DNA of 64,000 bases. Origin: Styela clava (taxonomy: Eukaryota). The notes under the pieces were generated by a model. That model did no database searches. It worked only from the letters and a program-made list of their open reading frames with translations, and had not been told where the DNA came from. Positions 1 to 64,000 of this stretch are shown here, one piece after another; within the stretch, counting starts at the first letter, position 1; every line of letters begins with the position of its first letter. The stretch lies in NCBI RefSeq assembly GCF_964204865.1, contig NC_135253.1, positions 6,262,001-6,326,000 of the forward strand, written 5' to 3'. The translations under genes and the position numbers were made by a program.

Positions 1-1201
1 GTGCATTTTCTGTGACTCGAAATAGCTTATAAAGCTTTAGACTTGGATGAACTGTTGAGGATAAGCGATATTATCAGAAGTTCTACGTAATTTGTAGATT
101 CAATTTAGTTACAACTCATCTTCGTTCACAAATCTGCCTTGGTTTGTGGCGGGCAACCGTTTGTAATTAGTTGGTCATATCATTTGGAAATTCTCGAATT
201 GCTTATCATAACAAAAAATTTTCAACGATATGAAAAAAATTAACCAGGCATAGTCTCAAGCAATCAGCAAAACAATGATTTTATATTATCATTCTTGAAG
301 ATGGCAAATAAAAACGACTCTTTCGTCGAAAATTGTCAAGAAATTTTAGCTATTGATTTCGAATCTGATACCCAGCTTTCATTACTGTAACAAAAATGGG
401 CGATTATTACAGCTGCGTATAATAATAATTTTGAAAATAGCATGTGCATAAATTAATATGATCTAACGCTTTCAGAACATAATTTTAAAATTTTGGTCGA
501 CGATTATTTGGAATTTTTTTAAGAAAATTTAGCATTATATTATCATTTCAATATTTAGTTCACGCAAAAATTACCTCAGAAATTCTGCATAATTTTGTGA
601 TAATGGATTCATATTCATTGGAAGCATTGCCACCTTGTACATAAGACATACATTTCGCCTTTATCAAGAACTATCTTAGTGAAGGATTTGAATAACTATT
701 GATCAGGAAATAATATTCAATAAAAAAAACTTATTTTTAGGAATGTAAATTAACTTTACTTCCGGCTTATTGCAATTTTTAAATGAAAATTTGATATATA
801 TGTTGTGTATTAGCGTTATAAAATAATACTATGATTTTCAAACGCAGTCAAAGTTAATTTATATGTGTCACTGACCCAGTACAAGCGTGTATGACGAATG
901 GTTAATCACCATTGACGCTCGCGTCGAAAAGTTTTGAGTGCATAATAATGACAGCAAAAAAATAAAAGGGTATTTCTTAGCCAATCGCTCACTGTGAGAT
1001 TTTTCACTGTTACAAATATACAATATTAGAACGAAAAGATCAATACAGATAATAATTAAGTCAATTAATATGACGAAATTCAACGTTCAGTATATCTTCT
1101 TCAACTTGGTTCAATTTAAATTAACTTTCCTAATACTTGAATTGTCGCTTGAGTTATTGTAACCCTCTGTATAAACCTATGTGTATTTTTGTAATTTTCA
1201 G

Positions 1202-4200
1202 GTATTATTGACAGAGGTGATGGCGCAGGCTACGCCAACTTAGATGAAACCAATATTCCAAATCCTTTTTGGGAAGATCATACTTCCCCTATTCCACAAC
1301 AACTTGGGGATCCGAGATGTGGGTATATCGAATTTCCTGGCAATGGAGAATGGAAATCTGGCGCTTGTGGCGCAAGGAGAAAATACATATGTTCCTATGT
1401 GCCAAGTATGTAATGTACTTATTTCAAGTATAGGCATCCTAAAAAATAGAAGCAGGAAAATTCTCTTGATGAAAAGAAAGACAGCCTTGATAGTAAAACT
1501 TATGTTTTTGTTTCAGTGGATATTCAACAGCGAACCGCCGCCAAAAAGCAAATAAGATGTCACGTGTGCCATGGAGAATCTTCAAATCAACGATGTAATG
1601 CCCGAGGAACAGTTTTATGTCCACCAAATGCGGTAAGAAGTGACAAACGAAAGGATATTTTTAGAAAACATTTGATATAAAGTGGATATTTTTATATATG
1701 TTTTCTAAACTTTCAAGCGTTATTGTAAAACAGGGTTCTTGCCAAAACGAGGTACGAGTTGTCAATGGAAAGAAAACAATTACTAAACGATGTAAACAGA
1801 CGAGAGCGTGCATGAATAATTTTCTTCAAAATTCAAAAGCGATGTGGCTCGAGGCTCAATGTAAACCCGGAAAGGGAAAGGGAAGCAGTGTGTGTAGATG
1901 TTGCTGCGAAGGAAACGGATGCAACGCTGAAGAACTGCCTTGTCTAGCAAGTAAGCATTTTAGGGTCAAAAAAGTTACAAAAGGAATATATGGTTTAGTG
2001 CATGAAAGACTGATTAGATCAAACAGTTTTTTTTTTCTGTTGTCTTCCATTTCGTCCATAATGACCTTGACTTACTTTGTTCGCACCGGTTCTATAGAAC
2101 CGTCTCGCGGAATTTTATGAGTTAAGCGAACCGGTTGGCATTAATGGTTACTGTCAATGTTCTGCTTGTAACGCAACCGGCTGAAGAATATGACTTTTGT
2201 GAAGGAACCGGCTGACAAAAAATTTGAATCCCACCACTGGATATATTCGTGATTATGCAATGACCTATTGATAAACTATTTTTGCAGAGGGGTGTGATCC
2301 TATACGAGTTCCAAAAGATGGACGTATAAAATGTACAGATCAGTATATGGTTGGATCCCTGTGTACGTTTTCTTGTGATTTCGGATTTAGCATTCAAGGA
2401 AGTAAAGCAACTCGATGTACAGGAGAAACAGGATGGACATCACCCGTACCTGAATGCATACGTAAGTTTTGGTTGTCTTCGGGATTTTTTACTTTGCGTA
2501 TTTTAATTATTAATTGGGAAATTAAAGCAACAGCTGAGGCATCTAGTGACATTGGGTTTCTTTGACCCAACTTTTCACGTCGTCCGGTTGATGTACTAGA
2601 TTGCATATATATATATATATATATGTTGTCTACTGATTACCTCAAAGTTTTTGATCAAAGTTTGTTCAATTCTGCTCACCTTGTATGTCAGTGTTGATAT
2701 GGTGGATTTAGTGCACCGTATCATGTCATATCTGCTACCAACTAACTAAATCTGTATCTTCTATCTAAATATGTATCTGTATCTGCATATTCTAGTTTCT
2801 TTGTAGTAGCCTATAATCTTTCAATTTCGAAATCAGTTCTTGTTGCCTGACGTTTAACCAACTTACTTAAAACTATACATTTGATGAATGACAAGTTCAA
2901 TCAAATTTTTAATTTCTTGGAAACACTTGAGCACAATCAGTTAGATGCCAAACTGCAATTACTCTTTTTATTAAGGTACGCAGTGTGCACCAATCATGAC
3001 AGCACCCAAAAATGGGAGCGTTGCATGCACTAACATTAATTTTGGTGCATCGACGTGCAGATTTAAATGCGACTACGGATATTATCTCCGAGGACTTTCT
3101 CTAACAACTTGTCTTGGAACTTCTCGATGGAGCGTTGAACGTCCAACCTGCCATTGTGAGTAAACATTTGAAGAATAGAATGGTGAATTTTTTCAGCTGC
3201 TAAATGACAAAAATATTGATTGTATATATAAGAAAATAATCCATTCGTATTTTACCATTCGCTTTTGAAAATCATTTAGAATGTCCCTTGCTTTTAGTGA
3301 TAACGTGCGATAGACCCCTAAAACAGCCAGAGAATGGACGAATTGTCAATCGAAGCCCGGGAATATTTGGTGAAATAACAACATTTGAATGTGTCGAAAA
3401 ATATTTCATGGTTGGAAATCCAGGGATTCGATGCACGGATAGAAATTTAGATGGAATCGGCGAATGGACAAATAAAGAACCAACATGCAGACGTAAGTGC
3501 ATAGATTCTCAGATAATATATACCATTGCAATTTAAAAACTTGGCAACTTGTTTATGTCGAAAAACTATCGATTGAATTGATTGAGAAAAGAACGATCTA
3601 TGTTGTCATGCAATGATTTTGAAAACTAATTAGCTCTGGTTTTACTGTTGTCTTATGAAGATCAATATATTTTGTTTTTACGTAGTTCGGTTTTCAAAAC
3701 ACGCACCGTAATAAATGATGATGAATTGGCCCGTGACGTCATTTCATAAAAATAAATTTGATAGGTTTCATGTTTGACAATTAAGAAAAATGTGCAAACA
3801 GCATGCGATTAAAATAAACGTGGCGAGTTGAGGTTGTTTTCGATATACACTGTCAAAAGTTCTGAAAAAGTTCGGTACTCGGCACTAGGACCGATGTAAT
3901 TCAGTGATGTGAGTTGATTTGAAATTTTGATTGAGAGCATTTGAATGATCAGATAACAGGTTTCTGTGTAGGTCGCATAGGCTATTTTTGTACTGCGTTT
4001 AGTCATTTGACCTTCGCGTCCTTTACTTTGATCATTGCTCTCTTGCTTGTATTCAATCTTTTCCGGGCTTGGCTTTCTCACCAAATATTTCACAGAGAAA
4101 GCGCTAATCGAACTGTGTTGAAAAGTGGTTTACCTGTACCAACGTCGTGTCCCTGTAATGAAGCATTGCTCTCTCATTATTCATAATCTATACGCGTGGC

Positions 4201-7200
4201 GTAAAATAAAGAGATTTGGTTTAAATATTGGAAATTGGCAGTTCTTTGATATTTACAGCTAATAAAGTCTTTTATTTTATCTAGTTATACAATGCTCGGC
4301 TTTAAAAAAGCCGCTAAACGGGAGAGTAAATACAACGACTCAAAACAACGAAGTTGGAACGCTGGCAACATTTAATTGCAATGAGGGGTACTTTCTAGTG
4401 GGCAACCCTACTTTAATTTGTGAAGGTCCTACCAAGATTGGTTTTGGTAAATGGAGCGGAAAAGAGCCTAAATGTGCAGGTTTGTATAAATCATTTTGTC
4501 TTTGTACGTGTTTACTGAGTTTGAATGGGTATAGTTTATTGATCTTCATCGACTCACAGGAGAAAATGTAGACCCTAGGTCAAACGCTTGGATTTCATTG
4601 TACTTCAATTGTATATTTATTGGATTTACTTGTGTACTTCTGATCTGAGGAATGAATATGTTTAAGATTTCGCATTCACATGTTTTTATAGACATCTTTT
4701 TTTTCTCGTTTAAATATGCAATTTGAAAAAAAAAAATAATGTGGCGTTTCATAACAAAATATCCAGTACTTCAGTTTTCAGAAAAAAATCTTTTGTGTGA
4801 ACAATGTTCTTGATGTTATCTTGTTTTTCATCCAGTTATCAAATGCCCAAAAGTGACTGCACCTATCAACGGAGAAGAAATTCAGTCAACAACATCGACA
4901 CCACGGTATGGAACTGTGATCACCTTCACTTGTAAATTTGGATATTTTCGAAATGGGGCTGAAACGTCCATCTGCGTTGATCAAAATGGAGATGGGAAAG
5001 GAGAATGGACGAATAAAGTACCTACATGTAAACGTACGTGAACTAGAACGAACACCTAGATAAAGGTCGCGTCGACCGTTGATTGATTGAGTGACGCGTC
5101 ATCAGTCGCCGCGACCGTACCTAGGTGTCGCTATATAGGTAACCCCGTACACTTGCAAACATTTGTTGTCGCATTGGCATTTGTACAACAGATTAACCAA
5201 GTCAAATCATGTTTTGATTCATCGTTTTAATTTTAAAGCAATTGTACATTTGAAAAAAAGTTGTGCATTTATTTCAACACGATAGCTATTTTTCTTAGAG
5301 ATCGTTTGCCTGCCAAATTTGAAGCCACCAACCAACGGTCGATTTGTCCGGAACGGTGGTTCAGCTTTATCAACGACATCCGAGTTCGCCTGCGATCGGG
5401 GATATTTCCTCTTAGGAACTTCGAGAATTACTTGTCAGGATGAAAACAACGACGGCGCTGGAGAATGGAGCCAAAGTTTGCCAACATGCAGACGTGAGAT
5501 AATTTTTATTTATGCTGCAGAAAATCTGGCGCTTTATTTCTATTGTAATATATTATTTTTTCAGTTAAAATACGTTTTGTTGATTTAAAATTTTGAAGCC
5601 CAGATCTTGGGTATGACAAAGATATTTGATCACATACTTTAATATTACCTAATATCACATACGTTAACGTTACCTAACCAATAAATACATCCGAAACCAG
5701 TTTCAATGAAGTATGATTTTTTTAAATTATTTTTTTAATATGGCCATTTTCATCTCTATCGTTTTCAAAAAAAAATTATAACATCTGGAATTTTTTCTAG
5801 AAATTAAGTGTGAGCCGTTTTTCGGTGTTCCAAGTAATGGTGGAATGATTTGCTCAAAGGAGAATGATTTTGGAACAAATTGTCAGTTTTCGTGTGATAC
5901 CGGATTCTTTTTGTCTGGATCTACATCATCATCATGTGTTGATGACAACGGAGATGGTGTGGGCGAATGGAGAAATCCAGTACCCACTTGTGAACGTAAG
6001 TATTAGCATACCAACATTTTAATTACACTGTTGCCTATGCCTACTATGGTGTTCTAATCAAATGTTCTCTCTACTAAGTCTATACTTGAATATTCGCACC
6101 TCAAACTTTTCTATACAAATACCAGATGAAAAAAAGATGATCAAGTTGTTTATTGCTGATGATTTGATTTATGCAACAAGTCTCGCGCCCCTTTACCGTA
6201 TATCATGTTTAAAAGTACTACTAAACTTCTGTTCAATTTTAGCAATCGTATGCTCTTGGCCACTGAGTCCTTCGGCACATGGAAGTGTTTCGTGCTCGGA
6301 GGAAAATTTGCACGGATCGGAGTGTGAATTTAAATGTGAAGAGGGTTATTGGCTGAAAGACTCTGATCTTCTTGTATGCGAAGGAGACGGCAGCAGAAAA
6401 GATGGAAAATGGTCAAGAAATCCTCCAATCTGTTTTGGTAGGTATTACTATTAGCAATTATATTGCCTGGTTTAAAGAACAGTACAGATGGAATTTATAA
6501 ACAAACTCATATTTTGTTAAGAAATTAACTGTGACAGACCACTCATGCCACCGGAATTCGGATCAGTATCTTGTGACAACAGACAAAAGTTTGGATCAGC
6601 ATGCACATTCTCTTGTGAGACAGGTTACCATCTTGTTGGCGACTCTAAATCTGTTTGTCGTGACGTCGATAATAACGGGAAAGGTGAATGGAGTGGAGAC
6701 AACCCATCTTGTAAAGGTATTTTAACTATTTGAAGAGTTATTTAAAGTTAATTATTATATTCGTTAGCTTTCGTGTTGTACAGCATTCTAATTCAAAGGT
6801 GTTATCATTAAACAGAATCCAGTTGTCGCCCGTCATTTAATGAAATCAAGTTTGGAAAAGTTACCTGTAGTAATGAGAATGGATATGGAAGTTTATGCCA
6901 ATTCCAGTGCAATCCGGGATACAAGTTGAGCGGAGAGGAAACTGTTTCATGCGGCGAACCAAGAACTGAATTACGAGCTACATGGAGCAGCGTTAAACCA
7001 AAATGTGAAGGTGAGAAACGCTTCTTAAATGAAACGTTGAATTACTCAAAACTTAAGCCTCACCGTTTGTTTGTGAGTAAACAAACAACTGTTCAGGATG
7101 CTTGATTATATTATGGATATAACGTAGACATCATAAATCATAGCACTAAGCAACATGCAGTACAGCGAGAGAGAGAAAGAGCGCAACAGTGACATCAAGC

Positions 7201-9710
7201 AACATAAATAAAGTATTACTAATGACGTCATAAATATCATCTTACACCTACTACACATAGCATTAACAACAAATTTATATTACTATATTTCATAAAGTAC
7301 GTCGATGTTCCGAACCGAAAAATCCAGTCGGTGGAAAAGTGATCTGTAGCGATGACTCAGTGCTGGGAAGCGTATGTACGTTCTCATGTGATGCTGACAG
7401 ATATCTCAATGGAAAAGGTAGAAAGACATGCATAACTGAAGATTCCAACCCCGGGTCTGATGTAATTTGGAATGACCCAGATCCTATTTGTCAGAGTAAG
7501 TTGATTGTTTTCATAAAACAACATACTGACACTATAGTTAAACTCTATTTATATCTGCATTTGAGGCTCACCAATAACTTGATATATTTTTGAAAATATT
7601 TAATTTTGCACAAACGTTGAAAACGATTTTTGATCTACATTATAACGTAACATGTAATTAAGCAAAAATGGAGTTATATAAAATAGTATTTTCAAATTCT
7701 ATGTATTTCAAACTGTTGTTGTGACTTAGTGATCACCTGCAAAGAACTGGAGTCAACTTCCGACCTTCTCACTATTAAATGCACCAACTCCCAACTTTCC
7801 CTCGGTACCGTCTGTGCATTTGATTGCAAGGAAGGATATTCATTAGTCGGCAAAGGAGTAACTCAATGTGCAGAACCGACTTCCCGAGATGTAGGAACTT
7901 GGACAAATTCTCTGCCAACTTGTCAACGTAAGAGCATTTTTCGACAGCAAAATATTACAGAAATTAGAATTGTAATACTGAATACATTTGCTAATATATT
8001 TTGTTTTTTCAGGAATAAAATGCCAGCCAGAAAGTTTAAGTCCGTTGAACGGAACTGTGGAATGTACCGATGGAAACTTCTACGGTAGCGTATGTACTTA
8101 TCAATGTGGTTACGGTTATATTTTGATTGGAGAAAGTACTAGAAAATGTCTAGAAGATTCAGCCTGGGACAATTTAGAACCGGAATGCGCGAGTAAGTAG
8201 AAAATTTCTTAAGTTTTAAAATATATGGATTAATTAGTATTTAAGAAGCTATGTTTAATTTTGCTAAATAAATAAATATATATATCTATATTAAGATCGT
8301 GCGATGCTTATTTAATCACAAAATGAAGGCATTAGGTTTATATATATATATCACATTTAAATATATTATTAATGATAACATGCATTTATTTAGCATTGAC
8401 CTGTGACCCCCGCATTGAACCGCCTGAGAATGGAATATCAACTTGTTCCAATGAGAATTACATTGATAGCGTTTGTCAATCATTCTGCAACTTGGGTTAC
8501 AATATGGATGGAGAAATTAATAGTCGATGTGTTATAAAAGACGATGGAACCTTGAAATTTACAAATCCGTCTCCGACCTGCACACGTACGTCATTTTTCC
8601 CCACAGCAGATTTTTCATATTGCATGCCCTTGTGACTGTGGTTGCACCATATTAGTATTGAACAAAATGCCAGTAACTAATCATCTGACTACAATAGAAA
8701 GGCAATAATAGAAGAAAACATGCGTAATTACGCTTACAGATTGCGTTTCAACGTCAACTGACATTCTAAAATGTACCCAACTGAGGCAACTCATAGAATC
8801 GCGAGTCTCGCGCCAATCGGCTCGTAATGGACCATAACTACCATCACCAACGGCATATGTAGTTCCAACAAATCTTGGCCTTCCAGTCGTTGTCTATTCC
8901 TTTGCTTTAAGATAGATATACTTTATTTCTCAACGAGGGCGCGCGACCTTGAATTGTCTGACCTAAGTTTCATAACTTCTGACGGCGCCCTAAGAACAAG
9001 AACAGATACATAAAATAAAAATAAAAAAATAAATAAAAATAAAACGGCGCTCCAGAAGTGTGTGTACCAATATGGAGGTAACTAATTTTGTTCAGAATTG
9101 GAATAAAATTATGGCTTAACCCTAACCTGGTACACACACTACGGGAGTACCCTTCTAACTACCAGCATTGTCTGTCTGTTCATTCAATAATAGTGAAACC
9201 TTCGTTACAGCAATCTATTGTGATGACATTGCCGGCCCAATAGAAGGCGGAAATATACTATGTGGGATCGGACAAGGAAACGTTGAGGGTAACAGATACG
9301 ATACAACTTGTTTCTTATCATGCAGTAATGGGTGGAGAGCTATTGGGTCAACTCGAACAACTTGCCTTGGATTTGGAGAATGGGAAGGCGGTATTGGAAG
9401 ATGCGAAAGTAAGTCAGATCTAACTTTAACGTAACCACGCAGCGATGCTGAAACTTTCAACATCTCGATGATCTTAATTCACATACTTGTTAATTAATAT
9501 TTGTTTATTTATAATTCAGAAATAATCTGCCAACCTCCACTTGGAAAACCACCTAGGGGAGACGTTGCTTGTAACAGACGAGAAAACATACCAGGAACTG
9601 CTTGTACTTTCAAATGTAATCCGGGATTACAACTGGACAGGAATGGAGTAATAACCTGTCAAGATAATGGCCAATGGAGTAGTGAACCTCCTGCTTGCGT
9701 ATCTCCATGA
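1202..9710 (+). CDS. Secreted selectin-like mosaic protein: C-type lectin (C-terminal half) + Ly6/uPAR three-finger domain + 16 CCP/sushi domains; 5' end probably upstream of the window
   Basis: GT-AG exons join in frame. 1202-1405: GIIDRGDG...FW...PRCGYIEFPGNGEWKSGACGARRKYIC (CTLD end). 1517-1632 and 1734-1950: IRCHVC...CRCCCEGNGCN (LU domain). CCP exons, all phase 1: 2288-2461, 2976-3155, 3298-3492, 4285-4479, 4836-5033, 5299-5493, 5801-5995, 6243-6437, 6522-6716, 6816-7010, 7298-7495, 7730-7927, 8013-8192, 8394-8585, 9211-9408, 9520-9710 (stop TGA). AATAAA at about 9948. Confidence 0.9.
9046..9151. mobile_element. Short MITE with ~24-bp terminal inverted repeats (family E)
   Basis: GGCGCTCCAGAAGTGTGTGTACCA ... 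TGGTACACACACTACGGGAGTACC. Related sequence recurs at ~25139-25360, 33663-33772, ~38890-39037, ~49695-49875 and ~52206-52394. Confidence 0.7.
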
Positions 9711-10774
9711 ATAGCTTCATTTCTAATCTTTTTTATTTATAATCTGAATTGTATCTGTTCAACATCGTTGATAAGTTCGCCAAGCAAATCTTTTAGTGTC
9801 AACTCAAGAAGGCAGATGCTATTCACTGTGCTCAGTGTGTCTGCTTTACAAATATATTGTGTTTTTGTTCTTCATAAACCTTCGTAAATTTTAAAAATAC
9901 TTCAAAAATATTTCATAGATAAAAAATTGTTGCACATAAACCATCTCCAATAAAAATTATTTTACAGTGATGTTTCATGGTGTTGTTATACGATATTGTT
10001 CCATCCCTAAATTTGCTGTGAGTCAGAACCTACTGAGGTAACGTTATTGTCAACGAAGTTAGGAGTCGTCAGTATTTGGTAGTTTTTAGTAAAACTGTCT
10101 TTCATTGAATTTGATTGAATTTTCAATCGCTTAGTGAAGCACTATACAACAGGTGAGAACGATGCACTGACAAATTTACACTTTATGCGCCATTACCACA
10201 GTAACAATTTTCAAGATAAACTTTTTCCACTTGTTGAGTTTTTAAAAATTATCACTTCTGAGAAGTAAGAAGCACTTTTTTTTTATATTTCACCTCTCAC
10301 ATTCCTACGTCGGAAACCGAAAATTTGACTGATCTATCCGATTTCGGTATGAAATCACTATATAATAAGAACCATACACTGAATTTTGGTTACATCTACT
10401 AAATGTAAAAGCTTAACGGAATGTGGCCGTATGTGTCGTCCACACGGTGCGCTGAATTGTTCGCCAATATTTTTAGTCCAAACGCGACATCACGATGTTA
10501 GTCTATGACCAGACAATCAACTCCAATTTATCCTTGTTTCGTACATGCGAAATAAACAAGCCAAATTCACAAGCCTACAATACGCAACTATAAACATGAG
10601 AAAGTTGCATCGCGTCATTAAAAACTCGTCCTACACTTGGTCGACACAAAATGATTGTTGACAACTCAGATGGAGACAAAAATAGATTACGGATAACAAC
10701 AGAAGATATTTTTTAATGTTTCCAAGGTCAACTAGTCAACCAATGAATTAAATATATTTTATGAAGCTGCTAAC

Positions 10775-11053
10775 CAGTGGTTTTCAACATGGTACAAAAA
10801 TATCCTGTGACCCATTAACTTTCACACGCAAGGGAACAACTACGAAAAAAAAACAAGAAATTCTTTTTGCAGAGATAGGCACTTCCACTTTAAATAATTA
10901 GAATGAAAATTACCATTAAGTAGCGAAAAACAGCATAATCATTTAATTGTAAATAGACCAAATTTTATTATTAAATCCAACAGAATTGTAGCCCATCTGG
11001 AAATGTTTCCGTGACCCTGCAGTGGGCCATGGCCCACTGGTTGATAACCGGTG
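10775..11053. mobile_element. Degenerate hAT-type MITE
   Basis: CAGTGGTTTTCAAC at the left end and GTTGATAACCGGTG at the right; TSD degraded. Confidence 0.55.
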
Positions 11054-11359
11054 TACTAAGTTCTTGGATTGCGCTTGCTACCGCTTACCACACTTGCTAC
11101 CGCATATGAAAATATTAAAGTTTGTAATAATACTTTCATAAGGTTTACTTGCAAACAACAAAAATAACCAGAAAAACGTTATATTTTGCAAAGTAAAAAA
11201 CTTTGACTCAACACTGATAGTTTAACATACACTATTATGAAAGCAAACAAGAAAATATTTGTATCAACAACACGTATAAAACAAAATTTGAAAAACATTT
11301 GTATTATCAAAATTCGCATTTGATCGCAAGGTTATAAACTCTTTATTCTATTACAATTC

Positions 11360-14300
11360 TTAGTTCTCGTCTGGAAACGTTCTTGCATCTTTGTTTATTC
11401 TTGTATAAGATGGTTCGACGGTTTTACTTTGGTCTTCGTATATATACAATTCTATAACACTGGGCACTGACTGCGATCTGAAAACAAAACGATTTAAATA
11501 TATTAACTGACATTCGATAGAGTGTGGAATTCAATGTGCGGGTATTCTAGCGAATGTGGATTGTAACTATATTTCAACACTCGGACGAAAACCGGAAACA
11601 CACGTCATCAAAATTAGTCGATAAGAAGAACGCTATGCACAAGTAATCTAAGGCTTGAAGCTGTCGCGATAAATCATAATCGTGGAAATAGCTAGAATGG
11701 CATATTTCATTGAATTCAACATACTAATAAAAAGTGGTTAAATAACATTGAAGTCCATAGTTACAATCCACATTCGCTACAGTATATATGTATATTAACA
11801 AGGTTGTATCAGATTGTAATGGAATAAAAAGCTCCGAATATTCCATTCGAAAATTAAAAGTGATGATAAAAGTGTTGCTATCAAATAACTAAACGATTAT
11901 TTTATGTGGAAATTCACATTTCAATACGATATCTCTTACGTTACCTTCATTAACGAACTTTTACAACAGTTTTCATACCTCTTTCTACGATTTTTTTCTT
12001 CCTCTACAAATTTTTCAACTTCGCCCTCTTCATCCCTACGTCTGTCTTCTTCTCTTTTGGAAGCACATCGAGTTCCTTCTGATCCGTAACAAGTGCATTC
12101 CATACCAATTCCTTCAAACATGTAGGGCCATCTTTCACATTTTCCGCGAATTGGGCAAGTTGTCATTCCTTTAAAATTACAAACAAGAGAGCAATGCTAA
12201 AATATAATAATATATTTGTCCGTATTATGGACACAATAATCAAATGACCAAAATAGCAACCGCAAAGTAAGCCAATGTTAAAAAGCAGTAGCTTACCGAA
12301 TGTTATAAAGATTTGTACCGAATGTCATAAGATAATGTGCCCATTAATCAGAAATAAAACATTTGGGTTGCAAAGTCAGGTCTCAACGAAATCGAACTTC
12401 TAACCTTCTCCCGTCTCTAAGTACTAGAATTTGACAACAAATTGACATTGCAAAGGCTACAAAACAAACCAATATAACAAATTTTGAAACTCGCGTTCTT
12501 ACTTCTAGCAAAAATTAATAAATCACTAACCCAAAGGGCATGCCGAGCAAGATTGCGAATCATCTTCTTCGCAAGGTATTTTAGTTGGTTCTACTTCATA
12601 CTCCTCTTCCATAAAATTGATTGGAACAGTTTTAACTAAAAAAAATGTAGCATATATGTATATATAATACAAACGATATTTATCAGCAAGGCATTTTCAC
12701 CATTATGCAAACTAGTTATTTTGTTGAAAGTTACTCGTGTTGTCGTGTGACATTTATGTTTTTATCCCCGTGCATTCGAGTTTGTGTTGGCGAGGAGGTA
12801 CAATAATTATCGGCTGATAATAGTATAGTTTATCATGCATATCAGCAAAAATTCGTCTGCTTTTAAAGCGTTCAGTAACGTGGACTCGCGGAAGCTATGT
12901 AGTATCAAAAGAAACTTTTCAAGTTCATAGGCGATCAAATTATCTGCACAAATTTGAAATAACTAATACGCATGTAACTTACTACATTTGCATTGATGTC
13001 TTCCAACTCTTTCCCCAAAACATGTACACTCACATGATGAATCCGTTGTTGTTCGTTCCCAGGTTTCACCAATGGCATACATCATACCAGTCTAAAGAGT
13101 ATTGCTGGGTATAGTTTGAATTAACGCATAAAAGCTAATGAAGGATTTACGAATGATATATCTCGCAACCAGGGAAACAAAAACTTGATAAATTAGCGCA
13201 TTGTTTCGTCTTCTGTTCCACTAATAGTAATTCGGGGTGTGTGATATAGCGCTGAAATATAATATCTATGAAATAATGCAAAATTGGGTTCAAAACATGG
13301 GAATTTTCGTGTTTTTCAATTTTTGAATGGCGATTTCAGACAACATGCCTTCAGCCAACAAAAATGATGGCCCGAAGGCGTTTATACTTTTGTTTTGGTA
13401 TAACGTTGTATGCGTCATAGTAGTCTGGTACAAAACTGAAAAAATATATATATATTCTTATTCTACGCTTTACCGAAATGCAATTTTTCTTCGCCCGCCG
13501 CATTCAATAGAATATCATAGCGATAAACAATGTAAACCTCAGAATTCCTAAGTCTAAAAAATACGGAAAACAATGTCTAAAATCCTATTGTTTGTAAATT
13601 TAAACATTTTTGACTTGCGAATCATTGTTACAATTGGAAAACCAAAAATAGTATGTAATATTGGGTATAATGGACGTTTTCCAGGCCCTACAACCCTGAA
13701 AAAATCTTCCCTATATATACTTTCTCATTGCGAAAAATTTTCAAAGCTGATTTGGAATTTTTTTGGAAAGTTAGCGCTTACAAACTGGCACACATGTTCA
13801 AAACTATCGTTTTTATTCAAAACAATAAACCACGTGCCGGTTATAGGTACTGATAGCTAATTTTAGGCGAGTCTTTCGCAGTTTTTACGTTATCAATTTA
13901 TTATTATTGTAACTGAACTAAAAGCCCTTGAAAGACATAACGACAATTAAGTTATTTGATTCACAACTATTTTTAAAAACACAACTAAAAACTGACGGAC
14001 AACACGGAGAACTACCGAAAAGAGGCAATGTTTACAACCACGCTTGAATATCTGTCTGAGCGAAAGAAGAGTCTGAGCGGCGGCATAAAATCCAATTGTT
14101 ACGTCATTGTTAACTTATTTCTGATTTGTAATTATTACGGAAATAAACAAGGAATTTGATGCTCGGGATGGTCCCAATCGTCATTCGAATGTCCACCCCA
14201 ATAGGGCAAAAATTACACTTGTTCAGATGGTTTATCATCCAGACGGCTAAGCTTCTTGTTTCAATTAAACCAGATTTAAAATAAAACTTTACCTCTTTAT

Positions 14301-15130
14301 CTTGACACTTCTCTCCATCGGGACATATATAAGACCTAGCACAACATTCGTCTGAAACGGGTTCGCATCCAGGTGGATAACTCATTGGAGGACATCTGTA
14401 GCAAAAGTAAATAGTAAAACAGATATAAGCAAAATGGCTATTACGTATTTATGAGCAAACAATATGCCTCATAATAGGACTCGATCATTTATACAGTTCA
14501 GAAATATGAATTATGGGATGAGAGAAATATTAAAAAACCGCTGCCTATACCCTGTTATACACATTGACGTACCTGTGAACACATGCCCCTGTAGGAATCC
14601 AGAGATTTTTAATTTTTCGAATTACACATGTGCATTCAAATTTACATGGCGATCCTTTGAATGTGTGGCCGAACGTTTCCCCTTCTTCGTAGTAGGTTGA
14701 ATTCACGTAGCATTTTTCTGCATCGATTTAACAAATATAATTGAGAATATAAGGATGATTGATGGCAAAATACAATTGAATGTTATCTCACGCTCTGTTC
14801 AAACTAGACTCTCAGTGATCTCCAAAACGATGTAAAAAATTGATCCAAAGTGCAATCGACATATCAAAATAACTGTAACTGTTATTGCGGATAACTGGCT
14901 TTTCAGAAGTATGATTATTAATAATTCAAACGTAGCTTTGTTAAAGTAGGAAATTTCGCATAAAGAATAACCAAAAATGTTATATAAATATATATATTAT
15001 GATTCGTAATCTTTAAATAACTAACTTTAATATAAAATTCATGCTTACTTTGAGCGTCCGATAGCTTCATACAGCACGTTGACAACCAGGTTGAAGAAAA
15101 AGTCAATAACAAAATTGTAAACGGAAACAT
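11360..15130 (-). CDS. Small secreted cysteine-rich protein (~283 aa): signal peptide, VWC domain, FN1-like domain, acidic linker, second Cys-rich module, RRKR site, C-terminal peptide
   Basis: Seven GT-AG exons with matching phases: 15130-15049 (MFPFTILLLTFSSTWLSTCC...), 14717-14573, 14395-14293, 13091-12983, 12635-12531, 12168-11979, 11477-11360. Total 852 nt, in frame. Minus-strand AATAAA at 11342-11347. Confidence 0.8.
11543..11784. mobile_element. MITE with ~28-bp TIRs ending in TA (Tc1/mariner-like)
   Basis: TATTCTAGCGAATGTGGATTGTAACTAT at 11543 and ATAGTTACAATCCACATTCGCTACAGTA ending at 11784 (26/28 inverted match). Lies in the last intron of the VWC-FN1 gene. Confidence 0.75.
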
Positions 15131-17421
15131 ATTCACGCAGCGATTTATAAGATAAATATTTGAAAAACTACAAAGTAGATTAAATTTTGTGTTCTATAGC
15201 AATAGAAAACTTTCTGATAATTATTGAAATGATATTCGTTATTTGAATTATTAGGCTACTATTCACAATCTGATAAGTGACTAACTGCTGTTACCAATCT
15301 TATAAAAAGTACACCATTTTCAGTGTGCTATGTCATCAATCTTTTGTTTTTAAAAACAATGCTTTCATTCTGATGTGAAATATTTATTGTACTGCTCGAG
15401 GTCACGAAGTATTTTGATCGTTAGTTCCACCACGATCATGTGCGATATTATCATAGATTCTGAAAAAACGCTTCCTGCCAATCATACATCATCAAACAAC
15501 AAGTATACGTCATAAGACAAAGATTTCTGAACATGATAATAAAGCGTCGGGATTTTGAAGTAGTTAAATACGGGAAGAAAAATCACTTTATCTGAAATTT
15601 TTCTGTTGAATCGGTCGTTTAAATTAATTGCTCAGTTTAATCATTCCCATTCCCTCAGCGTAAATAGTATAACACGTTTTAATATATATATATATGATAG
15701 TTCTATATTTGCCGTTTGAATTTTTTCGAATATATATATCAGTTTTATTTAATCAACTATATTGGTATATGTATATATATATATAACAGTTTATTGAAGT
15801 CAAAAAAATCGCTGACTAATAGCATTCATTATAGAAATATCGCTTCCCTTACCTTGTCTAGAAGAAACAATTCCGCAAGCAATCCCAACTCGAATGCTTG
15901 TGCCTTTCAGTTTTGTACTTTTTATGGCAGTCCGATATCCAAAAACATATATCATTGCTCTTATTATCAATCATTGCCAATATTTAAAAATATATATATA
16001 TCATGCATCAACGCGACAATGATTTTAGCAATGCGTGAAGTATAAACATACTGCTTTCGCTGACGGGTTTAATGAGAAGTCGTGAAATTTATTTTCCTAG
16101 ATAGCTTACGAAGCGATAAATTAACCTTCTGTTTAAGTCACTTAAATTGACTGTCAAGTAAATCCTTAAATTAGAAATCGTGGAGAAGTCAAATTTTGTT
16201 AGCTAAGCAATTAAACTTTATTGAACTTCATTACTGATCATCGATTCATAATCAGCTGTTGAAGCTTACCAAATTGAAAACGGCATTGTAAAACATGAGT
16301 GATATTTTCACTTATTCTTGAAAAATACGGTGGAAGTAAGGCGGATTTAAATTTTGATCAATTATTATCAGTACCCTTGGGATGAGTCACACCAATGAAA
16401 GAGTTTCTCCTGTTTTATATAGATGTGAATGGAGTTTTATTTTAGTATTAGAAACAATCCAAATCCGAAGCGACAGTTGAACATGATAGCCTACATTGAA
16501 CAAATAAAGTTTATTTATTGTGCCTCATTCAGGAGTCAAATTTTGGTATTTATTTTAATTTTACACCAACTATACATATTTATAGTAGGCCTACATGTCG
16601 ATGTAATACTGAGTGATTAAAGTGTGGATTAAATAAGATAATAACGCCAGTCGTAAAATGGCAAAAATCAACAAAAATAAAAAGATTTTCCACCTGTACC
16701 ACATAGGCTACTGAGTATCAATGCTATTGATTACACTACGTGGGCTCAATAGCTAAATTCATATTGATATACAGTACCTTGACTGGCAGTGGGCGAAGAC
16801 CGCTATATCGGCTTTCGTAGATTTTCAAGAATGTGGATTTCGGAAGTAGCCTAATTCAGAAGAAAGTAAATTAGATATTAAAATGATTTAAAAATATTAT
16901 TCATCAGTTTTTTCAGACATCTGTTAGTGTCGAAATTTCTGTTTCTATAAATTATATTGCCTTTGTTTCAAATACACAACCACATAAACTGAAGTTCAAT
17001 CGTAATATTTCTGTTCACTATATCTTTACATACTGTATTCATTTAATTTTCTTTACCTTTTCGGTAAATTTTTAAATGAGAAATAACTGATTGATATGTG
17101 TTTTTGTGCTCACGCAGCCTTATTTGCTTGTTTCGTCTTTCTCCCTAAAAATCAAATGAATGTGAAAACCCCTTTACTTGTGAACAGGTGTGCAATGACT
17201 TGCTATGATCAAACGAATATCGAAGGAATTGCGCGAAAGAACTGGCGGGTACAATCGGTACTCACGTGGGCAGATAAAGTCAAAATAATAGATTTCATAG
17301 GAATCGACAGCGTGCGTTCTCGCGACGGGAAAACCAGCGCTTCACAAAGCTGCAAAGGCTGATACAACAGCAGATAATACAGTAATAAAAAGACCTTGTT
17401 CGTTCTATTTACTGATTCAAA

Positions 17422-20400
17422 ATGAGAGTGATTGCTTTGATCAGGTGAGTTTAATGTATTTTCGGCGTTAAAAAAGCCCAAGTGACCACAATATCTGAAT
17501 ATACCATAACTTATTATGACTAAGTTAAGGTGTTTCATGCGTTTGAAACAAATAACTAGACCAGAGCTGGTTTGCCATACGATAAAGCTGTATTACTGTC
17601 GGCTTTTTTCTCCCCCAGGATAAATATGTAAAACTATCCTATTGTTTCGCCCTCTCATCATGAAATTTTAAATCTGTTTCACAGATTGCAGCTGGTTTTA
17701 CCGTTACAAACTAGCCAACATGCATCTTATTATTACATAATATATTATTTTCAGTGGTGGAAAAGACAGTTGTTTTAATATGATGCATGCTCATCTCGAA
17801 GGCCATGATATAGTTGGTTTGGCTAACCTTTATCCAAGTGATACTAGTAAAGGTAAATTGCCTGCTCATCTACAATAAGTGTTTAATTGACTGATTGCAC
17901 ATGTAGCCTTTAATAAATGAATTATACTACTATATACTGATATACGTATTATTTTTTACCTTATAGACATAGAAAAAGTTAAATAGTAATATTGGATTCT
18001 ACATCGAAAATTTTTCAATGCATAAGTGTGTAGTTGAAGCTTTAATAATTTGGATATTTGAATAAATATGTTAACATTCAGTTCCAACATATTCCAACAT
18101 CACTTCATATTTAGATGTCATTTTCAATGTTACTATAATCTTGCACATATTTTTGCTTTTAAAGATGAACTTGATAGCTACATGTATCAAACTGTCGGTC
18201 ATGAGGCAATCGAACTTTATTCGGAAGCAATGGAAATTCCTTTATTTAGAAGGTGAGACATCCTTTATATTGATTGTAAGTTAATGAGGAAAAGAGTGTC
18301 TATAGATTGACTGGTCTATAAAATATATCAATAATTCCTAAAAAGTAGTATCATGAGACACACACTAATTATTCATTATTATTTTCATATAAATGAGTTA
18401 TAGTTGTTCAGTTTATTTTTTCTTTTAGAAAAATATCTGGCACATCCAAAATAATTGATCTGAATTATGTGCCTGATGACAATGATGAGGTTGAGGATCT
18501 GTACGAATTACTGAAGGAAATTCAGGTAAAAGAAGATTTCACATGCATTAGGAAATTGAAGCCTAATTTAATGTTTGTAAGGCGAACAATGCTTGAAATC
18601 AAAAGTAGTAAAAAAAATTCGGAAGCACTCATAAATTAACTCCGATAACTCAAGCTTTTTTCTCTGAACAAGGCTCTGTACAATGGGCCACTGATATCTA
18701 GATCAATAAGTAAAGAGACATTATGTTGGAAGGACTGGAATTTTTGGTCATACATAAGCTAAGACATTGCCTATTGAATTTATTAGACCTTGGGTGGGTG
18801 AGGTAGTGGCCGTGGGATTTGAACTTGAGATGTGTAACCTGCGATGCCAACATATTTGAGTCTGGCGCTTTAACCACTAGGCCATTGTGGCCTGGCGGAT
18901 GTCCACAACATCGTGAAATATTCTAAACTACCCATACCATTCACCTTGCGTTTATACAGAAACCAAAATACTAATTTTCAATTTGTTTTGCAGAGAACGC
19001 TTCATTTTGATGCGGTCGCAAGTGGAGCAATATTATCTGATTATCAGAGGATCAGAGTTGAATCTGTTTGTTCAAGACTTGGTGTTACAAGTTTATCATA
19101 TTTGTGGAGAAGAAATCAAGAAGAACTTCTACAGGTGTTGAAAAGCATTGACTTTTGTCATTTGAGCAACCATGCTTTTAATCCCATGCATCAGAATGAT
19201 ATGTGTTCAATTGTATAACTATCCTAGTAAAATTACATCTTCGAACTGTTTTAAAATTTTGATTGTAGCCTCAGACTCTTCAACTATGATAGCATTGCTG
19301 GATCAAATATCGGATTTAAATCCCATGCTCACCACCTTACCCGGGGTGTGGCAAATTGGATAGGGCAATAGAAAATAAAATGCCAAACCGAAAAAGTCCC
19401 GTGTATAATGTCGAACAATGTATCAGCAAACATTCGAGACTAAAATTCCTATCTAAATTAAAATTTGTGCTGCCAAACTGGAATCTTATTCTATTTGTCT
19501 CACATTGGTGTTTGTTATTTAGGAAATGATTGCCAGTGGATTGAAAGCAGTTTTGATAAAAACAGCAGCTCTTGGACTTGATCCTAGAAAGCATTTGGGA
19601 AAAACTCTAGATGAAGTATCAGAAACATTACGCAAGTTGGTAAGTATACAATATTAGTGTTTTACCTTACATCTAGACATTTTTGCTCTGGTAGTGTAAC
19701 ATTTTTGCTTAATGTTAGCGGATGAACTTAAATTAACAGACATTAAAATTGGAAAATATTCTGACAAGAATGTAATAACGAAAAAAGGTGTAAATTTAAA
19801 TTTTTGATTTTCACTCACTATAATGCATAATGTGATATTAGTTTTTGAAACTTCAATATTATTATGATACAACCAATGCAATCGAAATTACTTTGAGTGG
19901 TATGTCCTCATTTATCCTAGAATAAAGAGTATGGTTGTCATGTGTGTGGAGAGGGAGGAGAATTTGAGACATTTACATTGGACTGCCCTCTGTTCAAGAA
20001 AAGAATTGTAATGTGAGGTTTGGATAACAATTTACTACATTGCCTAATAGATTTTGATCTGATTTCGATAATTATGAGGTTTATGGCCTTATACCAAAAT
20101 GCTGCTTCTAGTTATCACTAGAGATATATGCCTTAGTATATCATACTAATATTGTTGCAGTGATGGCAGTGATATAATAATACACTCAGATGACTATTTT
20201 GCACCAGTTGGTTATTTGAAGTTGAAGAAAATGCATTTGGAACAAAAGTCTGAAAGTGACATTCAACATGTCGACAAATGGCATCTTCTTTCTTCAAAAA
20301 AGTGGGAGGAGAAATATGTATCTGAGCTCAACACTGACAAACTTGACTCAGGAATCAACAATAATGGAGAATTTTTACGGGTATATTTTTTGATTAATAT

Positions 20401-23400
20401 TACTTTGGTTTGTCAGGCACTGAATTATTCGATAGGATTTACATGTTTATCCTGGGGGAGAAAAGCCGGTAAGATGACTTAACCCAGGGTGGTCCAAACC
20501 TGGGCCCGCGGGCCAAGAGTGGCCCGCCGCTTTATTATCTGTGGCCCACAGCGCATTTGCGGGATGATGAACAAAAAATGCAATTGGTGTTGTTTCGTCA
20601 TAAAAATAACCAGAAAATCATTTGACGTATTGTTACATCACTAATTTCGCTTAATTGACTAGTGTTATGGCCAGCTGAGGCAACTAGCGAAGTTGAATAA
20701 TGTGCTTGGCTAGTGTAAATTGTTAACTGGCTTTCTATTTCTATCTTTTTGTTCGGGAATATATATATTCGGGTGGTTTTTTGCAACCAGCCTAAATAGT
20801 ATTCAAAAAATGCTGCCTTTATGTCAGAAAATTTAGTGATTACCCTTTATCTTATATGAGTGTGAAAAGAAAGATGACCAATTTAAACATATTTTTGACT
20901 GGATATGGGAGGAAAAATACCACATGGCTTGCTTCATGTGTCTGAAGGTTACCAAAATGTAGATATAGTAAATTATTTACACGTTCTAGCGAGTTTTTTG
21001 GTGGTTTGTACTGTTTACCTATTTTTGGCACTATTGTGGCCCGCGATTGATACAAAAATAATAGTATGGCCCGCGAGGCCGATAACCTTGGACCACCCTG
21101 GCGAAACCATTTGGCGAACACCGGCCTCTCGTTCGTTTACCATGCCATGTCGGGTATGGGATTAGTAAGTTATTTGTTTTTGGAAATATGGACTTGATGG
21201 TAGAGAAAGCCGTCACCGACCAGCAGTTATGTGAACCACCCTACGGCGGCGAGGAGTCCAGCAATCCTCTCGCACATAACTATCGCTGCATGGTATTCAA
21301 ACCTGCGAATTCACGCAGAGTAATGGCCAATGAGCTTCCTTTGGGTTTTGGCAAAAAATCCCTCCATCCTGCATTCATATGAAATGTATGAAACTGTATT
21401 TTTCAAGATGCTCAAGTAAGGAATTAATGCATATTATTAAGGTAGGCTATATTAAAATTGTCAAATTGTGTAGTTTTCAAAGAATGTTTAATAGGATTGG
21501 ATAGGATTTATCCCGGGGGAAAAGGAAAGCCGATAAGACAACTTAACCATATGGCGAACCACGACCTCTCTTCCTGTTACCATTCCATGTCGGGTATGGG
21601 ATTAGTTAATTATTTGTTTTCGGTAGCATGGACTTGATGGTGGAGGAAGCCGCATATAACCATCCCTGCATGAGATTCGAACCTGCGAACCCACGCAGAG
21701 TAATCAGAGTTGCGGTGACAAGCGTGTCCTAATGCATTGCATGATGAGCCACACGTGATGAGCGTACATTCATTTTATAACGAAGTTCATCGTGAATCGA
21801 TTGTCCTTGTTTATAAAATATACTTGAGCGTTAATTAATTGCAAACATTTTCATCTGATTAGAAACAACAATCACATTGGATATTTTTCTCTTCTGTGAT
21901 AGATTTCATGGGAAGAATCTGCCACTGTGGATCCACAGAATGAGCCTGGGGTGACCAATCATGAGAAATTTCTAACGGTATCGAATCTAGTAGGAACAAC
22001 CTCAGATGAAGTTACTTCAGATATTGTAGAAATAGTGACATTACAACTGCTTGAAAAATTAGTAGGTAAATGTGTATTAGGATTAAATTATACATTACAA
22101 TATGAAGAGTCTTCTAAGTCGAATCTATTTTCCCATTGGTCTCGAACATTAAAATATTGACAATTTTTGTATTTACCATGAGCACTAATGATATTCTTTC
22201 TATTTTTGGCAACATCAATTTATTTGTGGGTGCGTTGTGGGATGGCCTAGCATAGCAGTTGCCAAACTTTTAGTTCGTGTGGTGCCAAATTATCAGGTGA
22301 AAAACTCATGGCGCACTCACTCGAAATAAATTGCTGCCTTCAAGTAACACTCAATTTTGTGATCTTTATAGTGTACTTTATGCTTTTTTAAGTTTGTAAA
22401 CATGCAGGCCTAAAGAATAAAAGCAATGTTAACTCTCCTTCCTCATATCTGCCTGAGTTTCCTTTGAAATCTAAAAAAATCACTGATGTTCAATAAACTC
22501 TGTTCGACAGCTAATTTGATTCAGTTATTCGTATATATTTGTTTGTTGTTCCAACCACCCCATTCCTCAACTTGATTTTTCAATTTCCAGGAATCTTGTC
22601 AAAACATGGACATAAACAAGACAACATTTGCTATGTTCAAGTGAATGTATCTGAAATGTCGCATTATAAACATATCAACAAGGTTTATACTCAATTTTTC
22701 AAACAAAATCCTCCTGCTAGAGCATGCATTGGTTGCATCAGTAATTCCAACAGAACAGATAAAAAGACAATTCTTCAAATTTATTGCATATCATGCAAAG
22801 AGCATTCCAGTAAGAAATGTATGCATGTTCAAGGATTATCCCATTGGGCACCTGCAAATATAGGTACATTTCAATATTCTTTTTTGACAAGCAATACTGA
22901 TGGTCAAGCGAATCTATATATGTACAAATAGGATCTGAACCTGATGTTATTTAAATTAAATCATTGAAACTTTTCTTGTGCCCACAAAGTAGAAACATAA
23001 ATATTGGTCTATCGAGTTACCAGTAAGAATTTTAATATACCAGTAAGTAAAAACTTCAGTTATGTGAAATTCACTAATTTTAATGCTTCAAGACTCGCGA
23101 CAATCGTTATTTATTATCACATAATTTCACGGTATCCTTCTTTTTAGTCTCATAACTTCAGTAATCACTCAGAGGTGAATACGCATTTCCTTGCTTTGAG
23201 CAAATTTTCTCAAAAATTACGCATTAACGCAGACTGGAATCAACGCATAATTTAGCAATTTGTTCATTGATAATATGTCACACTAAATTTTGGTTTTCGA
23301 AGCAATGCAAGTGTTAATTCTTATCAATCTTTTTTAGGACCTTTTAGTCAGTGTGTTCTGGTGGATGATTTATTATTTGTGTCAGGAACTATAGCACTTA

Positions 23401-25078
23401 TACCAGGAAACTTACAACTGATAACTGGTGGAGCAGAAACCCAAGCCTCACTTGCTCTGCATCATGTTGAGGTAAGTTACATATTACTGTGATTCAAATC
23501 TTCAATTATCTACTTAGATGAATTAATTTATGTGTCGAATAATATACCAGGGAAATGAGGAATGTACAATTAAAGGTTGGAACTACTGGTCTAAAGTGCT
23601 GTTGATGTTAAACACGTTTATCTTTATCTAGGATCTGATTAAGGACTATGAAGAAGTGTTTCTGGTTTTAGTTATGTATATATCAACCCTCTTCTCTGTC
23701 TTCATTTCACTCTTGTGATTGCAGTATCTAAAAATGTTTTCTTTTATTACGTAGAATGTTATGAATGCAATGTCCAGAACTTCTTTAAAAAGTTTCATGC
23801 AGTATATATGTTACCTCACAAATGTTGAAGATATATCTCATGGCATAAAAGCATGGACTTGTGGAACTGATAACAGTGATAAGATCTGTGAAGTTATCTA
23901 TCTTGTCGTGGATGAATTGCCTAAAGAAGCATCTGCTGAATGGCAAGGAATCACATTATCTTCAACAGAAGAACGTGATATTGGGTGTCATTCTGGGCAT
24001 TCAAAACATGACAACATTGTTGTAACTTGGAATTATTGGAAGGCAGCAATGGAAAATAAAGAAGTTTACTCATTTACATCTTCTATAAGTAAGTTTGTCA
24101 GATATTTGTAAAAGAGGGGATGAATGTGAATGTCAAAGTGTGGCGCATCGTGCTAAGTGTTAGGAATACGCTCGCCACCACACATCGGATTCGCAGGTTC
24201 CATGCAGGGATAGTTATGTGCAAGAGGATTGCTGGACTCCTTGCCACCATCGAGTCCATGCTTCTGGAAACAAGTAACTGTCTAACTAATCCCATACCCG
24301 ACTTAGGTAACCGGACAAGAGGCCATAGTTTGCTATATGATTAAGTCGTCTTATGTCTTTCCTCTCCCCGGGATAAATATGTAAATCCTATACTAAAAGT
24401 TTGTACATACTAATATTATTGTAATAAAAAACTGCAACTGATAAGCAGTCATATGAAGATCAGCACTATTACCCAGCACTGTTTTACGTGTTCATTCCAA
24501 TAACTGAATGATCATTACTGCGTAATTATCCATTGTCAGGTCTTGCTTCAGGACATGTTACTTCACTGGAATTGAAACACTGTGTCAACTACATTCAAGA
24601 TAGTGTTAGATCATGGTTGAGTGATTGTCATTTGAATACACAGCATATCGTACAGGCCTCTCTTTTTTACACTGGAGAAAACCTTTTACCTGAAAGCGTC
24701 CTCGGTATAGTAATAGTTAATAATTATATTTTTGTGACACTTGGCATAAACACTTATGCAATTTGTTGGTTTGTTGGTATCATCTTTGAAAAATTGTTGC
24801 AAAACGAGAATGATTTTGGTTCATCTTCTTAAAGATTTGTGTATTAAAGTGTTCGATAATGCAAGGTGAATTTTAAAATCTGCAACGATCGTTATGACAG
24901 CCTGCATTTAACCAATAACTTCACTTTCCTTATTTCTTTATTAGAGTATTGGAATAAAGCTGAAGAAAGTTCACAAATGCCTCTCATCACACCAGTACAA
25001 GTGAAGAAAATATATATTAATAATAGATTCAATTGCATGACAATTTCTTGTTTAGCCTACAAAAAAATAAAACAGTGA
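17422..25078 (+). CDS. DPH6: Diphthine--ammonia ligase (diphthamide synthase), long form with C-terminal RidA/YjgF-like domains
   Basis: Motifs MRVIALIS|[54 protein letters not shown] and SHWAPANIG|PFSQ. 14 exons: 17422-17444, 17755-17852, 18165-18252, 18429-18525, 18994-19134, 19523-19639, 19921-20012, 20161-20380, 21903-22065, 22591-22863, 23338-23471, 23755-24088, 24540-24704, 24945-25078. Confidence 0.95.
18790..18892 (-). mobile_element. tRNA-Leu(CAA)-derived short element (family C)
   Basis: Reverse complement reads ATGGCCTAGTGGTTAAAGCGCCAGACTCAA...GTTCAAATCCC (A box, Leu-CAA-like anticodon arm start, B box). Related copies at ~44325-44430 and ~44878-45002. Confidence 0.6.
20431..21330 (-). 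mobile_element. tRNA-derived SINE (family B) interrupted by a hAT MITE
   Basis: 20431-20484 and 21101-21330 are the two halves of the same element found uninterrupted at 21491-21752 and 24138-24392. Confidence 0.75.
20485..21100. mobile_element. hAT-type MITE nested in a SINE
   Basis: TIR CAGGGTGGTCCAA...TTGGACCACCCTG with GGCCCGC subterminal motifs; degraded 8-bp TSD (ACTTAACC / GCGAAACC). Confidence 0.8.
21491..21752 (-). mobile_element. tRNA-derived SINE (family B)
   Basis: B box GGTTCGAATC on the minus strand, shared core CCATGTCGGGTATGGGATTAG, ATCCT-type tail. Confidence 0.75.
24138..24392 (+). mobile_element. tRNA-derived SINE (family B)
   Basis: Starts GTGTGGCGCATCGTGCTAAG (A-box-like), contains CTAATCCCATACCCGAC, ends GGATAAATATGTAAATCCTAT. 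A 3' fragment of the same family is at ~17560-17641. Confidence 0.75.
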
Positions 25079-25138
25079 GATTAAATTGCTCTAGTCTGTA
25101 TCACAACCTCAGTTCTCTCAATTAATCAATTAATTAAC

Positions 25139-25360
25139 TACCTTCTTCGCAACCAGGACTGGTGGTCTGATTTAAACGACCTTGTGCCAGGATGCAGTTT
25201 TGAATGTAATGTTCGACCCACAAATCATGATTTTCCTTACGAGTTCGGGGATGGTCTGTGTTGGGCCCCATTGGTTTGACAGTCCCTTTGCACAACTTGA
25301 TGTAAAGTAGGCAAACAAAATTATCTACCTCCACATTGGTACATACATTTCTGGCGCGAC
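25139..25360. mobile_element. Family E repeat between the DPH6 and WDR24 3' ends
   Basis: Shares CCCTTT(G/A)CACAACTTGATGTAAAGTAGGC...CTCCA(C/T)ATTGGTACA with the copies at ~38960 and ~52340. Confidence 0.6.
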
Positions 25361-25580
25361 CAAATCTGTGCCATTGTCATTGCTATCTACCTGGGGAGCA
25401 TGAGTAAACGAACGAGTCAAATTCAGAGGCTATTGAAGTTGTTTCTTTAGTGCCCAAGATGTGATTGACCGTAATTACATATGGTCATGACCAGCAACTA
25501 CATTTTGAGCATAATTGACAGTGATATGAAAAAATGTGTAAAATTGCATAAACATAATTAGGTTTGTATATATACCAATT

Positions 25581-28456
25581 TCATTTGACTGGTAGTCTAT
25601 GTCTAGAACTAGCACAAATGTGCCCACATCCTGTTGGACATCTGCCTTTGCTATGTGGATAATTAAACCAATCTTTCATGCAATCTATATGTCCACCATG
25701 ACAACATCCTTGGCACCATGTATACAAACTTTTCACAACTAACTGGCACAGTGAACATTTTATACCAGCCCCCATGCCTGCTTGTTTATGATCATTATCA
25801 GAATGTTTTGAACAACTCCATGGGTTTGCAGTTGGCATTCGTTTATGGCAAATTCCGCAACAGGTGTTTAGGGTGGATGAAGTGTTCATATTCTTTATGG
25901 AAGGAAGTGTGCTTAAATTAATAATCTCAGTGAAATGGTTCCATAGTTCATAACGACTGACCAATTCCAGATATGAATTTTGCCAATGTTCCAGCAGATG
26001 ATCGTCAATAGGAAGACTTATTGAGGGATAATAATGACCCAGGACAATCATTGTACATGTTATAATTTGAATGTTGTTGCCGTTGCTTATCATAGACTCG
26101 TACATTGAAGAAAGCAGTTCAGTTTTACGACTGATTGACAAAGCAGGGTTTTCATAGGGTCTGGTGTAAACCACAGGAGATACTGATAATTGTTCATGTG
26201 GAGATGAAGATTGTGAATGCAGGGAGACAGCTGAAGGGCCAGAACTCCGACTATTATTCTTCTTCCTCCATTTTTCAGGGTTATGATTCTGCTGTGATGT
26301 TGAAGATGGAATCATAACAGGAACGGCAGTTATTAGTTTCTCTTCTTCTCCACTTATAGCTGGATCAAGCTGGTTTTCAAAACCATCAGTGGCAGTTAGT
26401 ACAAGTCTCTGTTTAAAAGCTTCAGATGGAAGTGTAGCATCACTGATTGTATCGCTAAGAGGATACCAATCCTGATCCATGTATCCTTCTGGTCCTGAAG
26501 AAATACCACCGTGATGACCTTTCCCAAAGTCCTCACTCAAATCATACTCATCAGAGTAATAACACTCTTGTTCAGATGTAGCATGGCCCTTTGCTATATC
26601 TGTCAGGTAATGCTCAGTCTCTGGATCTGAGTGTTGTTCGGATTCTTCTCCGTTGCTTTCCCCAGTAACAATCCCATTTTTCATAGACTCTCTCCCAGTT
26701 TTAAGACTGCTTATTTCTGCTGAGTTTGTATGAAATGTAGTAGAGTTGCTTCGTTCTGTCTTTTTTGTCGAAACTCCTTCAAAAAACCTTTCCAAATATC
26801 TCCATATGTTTGCATCAATGCTCATTTGAAGATCATCACAAACTTTTGCATTGTGTAAACATAGTTTATTAAATGCCATTCCTTGTAGCTTGTATTGCTG
26901 GGCGGCCTTGATAAGACTTGAAGGATGTACGTCCGAGGAAGTAGGAAAGTCATCTTCTTTGATAGGAGTGATACTGTGTATCCCAAGCTCTGATTTAGCA
27001 TTTAGAAATCGAGCAAATTTAATATTCATACTACTAGTAGACAATGTGTTTTGTACCCACGAGTTTGTATCCAGTTTTGGAGCGACCCCAACAACAGTTC
27101 TAAAACCAAACCGTGTCATTCCTTTAGTCTTAGTACTAGGTATGGCATCATATGAATTTGTACTATCAGTGGACGCATGTCCTATATATCCTCTAGCGCT
27201 TACAGAAAGACCAGAAATGTTACAGTGTTCTGATGGGCGATGTGCATCTCTAATGGAATGTTGATATAGAGTCCCATCTTTAGAACATGAAAATAGAATT
27301 TCTGGATCATTTTTTTTCCACGCTATACCAGTTGTAACATCAGTGTGTTCTGTAAAATGAGCAAACGGCATGTATGGTCGTCTCATATCCCATACATTGA
27401 TAGAATGGTCCAGCATCATTGCTACACTTGCAATCTGTTCTCGTCGTTGCGTTCTCCACCGAGCCATGGCAACTAAAGAATTTGTTGGTATCACCATATG
27501 CTCAGACATTTTGTGATCTATCATATCCCAAATTTTGACTTTATTGTCTCTGCCTCCTGTTGCAATTCTCTGTTTATCTTTGGCATCCGGATGCCAATCA
27601 ATTGAATAAACAGATCCTTTATGGGCTATGAACTGCATCAAACAGGAACTTGTGTTTCTGAAATAGAAAATTATAATAATCAAACTTTTGTCATATGAAA
27701 CTAGCTTATATTTCTCGGTCATGACTTGAAAATTTGTTCAACTTGCAATGGTGTTTACATTTCATGATTAAATTCAACACGAAGACTTTTGAACCAAAAG
27801 CATAGAAGATCAAAACTGATTAATTCCAACTTTTAACAAACTTAAGGCGTAATTCACCTGTAATCCCAAACTTGAACAGAACCATTGTCAAACGATGCCG
27901 CAAATTGAAAATATTCATGAGGAGAAAATTGCACACATCGAACACCATCAGTTTTACTGGAGAAACTGGCAATACATTCCTTTTTTCTCATGTCAAACAT
28001 TTTCATTGTACAATCTTGAGAACCACTAAGCAATCTCCCAGGCTCAGAACTATGAAAACATACTTTTGTAACAGTCCTTTTATGATCAGTAAATATTTCG
28101 AGTTGTTTATTTCTGCCTGATGCACTTAAGTCCCATGCAATGATAGCTCCATTTGTAGCAGCAGTTGCGATTAAACTTTCATTTAAATGATTCCATGCCA
28201 CATCAGCACAGCTTAAATTGAGCCCTTGTCTTCTTCCGACTCTCAAGTTTATTTTTTCCTTAAAACAAGTGTCATCTACTGAATATATTTTCAAAATAGT
28301 TCGTCCAGCAACTGCTATCATAGAGCTGTCTTTGTTTGCTGCTAGCATGTTGATAGGTCCACCCACATCAACATACATTGTGCAATGTTGGTTTGCATAT
28401 GTTACTCCATTTGAGATATTAGTGCCAAAATCTGATACTATTTGATTTCTCTTCAT
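25581..28456 (-). CDS. WDR24: GATOR2 complex subunit WDR24
   Basis: N-terminal WD40 repeats (LNLSCADVAWN, HKRTVTKVCFH, WDMRRPYMPFA) and C-terminal RING (WCQGCCHGGHIDCMKDWF...CPTGCGHIC). Two coding exons, 28456-27858 and 27657-25581. A further splice acceptor (CTTACAG) lies at 28501 in the 5' UTR. Confidence 0.95.
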
Positions 28457-28717
28457 TGTCTATACCAGTATGCGGTATTCAATGGATTTAATCAATGGAC
28501 CTGTAAGAGATAAATTTATTCAGTCAATTATTTTTTATCTCAGAGTCTTAATTTTATTCAATTATAACGTATCAATGTAATGTTTTTGTGAATTGACCAA
28601 CTACAGAATTTGGTACCATAATTTCATCAAGAATAAAACCATATTCTGACTACTGTAAGACCTGTCTATCTGAAAAGCTAACCCACAATTCCTGTCAGGT
28701 GTCATTCTGCAGAAATT

Positions 28718-29018
28718 CTGGGTCTCGTGTAGTTTCGTATCGTACCTAACGTACTTCTAGCGGGCGTAGCATAACAATTTTTGGGTCTCGTCTAGTTTCG
28801 TTCCACAATAACTTCTAGTGGGCGTGGGTAACAATTTTTGCATTTATGATTCCTGACTGCGTCATCCAAAAATTCGTCACTATCACGAAATACTGAAATA
28901 GAGCTTGCCAAAGGGCGACGAACACCCGTCACAGTGCCTACAAGAGTGCAAGTACATGCCTCTCGTAGGATCGTTTCGCTGATCTCCTAATTAACAAACG
29001 GAACTAAAGCGAGACACC
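28718..29018. repeat. Two ~60-bp tandem copies plus an inverted copy of their start (MITE-like), upstream of WDR24
   Basis: GGGTCTCGTGTAGTTTCGT at ~28720, GGGTCTCGTCTAGTTTCGT at ~28783, inverted ACGGAACTAAAGCGAGACACC at ~28998-29018. Confidence 0.55.
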
Positions 29019-29079
29019 TATTTTCACCAAGCAACGTTCACGGATCCTCATCTGAACAATTTCGTGGGTTGACACTGGA

Positions 29080-29540
29080 TATATTAATTAATTTACATTC
29101 ACGCAATTAATCTAGTTTGGTACAACCGTAAATATATACTACTACGGTGCAACACACCTAAGGACTTGTTATTTTTAAGCAATAGGTCATGTATTGTGCC
29201 ACACTTTATCAATGAGGTGCTATACGTTTTCACTCTAAGAAAGACTTCAGACAAGCAAAAAGGGACATATTAATTTACGTCCACGCAGAGGGTGTAGTTG
29301 GGTACCACACACATAAGGACTTATTATTATTTTTCACTCTAAGCAAGAAAAGTGCATATTAATTTACGTTCACTTCGGTACCACACACATAAAGACTCAT
29401 TATTTTATGTCCAGCGATAGGTAATGTATTTTGCCACACTTCATCAATAAGGCCTTATACGTTTTCACTCAAAGCAAGGCTTTAGACAAGTAGAACAAAC
29501 ATATTAGTTCATGGTCACGCAGGGGGTGTAGTTGGGTGCC
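29080..29540. repeat. Imperfect tandem duplication, unit about 240 bp
   Basis: ATAGGT(C/A)ATGTATT(G/T)TGCCACACTT...TATACGTTTTCACTC...CACGCAG(A/G)GGGTGTAGTTGGGT occurs twice (~29180-29305 and ~29417-29540). Confidence 0.65.
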
Positions 29541-30006
29541 GGTTTTATTTATGGCACCTCAGAACTCGGCATCATCATAGCAAATTAGGTATGGGGTTAC
29601 GGTGACAGACTGACAGCTTTGTGTGTTGGTCGTAGCCGCAGTAGAGCTAAATGACTCGTTTGTTTTATGAATAAACTTTTTCGTGTAAAAGTATGTAAGC
29701 GTATTCTTGACGCCGATCGAGCAGTGATGTTTTGCAAGTTTGAATCAACGCCATATGCGTGGCATACCCATGAGCATAGCCCTGAAAATGTCGTTTCGTT
29801 TAACTTCAGGCAGAATTTCCAAGATTGTCGACTACAATTAGTAAACTAGAAAATATATGTAATATATATTAATGTACGAAAAAAATTTCATGCAGTTAGA
29901 TACTATGCAATATACAACAATCTTTCAGCTAAATATAACAGTATTTTTTGTCACAAAATTTCTTATTTTTCAAAAATAAGGAAGTCTTGTAAATAGTGTA
30001 TTTAAT

Positions 30007-30673
30007 CAGGAGTGTGCAAACTTTCCCGCCGGCGGGCCTGATATCAATACTTGGGTAAAACCGCGGGCCGCACCTTCATTTAACATAGGCTTTCTAAAGT
30101 AACAGGCACAAAATAATGTCTTTTTTTATTGATCTTATGGCATTATTATGGGTCGTTGCAAAAATGATGAGTTGACGCATAAATTTATCAAACTGTTATT
30201 CAAATTTATTGTCACTCCAAATTTGAACGAATTCAGTGGGAAATTTGCTGCTGGGTTCTTTTCCCGACTACCTTAGCCAAATTTGCTTTAATGGAAATGC
30301 TAACAATTTGATATTCATATTTCGAGGCTTCGAGAGATGTTTCCGGTAAAAATCGCCAAGATTAATTTCCAAATAATTTGCTGTCAAATCTTATTCTAAA
30401 TTAGATTTAGACAAAATCAACTGATAGGCTGAAACCAAAATTTATTTAACTTTTGTATTTTTTAATAATATCAATTAGGAGATATAGGACCCTGTAACGC
30501 CATAGGCATAAACAGTGAATTGGGCTCGGATACGAGCTTTGCAACGCACAGGGAACCAGATTATAAACTGAATTACACAATTTCGATGGCCACACACCAT
30601 CAAAAATTGGCACTTTTCCGCGAACCACACAAATTTCCCTTGTGGGCCGCGGGCGGCACTTTGCACAGCTCTG
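30007..30673. mobile_element. hAT-type MITE
   Basis: TIR CAGGAGTGTGCAAA...TTTGCACAGCTCTG. Internal motifs (AACATAGGCTTTCTA, CAAAATTGGCACTT-like) shared with 58969-59595 and 59845-60211. Confidence 0.75.
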
Positions 30674-32814
30674 GTGTATATGATAAATAAACGAAAGGTA
30701 TTGAATTACCTTACACAGTACCTGATAAAATATATTATTACTAATAATATAATTGTACGGGTGGCAACAGACTCTGATGACCCCAAAAGGTCGTATCGTT
30801 GTCTCCCAGTCATACACCAAAGCATCTGTTTATTTATTATTTATATATTTATGCATGTATTGTGTGTTTCATGGTTTGGCAAATAACAAACTCTCTTTCT
30901 CTCTTTCTCGCCCTATAAAATTGATAATTAGGAATATTTTTGTTCTTCTTCCATTCTTATGTTGACTACCAAATGATTGAAAATTTTTATGTGCTATTAA
31001 CTTTTCCTAATTTGCGTCAGAATTTTATCTCGTGACCCACATAACAATATTTTGCCTTAGTGGCTAATCAGGGTCAGGTAATTAATGAAATTTGGTCTTA
31101 CTTGTCGGACATGATTAAATTATTATCATAGTTGGTGCCCCAACAAAGTGGCCTCAAGATATACTTATGTAATAAAAAAAATCGGGAAATTATAAATATT
31201 TCAGACCGTTGCGTTACTCAAAAACGTATATTTTCATCGTGTAATCGCTTGTCTGAACATGAGCAGTACATAGGAAGCATAATATTATAAACAGATTGTT
31301 TCAAGTTGTAGATCGCGATCCCGATCAGCGTCGCTTTCCGCAAAATGTTTTTGCAGTCAATTGTAGTTCCAATGAAACTTCTCTTGTGCAGCTGTTTTTT
31401 GCGTTGTTGGCATCAAAAGACAATTATGTGGAGTGGGCAGATATAAACCGTCGGAGGTCATAATCAAACTGACAGAATTGGTTGCTACAATATAAATGTC
31501 AGCAGATATTTTCTTTATTATTCGACACTCAACAGCAGGATTATGAGGTTCGAGGACATGTGTAAAATTATTTATTAGACTGGTCCCATACTGAGATCTA
31601 GTACGCTACTGATCATCAAAACAAAACCGAGCCAGTATAAAAATAAATAAATATTCGGTTTTCAATGGGGGCGCCGCGCTGTTAAACATAACTAATATAT
31701 GATTGAATATTTTACATATTGAATTTTTTTATTAAATGTTTTATTGTTTCTCATTTTAAATGCTGTGTATATCGGGCAATAAATTCATTTACCTTTCTAT
31801 GTCGTTTACTTTCTGTTACGTAGTGTTATGTTACGAACACAAAATTAGGTTTTATTGAAAAGAAGCATTGTTTCCGTGTAAGTGCGCCGTGACTTTTTTT
31901 TGCTGATAATTTGGCGCCGCATGAACAAAAAAAAGTTTGGGAACCGATGAGTCATACCCAGAGCAATTCAATATTGTTTTATATCATTTTATAATGCTAA
32001 CATTGTGTGGGAAAATAGATCTCTCTTCGCCATGTTTCGCATTATTTTTCATGTTTTTCCAGAGGCATTGCATGAACATTGTCATACAACTTAATTTTGT
32101 GCTGTTTTTGGTAAGTGGTGAACCGATGTCGAGGAGTTGCCAGGTGGCGGTGTTGAGTTGCCTAAATTCCAAAATTCACAAAATTTGTGATGTTTGGTGC
32201 GAAGCCTGTTTAGAGTTGGTGCATCAAAAACCCGCTTAGCCGGGGGCAGCTGCTTGTTATCTGTCTGTCTGTAATATCTGCTGAATAGACTATGTAGTAT
32301 ACGTTGGTTTTCCAGTACCGGTATACGGCCTCGATGAACCAGGAACTGTACGGTACCGGTACCGGTATGTCATTTATTTTTAGAATGTGAGTAGCCTAGA
32401 ATATAAATTTTTGGCAAGGGTGTTGCATAGAAAATAATTATATATGTAACGTTACATTAAAATGCTATATTTATAACGAAATAGGGAAAATCTTCAATAC
32501 AAACGGATATATGACGAAAAATGGATTATCATCACTGGGTTTGATATGTATTATTGATTGTTTATACTGTTTTAATTTCTTCGATTACCGGTACCGTAAT
32601 TGGAACGCAATACATGCAATTGTTTTCCAAAAGAAAAAAAAAAAATTATATAAAACAAAAACTGAAATTGGCTCTGGAATTAAATTTGGCAAAAAAAGAA
32701 AATAATCCAAATATTATTATAGCAAATGATTCGAAATGCAAATCCTAATTAATCACCTAAATGAAAGAAATCCTAAATTTGCTAAAAACAAGCTCACAAG
32801 TCAAGTCAATACAT

Positions 32815-32975
32815 AGAATAGGATAGGATTTTCAAATTTATCCGGGGAAGAGGAAAGCCCTTAAGACAGCTTGACCATATGGGGTATGGGGGACCACGGC
32901 CTAGTCTGGTTACCATTCCATGTCGGGTATGGGATTAGTTGGGTACCGGTATTTTATTTTCGGAAGCATGAACTT
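32815..32975 (-). mobile_element. 5'-truncated family B SINE
   Basis: GGATAGGATTT...GGAAAGCC...CCATGTCGGGTATGGGATTAG matches the other family B copies. Confidence 0.65.
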
Positions 32976-33662
32976 AATATACAGATAAAGGTCAATCAGG
33001 ATGTTAGTTTCTGTGCAACGGCAATTAACATTATGCTTATTAGGTATCTTGTGAAAGCTATTGCAATTTTACGATTTGTTCATCATTTTCATTAGATCGA
33101 GTAGTGTTTGAGACATACTGACATACGGTAGGTGGCGAATAGGAAGACTCCAATATAACAGCTTCGTATTTTCCTTATTCTCTGTCCAATTTTTGTATTC
33201 TTGTTGCATTTTCCATGCAAAAAATAAGTATGTGGGCTTGTGTAATTGCGTAGATTGAGAATATTACACTATATCTGATGCACCGATGCTTACGTTGGAT
33301 GTGTTAGCCAAGAAATTTATACAGTTCAGCAGTTATATTGTTATAAGGATGTTTTGTTATGCTTAGTACCCTTACCATTTCGGTATTGTTGGACTTTTCT
33401 GAGTTTGAATAACGTCAAGGATAAATACCTATAATTTTACTGCATTCGTAATTTATATCAGTACTGCTGTACTGGAAAATGGCGCAGTCTGTATGGTATG
33501 ATCTGTTAATTAAAGTTTACTTAGATCAAGCAGTTCGCTTCGTGTCATTTGGAGGTGAAATATTAACAGAATACTGTAATAGGTAGGCTACTGGACTTTT
33601 CCATATACATTCTAAAATCCAACTTTACAAAAATCCAACAGGATAGGAATTACAGAATATTG

Positions 33663-33772
33663 GGACCTCCTGAAGTATGTGCACCTAGATGGCGCACAAC
33701 CTGAACTCAGGTTGTGTACCAGGTTAGGGTTCCGGTTGTGTGACTTCTTGGTGTGCATACTTCAGGAGTACC
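33663..33772. mobile_element. Palindromic MITE related to family E
   Basis: GGACCTCCTGAAGTATGTGCACC ... GGTGTGCATACTTCAGGAGTACC, flanked by GAATATTG / GAATATTA. Confidence 0.7.
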
Positions 33773-34204
33773 GAATATTACAATTTCAATTTTGTTAGGA
33801 AGTCAGTTTTTAATCTATCTTAACCAGTTTTGCTTTATTTATTCAGTGCTTATTCGAGTTTTTTTTTACTTCATTTAATACACCTTTATATGCCCACTAC
33901 TGGCCACTATTAGTTACAACTGTACAAGAAGCACATTAAATTTTTTTTACCCAATTTAATTAATGATTACATGAACACTGTATATTATTCTAGTACCATA
34001 TTACTGTTATTTAAAACAGGACAAATTTGCAACATTAACTTATTTTTTTCTTTTGTAAACACTATAGTAAACTAAAAATCTTGTAACATAGAAGTATGCT
34101 TCAGTTTTGTATTCAATCTACGTTGGATTACGGATAAATGGGAAGATACCATTTAAGCAAACGATTAAACATAGTAGTGGAGATAAAACTATGAGGATAT
34201 AGTC

Positions 34205-56050
<21,846 letters not shown>

Positions 56051-58968
56051 CATTTGCCCCAAATCTTGCTTGTTTTCAACAAGAACAAAGTCAATGGTAA
56101 ATCATATATTGTTGTTGGTACAAAAATTCTATGCTATATTTTGTCATATAGGGTAGAACAGACGTGGTTATCGTTCCCTTTTAGTTGTTTTCCCATGTCT
56201 TAGATACTGAAACTTGTTCCAAATTTTATCGGATTTTATTCTCAAATACATTGTCTTAATATCTTACTACTTTTTCGCTTACATTTTTCATGCTTTAGTA
56301 GTAAATATATATTATAAATCAAATAAATATATTGCTGTTCAGTGTTAAATTATCTTGTTGATTGTCCTTAGTGATGCACAGTAGCAGTGTTACATACATA
56401 GAATCAATCTAAATTACATGTAATTAATATAGGAATGGGGGAATATTGCGACTAAAATATTATAGAATTGTAATATTTGATAGTTTTATATTCAAAAGAC
56501 TTGTGGCAAAATCTTTATTTCAAATTATCTTCCAGTTCAGTATTACCCAAACAATTGTGTACTTTTCTGATTGTATCTGGATTCCGCTTTACAGTGATAA
56601 TGCAAGATTGTTAATTGGTCCCAATGCTGTGTTTTGATGTACCAATAATACGTGGAATCCTAATTCATCACAGGAGTTTACTTATTTTTGAATCAACTTT
56701 GCTGCTGTGTTACTTATATTGCATATAGTTTTTTGCTCCGATAATATGTCATCTTACATGTTTTGAGAAAATTGGCGGATCGACAAAAAATAAATACTTT
56801 TGCTTTCGAGAAATATGTAAAAATGAATAAACTGTAGTTTTAGAGTAAATTTGAATTATCTCTTTGACACTGTGCTGTAGTTAATTTATTGTTTGTATCT
56901 TTCTTTATTACTTGTACATTTAGTACTGTTACATCGCATGGTTGTTTTTGCCTTCTTTTAACATGTTAACTTTGTAATATTGTAAATCTTACAGTCAGAT
57001 TGTTTTTATTTTGTAAGGCAGATATGACCGGTATAATACGTCGATCTTTTGGTCACTGTGGTATATTTAAAGAAAATTTGATGTTTTAATGTACTTATTA
57101 TTGTTACACTACTATCAATGTCTGTGATGTGATGTTTCGCTTCATTATTTTCCTTGTCTTTTGGTCGTTTCAACTTCTTTCTGCTTAAACTACACATTGG
57201 ACCAAAATAGTATCACTGTTTTTAAAATTTTGATTTCTAGTCTACTGATGGATGGTCAGTAATGGGTGAATCTGGGTAAAATTTCATTGAATATTTTAGA
57301 ATCAATTTTGAGTAACCATTGCACTCACTGTATAGAGTCAAGTAGAGCTTACATTTAAATATTTTCTTTCATATGCATTTTTCTTCTTAACTTCCAAGAT
57401 ACACAATAAATTCATTTGTGCCATTTATGATTGGGACAGTTTGGAAACCAATCTAGCTTACCATAAAAAATTTTTTTCAATGCAATACTTTAATAATAAG
57501 AATTCAAATTTGATAACTTTGGGAAAATCTGTGGGTAGTGAAATTAAAAGTAAGATATTTCTGAGGAGGCAAAAATTTGTAGACATATATATATACTTCT
57601 CGCCTCAACTTCAGAAATTCTTGGATTCTTTTTGTTTTTAATACCACTGCTCAAGTAATAATTTTGTAAATATAATTCTCAAGCCTAATTCTCAAACTTT
57701 TAGTTACATTTGCATTTAACGATAAAAAGATATCTTGGGAATATGCGAATTCGAACCTGTGAAGTAGATTCAGATTGTTGCTTTTTTTATCCAAAGATTT
57801 GATATTTGTATTCTTGCTATGTAAAATATATTCAAAAGTATCATATATATATATTATCTATGCTGGTGAACTTTATTGTATACTTATGTGCATTATTGTA
57901 TTTTATACTATTGTCCTTTGCACATTCCGTTTTGTATTTATCAGTACCAGGTTGAATAATATTCTAATGAAAACAATATTTCTGCAATTCAAAAATAGAC
58001 ATATTAAAACTAACCCAAAACCAAAATCTTTGATTTCTAATGACATTGAAATATTCTTTTATATATTGTTTAAAGTATTCATTCAAGTGAGCGGAAACTT
58101 CAAAGATACTTTTAGTTTCTACTATAGTTATCAATGTTTCCTCCAGAGTTTCACCTCGTGCCATAGCTTGCTTACTATTTACCTAAACATCATTTGACTG
58201 ACTTCAATTCCCCAAAATTTATCTCATGTTATTAATTAAAATGGCAATAGAAAGTTGACACACGTAAGCGTAATAAGAATGGATTCCCAATAAATAAATA
58301 AATGTGATAAAAAAAAATGTTAGTGACTTTTTTTAGGTTCAAAAATAAAATAACCTTTGGTGTTCAATATTTAAATAGGTTATTGATGAACCTCCATCCA
58401 TCCACCTGTTTGTCTGCCTTTGGACAAGCAATATTGTTGACAGTTGAACTATTTACCTAGTGTTTATATGGAGTGTAGTACAATTTTTGACACAAGATGC
58501 TTTCCGACCTTGTGGTGCTATATTAGAAATGCTCCTGTCCCATCTGACATCGTAACAATTTTCTTATTTCTATGCTTACATGACATTTGTTACTTTCTGA
58601 AAATCTTTTTTTTATCAATATTCTTTAATGTTGTACATGTTTGTCAAATATAATGAATCGCATCATAGATAAATGTCTTTTTAAAATTTCTGAAGGCTGA
58701 ACAGCAGGAATGTGTGGATCACAATCATAGTAATATGCTTATATAGGTGCGAAGATCAAGAATTCATTCAATCTGATTAATGGAGGACTATGTGAACGAA
58801 ATGGCTATTCTATACCAATTTCATGAACTGACATGCGGAACCATATTGTTTTCCAGTCGCTTCCATATATACATACCCGTATAAATCTATTTGCGCAACT
58901 TCCGAGCATTGGGGAGCCATTCAGTAGATAGTTTTTCAATAAATAAAAGCGATGTGTGTGGTCTATTA

Positions 58969-59595
58969 CAGGGTGCGCAACCTTCGAATAAATGGGGGGC
59001 CCAGATACACTAATAACTGGATAAAACCGCAACTTTATTCAACATAGGCTTTCTAGTAGTTGCTCGCACTAAACTTTTGGTTATTGATCTTATCACTTAT
59101 CGATTTTAATCGGTAAGTATGTTGATGGGTATTTGTCTGTCTGTGTGTTAGATGCACGCGATATCTCACGAAAGCGATTGAATCTGCTCCAGATTTCGCA
59201 TGTGCATTCATCATATCTCGGACCAGAAGCCTATTGATTTTGGGCGAATTATGTCGTATAATTAGCGAGTTATCAATTAATTAGTGATGGGACAAAAGGT
59301 GTCACTATGGATTAAGAGCGCTGTTTTGGGATCCCCTAACTTTTGATCGATAAGTCTTCGGTCTCTAACCGATATTCTCGTATGATATACGTTATTCGCT
59401 TCGCACAACCTAGCTGTAAGGGCATTGTAACGTCGTAGGCATAGATAATAAATTGGAATCAGGCATAGGCTTTGCAACACAAAGGGATTGGAATTACCCG
59501 CACGTACCAGATTGAACTAAATTAAAAGCTGGTTTCGCGGGCCGCACACCATTCAAAATTAGCACTTCTCCTCGGGCCGCATGTTGCACACCCCT
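58969..59595. mobile_element. hAT-type MITE carrying a nested ~290-bp insertion
   Basis: TIR CAGGGTGCGCAAC...GTTGCACACCCCTG; perfect TSD GTCTATTA. Segment ~59095-59381 is absent from the sister copy at 59845-60211. Confidence 0.85.
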
Positions 59596-59844
59596 GGTCT
59601 ATTATATTATCTGTTTTTGTCGAGTTCGATTTTGCACGTAAACTCGACATATCCATCCAAAGTACTACTATTTCAGTTATTCTAGTTTTGTGGCAGGTTT
59701 AGTGGAGGTATGATGCTTCATTTTTATGTCGCTGTAACACCGTCCATCCTTCTCAGATGCGTGGCCAACAGCTTGAAGAGCCCTAGCTTCAATTTTTTAG
59801 TCACTATACGTCGCAGAAGGACATGGAATTGAAATTGGCTAAGA

Positions 59845-60211
59845 CAGGGGTGTGCAACATTTAATACAGGAAGGCCAAATACAAATAACTCGGTGAAACC
59901 GTGAGCCGCACCTTCATATAACATAGGCTTTCTAGTGGTAGTATGCACAAAATTTAGATTATTGATCATATAACATGCGCTGTTCGCTTTACACAAGCTA
60001 TTTGTTAGGGCACTGTAACGTCATATATATGCATAAATTATTAATTGGATAAGTTTGCAACGCAAAGGGGTTGGCATTACTCGTACGTTCCTGATTAAAC
60101 TAAATTAAAAACTCGTTCGCGGGCTGCACGCCGTTCAAAATTGGCACTTCTCCGGAGGCCGCACAATTTTTCTTTGCGGGCGGCTTTCGGTCCCCAGGTT
60201 GTACATCCTTG
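59845..60211. mobile_element. hAT-type MITE, same family as 58969-59595
   Basis: CAGGGGTGTGCAAC...GTTGTACATCCTTG with colinear internal sequence. Confidence 0.75.
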
Positions 60212-60787
60212 TACTATGGAGTGATGCAACATATGAGAAAACTTCATTATCTGAGATAAGCTCAGAATAGTCAAACTCAACCGTTTTGTACAAAAACACA
60301 TCAAAGAGGAACCGCCATTGTATTGGTCGCAAAGAATATTTGATTAAATGATACGGTTCATAAAAATCCATTCCGTGCGTCACGGGTCAGGAGTCTCATG
60401 ATGACAAGATCAGCTCTGTGGATATTCCAGGGCACATGAGGAATGACTTTGCAATTCACAAAAAGTATATTGCCAGCGCATATCGTAACACCGTAACTAG
60501 TTACCGCCACGGGAGTCCGCAATTCATCATGACTACGCACAACACTACTGATACGAAATTTCAGTAGCCGATGTCCACTACACCAGTATTTGGTCACTGC
60601 ATGCGCGAGACCGAGGCGCGGTCCCTGTGCCTACTTTGCGCTAAATAAAACACCCGCTATCACACTGGCGACTGAGCTATTACCAGTACTTCATAAATCG
60701 CTGAACTGGCAGCGGTACCGTACCTGGTGCACCAATATTTGCAAGGAATTGAATGCCCACCCAGGAATTCTAAATAGTAATCTTAAC

Positions 60788-61684
60788 ATGGAGCTTGGCA
60801 AACTCTTAAAGCGAATGAAGTACTCCGGGCCCACCAAACCAGCAGATTTAAACTTACTAAATGAATTGTGCATACATTATGTATCATCCATTCCATATGA
60901 AAATCTTGATCTTTTTGGAGGAAAAAAGAGAATCCACGATCTGCCTACAATATATGGAGAAATTGTAATGAAAAACAGAGGCGGGATGTGCATTGAATCA
61001 AACTCTCTTTTACACTGGATGCTGGGCAAAATTGGATTTGATGTAACTATGTGTATGGCATATAGTTTAGATGGAAATGATGTTGTGAAAATTGTTAATC
61101 ATATGGTACTGCTTGTAAAGTTTGATGCAGATGACATATGGTTGGTAGATGTGGGATACGGTGGTTTGAGTTTTGTATTTCCATTGGAAATGAAAAAACT
61201 AGCACAGGAACAAAGTCAACCAAATGGTGTTTATATGATTACAAAACATGAAGGAATTTACGCTGTTGAAAAGAAGCGGCAAGTACAGCTAAGTAAAGAT
61301 GGGCAGAAGGTTCCATCCACACGTAATAATCTAAATCAGCCAATTAGTAAATACCAAACTAGCAGAGATTGGGAATTGATGTTTGTATTTCGGATAGAGC
61401 CAAAGACTTTTAATGACTTCCACCACGCAAGTGAATATGCTAAGACTTCTCATCCATGGTGTACTAAAAACTCGACAGTAGTCCTTCAAGATAGAGAACG
61501 TAGAGTTTTTCTTGTTGGGGACACGCTTGTAGAAAAAAGGTATGTAGACCCAATGACAGTCAGAGTTGTTGAAATTCAAAAATATCACAAGACTGAAATA
61601 CCTGAGATTTTAAAGAGTAAGTTCGGAATTGTCTTAAGCTATAAATTGCAGCCAGAGTCGCAAATGACATGGTTTATGATGTAG
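60788..61684 (+). CDS. Arylamine N-acetyltransferase (intronless, 298 aa)
   Basis: IPYENLD, NRGGMC (catalytic Cys), NHMVLLV (His) and WLVDVGYG (Asp). First ATG of the ORF is at 60788 (MELGKLLKRMKY, like the NAT N-terminus). AATAAA at ~61900. Confidence 0.93.
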   Translation: MELGKLLKRMKYSGPTKPADLNLLNELCIHYVSSIPYENLDLFGGKKRIHDLPTIYGEIVMKNRGGMCIESNSLLHWMLGKIGFDVTMCMAYSLDGNDVVKIVNHMVLLVKFDADDIWLVDVGYGGLSFVFPLEMKKLAQEQSQPNGVYMITKHEGIYAVEKKRQVQLSKDGQKVPSTRNNLNQPISKYQTSRDWELMFVFRIEPKTFNDFHHASEYAKTSHPWCTKNSTVVLQDRERRVFLVGDTLVEKRYVDPMTVRVVEIQKYHKTEIPEILKSKFGIVLSYKLQPESQMTWFMM

Positions 61685-62476
61685 ACAAAAATATACAATT
61701 AATCAATAATCATTTAGCACAAGTGTGCATGGTACATTTATTACTATGTATCGCAATTTTGATAATACCGCTAGTCTGCTGTTCATCCCTCATGAAATAT
61801 ATTCATTGCTAATGCATTTTAGTTTAACCGCTGATACCTAGGAGTGATGATTTATGCATAAATTTGACATATCACTTGTAATGTATGTTTATCTGCTTCA
61901 ATAAATACAAATTACTACTACGAACAAGCACTTGTTAGCACTTACACTTGTAGCCATAATGTATCAATGGTAGACTTCTTATGCATGCATTGAAACTATG
62001 ATTGCACTTTCAGCTATTTTTTTTTATTGTATTCCCGAGAATATTTTCTTCAAGATAAATCGACAAGAATGAACCCATAGCGAAGCTATGGGTGACCACA
62101 AAGAAATACTACTAACACTATAAAAAATATAGTGTGGGATTGCGCTTTAGGGAATATCGATTGACTTAAGACTTAAAGCAGTTCATATAAATACGGTCAT
62201 AAAACAGCTAGCTATAAGGTGGAGAATTCAATTCCACATAACTGAAGTTTGGGTCATGATTTGTAGAAATGTCTATTAACTTGTGTACTTGCAACTGCTA
62301 TGTTCATGGTAACTAGGTTGGCTCATATTCATATAACAGGAGACAAAGGACATGAATAAATGAGCAACCAGTAGAGATGCTATTTACTATTTAGTAGACG
62401 ATTGCAAAAGCTATTCTCTAACCCTGATTTTCAAAAAATACAGGGAAATCTCCTAATGATTTTTCATAACTTCGAG

Positions 62477-63151
62477 TCAACCTTGTGGGGCATCAGCGCT
62501 TTCAAGCTTTCGTATTTCCTCTTTAAAATTGTCAATATTTTCTCGAATTGCCTTCAATCTTTCTTTATATTCTCGGATTTCATTTTGCACTTGTGTTTTG
62601 GCAGAATGTAACTTCTCTATAGTTTCCTTCTCTTTTTCCTCAAAATCAGTTTCATGTTTATGTGCACCCAAAGTCAATTGTCTTGTACTTGTGAGTAAAG
62701 AATGCATCATGGCAGTTGGATCTTGAAATATCATTTCATCATACCATTCTGATACAACAGTTTTTTTACCAAGCATAATATTAGTTTCATTTTGAAACAG
62801 TTTTATAGGATGATATAATGTGATTGCTCTCTCTACTTGATCATGAAAAAATATCTTGATAACGACTTCAAACTCACCCCATCCAGTCTCCGTTATCTCA
62901 TATGGTGGTTTTGTTACAACTCTCAATGGATTTGCATAACTTTCGTGTAGTTTAAATTGAATTTTTTTGACATATACTGACATGTCTTCATTTTTATATG
63001 GTTTAACATAAACTGTCCAAGTATGTGTGTGTCCATCCTCTTCTCTTTTTTTTCCAAAATATCGAGCTAGGTTTCCAAATACAATGGGTTTCACAATGCA
63101 TGCACCTTTGACGCGACCACCAGACTCTGTTGCGGGTTCTGAACGATTCAT
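62477..63151 (-). CDS. YEATS4: YEATS domain-containing protein 4 (GAS41), intronless CDS
   Basis: [51 protein letters not shown] and a C-terminal coiled coil. Confidence 0.97.
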
Positions 63152-63425
63152 GACTAAGTCCTATATGATTACGATTCCAATCTGAATTATACATAGTTGC
63201 ATTAATTTTGAGTGCCACAAATTATCACGCTAAGTATAAATGGTAGCTAGCAGATAATGAATGATATTGGTATGTTTTAGGTAAAAAAAGCTTGCTGAGG
63301 AAATAAATGTTAATAATCCATAGGCAAATTCTTTACATAATTATTGGAAAAGAACCGATTTGACTTGATAGCTGGCTATAAACATGTGTATTCAGGATAA
63401 CAACTATGTAACTGGCAATTCTTTG

Positions 63426-63911
63426 TCAATCATTTCCAACTGGCATCATTTTGATTATTGATTGTACTCTTGACAAAATAATCTCGTTTCTTGATTGACA
63501 TGATTGTTGTGTATATGGTGGCAAAATATCCAGAACACCTGCAATACTCAGTTTTGCGCCATTAACGGTAACTGGTAAACGATTGCTTTCAAGCCATTCT
63601 TTTAATCTTCTTTGCCTCTCTAACAAATCTTCTTCAGAATATGGTATTTGCCCAGTTTGTTTGCACAAGTTATTCAGGACGTCGATAATTCCTTTATCTG
63701 GCTTAGCAAGTACTTTTACTTTTTTAATACAATGGCTAAAAACTGTAGTTAATTGAGGGTTTGACGAGTCCTCGCAATATAATACAATATTGTTCGATAA
63801 AGGGTCTATTGTGTATATCCATCCAACATGTAATTTCCCATCACTTCTTTCCACTTCAACTTTTTGATACACGAGTTTTCTAGTGTCAGTTATGGATGAC
63901 CCATTCCACAT
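63426..63911 (-). CDS. GEMIN6: Gem-associated protein 6 (SMN complex), intronless CDS
   Basis: Sm-like GWIYTIDPLSNNIVL, then YSEEDL...LKEWLESNRLPV...AGVLDILPPY...NEIILSRVQ. First ATG at 63911, just downstream of a TATTAG acceptor at 63928. Confidence 0.9.
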   Translation of the reverse strand: MWNGSSITDTRKLVYQKVEVERSDGKLHVGWIYTIDPLSNNIVLYCEDSSNPQLTTVFSHCIKKVKVLAKPDKGIIDVLNNLCKQTGQIPYSEEDLLERQRRLKEWLESNRLPVTVNGAKLSIAGVLDILPPYTQQSCQSRNEIILSRVQSIIKMMPVGND

Positions 63912-64000
63912 GCCTGACAGATTCAACCTAATATTTTAATATCTATGATATAGGAATAAATAGTTTCTCATTTAGATTCTGAAACATGTATAACTTTACT

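Follow-up and report, generated by a model that had tools for sequence, protein, structure and literature searches.

A secreted CTLD, three-finger and CCP rod of Styela clava, common to other ascidians and probably a matrix or mucus tether

The Styela clava gene at positions 1202-9710 (+) of the window, a 64,000-nucleotide stretch of NC_135253.1, encodes a secreted rod composed of a CTLD, a three-finger (LU) domain, and 16 CCPs. This design is unannotated and is common to other ascidians. The CTLD-LU-CCP orthogroup is a conserved ascidian offshoot of the large LU-(CCP)n-VWA family, most of whose members are from tunicates. The rod probably serves as a tether in matrix or mucus, not as a selectin. 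The original prediction described a soluble mosaic not recognized from any characterized family; the protein has no anchor, and no description of the CTLD/three-finger/CCP combination was found in the literature searched.

The gene is made up of 19 exons, and all introns are GT-AG. When spliced, the exons form a single frame of 1202 aa with a terminal PPACVSP-stop; the other two frames contain 45 and 97 stops. In Styela clava XP_039248480.2, residues 106-1307 are identical to the product at every position. RefSeq names this protein complement receptor type 2-like, and its full order is signal peptide, CTLD, LU, 16 CCPs, stop. Residues 1-105 have no match within window positions 1-1201 and therefore lie upstream of the window, together with the signal peptide and the first half of the CTLD. 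The claimed CTLD is whole in the RefSeq protein, and only its C-terminal half is inside the window. The features are as follows.

1202..1405, + strand: exon encoding residues 106-172 of XP_039248480.2 (CTLD, C-terminal half), without an EPN/QPD or WND motif
1517..1632, + strand: exon of the linker and the N-terminal portion of the LU (Cys187, 190, 199, 207)
1734..1950, + strand: exon of the remaining LU, 10 Cys, with the helix insert in loop III and CRCCC...CN...C
2288..2461, + strand: CCP1 exon, 6 Cys, Pfam Sushi
2976..3155, + strand: CCP2 exon, 6 Cys, Pfam Sushi
3298..3492, + strand: CCP3 exon, 4 Cys, calcium-loop-like motif at 3438-3464
4285..4479, + strand: CCP4 exon, 4 Cys, loop insert present, motif lost
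4836..5033, + strand: CCP5 exon, 4 Cys, calcium-loop-like motif at 4979-5005
5299..5493, + strand: CCP6 exon, 4 Cys, calcium-loop-like motif at 5439-5465
5801..5995, + strand: CCP7 exon, 6 Cys, calcium-loop-like motif at 5941-5967
6243..6437, + strand: CCP8 exon, 6 Cys, Pfam Sushi
6522..6716, + strand: CCP9 exon, 6 Cys, calcium-loop-like motif at 6662-6688
6816-7010, 7298-7495, 7730-7927, 8013-8192, 8394-8585, + strand: CCP10-14, five phase-1 exons, Pfam Sushi
9211..9408, + strand: CCP15 (penultimate) exon, with an 'ICGIG'-type loop common to all four orthologues
9520..9970, + strand: last exon, CCP16 and 3'UTR, stop at 9708-9710, AATAAA at 9949, without a TM or GPI tail

Phase 1 is observed in 16/16 CCP exons and at both LU borders. 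No VWA, TM, or additional CCP exon was found elsewhere in the window. Contigs covering the gene are spliced, and in them the last CCP is continuous with the 3'UTR, without a membrane exon. None of the runs with locus words is on record as RNA, and these contigs are termed RNA-type. In them 9520-9970 is a single exon that includes the stop and extends beyond the AATAAA at 9949, and one contig spans the LU exon 1734-1950. The splices 5995-6243, 7495-7730, and 8585-9211 are each present in 4/4 runs. The CTLD-LU splice, 1405 to 1517, is not among the contig joints displayed; its support is the RefSeq model and the matching domain order of three relatives. Four further runs labelled as the same species have almost no locus words and are uninformative on expression. 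High read depth at ~2086-2200 and 9061-9152 comes from intronic repeats, not from the CTLD-LU-CCP gene.

The whole LU domain spans 1552-1943 and has 14 Cys, one more than the 13 first counted. It is missing from the precomputed Pfam domain annotation of both the Styela protein and the LU-(CCP)n-VWA family. In the excerpted text of PMC6337849, Ly6/uPAR domains are defined by ten consensus Cys ending in CC-x-CN, and this consensus is present here (LYPD6 alignment; column counts over 162 segments). The domain matches LYPD6 with phmmer (E 1.2e-4) and Pfam Toxin_TOLIP at 22.4 bits, above the cut-off of 21.2. An AlphaFold model from an alignment of 57 sequences has a pLDDT of 87. Its best Foldseek match is LYPD6 (E 3.5e-5; CD59 E 2.9e-2), and 4/4 matches with E <= 0.001 are LYPD domains. 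By VIA the model has a Z of 10.2 to LYPD6B (rmsd 3.6, 88 aligned); LYPD6/LYPD1-type proteins reach 10.2 and 8.4 versus 7.8 for CD59, and 6/6 matches with Z >= 8 are LU proteins. The proposed check on the 1517-1950 module comes out in favor of a three-finger domain, and the model predicts that 1552-1943 folds as one. CD59, the LU protein originally used for comparison, is not the closest; phmmer, Foldseek, and VIA all point to LYPD6/LYPD1. A single-sequence AlphaFold run on CTLD-LU-CCP1 gave a pLDDT of 33 and was set aside, and an ESM Atlas search with the LU returned nothing usable (best 0.77, unnamed).

LYPD6, LYPD6B, and LYPD1 (PDB 6gbi, 6ib6, 6zso, 6zss) are 12-Cys domains that share with the Styela LU the fold, the 12 aligned Cys, ITKRC, and V-C-x-x-CC-x4-CN. 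Unlike them, the Styela LU has a 12-residue helix insert in loop III and a further Cys pair, 267/281, which probably forms a seventh disulfide. LYPD6 is a single GPI-anchored LU with a conserved NxI loop, and its NSI loop has a role in LRP6 binding. The Styela LU instead sits inside a large secreted protein and has no GPI tail. The NSI position is unconserved, reading NGK in Styela, NGI in P0003, and GGR in P0180/P0181. These comparisons bear on a possible role as a secreted signaling modulator, in which the rod would keep the LYPD6-like finger in the matrix, e.g., during metamorphosis, and the finger would bind a Wnt co-receptor, a nicotinic receptor, or a TGF-beta-type ligand. Tail regression involves Ci-sushi (KH.C11.274, named p-selectin) according to the sections of PMC8495957 and PMC13225635 at hand, and the closest solved structures are indeed LYPD6, LYPD1, and LYPD6B. 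However, identity to these structures is only 24-31% and the LRP6-binding loop is not kept, and such a role is improbable.

The three relatives, P0003, P0180, and P0181, are CTL-LU proteins with 20, 26, and 20 CCPs, respectively. The Cys pattern of the CCP array in the orthologues is 66-(4)n-(6)m; both ends are conserved, and the number of four-Cys CCPs in the middle block ranges between 4 and 17. Scores of Styela CCP15 to its orthologues are 183, 183, and 170, versus 107 for the best other CCP. Membership of Styela in the orthogroup is less clear-cut elsewhere in the protein. The best-scoring match lies outside the orthogroup for 9/16 Styela CCPs, and a quick LU tree (92 rows, 132 columns, proteins under 400 aa left out) leaves the Styela row unplaced, apart from the other three orthologues, with 2 changes needed to join them. 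Two other proteins, P0100 and P0121, have a possible CTLD-like piece and an LU without CCPs and were left out of the orthologue count.

The tunicate LU-(CCP)n-VWA family is found in Ciona, Clavelina, and Styela under the RefSeq names 'P-selectin-like', 'E-selectin-like', and 'SVEP1-like' and is known only by automatic annotation. Members have the same 14-Cys LU as the orthogroup, including the C-x-N-N-x-x-Q-N helix, with 6-Cys CCPs directly after it. The phase of the architecture, the signal peptide, and the lack of a TM are also shared. The orthogroup differs by its CTLD, its 4-Cys block, and its calcium-loop-like motif, and by the C-terminal VWA, which is absent in 4/4 CTLD-bearing proteins and from the window. 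Exon shuffling among tunicate LU-(CCP)n(-VWA) genes may have given rise to the orthogroup. A complex prediction made without alignments for the LU and the VWA of the Styela paralogue P0170 with Mg gave a score of 0.01 and a mark of 0.34.

Pfam Lectin_C matches the full protein at 28.7 bits (cut-off 22.6, E 2.4e-6) and exon 1202-1405 alone with an E of 0.12. Aligned to the fish E-selectin-like P0191, which has EPN/WND at its Ca2+/sugar sites, the Styela CTLD reads IPQ/WKS; the same positions are KRN/WLL in P0003 and EPP/WAL in P0181. EPN/QPD is absent in 4/4 CTLD-bearing orthologues, where P0003 is incomplete at the N-terminus. With EPN/WND missing in Styela and its three relatives, 'lectin' should not be taken to mean sugar-binding.

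Selectins, represented by P0191, resemble the Styela-type proteins in the N-terminal CTLD, the single small Cys-rich module, and 6-Cys CCPs (12/16 in Styela) with extra Cys that align with those of P0191. On these grounds the gene could encode a true selectin homologue, or a shed membrane adhesion receptor with an overlooked TM exon. Yet Styela-type proteins have an LU for the EGF, a 6-Cys CTLD without the Ca2+/sugar residues, 16-26 CCPs, a 4-Cys block, calcium-loop-like inserts, and no TM segment or tail. The EGF pattern is detected in P0191 and is absent from P0002 residues 170-290, and 6-Cys CCPs are the usual type across the tunicate LU family. No 19-residue hydrophobic stretch occurs after residue 40 (hydropathy, maximum 0.97). 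Hydropathy, contigs that finish in the 3'UTR, and the ends of the orthologues, 4/4 of which stop right after the last CCP, all agree with the claimed absence of a C-terminal anchor. Originally described as a selectin with an LU in place of the EGF, the protein has a CTLD without EPN/WND, and its LU-CCP junction derives from the LU-(CCP)n-VWA family of tunicates; that description is not supported. The selectin reading is weak; together with the shed-receptor version it is largely refuted and has very little probability left.

SVEP1/polydom, from which the automatic name derives, is likewise a secreted protein of the matrix type and also carries a long CCP array. Pfam finds only Sushi and Lectin_C in P0001, P0180, and P0181, with none of the VWA, EGF, pentraxin, HYR, or ephrin-like domains of SVEP1, and the window has no VWA exon.

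Pfam Sushi matches 16/16 CCP exons (E 5e-12 to 7e-4). The curated cut-off is reached by 15/16; exon 7298-7495 scores 20.4 versus 20.7. On the whole protein, Pfam gives 16 Sushi stretches and Lectin_C. Weak single-exon matches (CUB_CDCP1, Sgo0707, cEGF, others) fall under the cut-off and were disregarded, and an ESM Atlas search with CCP5-7 returned generic Sushi clusters only. Of the CCPs, 12/16 are 6-Cys modules; CCP3-6 are 4-Cys modules.

The motif D-x-[DN]-x-[DN]-G-x-x-[ED] occurs in 43/82 CCPs of the four orthologues, a count of repeats inside one orthogroup and not of independent events, and in 0/585 other CCPs examined. The pattern permits Asn at position 5. It was found 14/405 times, versus a mean of 0.19 and a maximum of 2 in 200 shuffles. 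Gly is at position 8 in 40/44 instances, and Trp comes next in 35/44. As in the Dx[DN]xDG calcium loops of EF-hands and integrin-type blades, Asp/Asn is found at 1, 3, and 5, Gly at 6, and an acidic residue two residues past the motif, in an extracellular setting. Here the host fold is the CCP module, position 8 is Gly where EF-hands are hydrophobic, and the loop is putative, being known from the motif alone. Asp-rich Dx[DN]xDG-like motifs arise easily (Rigden et al., PMC3123361), and the available portion of that 2011 survey contains none of the words 'sushi', 'CCP', or 'complement'. The calcium-loop-like motif in the CCPs of this orthogroup appears to be new here, and the pattern suggests that these CCP loops likely bind calcium.

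Motif-bearing CCPs number 5/16 in Styela and 12 to 17 in P0181 and P0180. Across the four orthologues, net charge is +3 to +15 for the CTLD, +4 to +9 for the LU, and -19 to -115 for the rest; the Styela rod, at -19, is far less acidic than its relatives. The abundant motifs and the charge of down to -115 would suit a matrix or adhesive component that chelates calcium, with the acidic array doing the work as an ion-bridged gel, adhesive, or mineral template and the head serving only as its anchor. Styela retains just 5 motifs yet keeps both ends, and a purely chelating role has a low probability.

The preferred reading, given about an even chance of being correct, is a secreted extracellular tether of the ascidian tunic, mucus net, or blood-sinus matrix, with a basic head, a conserved tail, and between them an acidic spacer that would be calcium-bound. 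The head, a CTLD without a calcium-sugar site plus the LU, would bind protein or a polyanion, e.g., a sulfated glycan. In each of the acidic middle CCPs, a D-x-[DN]-x-[DN]-G-x-G-[ED] loop immediately ahead of the conserved Trp would serve as a Ca2+ site. Bound Ca2+ would neutralize and stiffen the shaft or provide repeated weak cross-linking sites. The conserved last CCPs may dock on a second partner, so that the array sets the distance. One CCP is 3.5-4 nm long, and the distance set would be ~55-65 nm. The overall layout is like that of factor H or SVEP1 and unlike that of a rolling receptor. Against the tether, the Styela protein has no VWA, collagen, or coiled-coil assembly segment, the motif is present in only 5 of its CCPs, and its rod is the least charged; the placement of its LU and CCPs outside the orthogroup also counts against it. 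More tentatively, and with less than an even chance, the sequences may represent an overlooked ascidian secreted-protein system based on the 14-Cys LU and calcium-binding CCPs that acts as a calcium-tuned spacer in tunic or mucus. In this broader reading the CCP would be a newly recognized fold that hosts the Dx[DN]xDG loop, with up to 17 repeats between the CTLD-LU head and the tail.

Complement regulators such as factor H and CR1 are made up of CCP modules only, of the 4-Cys type, and those of vertebrates have basic C3b-binding surfaces. The Styela protein shares a long CCP array with factor H, CR1, and CR2, which are its best PDB sequence matches, and factor H is also soluble. It may instead be a humoral innate-immune protein like factor H or an opsonin, whose head recognizes self or microbial surfaces and whose CCPs bind ascidian C3b or present the target to phagocytes. 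A soluble array of 16-26 CCPs and the RefSeq label are consistent with this. So are the expression of C3 in the Styela endostyle and the Sushi+VWA gene that marks Botrylloides phagocytes, as reported in the parts of PMC9953650 and PMC12212465 available. However, the PDB ranking tracks repeat number and is uninformative on orthology. Styela-type proteins add a CTLD-LU head, acidic inserts, and mostly 6-Cys CCPs; the LU is nearer LYPD6/LYPD1 than CD59, the CTLD is without sugar-calcium residues, and strongly acidic rods are ill-matched to basic C3b-binding surfaces. An immune role is unlikely, though it deserves some weight.

Many ascidian genes are labelled 'P-selectin', 'SVEP1', or 'complement receptor' in expression studies and are cited in arguments for vertebrate-like immunity. 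The accessible text of PMC9953650 lists genes named SVEP1 and P selectin as enriched in the anterior Styela endostyle, with no link to this locus; its supplement has 0 matches to 'selectin' and 'sushi'. Consistent with a matrix tether, Oikopleura house proteins contain CCP, VWA, and CLECT domains (PMC3390340, in the part available), also unlinked to the Styela locus. The locus and its relatives indicate that many proteins with such labels are tunicate LU-CCP mosaics with an unannotated N-terminal three-finger domain. They also raise the question of whether CCPs use a Dx[DN]xDG loop to bind calcium, a setting absent from the available portion of the 2011 survey (PMC3123361). The LU is a defined, foldable module of ~100 aa and a candidate matrix- or glycan-binding unit. 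Among its relatives the module is joined to VWA, EGF, TSP1, and CCP domains, and the proteins mostly start with a hydrophobic signal-like stretch.

The gene at 1202-9710 on the + strand is composed of 19 exons, with GT-AG at every intron. Its introns are all phase 1, the sole exception being a phase-0 intron within the Ly6/uPAR three-finger (LU) domain. As the original prediction held, splicing gives a C-type lectin domain (CTLD), an LU domain and 16 CCP (Sushi) modules in a single frame, 1202 codons long, that closes with PPACVSP-stop; 45 and 97 stops interrupt the remaining frames. This product is identical to residues 106-1307 of XP_039248480.2. The third exon, used as a query, retrieves one protein, in a cluster with Styela clava XP_039248480.1 and.2. 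Upstream exons were also expected. Residues 1-105 (hydrophobic leader and first CTLD half) are present in the RefSeq protein but have no match within 1-1201, and their exons are thus upstream of the window. Database names are SVEP1-like or CR2-like, with only Lectin_C and Sushi listed as domains.

Four presumed-RNA runs from one study were compared with window 1-14000, and their contigs jump GT-AG introns. At least four introns of the gene are spliced in 4/4 runs (5995-6243, 7495-7730, 8585-9211, 9408-9520). Contig X2 record 7 is 2786 nt, exactly as expected for CCP4 to the 3'UTR (2198 + 588), and the second LU exon lies within one contig, flanked by 69 and 52 further letters. Two contigs run unbroken over the stop (9520-9970), ending shortly past the AATAAA at 9949; the transcript therefore ends without a membrane exon. 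A hydropathy scan finds no hydrophobic stretch past residue 40, and the predicted lack of a C-terminal membrane anchor stands.

No further LU, CCP or VWA exon is found outside 1202-9710 in the 64,000-nt window, which also contains the following features.

About 2086-2230: short high-copy intronic element, very high contig depth
9040-9157: short high-copy intronic element, very high contig depth, 30-nt inverted arms at 9040-9069 and 9128-9157 (MITE-like)
11063-14450, - strand: spliced, expressed gene, tail to tail downstream (joints 11477-11979, 12167-12530, 12635-12983)
22515-22931, + strand: RidA/L-PSP piece (Pfam)
25581-28459, - strand: WD40 protein with C-terminal RING (Pfam), which we take to be WDR24-like
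60533-61684, + strand: arylamine N-acetyltransferase (Pfam)
62477-63160, - strand: YEATS protein (Pfam)
63426-63935, - strand: Gemin6 (Pfam)

The product of the 11063-14450 gene contains short repeats rich in Cys and, at the C-terminus, an acidic/basic stretch; its 14110-14448 frame has no Pfam match.

The LU domain, as defined in PMC6337849, spans residues 184-281 (window 1552-1943) and has 14 Cys. The nearest solved structure is LYPD6 by sequence (E 1.2e-4) and LYPD1 with a 57-sequence profile (E 9e-8). AlphaFold on the 57-sequence alignment gives pLDDT 87 and pTM 0.80. The four Foldseek matches at E <= 0.001 are to LYPD6, LYPD1 and LYPD6B. In VIA-align (48,161 chains) the top match is LYPD6B (Z 10.2, rmsd 3.6, 88 aligned); 6/6 matches with Z >= 8 are LU proteins, in agreement with the predicted three-finger fold. 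A LYPD6-like signalling role is unlikely. Compared with LYPD6, the Styela domain carries a 12-residue insert, helical in the model, and two additional Cys. Of 155 LU domains whose C-terminal motif is readable (a further 30 lack one, and related rows are not independent), 114 have both Cys267 and the tail Cys, 37 have neither, 4 have Cys267 alone and 0 the tail Cys alone. This co-occurrence points to a putative seventh disulfide.

The CTLD exceeds the Pfam cut-off when scored within the full protein. In classical CTLDs, the calcium-dependent sugar site uses the EPN and WND residues. Aligned with the fish E-selectin-like protein P0191, Styela has IPQ and WKS at these positions, and its relatives have KRN/WLL (P0003) and EPP/WAL (P0181); a classical sugar site is therefore unlikely, judging from these residues. 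The soluble, three-finger, 16-CCP mosaic that had been proposed is retained, without the sugar-site residues of a lectin. A selectin homologue, suggested by the architecture, is highly improbable.

Sushi is matched by 16/16 CCP exons, 15/16 over the curated cut-off. Twelve modules are of the 6-Cys type and CCP3-6 of the 4-Cys type. The same plan is observed in P0003 (CAB3266737.1, presumably Phallusia mammillata; 20 CCPs), P0181 (20) and P0180 (26). The last two are probably from Ciona, given the EukProt source and their 81% identity. Both homologue searches spanned protein lengths 718-2288. All four members have two 6-Cys CCPs, a 4-Cys block (4 modules in Styela, 11 in P0003, 11 in P0181, 17 in P0180) and a 6-Cys tail, and 4/4 have a stop directly after the last CCP. 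Styela CCP3-6, 8, 13 and 15 match best inside the orthogroup (CCP15 scores 183, versus 107 for the best of the other CCPs), and the remaining 9/16 match best outside. In a quick LU tree the other three group together (SH-aLRT 95), and the Styela row does not join them. Orthology of the Styela protein therefore rests on architecture, motif and tail. P0180 and P0181 also have a 10-residue insert where the phase-0 LU intron sits, and a 24-residue basic, hydrophobic insert between CCP1 and CCP2, missing in Styela and P0003, that could reflect either intron retention in the model or an alternative exon.

In many middle CCPs, the segment from the penultimate structural Cys to the conserved Trp includes a loop insert that reads D-x-[DN]-x-[DN]-G-x-G-[ED]-W. 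In Styela it is present in CCP3, 5, 6, 7 and 9. The motif occurs in 43/82 orthogroup CCPs versus 0/585 other CCPs examined; in a first set it occurred in 14/405, with 200 shuffles giving 0.19 on average and at most 2. Rigden et al. describe a Dx[DN]xDG calcium loop that is followed, no fewer than two residues on, by an acidic ligand (PMC3123361). The CCP insert fits this loop, with its acidic ligand at the minimum distance, as a putative calcium site. The available text of PMC3123361 has zero occurrences of 'sushi', 'CCP' or 'complement', and a search of open-licence PubMed Central and bioRxiv returned no papers tying sushi/CCP modules to calcium-binding or EF-hand-like loops.

The Styela protein is laid out as a two-domain head with a secretion leader, a repeat shaft of varying length across the orthogroup, and a conserved tail. 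Throughout the orthogroup a basic head (CTLD +3 to +15, LU +4 to +9) is joined to an acidic remainder (-19 for Styela, between -80 and -115 for the other three). The head would bind a protein or polyanion without needing calcium, the shaft would bind calcium and serve as a spacer, and the tail would bind a second partner. Such a protein would tether or cross-link extracellular matrix or mucus, a reading with an even chance of being correct. A calcium-gel or adhesive role is quite unlikely.

Published hints on function cut both ways, and none could be connected with this locus. Genes with the names SVEP1 and P selectin are enriched in the anterior Styela endostyle (PMC9953650), whose supplement has 0 matches for 'selectin' or 'sushi'. 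Ci-sushi has a role in tail regression (PMC8495957, PMC13225635). Oikopleura house proteins contain CCP, VWA and CLECT domains, and neither Ly6 nor uPAR is mentioned in the available part of that source (PMC3390340). The accessible part of PMC10986139 contains nothing relevant. A Botrylloides phagocyte marker is a Sushi+VWA gene (PMC12212465). A factor-H-like or opsonic role for the Styela protein is possible but doubtful beside the matrix or mucus tether.

All the domains have known folds, and RefSeq already lists the protein under an automatic name. On the tested features it falls outside the selectins, the complement regulators and SVEP1; it is a modular secreted CCP-array protein. In open-licence PubMed Central and bioRxiv, no paper was found that describes CTLD-LU-CCP proteins, a combination that the original prediction did not recognise from any characterised family, or that recognises LU in the tunicate LU-CCP-VWA family. 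Older papers deal with 'selectin' and 'Ccp' genes of Boltenia and Ciona.

An LU search of 1.84 billion representatives gave 166 clusters with E <= 0.001, and the best 150 of 166 are the basis for domain context. Among the matches listed, most multi-domain proteins pair LU with CCP arrays, VWA, EGF or TSP1, and isolated fusions are to globin, EF-hands or an adhesion GPCR. In proteins >= 400 aa, 92 LU domains comprise 40 LU-(CCP)n-VWA, 9 LU-CCP without VWA, 15 other VWA, 4 CTLD-LU-CCP and 24 others. Organism names among twenty matches place 7 clusters in Ciona, Clavelina or Styela and 3 outside the tunicates (Holothuria, Batillaria, Diadema). Echinoderm LU domains possess the K-x-CKQ-x-x-AC-x-NN signature and lack the extra Cys pair, which argues that the module predates tunicates and may have expanded in them.

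P0083, P0109 and P0142 have a hydrophobic leader, LU and EF-hand pairs, by domain content a possible further tie of the module to calcium binding. P0058 of Clavelina lepadiformis (300 aa), named cytoglobin-2-like, has a signal-like leader, the same 14-Cys LU and a globin (Pfam Globin E 1.4e-17); it would be unusual for a secreted protein to combine a three-finger domain with a globin. P0131 of Diadema setosum (1115 aa) is an adhesion GPCR made up of LRR, LU, GPS and 7TM, its LU being of the Styela subtype with the extra Cys pair missing. P0165, P0166, P0004 and P0171 are large matrilin-like VWA/EGF proteins with two or three internal LU modules each.

Follow-up and report, generated by a model that had tools for sequence, protein, structure and literature searches.

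The window, a 64,000-nucleotide stretch of Styela clava contig NC_135253.1, carries most of a gene whose product is dominated by complement control protein (CCP, or sushi) modules (Table 1). The product is XP_039248480.2, identical to the window's translation across residues 106-1307 (0 differences), and its order is a signal peptide, a C-type lectin domain, a Ly6/uPAR domain and 16 CCPs. A transmembrane segment is absent, the hydrophobic N-terminus being the sole transmembrane-like stretch in the protein, which suggests that it is secreted. Each CCP has an exon of its own, of phase 1 for the five modules with the acidic motif, and the linkers between CCPs are 4 residues long in all 58 of the 58 counted. 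Thirteen splice joints, from 3492 to 9520, appear as GT..AG skips in contigs from three of four runs, each in at least two of runs X1-X3; the runs all belong to one study and are presumed to be RNA, none of those listed being recorded as such. Contigs from run X9 cover the lectin and Ly6/uPAR exons and few CCP exons.

The Pfam Sushi profile (PF00084) places 15 of the 16 CCP exons above its gathering score of 20.7 bits, including all five that carry the acidic motif described below; CCP11 scores 20.4. The four core cysteines are invariant and the conserved tryptophan is present in 15 of 16 modules, CCP14 having phenylalanine instead. With full-length P0004 and P0002, Pfam returned Sushi and Lectin_C alone, Lectin_C spanning residues 62-169 of P0004. 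The Ly6/uPAR identity comes from a profile built on 10 family members, which matches LYPD1 (E 6.9e-8) and LYPD6 (8e-5); single members match LU-clan Pfam models only under the curated cut-offs, and an ESM Atlas look-up with this part gave scores all below 0.9.

The gene belongs to an ascidian family combining Ly6/uPAR and CCP (and VWA) domains. Its database names, SVEP1 and selectin, are automatic and do not fit the domain content. SVEP1 likewise has many CCPs, but Pfam found no VWA, EGF or pentraxin domain in full-length P0004 and P0002. In selectins the order is lectin-EGF-CCPs-transmembrane, and the lectin domain carries sugar/Ca2+ motifs; the Styela protein shares the C-type lectin domain and the CCP array but has Ly6/uPAR in place of EGF, no transmembrane segment and no EPN, QPD or WND. 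A literature search by accession returned no matching paper. No tie to the Styela gene was established for Ci-sushi (KH.C11.274) or for the 'SVEP1/P-selectin' genes described in work on the endostyle and on metamorphosis, and the Styela thyroglobulin-like protein is an unrelated Tg1-domain protein.

Table 1. Exons and predicted loops of the CCP-rod gene, in window coordinates
Feature	Position	Strand	Basis
C-type lectin-like domain exon, second half; 5' exons (residues 1-105) lie outside the window	1202..1405	+	Lectin_C match
Ly6/uPAR three-finger domain, two exons	1517-1632, 1734-1950	+	Covered by run X9; family profile vs LYPD1
CCP1 exon, 5-residue loop	2288-2461	+	
CCP2 exon, 5-residue loop	2976-3155	+	
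CCP3 exon, 4-Cys, with motif	3298..3492	+	Sushi profile, splicing
CCP3 predicted Ca2+ loop, Asp1 to Glu9, DRNLDGIGEW	3438..3464	+	Motif
CCP4 exon, 10-residue hairpin without motif	4285..4479	+	
CCP5 exon, 4-Cys, with motif	4836..5033	+	Sushi profile, splicing
CCP5 predicted Ca2+ loop, Asp1 to Glu9, DQNGDGKGEW	4979..5005	+	Motif
CCP6 exon, 4-Cys, with motif	5299..5493	+	Sushi profile, splicing
CCP6 predicted Ca2+ loop, Asp1 to Glu9, DENNDGAGEW	5439..5465	+	Motif
CCP7 exon, 6-Cys, with motif	5801..5995	+	AlphaFold2 model made
CCP7 predicted Ca2+ loop, Asp1 to Glu9, DDNGDGVGEW	5941..5967	+	Motif, model
CCP8 exon, 10-residue hairpin without motif	6243..6437	+	
CCP9 exon, 6-Cys, motif with Asn at position 5	6522..6716	+	
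CCP9 predicted Ca2+ loop, Asp1 to Glu9, DVDNNGKGEW	6662..6688	+	Motif
CCP10 exon, 10-residue hairpin without motif	6816-7010	+	
CCP11 exon, 12-residue loop without motif	7298-7495	+	
CCP12 exon, 10-residue hairpin without motif	7730-7927	+	
CCP13 exon, 5-residue loop	8013-8192	+	
CCP14 exon, 9-residue loop; same module carries the motif in both orthologues	8394-8585	+	
CCP15 exon, 5-residue loop	9211-9408	+	
CCP16 exon and stop, 5-residue loop	9520-9710	+	

The acidic loop and its conservation

CCP3, 5, 6, 7 and 9 contain C-x-D-x-[DN]-x-[DN]-G-x-G-E-W. An earlier sequence-only reading of this DNA had located the five loops correctly, on the plus strand between the penultimate cysteine and the tryptophan; it was also right that CCP1, 2, 13, 15 and 16 keep the ordinary short loop of 5 residues each, and that the motif spans 4-Cys (CCP3, 5, 6) and 6-Cys (CCP7, 9) modules. 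Its stricter Dx[DN]xDG fits four of the five loops, since CCP9 has Asn at position 5. That reading was silent on CCP4, 8, 10 and 12, which have loops of the same 10-residue length and no motif, and on the longer CCP11 and shorter CCP14 loops (12 and 9 residues). The motif is missing from 11 of the 16 Styela modules, 6 of those with long loops, and is thus dispensable in many modules. D-x-[DN]-x-[DN]-G occurs in 5 of 16 exons; shuffling within exons, repeated 20,000 times, gave at most 2 such exons, which happened 39 times, and never 3.

The AlphaFold2 model of CCP7 (pLDDT 90) has the CCP fold, every listed Foldseek and VIA top match being a CCP-containing chain; the best Z, 10.8, is that of the VIA comparison with CD55 (rmsd 1.3 A over 61 residues). 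The loop (47-54) sits between a strand (42-46) and a bridge (55-56), with no helix, and forms an exposed hairpin tip that is ordered with no ion in the model. A three-module AlphaFold2 model from a 2-sequence alignment (pLDDT 46) was left out of the analysis.

The acidic positions, whose non-conservation had been named beforehand as grounds for refutation, are kept in orthologues. Five of the 16 Styela CCPs have the motif, as do 11 of the 20 and 18 of the 26 in the two others (Styela-to-other identity about 33-36%), in 4-Cys and 6-Cys modules alike. We compared 36 distinct loops from 5 records, chosen solely for Asp at position 1 and hence non-circular. Position 3 is Asx in 35 (23 Asn, 12 Asp, 1 Ala) and position 5 in all 36 (31 Asp, 5 Asn), Gly6 is present in 35 and Gly8 in 36, and position 9 is acidic in 30 (25 Glu, 5 Asp; 3 Asn, 3 other), with Glu9 in all five window loops. 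Glu is absent from positions 3 and 5; this, together with its preference at position 9, points to a geometric pattern rather than a charge pattern. A D-to-E change in a calcium blade was predicted to abolish binding (PMC3123361). The spacer positions 0, 2, 4 and 7 vary, with 9-14 residue types each. Asn fills position 4 in 17 of the 36, a feature that a model of ligands alone does not require. Loops with an intact core tend to be acidic at position 9 as well (26/5/3/7, Fisher p=0.003, 41 distinct, non-independent loops). Among background loops with Gly at W-2, the acidic residue is present in 10 of 66 long ones and in 190 of 1661 overall, against 30 of 36 here. Because the loops are related by duplication, all these counts overstate the independent evidence; module boundaries were set by hand and loop counts vary slightly between regexes.

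Likeness to calcium blades and origin of the loop

By its sequence, the spacing of the Styela loop is of the calcium-blade type and not that of the EF-hand. In the tables of Rigden et al. 2011 (PMC3123361 Tables 1, S1), calcium blades, among them integrin alpha / FG-GAP, PilY1 and rhamnogalacturonan lyase, use ligands 1, 3, 5, O7 and 9, with a two-residue gap before the extra acidic ligand. The Styela loops share with them the Dx[DN]xDG core, the acidic position 9, the strand-loop-strand context and the extracellular setting, but their host, by profile and fold, is a disulphide-bonded CCP and not the tip of a beta-propeller blade, Gly8 is invariant and the core Trp of the CCP stands at position 10. 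A 22-residue profile of the loop region detected no homology to calcium blades, so the loop would work like a blade without being one. The proposed likeness to EF-hands and dockerins extends to the six-residue core only: beyond it the Styela loops have no flanking helices, Gly8 instead of I/L/V, and no Glu12. Thrombospondin/COMP type 3 repeats (DxDxDGxxDxxD; PMC10702128, PMC3123361 Table S1) have the same 1-3-5-G6 core and acidic position 9 in numerous tandem extracellular sites with a structural role, such as we propose for the Styela loops; the latter sit inside a folded CCP rather than an irregular calcium core. At position 12 the five loops of the window carry N, N, Q, N and G, never Asp, so no binuclear site is expected, and no TSP_3 match was listed by Pfam for the window exons or full-length P0004 and P0002. 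CCPs are absent from the 16 Dx[DN]xDG contexts given in Rigden 2011 (PMC3123361), and our literature search found no description of such CCPs.

Among background CCPs the loop is 5 residues long in 2553 of 3050, and the ordinary turn is Asx-Gly (D 0.35 and N 0.27 at W-3, G 0.64 at W-2; 2477 short loops). RCA-type CCPs (CD55, CD46, Crry, CR1, C4BP), for which we know of no Ca2+ binding, have the same fold and tolerate long, partly Asx-rich hairpins at this site, but D-x-[DN]-x-D-G-x-G-E occurs in none of the alignments examined. The CD55 hairpin reads NND-x-GEW and CR1 also has long Asx-containing hairpins; turn preference, seen in CD55 and in ordinary CCPs, thus accounts for part of the pattern. 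The combination of Asp at C+2, Asx at W-7 and W-5 and Gly at W-2 occurs in 34 of the 47 long loops in the orthogroup, in 26 of the 79 in the paralogues and in 43 of the 51 in P0031; none of the 139 long loops in the 154 other proteins has it. The ascidian paralogues (those of Styela from protein databases only) have register-shifted variants of 11 and 13 residues. Gly6 and Glu9 are missing from most paralogue loops, of which 9 in 93 are acidic at W-1, and these loops may be incapable of binding. No orthologue with the strict motif was found in Clavelina, where paralogues were, or outside ascidians, among 203 proteins from word-limited searches or the best 150 of 7282 hits. A module tree built without the loop (62 rows, 55 columns) is poorly resolved, with good support for 10 of its 59 inner branches; label changes number 14 against about 20.6 when shuffled, and the tree is compatible with a single origin or with several.

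The sequence-only reading had called the loop 'grafted', a description that we do not retain. A loop transplanted whole from another Ca2+-binding protein, an idea about where the loop came from that leaves room for Ca2+ binding, might be suggested by its 5 residues beyond the common CCP turn and its match to the calcium-blade consensus. The motif lies inside the exon, however, away from the intron boundary, and four Styela modules as well as ascidian relatives have motif-less loops of the same length. A loop-region profile matches no known Ca2+-loop protein (0 Pfam matches; four weak PDB matches, best E 0.52), which is a weak test with a query of only 22 residues. We therefore consider a graft very improbable. 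Evolution in place fits the loop lengths, the CR1 and CD55 hairpins and the slipped registers. In PMC3123361, convergent origin of Dx[DN]xDG is argued to be likelier; transplantation versus evolution in place is left open there, and few clear intermediates were found.

A putative structural calcium site and its alternatives

We favour, with some reserve, an ascidian Ca2+-binding CCP subtype that evolved in place and is constitutively loaded and structural. The metal-binding subtype suggested earlier holds as a sequence-level case, strengthened by Glu9 as an extra putative ligand. The protein would be a secreted rod, with lectin-like and Ly6/uPAR heads on a CCP string with its 4-residue linkers. 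In motif-bearing CCPs, the hairpin from the third core Cys to the Trp would form a calcium-blade-type site, holding one Ca2+ through the side chains of Asp1, Asn/Asp3 and Asp/Asn5, the carbonyl of residue 7, Glu9 on the returning strand and water, with Gly6 and Gly8 permitting the turn. Seawater and body fluid contain about 10 mM Ca2+; at this concentration the sites would be permanently filled, and their role would thus be structural, ordering the hairpin. In the CCP topology the third core Cys is bonded to Cys1, next to the linker, so a hairpin starting there would probably stiffen the module junctions. Ca2+ near module junctions stiffens extracellular rods of calcium-binding EGF domains (fibrillin) and cadherin repeats; the analogy is functional, as fold and ligand set differ. 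Its precursor may have been the Asx-Gly turn in a long-hairpin CCP of ascidians; exon duplication would then have multiplied the site, with losses in some modules.

The loops could instead be self-stabilising Asx turns of a long beta-hairpin, copied by exon duplication and binding no metal. Ordinary CCP turns are Asx-Gly, the CD55 and CR1 hairpins are long and Asx-rich at this site, the AlphaFold2 loop is ordered without an ion and the modules are related, making counts non-independent. We consider this unlikely: such turns would not call for strict 1-3-5 alternation with an associated acidic position 9, the pattern is absent from the 139 long loops of other CCP proteins, and motif-less long loops are tolerated in the same protein, so the pattern is not required merely for folding a 10-residue hairpin. 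Alternatively, an incompletely coordinated Ca2+ might bridge to a partner, such as another rod, a sulphated or carboxylated polysaccharide of the tunic or mucus net, or a microbial surface, and the protein would be a multivalent adhesive or cross-linker, not a stiffener. Up to 18 motifs per chain, copy numbers that vary among orthologues and Ciona records, variable spacers and a loop exposed at the hairpin tip are consistent with this, as is the enrichment of SVEP1- and P-selectin-annotated genes, not tied to the Styela gene, that PMC9953650 describes for the anterior endostyle of its study ascidian. Glu9, however, would add a fifth ligand from the protein, which is the calcium-blade arrangement. 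Table S1 of PMC3123361 gives most calcium blades a structural role or no known function, and we think bridging distinctly unlikely.

Phlebobranch ascidians accumulate vanadium, and two phlebobranch orthologues have more sites (18 and 11) than Styela (5). The ligand might then be another hard cation, Mg2+ or, in metal-accumulating ascidians, vanadyl or iron, and the array a metal carrier or buffer. Three species make no trend, and a rod of 140-210 kDa would be a costly carrier. There are crystal structures of Dx[DN]xDG sites with other metals, but outside cells Ca2+ is by far the more plentiful ion, and almost every context of the motif has it as the metal (PMC3123361), which leaves this reading highly improbable.

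The scope of the structural calcium site is limited: it is confined to ascidians so far, has no known phenotype, and its motif is known to arise often. CCP modules rank with the most frequent units of extracellular proteins and, to our knowledge, are treated as metal-free; if the proposal is true, this would be a calcium-tuned CCP rod, analogous to the cbEGF domains of fibrillin. Intact, decayed and register-shifted loops lie side by side in 65-residue, single-exon, easily expressed modules, so the question of transplantation or evolution in place is directly testable. It is tempting to extend the idea, with considerable doubt, to a class of Ca2+-binding CCPs in ascidians that share one site architecture (Asp at Cys+2, Asx at Trp-7 and Trp-5, Gly at Trp-2) in 10-, 11- and 13-residue registers, both in the secreted Ly6/uPAR-CCP-VWA family and in an adhesion GPCR that has about 50 CCPs. 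Were this true, ascidians would possess a CCP counterpart of the calcium-binding EGF domain, and their present-day modules would display the intermediate stages through which a Dx[DN]xDG site evolves de novo.

Gene and domain architecture

The window is AT-rich eukaryotic DNA in which 19 exons with AG/GT ends make up a single open reading frame. This frame agrees without a difference with residues 106-1307 of the Styela protein XP_039248480.2 (P0025) and differs at 7 positions from an older record (P0004), while residues 1-105 of XP_039248480.2 have no match within the 64-kb window. Each of the 16 CCP (sushi) modules is one phase-1 exon. At thirteen exon joints, contigs of sequencing runs X1-X3 (three of the four runs compared, one study; presumably RNA) skip a GT..AG intron.

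Pfam finds only Lectin_C (62-169) and Sushi in the full-length protein; between them sits a Ly6/uPAR three-finger domain (profile of 10 family members versus LYPD1, E 6.9e-8). The N-terminus is hydrophobic, and the Styela protein has no transmembrane-like window beyond it. The automatic database labels 'SVEP1-like' and 'CR2-like' do not match this architecture. EPN, QPD and WND, the usual sugar/Ca2+ motifs of C-type lectin domains, are absent from this domain in all three orthologues, so the predicted Ca2+ sites belong to the stalk and not to the head. Linkers between CCPs have 4 residues in all 58 counted; in known structures they mostly have 3-5, according to the portion of PMC2806952 that treats them.

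Features of the window (positions in the window)
Feature	Position	Strand	Remark
CCP gene, 19 exons	1202-9710	+	
C-type lectin domain, second half	1202-1405	+	the whole domain is residues 62-169 of P0004
Exon joints with GT..AG skips	3492 to 9520	+	13 joints
Intronic high-copy element	about 2100-2246		contig depth hundreds to tens of thousands
Intronic high-copy element	about 9040-9157		contig depth hundreds to tens of thousands; MITE-like, 30-nt inverted arms 58 nt apart
Convergent gene	about 12000-14730	-	short Cys-rich exons, G-E-T-[FW]...C-x-C-T-C; presumably vWC/pacifastin-type modules
Neighbour	17700-24800	+	translation presumably DPH6-like
Neighbour	25581-28456	-	translation presumably WDR24-like
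Neighbour	60590-61684	+	translation presumably like arylamine N-acetyltransferase
Neighbour	62477-63151	-	translation presumably YEATS4-like
Neighbour	63426-63926	-	translation presumably Gemin6-like

Acidic loops and their conservation

The five calcium-type loops that the sequence-only reading placed in CCP3, 5, 6, 7 and 9 are present as described, with Asn instead of Asp at position 5 in CCP9 (position 1 being the first Asp). The motif core occurs in 5 of 16 exons, against a maximum of 2 in 20,000 composition-preserving shuffles. The five loops use different codons throughout and so are not recent DNA copies. CCP4, 8, 10 and 12 also have a 10-residue loop, without the motif, a point absent from that reading.

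The same lectin, Ly6/uPAR and CCP architecture is found in Ciona intestinalis (P0001, with a shorter form, P0003) and in CAB3266737 (P0002), which we take to be from Phallusia mammillata. Styela shares 33-36% identity with these orthologues and bears the motif in 5/16 modules, the other two in 11/20 and 18/26; across all three, it is indeed common to the 4-Cys and 6-Cys module types, as had been claimed. Further motif-bearing fragments are P0192 (C. savignyi) and P0196. The strict pattern appears in 18 records among 203 proteins compared, every one from this orthogroup. The profile search covered the best 150 of 7282 matches, a sample rather than a census, and the motif-bearing CCP is so far confined to ascidians. 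Ciona orthologue records P0001, P0003, P0016 and P0023 (1964, 1578, 1850 and 1594 aa) differ by whole CCP blocks, and near-identical pairs occur among modules 4-8 and 10-16, which points to recent block duplication together with splice or allele variation.

Because circularity was to be avoided, loops were chosen for Asp at position 1 alone, giving 36 distinct loops from 5 records. Position 3 is Asn in 23, Asp in 12 and Ala in one, and Gly is found at position 6 in 35 and at position 8 in all 36. The acidic positions, whose conservation in orthologues was in question, are kept: position 5 is Asp in 31 and Asn in 5, and position 9 is Glu in 25, Asp in 5, Asn in 3, and Ser, Thr and Val once each. 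Positions 0, 2, 4 and 7 admit 9 to 14 residue types each, although Asn stands at position 4 in 17 of the 36.

Origin of the loop

The loop had been described as grafted, which was not borne out; Asx-Gly turns, long hairpins and ascidian register variants favour evolution in place. Ordinary CCPs among the background loops have an Asx-Gly turn at this site, where CR1 and CD55 carry longer, Asx-containing hairpins. The hairpin of the vertebrate complement regulator CD55 (PDB 1h04), 8 residues long and Asx-rich, ends NND-x-GEW, a natural near-miss of the motif. Ascidian relatives (including Ciona, Clavelina and Styela), mostly Ly6/uPAR-CCP-VWA proteins, have 11-residue loops, x-D-D-x-[DN]-G-D-x-x-G-x. 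The Styela adhesion GPCR P0031 (XP_039258803, 4777 aa; 7tm_2, GPS, GAIN, EGF_CA) has 48 Pfam Sushi matches and about 50 CCPs of the six-Cys type, almost all of which have 13-residue Asx-rich loops, x-D-x4-D-x-N-x-x-G-x (Cys+2 is Asp in 49/50, W-7 is Asp in 45 and W-5 is Asn in 49). A true transplant of the loop, which bears on origin alone, is very improbable.

Common to all registers is a Trp-anchored pattern in which Cys+2 is Asp, both W-7 and W-5 are Asx, and W-2 is Gly. It occurs in 34/47 distinct long orthogroup loops, 26/79 in 13 paralogues (8 proteins) and 43/51 in P0031; having been derived from these same ascidian loops, its sole test is the outside set, with 0/139 long loops of 154 other proteins. 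Two observations count against a strong reading of it: paralogue loops mostly miss Gly6 and Glu9, and in P0031 an N-glycosylation sequon ends 26 of the 54 Cys-to-Trp stretches that are thirteen residues long. A loop-free module tree was too weak for ordering gain and loss events. In it, motif-less Styela CCP14 groups with modules of both orthologues that bear the motif (87/86, not starred), a hint that CCP14 lost it.

The secreted CCP-array family is expanded, and most members have an N-terminal Ly6/uPAR and a C-terminal VWA domain (P0032, P0040, P0042, P0075, P0098, P0148, P0149, P0165, P0168, P0171, P0172, P0199-P0203). Named members are ascidian, with automatic selectin-, CR1- or SVEP1-like names; no description of this Ly6/uPAR-CCP-VWA family was found in the searched literature.

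Predicted site and proposed role

An AlphaFold2 model of CCP7 (5-sequence alignment, pLDDT 90) places the motif (residues 47-54) between a predicted strand, 42-46, and a bridge, 55-56, that would hold Glu9 and Trp. Fold searches with it return CCPs, best CD55/Crry/CD46 (Z 10.6-10.8, rmsd 1.2-1.4 A). In the consulted portion of Rigden 2011 (PMC3123361), Dx[DN]xDG ligands are side chains 1, 3 and 5 and the residue-7 carbonyl, and an acidic residue later in the chain completes the site; the gap to this extra ligand is two residues in the strand-loop-strand 'calcium blade' and five in EF-hands and dockerins. The ascidian loop shares the blade spacing but in a non-propeller fold, and so would work like a calcium blade, yet is not one. 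Thrombospondin type 3 repeats, DxDxDGxxDxxD in the relevant part of PMC10702128, have an Asp12 that the ascidian loop lacks. 'Sushi', 'CCP' and 'complement control' are absent from the main text of the Rigden survey, and its Table S1 has no CCP among the contexts, as far as these were accessible. Our searches, mainly of open literature, turned up neither a Ca2+-binding CCP loop nor an account of this protein, though in ascidian supplements (single-cell, proteomic) the gene may carry another identifier. No tie to the Styela gene was found in the portions covered of reports on endostyle 'SVEP1' and 'P-selectin' genes (PMC9953650, including supplement), Ci-sushi (PMC8495957; PMC13225635, the latter including supplement), Styela tail regression (PMC11988888), Botrylloides blood cells (PMC12212465) or oikosins (PMC3390340).

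Taking the readings together, binding of some cation is predicted with good confidence. A metal-free hairpin of Asx turns is unlikely: an acidic position 9 is coupled to an intact core (counts 26/5/3/7 over 41 distinct loops of 10 residues; Fisher p=0.003, a value that overstates the evidence as the loops are related by duplication). Acidic residues at 9 are also far more frequent in Asp1 loops than in the background with Gly at W-2 (10/66 long loops, 190/1661 in total, 150 other proteins). Glu occurs at position 3 or 5 in 0/36 loops. A cation other than Ca2+ is most unlikely. Ca2+-bridged adhesion or cross-linking is rather improbable.

We propose, as the probable reading of these sequences, a model where each intact loop would hold one Ca2+, always bound in the extracellular marine setting and ordering the hairpin. 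From CCP topology, the loop would contact the junction, so that bound Ca2+ probably braces the 4-residue linker to the preceding module, and braced junctions may carry the lectin-like and Ly6/uPAR heads on an extended stalk. The feature itself is real: a known Ca2+ motif, with binding predicted, in a new and very common host fold.

What the first reader, a model, noticed from the sequence alone, without database searches (positions are those of the whole stretch)
11360..15130. Hidden small secreted protein joining a CCN-type VWC domain to a fibronectin type I-like domain
Seen: after a signal peptide comes CYVNSTYYEEGETF...PCKFECTC...GACVHRCPP...PGC...ECCARSYIC (VWC). Next is CQDKE|TGMMYAIGETWERTTTDSSCECTCFGERVGRHQCKC, matching the FN1 pattern C.D..TG..Y..G.TW.R....CTC.G...GR..C with two extra Cys. 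A further module has W...GMECTCYGSEGTRC. Known: FN1 is a rare, essentially chordate domain (fibronectin, tPA, factor XII, HGFA) that structurally resembles the VWC N-subdomain. Inference: a non-fibronectin FN1-like protein with VWC-like extra cysteines could bear on the origin of FN1, and may bind growth factors or matrix.
Basis: partly seen in the sequence, partly recalled or inferred. Interest (0 to 1): 0.75.

Follow-up and report, generated by a model that had tools for sequence, protein, structure and literature searches.

The report
Sea-squirt secreted protein with FN1 domain
A sea-squirt gene encodes a small secreted, cysteine-rich protein that carries a fibronectin type I module outside fibronectin itself; it is real, expressed and conserved among sea squirts, but it is already annotated and its function is unknown.

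Summary
A 7-exon minus-strand gene (15130..11360) encodes 283 aa. All six predicted junctions, including 14293/13091, appear in spliced contigs of public runs.

Exon 4 alone passes Pfam fn1 (34.6 bits, cut-off 27). The full protein scores 37.4 bits over the whole profile. Sequence and fold searches of PDB return fibronectin, factor XII and tPA F1 modules.

The two extra cysteines are real. They are invariant in 5 of 5 orthologues and are present in a tandem paralogue 33 kb away.

The "VWC" label is only partly supported. The module has ten Cys and a CCN-like C2xxxC3xC4 spacing, but it is sub-threshold in Pfam (16.9 bits; 0 of 5 full-length proteins).

The gene is not hidden. It is Styela clava XP_039248458.2, first auto-named "fibronectin-like". 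Relatives were found only in ascidians: Ciona intestinalis, C. savignyi, Clavelina lepadiformis and one unnamed record.

A third module resembles the C-terminal part of FN1, and a furin-type site follows it in 5 of 5 orthologues.

Function is inferred only: a secreted matrix or growth-factor adaptor. The scan had not found this before on other DNA. I rate it a new variant of a known kind, of moderate interest.

The parts
15050..15130 (-). Exon 1 coding part: start codon at 15130 and the hydrophobic N-terminus (residues 1-27), a presumed signal peptide
   Evidence: Translation. Best 12-mer hydrophobicity is 1.87 at residue 1, and no later TM-like 19-mer scores above 1.0. An in-frame stop lies 22 codons upstream.
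14573..14717 (-). Exon 2: N-terminal half of the 10-Cys VWC-like module (Cys 30, 52, 56, 58, 73), an FN1/VWC-SD1-type beta unit
   Evidence: Pfam VWC 16.9 bits, below cut-off, profile 1-30 of 57. In the Ciona orthologue model the equivalent residues 24-67 align to fibronectin 8FnI (Z 5.7, rmsd 1.1 A over 43) and to VWF C4 (Z 4.4). The junction is seen.
14308..14395 (-). Exon 3, first part: C-terminal half of the VWC-like module (Cys 77, 86, 93, 94, 100)
   Evidence: All five Cys are invariant in 5 of 5 orthologues. CCN3 VWC aligns over Ciona model residues 22-93 with Z 3.1, 62 aligned. Coordinates were checked.
14293..14307 (-). Last five codons of exon 3 (CQDKE): first Cys and start of the FN1 domain, followed by a phase-0 intron inside the domain
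   Evidence: Pfam fn1 on P0001 covers residues 106-144, profile 1-40 of 40. The 14293/13091 junction is in 4 of 4 runs.
12984..13091 (-). Exon 4: remainder of the FN1 domain (residues 111-146), with canonical Cys 132, 134, 144 and extra Cys 130, 146
   Evidence: fn1 34.6 bits, E 2.1e-8. PDB fibronectin F1 modules reach E 1.5e-9. Model residues 102-149 align to 9FnI with Z 6.5, rmsd 1.6 A over 48, 35% identity.
12531..12635 (-). Exon 5: variable linker, then the first three Cys (168, 176, 179) of the 8-Cys third module
   Evidence: Linker mean pairwise identity is 0.18 and the Cys are invariant. Pfam finds nothing.
12065..12168 (-). Exon 6, first part: rest of the third module (Cys 186, 192, 206, 208, 216; W195; CTCYG), which is like the C-terminal part of FN1
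   Evidence: The only PDB sequence hit is fibronectin 1F1, E 0.048, 17.3 bits. hhalign against the family's FN1 gives P 0.011, which is weak. Three strands are predicted at low pLDDT.
11979..12064 (-). Exon 6, second part: charged Glu/Arg/Lys linker ending in the furin-type site RRKR (residues 242-245; the last Arg codon is split by the intron and completed at 11477)
   Evidence: An R-x-[KR]-R motif sits at the equivalent place in 5 of 5 orthologues.
11360..11477 (-). Exon 7: 38-residue acidic, Tyr-containing C-terminal tail and the TAA stop (11362-11360)
   Evidence: Translation is. Tail mean pairwise identity is 0.21. Contigs cover 11200-11479.

Best explanation
SHOWN
- This is an expressed, correctly spliced, already annotated Styela clava gene (LOC120326264, 283 aa).
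- It belongs to a small family found here only in ascidians.
- The protein has an N-terminal hydrophobic leader and no membrane segment.
- It has three conserved disulfide-rich modules, separated by fast-evolving linkers:
  1. A 10-Cys VWC-like module whose first half has the FN1/VWC-SD1 fold.
  2. A bona fide fibronectin type I domain with an extra, invariant Cys pair.
  3. An 8-Cys module whose second half resembles the C-terminal sheet of FN1.
- A conserved R-x-[KR]-R site follows, then a poorly conserved tail.

INFERRED
- The protein is secreted and all 24 mature Cys are paired. The extra pair (Cys130, Cys146) would form a third, cross-strand disulfide beside the canonical C2-C4 bond.
- A furin-type convertase removes the tail.
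- The mature protein of about 25 kDa acts as an extracellular adaptor. Its FN1-type modules would bind extended peptide segments of matrix proteins by beta-strand addition, as fibronectin F1 modules do. Its VWC-like module may bind a BMP/TGF-beta-type ligand, as in chordin/CCN-type proteins.
- The identity and architecture part is near certain. The binding mechanism is a best guess.
For: Gene model and expression
- Six of six junctions appear in spliced contigs.
- The seven exon pieces are collinear with P0001, with only split codons between them.
- P0001 is XP_039248458.2, on a contig of 25,446,714 bases, the same length as G000:C4.

FN1 domain
- Pfam fn1 37.4 bits (cut-off 27) over profile 1-40 of 40. 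fn1 is found in 5 of 5 orthologues.
- With exon 4, all 11 PDB sequence hits are fibronectin.
- With the family profile, 8 of 11 hits are fibronectin, best E 5.1e-10.
- The 14 Foldseek hits at E<=0.001 are all entries containing fibronectin F1 modules.
- VIA gives Z 6.5, rmsd 1.6 A over 48 residues against 9FnI; factor XII FnI rmsd 1.3 A over 42; tPA finger Z 4.8.

Conservation
- All 24 mature Cys are invariant in 5 of 5 orthologues.
- Modules show 50-57% mean pairwise identity; linkers and tail show 18-21%.
- A tandem paralogue has the same modules and the same intron phases.
- Six of 10 coding variants seen in RNA contigs are synonymous, and none touches a Cys.
- The 8 differences from the earlier RefSeq version all lie outside residues 28-146.

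Other features
- A furin-type site is present in 5 of 5 orthologues.
- VWC-like: ten Cys, C2xxxC3xC4 spacing, and VWC structures among the weaker fold matches.
- The nearest language-model clusters are NELL2, VWC2L, Brorin, chordin-like 2 and WISP3, at scores 0.75-0.84. These are leads only.
Against: - No binding, secretion or cleavage was tested.
- Both AF2 models are of low confidence (mean pLDDT 47.1 and 53.4).
- VIA Z values of 5-6.5 lie in the range the tool itself calls 'middling', although small domains cannot score much higher.
- Pfam VWC is not met.
- The CCN3 VWC sequence hit is not significant (E 5.9).
- Atlas scores are below 0.9, a level reached often by shuffled proteins.
- The runs' kind 'RNA' is a guess by the tool.
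- The tail after the furin-type site is short and different in the two Ciona proteins.
- The only published data on an orthologue are qPCR changes after zymosan (PMC10433773, passages read). These do not speak to mechanism.
Confidence: 0.6

Rival explanations
1. The central domain is not a true FN1 but a VWC cut down to its first subdomain. On this view the family is a three-module VWC-type BMP antagonist of the Brorin/chordin-like kind, and the fn1 score reflects only the known likeness of VWC subdomain 1 and FN1.
For: - An extra Cys sits just before the CxC motif, where VWC has its C2.
- Exon 4 gives a weak PF23333 VWC2L_1st match, 15.6 bits, E 0.015.
- The nearest Atlas clusters are NELL2, VWC2L, Brorin and chordin-like 2, at 0.75-0.84.
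- hhalign of the family's FN1 against its own N-terminal subdomain gives P 0.002.
Against: - fn1 is above cut-off in 5 of 5 orthologues, while VWC is found in 0 of 5.
- All significant PDB sequence hits are F1 modules.
- The TG..Y..G..W and CxC..G motifs align with F1 modules at 35-40% identity.
- This locus is absent from the genome-wide matches to VWC2L_1st (8), VWC2L_2nd (12) and VWC (82).
- A separate Brorin-like candidate lies on C13.
Confidence: 0.2
2. The gene is a recent derivative of the tunicate fibronectin-like gene. An F1 exon was shuffled into a VWC protein, so it says nothing about the origin of FN1.
For: - Sources auto-name it 'fibronectin-like'.
- Identity to human 8-9FnI and 2-3F1 is 35-40% in fold alignments.
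- Ciona fibronectin has six FN1 modules (PMC5006582, passages read).
Against: - The domain is split by a phase-0 intron after its first five residues. Only the VWC-like+FN1 block as a whole is bounded by phase-1 introns.
- The paralogue has the same layout.
- The six-Cys form is invariant across three ascidian orders, so the family is old.
- The other FN1-like exons in this genome score lower (22.9 and 21.1 bits) and have four Cys.
Confidence: 0.1
3. The protein is mainly a precursor. The conserved furin-type site releases a C-terminal peptide that is the active product.
For: - An R-x-[KR]-R site is present in 5 of 5 orthologues, and apparently in the paralogue too.
- The tail shows some likeness between Styela, the unnamed relative and Clavelina.
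Against: - Tail mean pairwise identity is only 0.21, against 0.50-0.57 for the modules. The tail is short and unlike in both Ciona proteins.
- Selection clearly acts on the Cys-rich modules.
Confidence: 0.1
4. The reading frame is a chance or dead feature, that is, a pseudogene or a mis-prediction.
For: None was found. Low-depth contigs inside introns show only unspliced RNA or DNA in the runs.
Against: - Spliced contigs come from two studies.
- The frame is intact.
- Orthologues exist in four named species.
- All Cys are invariant.
Confidence: 0.01

Closest known systems
Fibronectin type I (F1, 'finger') modules of fibronectin, tPA, factor XII (Pfam PF00039)
   Same: - The score is above the curated cut-off.
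- The four canonical Cys, the TG..Y..G..W core and the CxC..G motif all align.
- The predicted fold superposes at 1.3-1.6 A over 42-48 residues.
   Different: - There are two further invariant Cys: two residues before the CxC motif and two after the last Cys.
- The domain is split by a phase-0 intron rather than lying on its own exon.
- It sits in a 283-aa protein with no FN2, FN3, EGF, kringle or protease domains.
VWC / chordin-like cysteine-rich repeat, CCN subtype (Pfam PF00093; CCN3 VWC, PDB 5nb8)
   Same: - There are ten Cys.
- The C2xxxC3xC4 spacing is the one described for CCN proteins (PMC2683937).
- The two-subdomain layout has an FN1-like first half.
- CCN3, collagen IIA, VWF C4 and NEL VWC structures appear among the fold matches at Z 2.6-4.4.
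   Different: - Pfam gives 16.9 bits, below the 27.6 cut-off, and for exon 2 only.
- Full-length scans find VWC in 0 of 5 orthologues.
- C8C9 is followed by five residues in Styela and is split as CxC in Ciona and Clavelina.
- There are no IGFBP, TSP1 or CT modules, so it is not a CCN protein.
Tunicate fibronectin-like protein (Ci-FN; PMC5006582)
   Same: It contains FN1 modules, occurs in ascidians and is secreted.
   Different: Ci-FN has 3698 aa with 6 FN1, 2 FN2, 29 FN3 and 3 Ig modules (passages read). This protein has 283 aa and only fn1 by Pfam.
Brorin / VWC2 and VWC2L (small secreted VWC-only BMP antagonists)
   Same: It has a similar size and a similar layout of two or three Cys-rich modules behind a signal peptide. 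These are among the nearest Atlas clusters, at 0.79-0.81.
   Different: PF23333 gives 15.6 bits (cut-off 27) and PF23334 gives nothing. This locus is not among the genome-wide matches. A separate candidate lies at C13:8480589-8481318.

Membership tests
FN1 domain (Pfam PF00039) | Profile score at or above the curated gathering cut-off (27 bits) | tested here: met
   Exon 4 alone scores 34.6 bits. The full protein scores 37.4 bits over profile 1-40 of 40. Five of 5 orthologues match.
FN1 domain (Pfam PF00039) | Four canonical cysteines with the CxC pair, and the aromatic/Gly core (Y..G..W) | tested here: met
   Cys106, 132, 134 and 144, plus Y115, G118 and W121, align with fibronectin F1 modules. 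The Cys, G118 and W121 are invariant in 5 of 5. Y115 is not invariant: it is His in the C. savignyi protein.
FN1 domain (Pfam PF00039) | Two-sheet finger fold | tested here: met
   Against 9FnI: Z 6.5, rmsd 1.6 A over 48. Against factor XII FnI: rmsd 1.3 A over 42. Caveat: domain pLDDT is about 60-68 in a low-confidence model.
FN1 domain (Pfam PF00039) | 1-3 / 2-4 disulfide connectivity | not testable with these tools
   No coordinates or chemistry were available. The extra pair, Cys130 and Cys146, is inferred to form a third bond.
FN1 domain (Pfam PF00039) | Module on its own symmetric phase 1-1 exon (typical of vertebrate F1 modules; recalled, from no call) | tested here: not met
   A phase-0 intron follows residue 110, inside the domain. 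Phase-1 introns bound exons 2-4 as a block.
VWC (Pfam PF00093) | Profile score at or above the cut-off (27.6 bits) | tested here: not met
   Exon 2 scores 16.9 bits. Zero of 5 full-length proteins match. This locus is not among 82 genome-wide matches.
VWC (Pfam PF00093) | Ten Cys with C2xxC3xC4 and C8C9xxC10 motifs (CCN type: one and two extra residues; PMC2683937) | tested here: inconclusive
   There are ten invariant Cys, and C2xxxC3xC4 is present in 5 of 5. C8C9 is followed by five residues in Styela and in the unnamed relative. It reads C8xC9 in the other three.
VWC (Pfam PF00093) | Two-subdomain VWC fold | tested here: inconclusive
   CCN3 VWC: Z 3.1, 62 aligned. Collagen IIA VWC: Z 2.9, 67 aligned. 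VWF C4: Z 4.4. The first subdomain fits F1 modules better: Z 5.7, rmsd 1.1 A.
CCN proteins | IGFBP-VWC-TSP1-CT four-module architecture | tested here: not met
   Pfam finds only fn1 in P0001 at E<=10.
Fibronectin / tunicate fibronectin-like protein | Arrays of FN1, FN2 and FN3 modules | tested here: not met
   Only fn1 is found, in 283 aa. None of the 19 genome-wide FN2 matches lies near this locus.
Brorin / VWC2 / VWC2L | PF23333 and PF23334 domains above cut-off | tested here: not met
   PF23333 scores 15.6 bits on exon 4 only. This locus is absent from the genome-wide lists.

The most novel reading that the evidence does not exclude
The family preserves a form intermediate between VWC and FN1. 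Its finger domain sits directly behind a VWC-like module. It keeps a Cys at the VWC 'C2' side of the CxC motif, but pairs it within the domain instead of with a second subdomain. If so, FN1 arose from a VWC first subdomain in small secreted VWC-type proteins of the tunicate/vertebrate ancestor, and was only later recruited into fibronectin and the clotting proteases.
Probability: 0.12. Interest if true: 0.7.

Novelty: new variant of a known kind. Interest (0 to 1): 0.4.

Why it matters
FN1 is described as a chordate-specific domain (PMC3308698, passages read). In tunicates it has been discussed only as part of the giant fibronectin-like protein (PMC5006582 and PMC4422808, passages read).

This family shows that ascidians also keep a small, conserved, non-fibronectin protein with FN1. 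Its FN1 is the best-scoring one in the Styela genome. It carries a third conserved Cys pair and lies next to a VWC-like module.

That gives matrix-evolution researchers a compact, testable case for how finger and VWC modules are related. It also gives Ciona biologists a tractable candidate extracellular adaptor.

The family is not a discovery of a new kind of system. The gene models are public, and one paper has already measured the Ciona gene's mRNA.

Tried and rejected
What I tried and what came of it:

1. Exon-by-exon Pfam. Five of the 7 pieces gave nothing useful. Exon 7's Beta-ketacyl_N match (E 0.14) is taken as chance.

2. Exon 2 against PDB. The only hits were chance-level matches to HIV gp120 (E 0.4-1.2). 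I rejected them.

3. Whole-library HMMER with exon 6. It found only the protein itself, so this module shows no detectable relatives at E<=0.001.

4. Word-indexed searches.
   - The single-protein search found 4 proteins among 88 candidates.
   - The profile search found 5 among 630.
   - The FN1-region search found only the query itself, from 1 candidate, so it was uninformative.
   - All three see only proteins of about 156-495 aa. Longer or shorter kin, and non-ascidian genomes, remain untested.

5. Two AF2 models. The third module and the tail stayed below pLDDT 50, so no fold claim is made for them.

6. Internal hhalign. Only weak P values (0.002-0.011) against controls of 0.12-0.42. Common origin of the three modules is not established.

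7. Atlas. All scores were below 0.9, so these are leads only.

8. Brorin/VWC2L membership is rejected.

9. Literature. Searches found no domain-level description of this family.
   - The only mention is PMC10433773 (passages read). It lists the Ciona orthologue as 'FN-like' and groups it with Ig-domain proteins, which Pfam does not support here.
   - Its supplementary figures hold part of the qPCR data.

10. I did not establish what the other FN1-like exons (L003, L004) belong to, nor where the Styela fibronectin orthologue lies.

Full report
**What is there**

On the minus strand between 15130 and 11360 lies a seven-exon gene: 15130-15049, 14717-14573, 14395-14293, 13091-12983, 12635-12531, 12168-11979 and 11477-11360. 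Every intron has GT..AG borders and the coding length is 852 nt, or 283 codons with TAA at 11362-11360. Intron phases are 1, 2, 0, 1, 1, 2.

**Expression and splicing**

One run search listed 12 runs. Five runs of two studies, with kind guessed as RNA, held 14-28% of the sampled words. That is about the exonic share of the 4.1-kb stretch.

Laying four of them (X1, X2, X3, X5; contigs, not reads) showed spliced contigs for all six junctions:
- 13091/14293: 4 of 4 runs
- 14395/14573: 4 of 4
- 12635/12983: 4 of 4
- 12167/12530: 4 of 4
- 14717/15049: 3 of 4
- 11477/11979: 1 of 4, with loose ends at 11479 and 11979 in the other three that fit the same joint

All skipped stretches end CT..AC on the plus strand. 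Three further runs with the same species label held next to none of the words, so expression may be tissue- or stage-limited. That is not shown, and contig depth cannot be used as a level.

**Identity of the gene**

I searched exon by exon and did not join exons myself. Exon 6 against 1.84 billion representatives gave one protein at E<=0.001, P0001. Its 283 residues contain the seven exon translations in order, with only the split codons between them.

P0001 is XP_039248458.2, 'uncharacterized protein LOC120326264 [Styela clava]'. Its earlier version was named 'fibronectin-like'. It sits on a contig of 25,446,714 bases, the length of G000:C4. So the genome is Styela clava, as earlier notes of the scan had said, and the gene is not hidden.

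**Domains**

*The FN1 domain.* Pfam on the seven exon pieces gave fn1 for exon 4 alone: 34.6 bits, cut-off 27, E 2.1e-8, profile 6-40 of 40. It gave a sub-threshold VWC match for exon 2: 16.9 against 27.6 bits, profile 1-30 of 57. On P0001, fn1 scores 37.4 bits over residues 106-144 and the whole profile. No other family appears at E<=10.

In a six-frame scan of the whole genome, this exon is the only one of 12 scored candidates above the fn1 cut-off.

Against PDB sequences, exon 4 hits 11 sequences, all fibronectin (best E 1.5e-9). The family profile hits 8 fibronectin sequences (best E 5.1e-10), followed by three insignificant ones. Among those three is the CCN3 VWC domain at E 5.9.

*Fold evidence.* The AF2 model of P0001 is poor overall (mean pLDDT 47.1) but reaches about 60-70 in the first two modules.
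- Foldseek's 14 hits at E<=0.001 are all entries with fibronectin F1 modules.
- VIA-align puts residues 102-149 on 9FnI at Z 6.5, rmsd 1.6 A over 48 residues, 35% identity.
- It puts them on factor XII FnI at rmsd 1.3 A over 42, and on the tPA finger at Z 4.8.
- The tool warns that Z below 8 can be a common arrangement. For a 45-residue domain, and together with the sequence scores, I take the FN1 assignment as sound.

*The first module.* It has ten Cys (30, 52, 56, 58, 73, 77, 86, 93, 94, 100). Its C2xxxC3xC4 spacing is the one a review gives for CCN proteins. Generic VWC has C2xxC3xC4 and C8C9xxC10, and CCN has one and two extra residues (PMC2683937, passages read).

The C8C9-to-C10 spacing is five residues in Styela. 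The pair is split as CxC in Ciona and Clavelina.

Pfam VWC is found in 0 of 5 full-length orthologues. This locus is not among 82 genome-wide VWC matches.

In the better model, that of the Ciona orthologue (mean pLDDT 53.4; 66-81 over this module), an all-against-48,161-chain search gave these results:
- Residues 24-67 fall on fibronectin 8FnI: Z 5.7, rmsd 1.1 A over 43, 33% identity.
- VWF C4 follows at Z 4.4.
- CCN3 VWC scores Z 3.1 and collagen IIA VWC Z 2.9, each over the whole module (62 and 67 aligned).

I therefore call it VWC-like: a finger-type first half plus a five-Cys second half. I do not file it as a Pfam VWC.

*The third module.* It has Cys 168, 176, 179, 186, 192, 206, 208 and 216. 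It has no Pfam match. Its only PDB sequence hit is fibronectin 1F1 at E 0.048. That hit aligns the W, the CTCYG motif and the last Cys.

Both models predict three strands there, at pLDDT below 50. It looks like the C-terminal sheet of a finger behind a different Cys-rich start. This is a lead, not a result.

Internal profile comparisons are weak. The family's FN1 against its own first subdomain gives P 0.002. Against the third module it gives 0.011. Controls give 0.12 and 0.42.

**Family and conservation**

The word-indexed searches found these relatives:
- P0002, unnamed source, 50% identity
- Ciona intestinalis F6TWX3 / XP_026692032.1, 'fibronectin-like'
- C. savignyi H2Z8E9
- Clavelina lepadiformis XP_076802832.1, plus two further near-identical loci

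These were 4 of 88 and 5 of 630 candidates. Nothing outside ascidians passed. However, only proteins of about 156-495 aa were eligible, and no eukaryote genome other than this one could be scanned.

All 24 Cys of the mature protein are invariant in 5 of 5. That includes the extra pair of the finger domain, Cys130 and Cys146.

Mean pairwise identity is 0.52, 0.57 and 0.50 in the three modules. It is 0.18-0.21 in the linkers and the tail.

All five proteins have a hydrophobic N-terminus, no later membrane-type segment, no RGD, and an R-x-[KR]-R site after the third module.

Ten coding variants were seen in the RNA contigs. Six are synonymous and none touches a Cys. The eight differences from the earlier RefSeq version all lie after residue 146.

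One Clavelina isoform and one deposited model lack 12 residues holding the last two finger Cys. I left them out of the alignments used for folding.

**A paralogue**

About 33 kb away, outside the window on the same strand (G000:C4, about 6240280-6243953; locus L009), lie exons matching several of this gene's exons:
- exon 2: 36% identity
- exon 3: 47%
- exon 4: 44%, fn1 23.7 bits
- exon 6: 48%

The paralogue also has an exon-5-like Cys triplet, a plausible leader exon, the same intron phases, the same CxCxC...CxC pattern and an apparent R-S-K-R site. I could not test its expression.

**Mechanism**

Shown: the architecture, its conservation, and splicing.

Inferred:
- secretion;
- full disulfide pairing, with a third cross-strand bond in the finger domain. 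The extra Cys lie two residues outside the two partners of the canonical second bond, on neighbouring strands. No coordinates were available to check this;
- convertase cleavage before the tail;
- a role as an extracellular adaptor.

F1 modules of fibronectin bind extended peptides by strand addition, as the PDB entries matched here illustrate (collagen peptide on 8-9FnI, bacterial peptides on 2-5F1; titles). VWC repeats commonly bind BMP/TGF-beta ligands (PMC2683937). Hence my best guess is a matrix-tethered ligand modulator.

The only published data on an orthologue are qPCR measurements in Ciona juveniles. 'FN-like' was down after 4 h of 10 ug/ml zymosan (PMC10433773, passages read). That paper groups the protein with Ig-domain proteins, which Pfam does not support. 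Part of its data is in supplements that I could not open.

**Comparison with known families**

- It is a member of the FN1 domain family, by score, motifs and fold.
- It is not fibronectin: it has no FN2 or FN3, and none of the 19 FN2 matches in the genome is near.
- It is not a CCN protein: it has no IGFBP, TSP1 or CT module.
- It is not Brorin/VWC2L. A separate candidate for that lies on C13.
- It differs from described F1 modules by the third Cys pair. It also differs by its gene structure: a phase-0 intron lies inside the domain, and only exons 2-4 together are bounded by phase-1 introns. That vertebrate F1 modules lie on single phase 1-1 exons is recalled, not tested.

**Novelty and verdict**

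FN1 is called chordate-specific (PMC3308698). Tunicate FN1 has been discussed for the fibronectin-like protein (PMC5006582, PMC4422808). Seven searches found no domain-level account of this small family. The models are public and auto-named, so this is not a new gene.

I rate it a new variant of a known kind, interest 0.4. The boldest reading not excluded is that the family preserves a step between VWC and FN1. I put that at about 0.12.

Noticed in passing
outside the window: G000:C4:6240280-6243953, minus strand (locus L009, about 3298-6953): A tandem paralogue lies about 33 kb from the gene. It has the same three Cys-rich modules, the same intron phases, a plausible leader exon and an apparent R-S-K-R site. 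Its FN1 exon scores 23.7 bits, below cut-off.
   Followed up: partly
G000:C10:12167247-12167366 (L003) and G000:C17:10177137-10177244 (L004): Two further four-Cys FN1-like exons score below the Pfam cut-off (22.9 and 21.1 bits). I did not work out which genes they belong to. One may be the single FN1 exon noted earlier in the scan (s1-809924).
   Followed up: no
G000:C17:7982504-7983264 and 7992679-7993398: There are two triplets of strong FN2 domains (65-76 bits), 10 kb apart. None of the 19 FN2 matches in the genome lies near an FN1 match, so a Styela fibronectin orthologue was not evident from these scans.
   Followed up: no
G000:C13:8480589-8481318: Sub-threshold VWC2L_1st (22.6 bits), VWC2L_2nd (22.6 bits) and VWC (26.8 bits) matches lie within 700 bases. 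This is a candidate Brorin/VWC2-like gene, separate from the family studied here.
   Followed up: no
window 13940-14320 (intron 3): Short contigs with loose ends at 14046-14168 appear here, and one run shows depth 88 at 13940-14076. This suggests a repeated or separately transcribed element inside intron 3.
   Followed up: no
window 15131-15300 and beyond: One spliced contig (1117 letters) continues 341 letters past 15300 on the 5' side. That implies either a 5' UTR of over 500 nt with twelve upstream ATGs, or a merge with a neighbouring transcript. An in-frame stop lies 22 codons before the start codon.
   Followed up: partly
proteins P0009 and P0010 (Clavelina lepadiformis): One predicted isoform and one deposited model lack 12 residues holding the last strand and last two Cys of the FN1 domain. 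This is either an alternative donor or a prediction artefact.
   Followed up: no
window 1202-9710: Earlier first-reader notes describe a sushi-rich, selectin-like gene just downstream of this gene on the window. I did not examine it.
   Followed up: no
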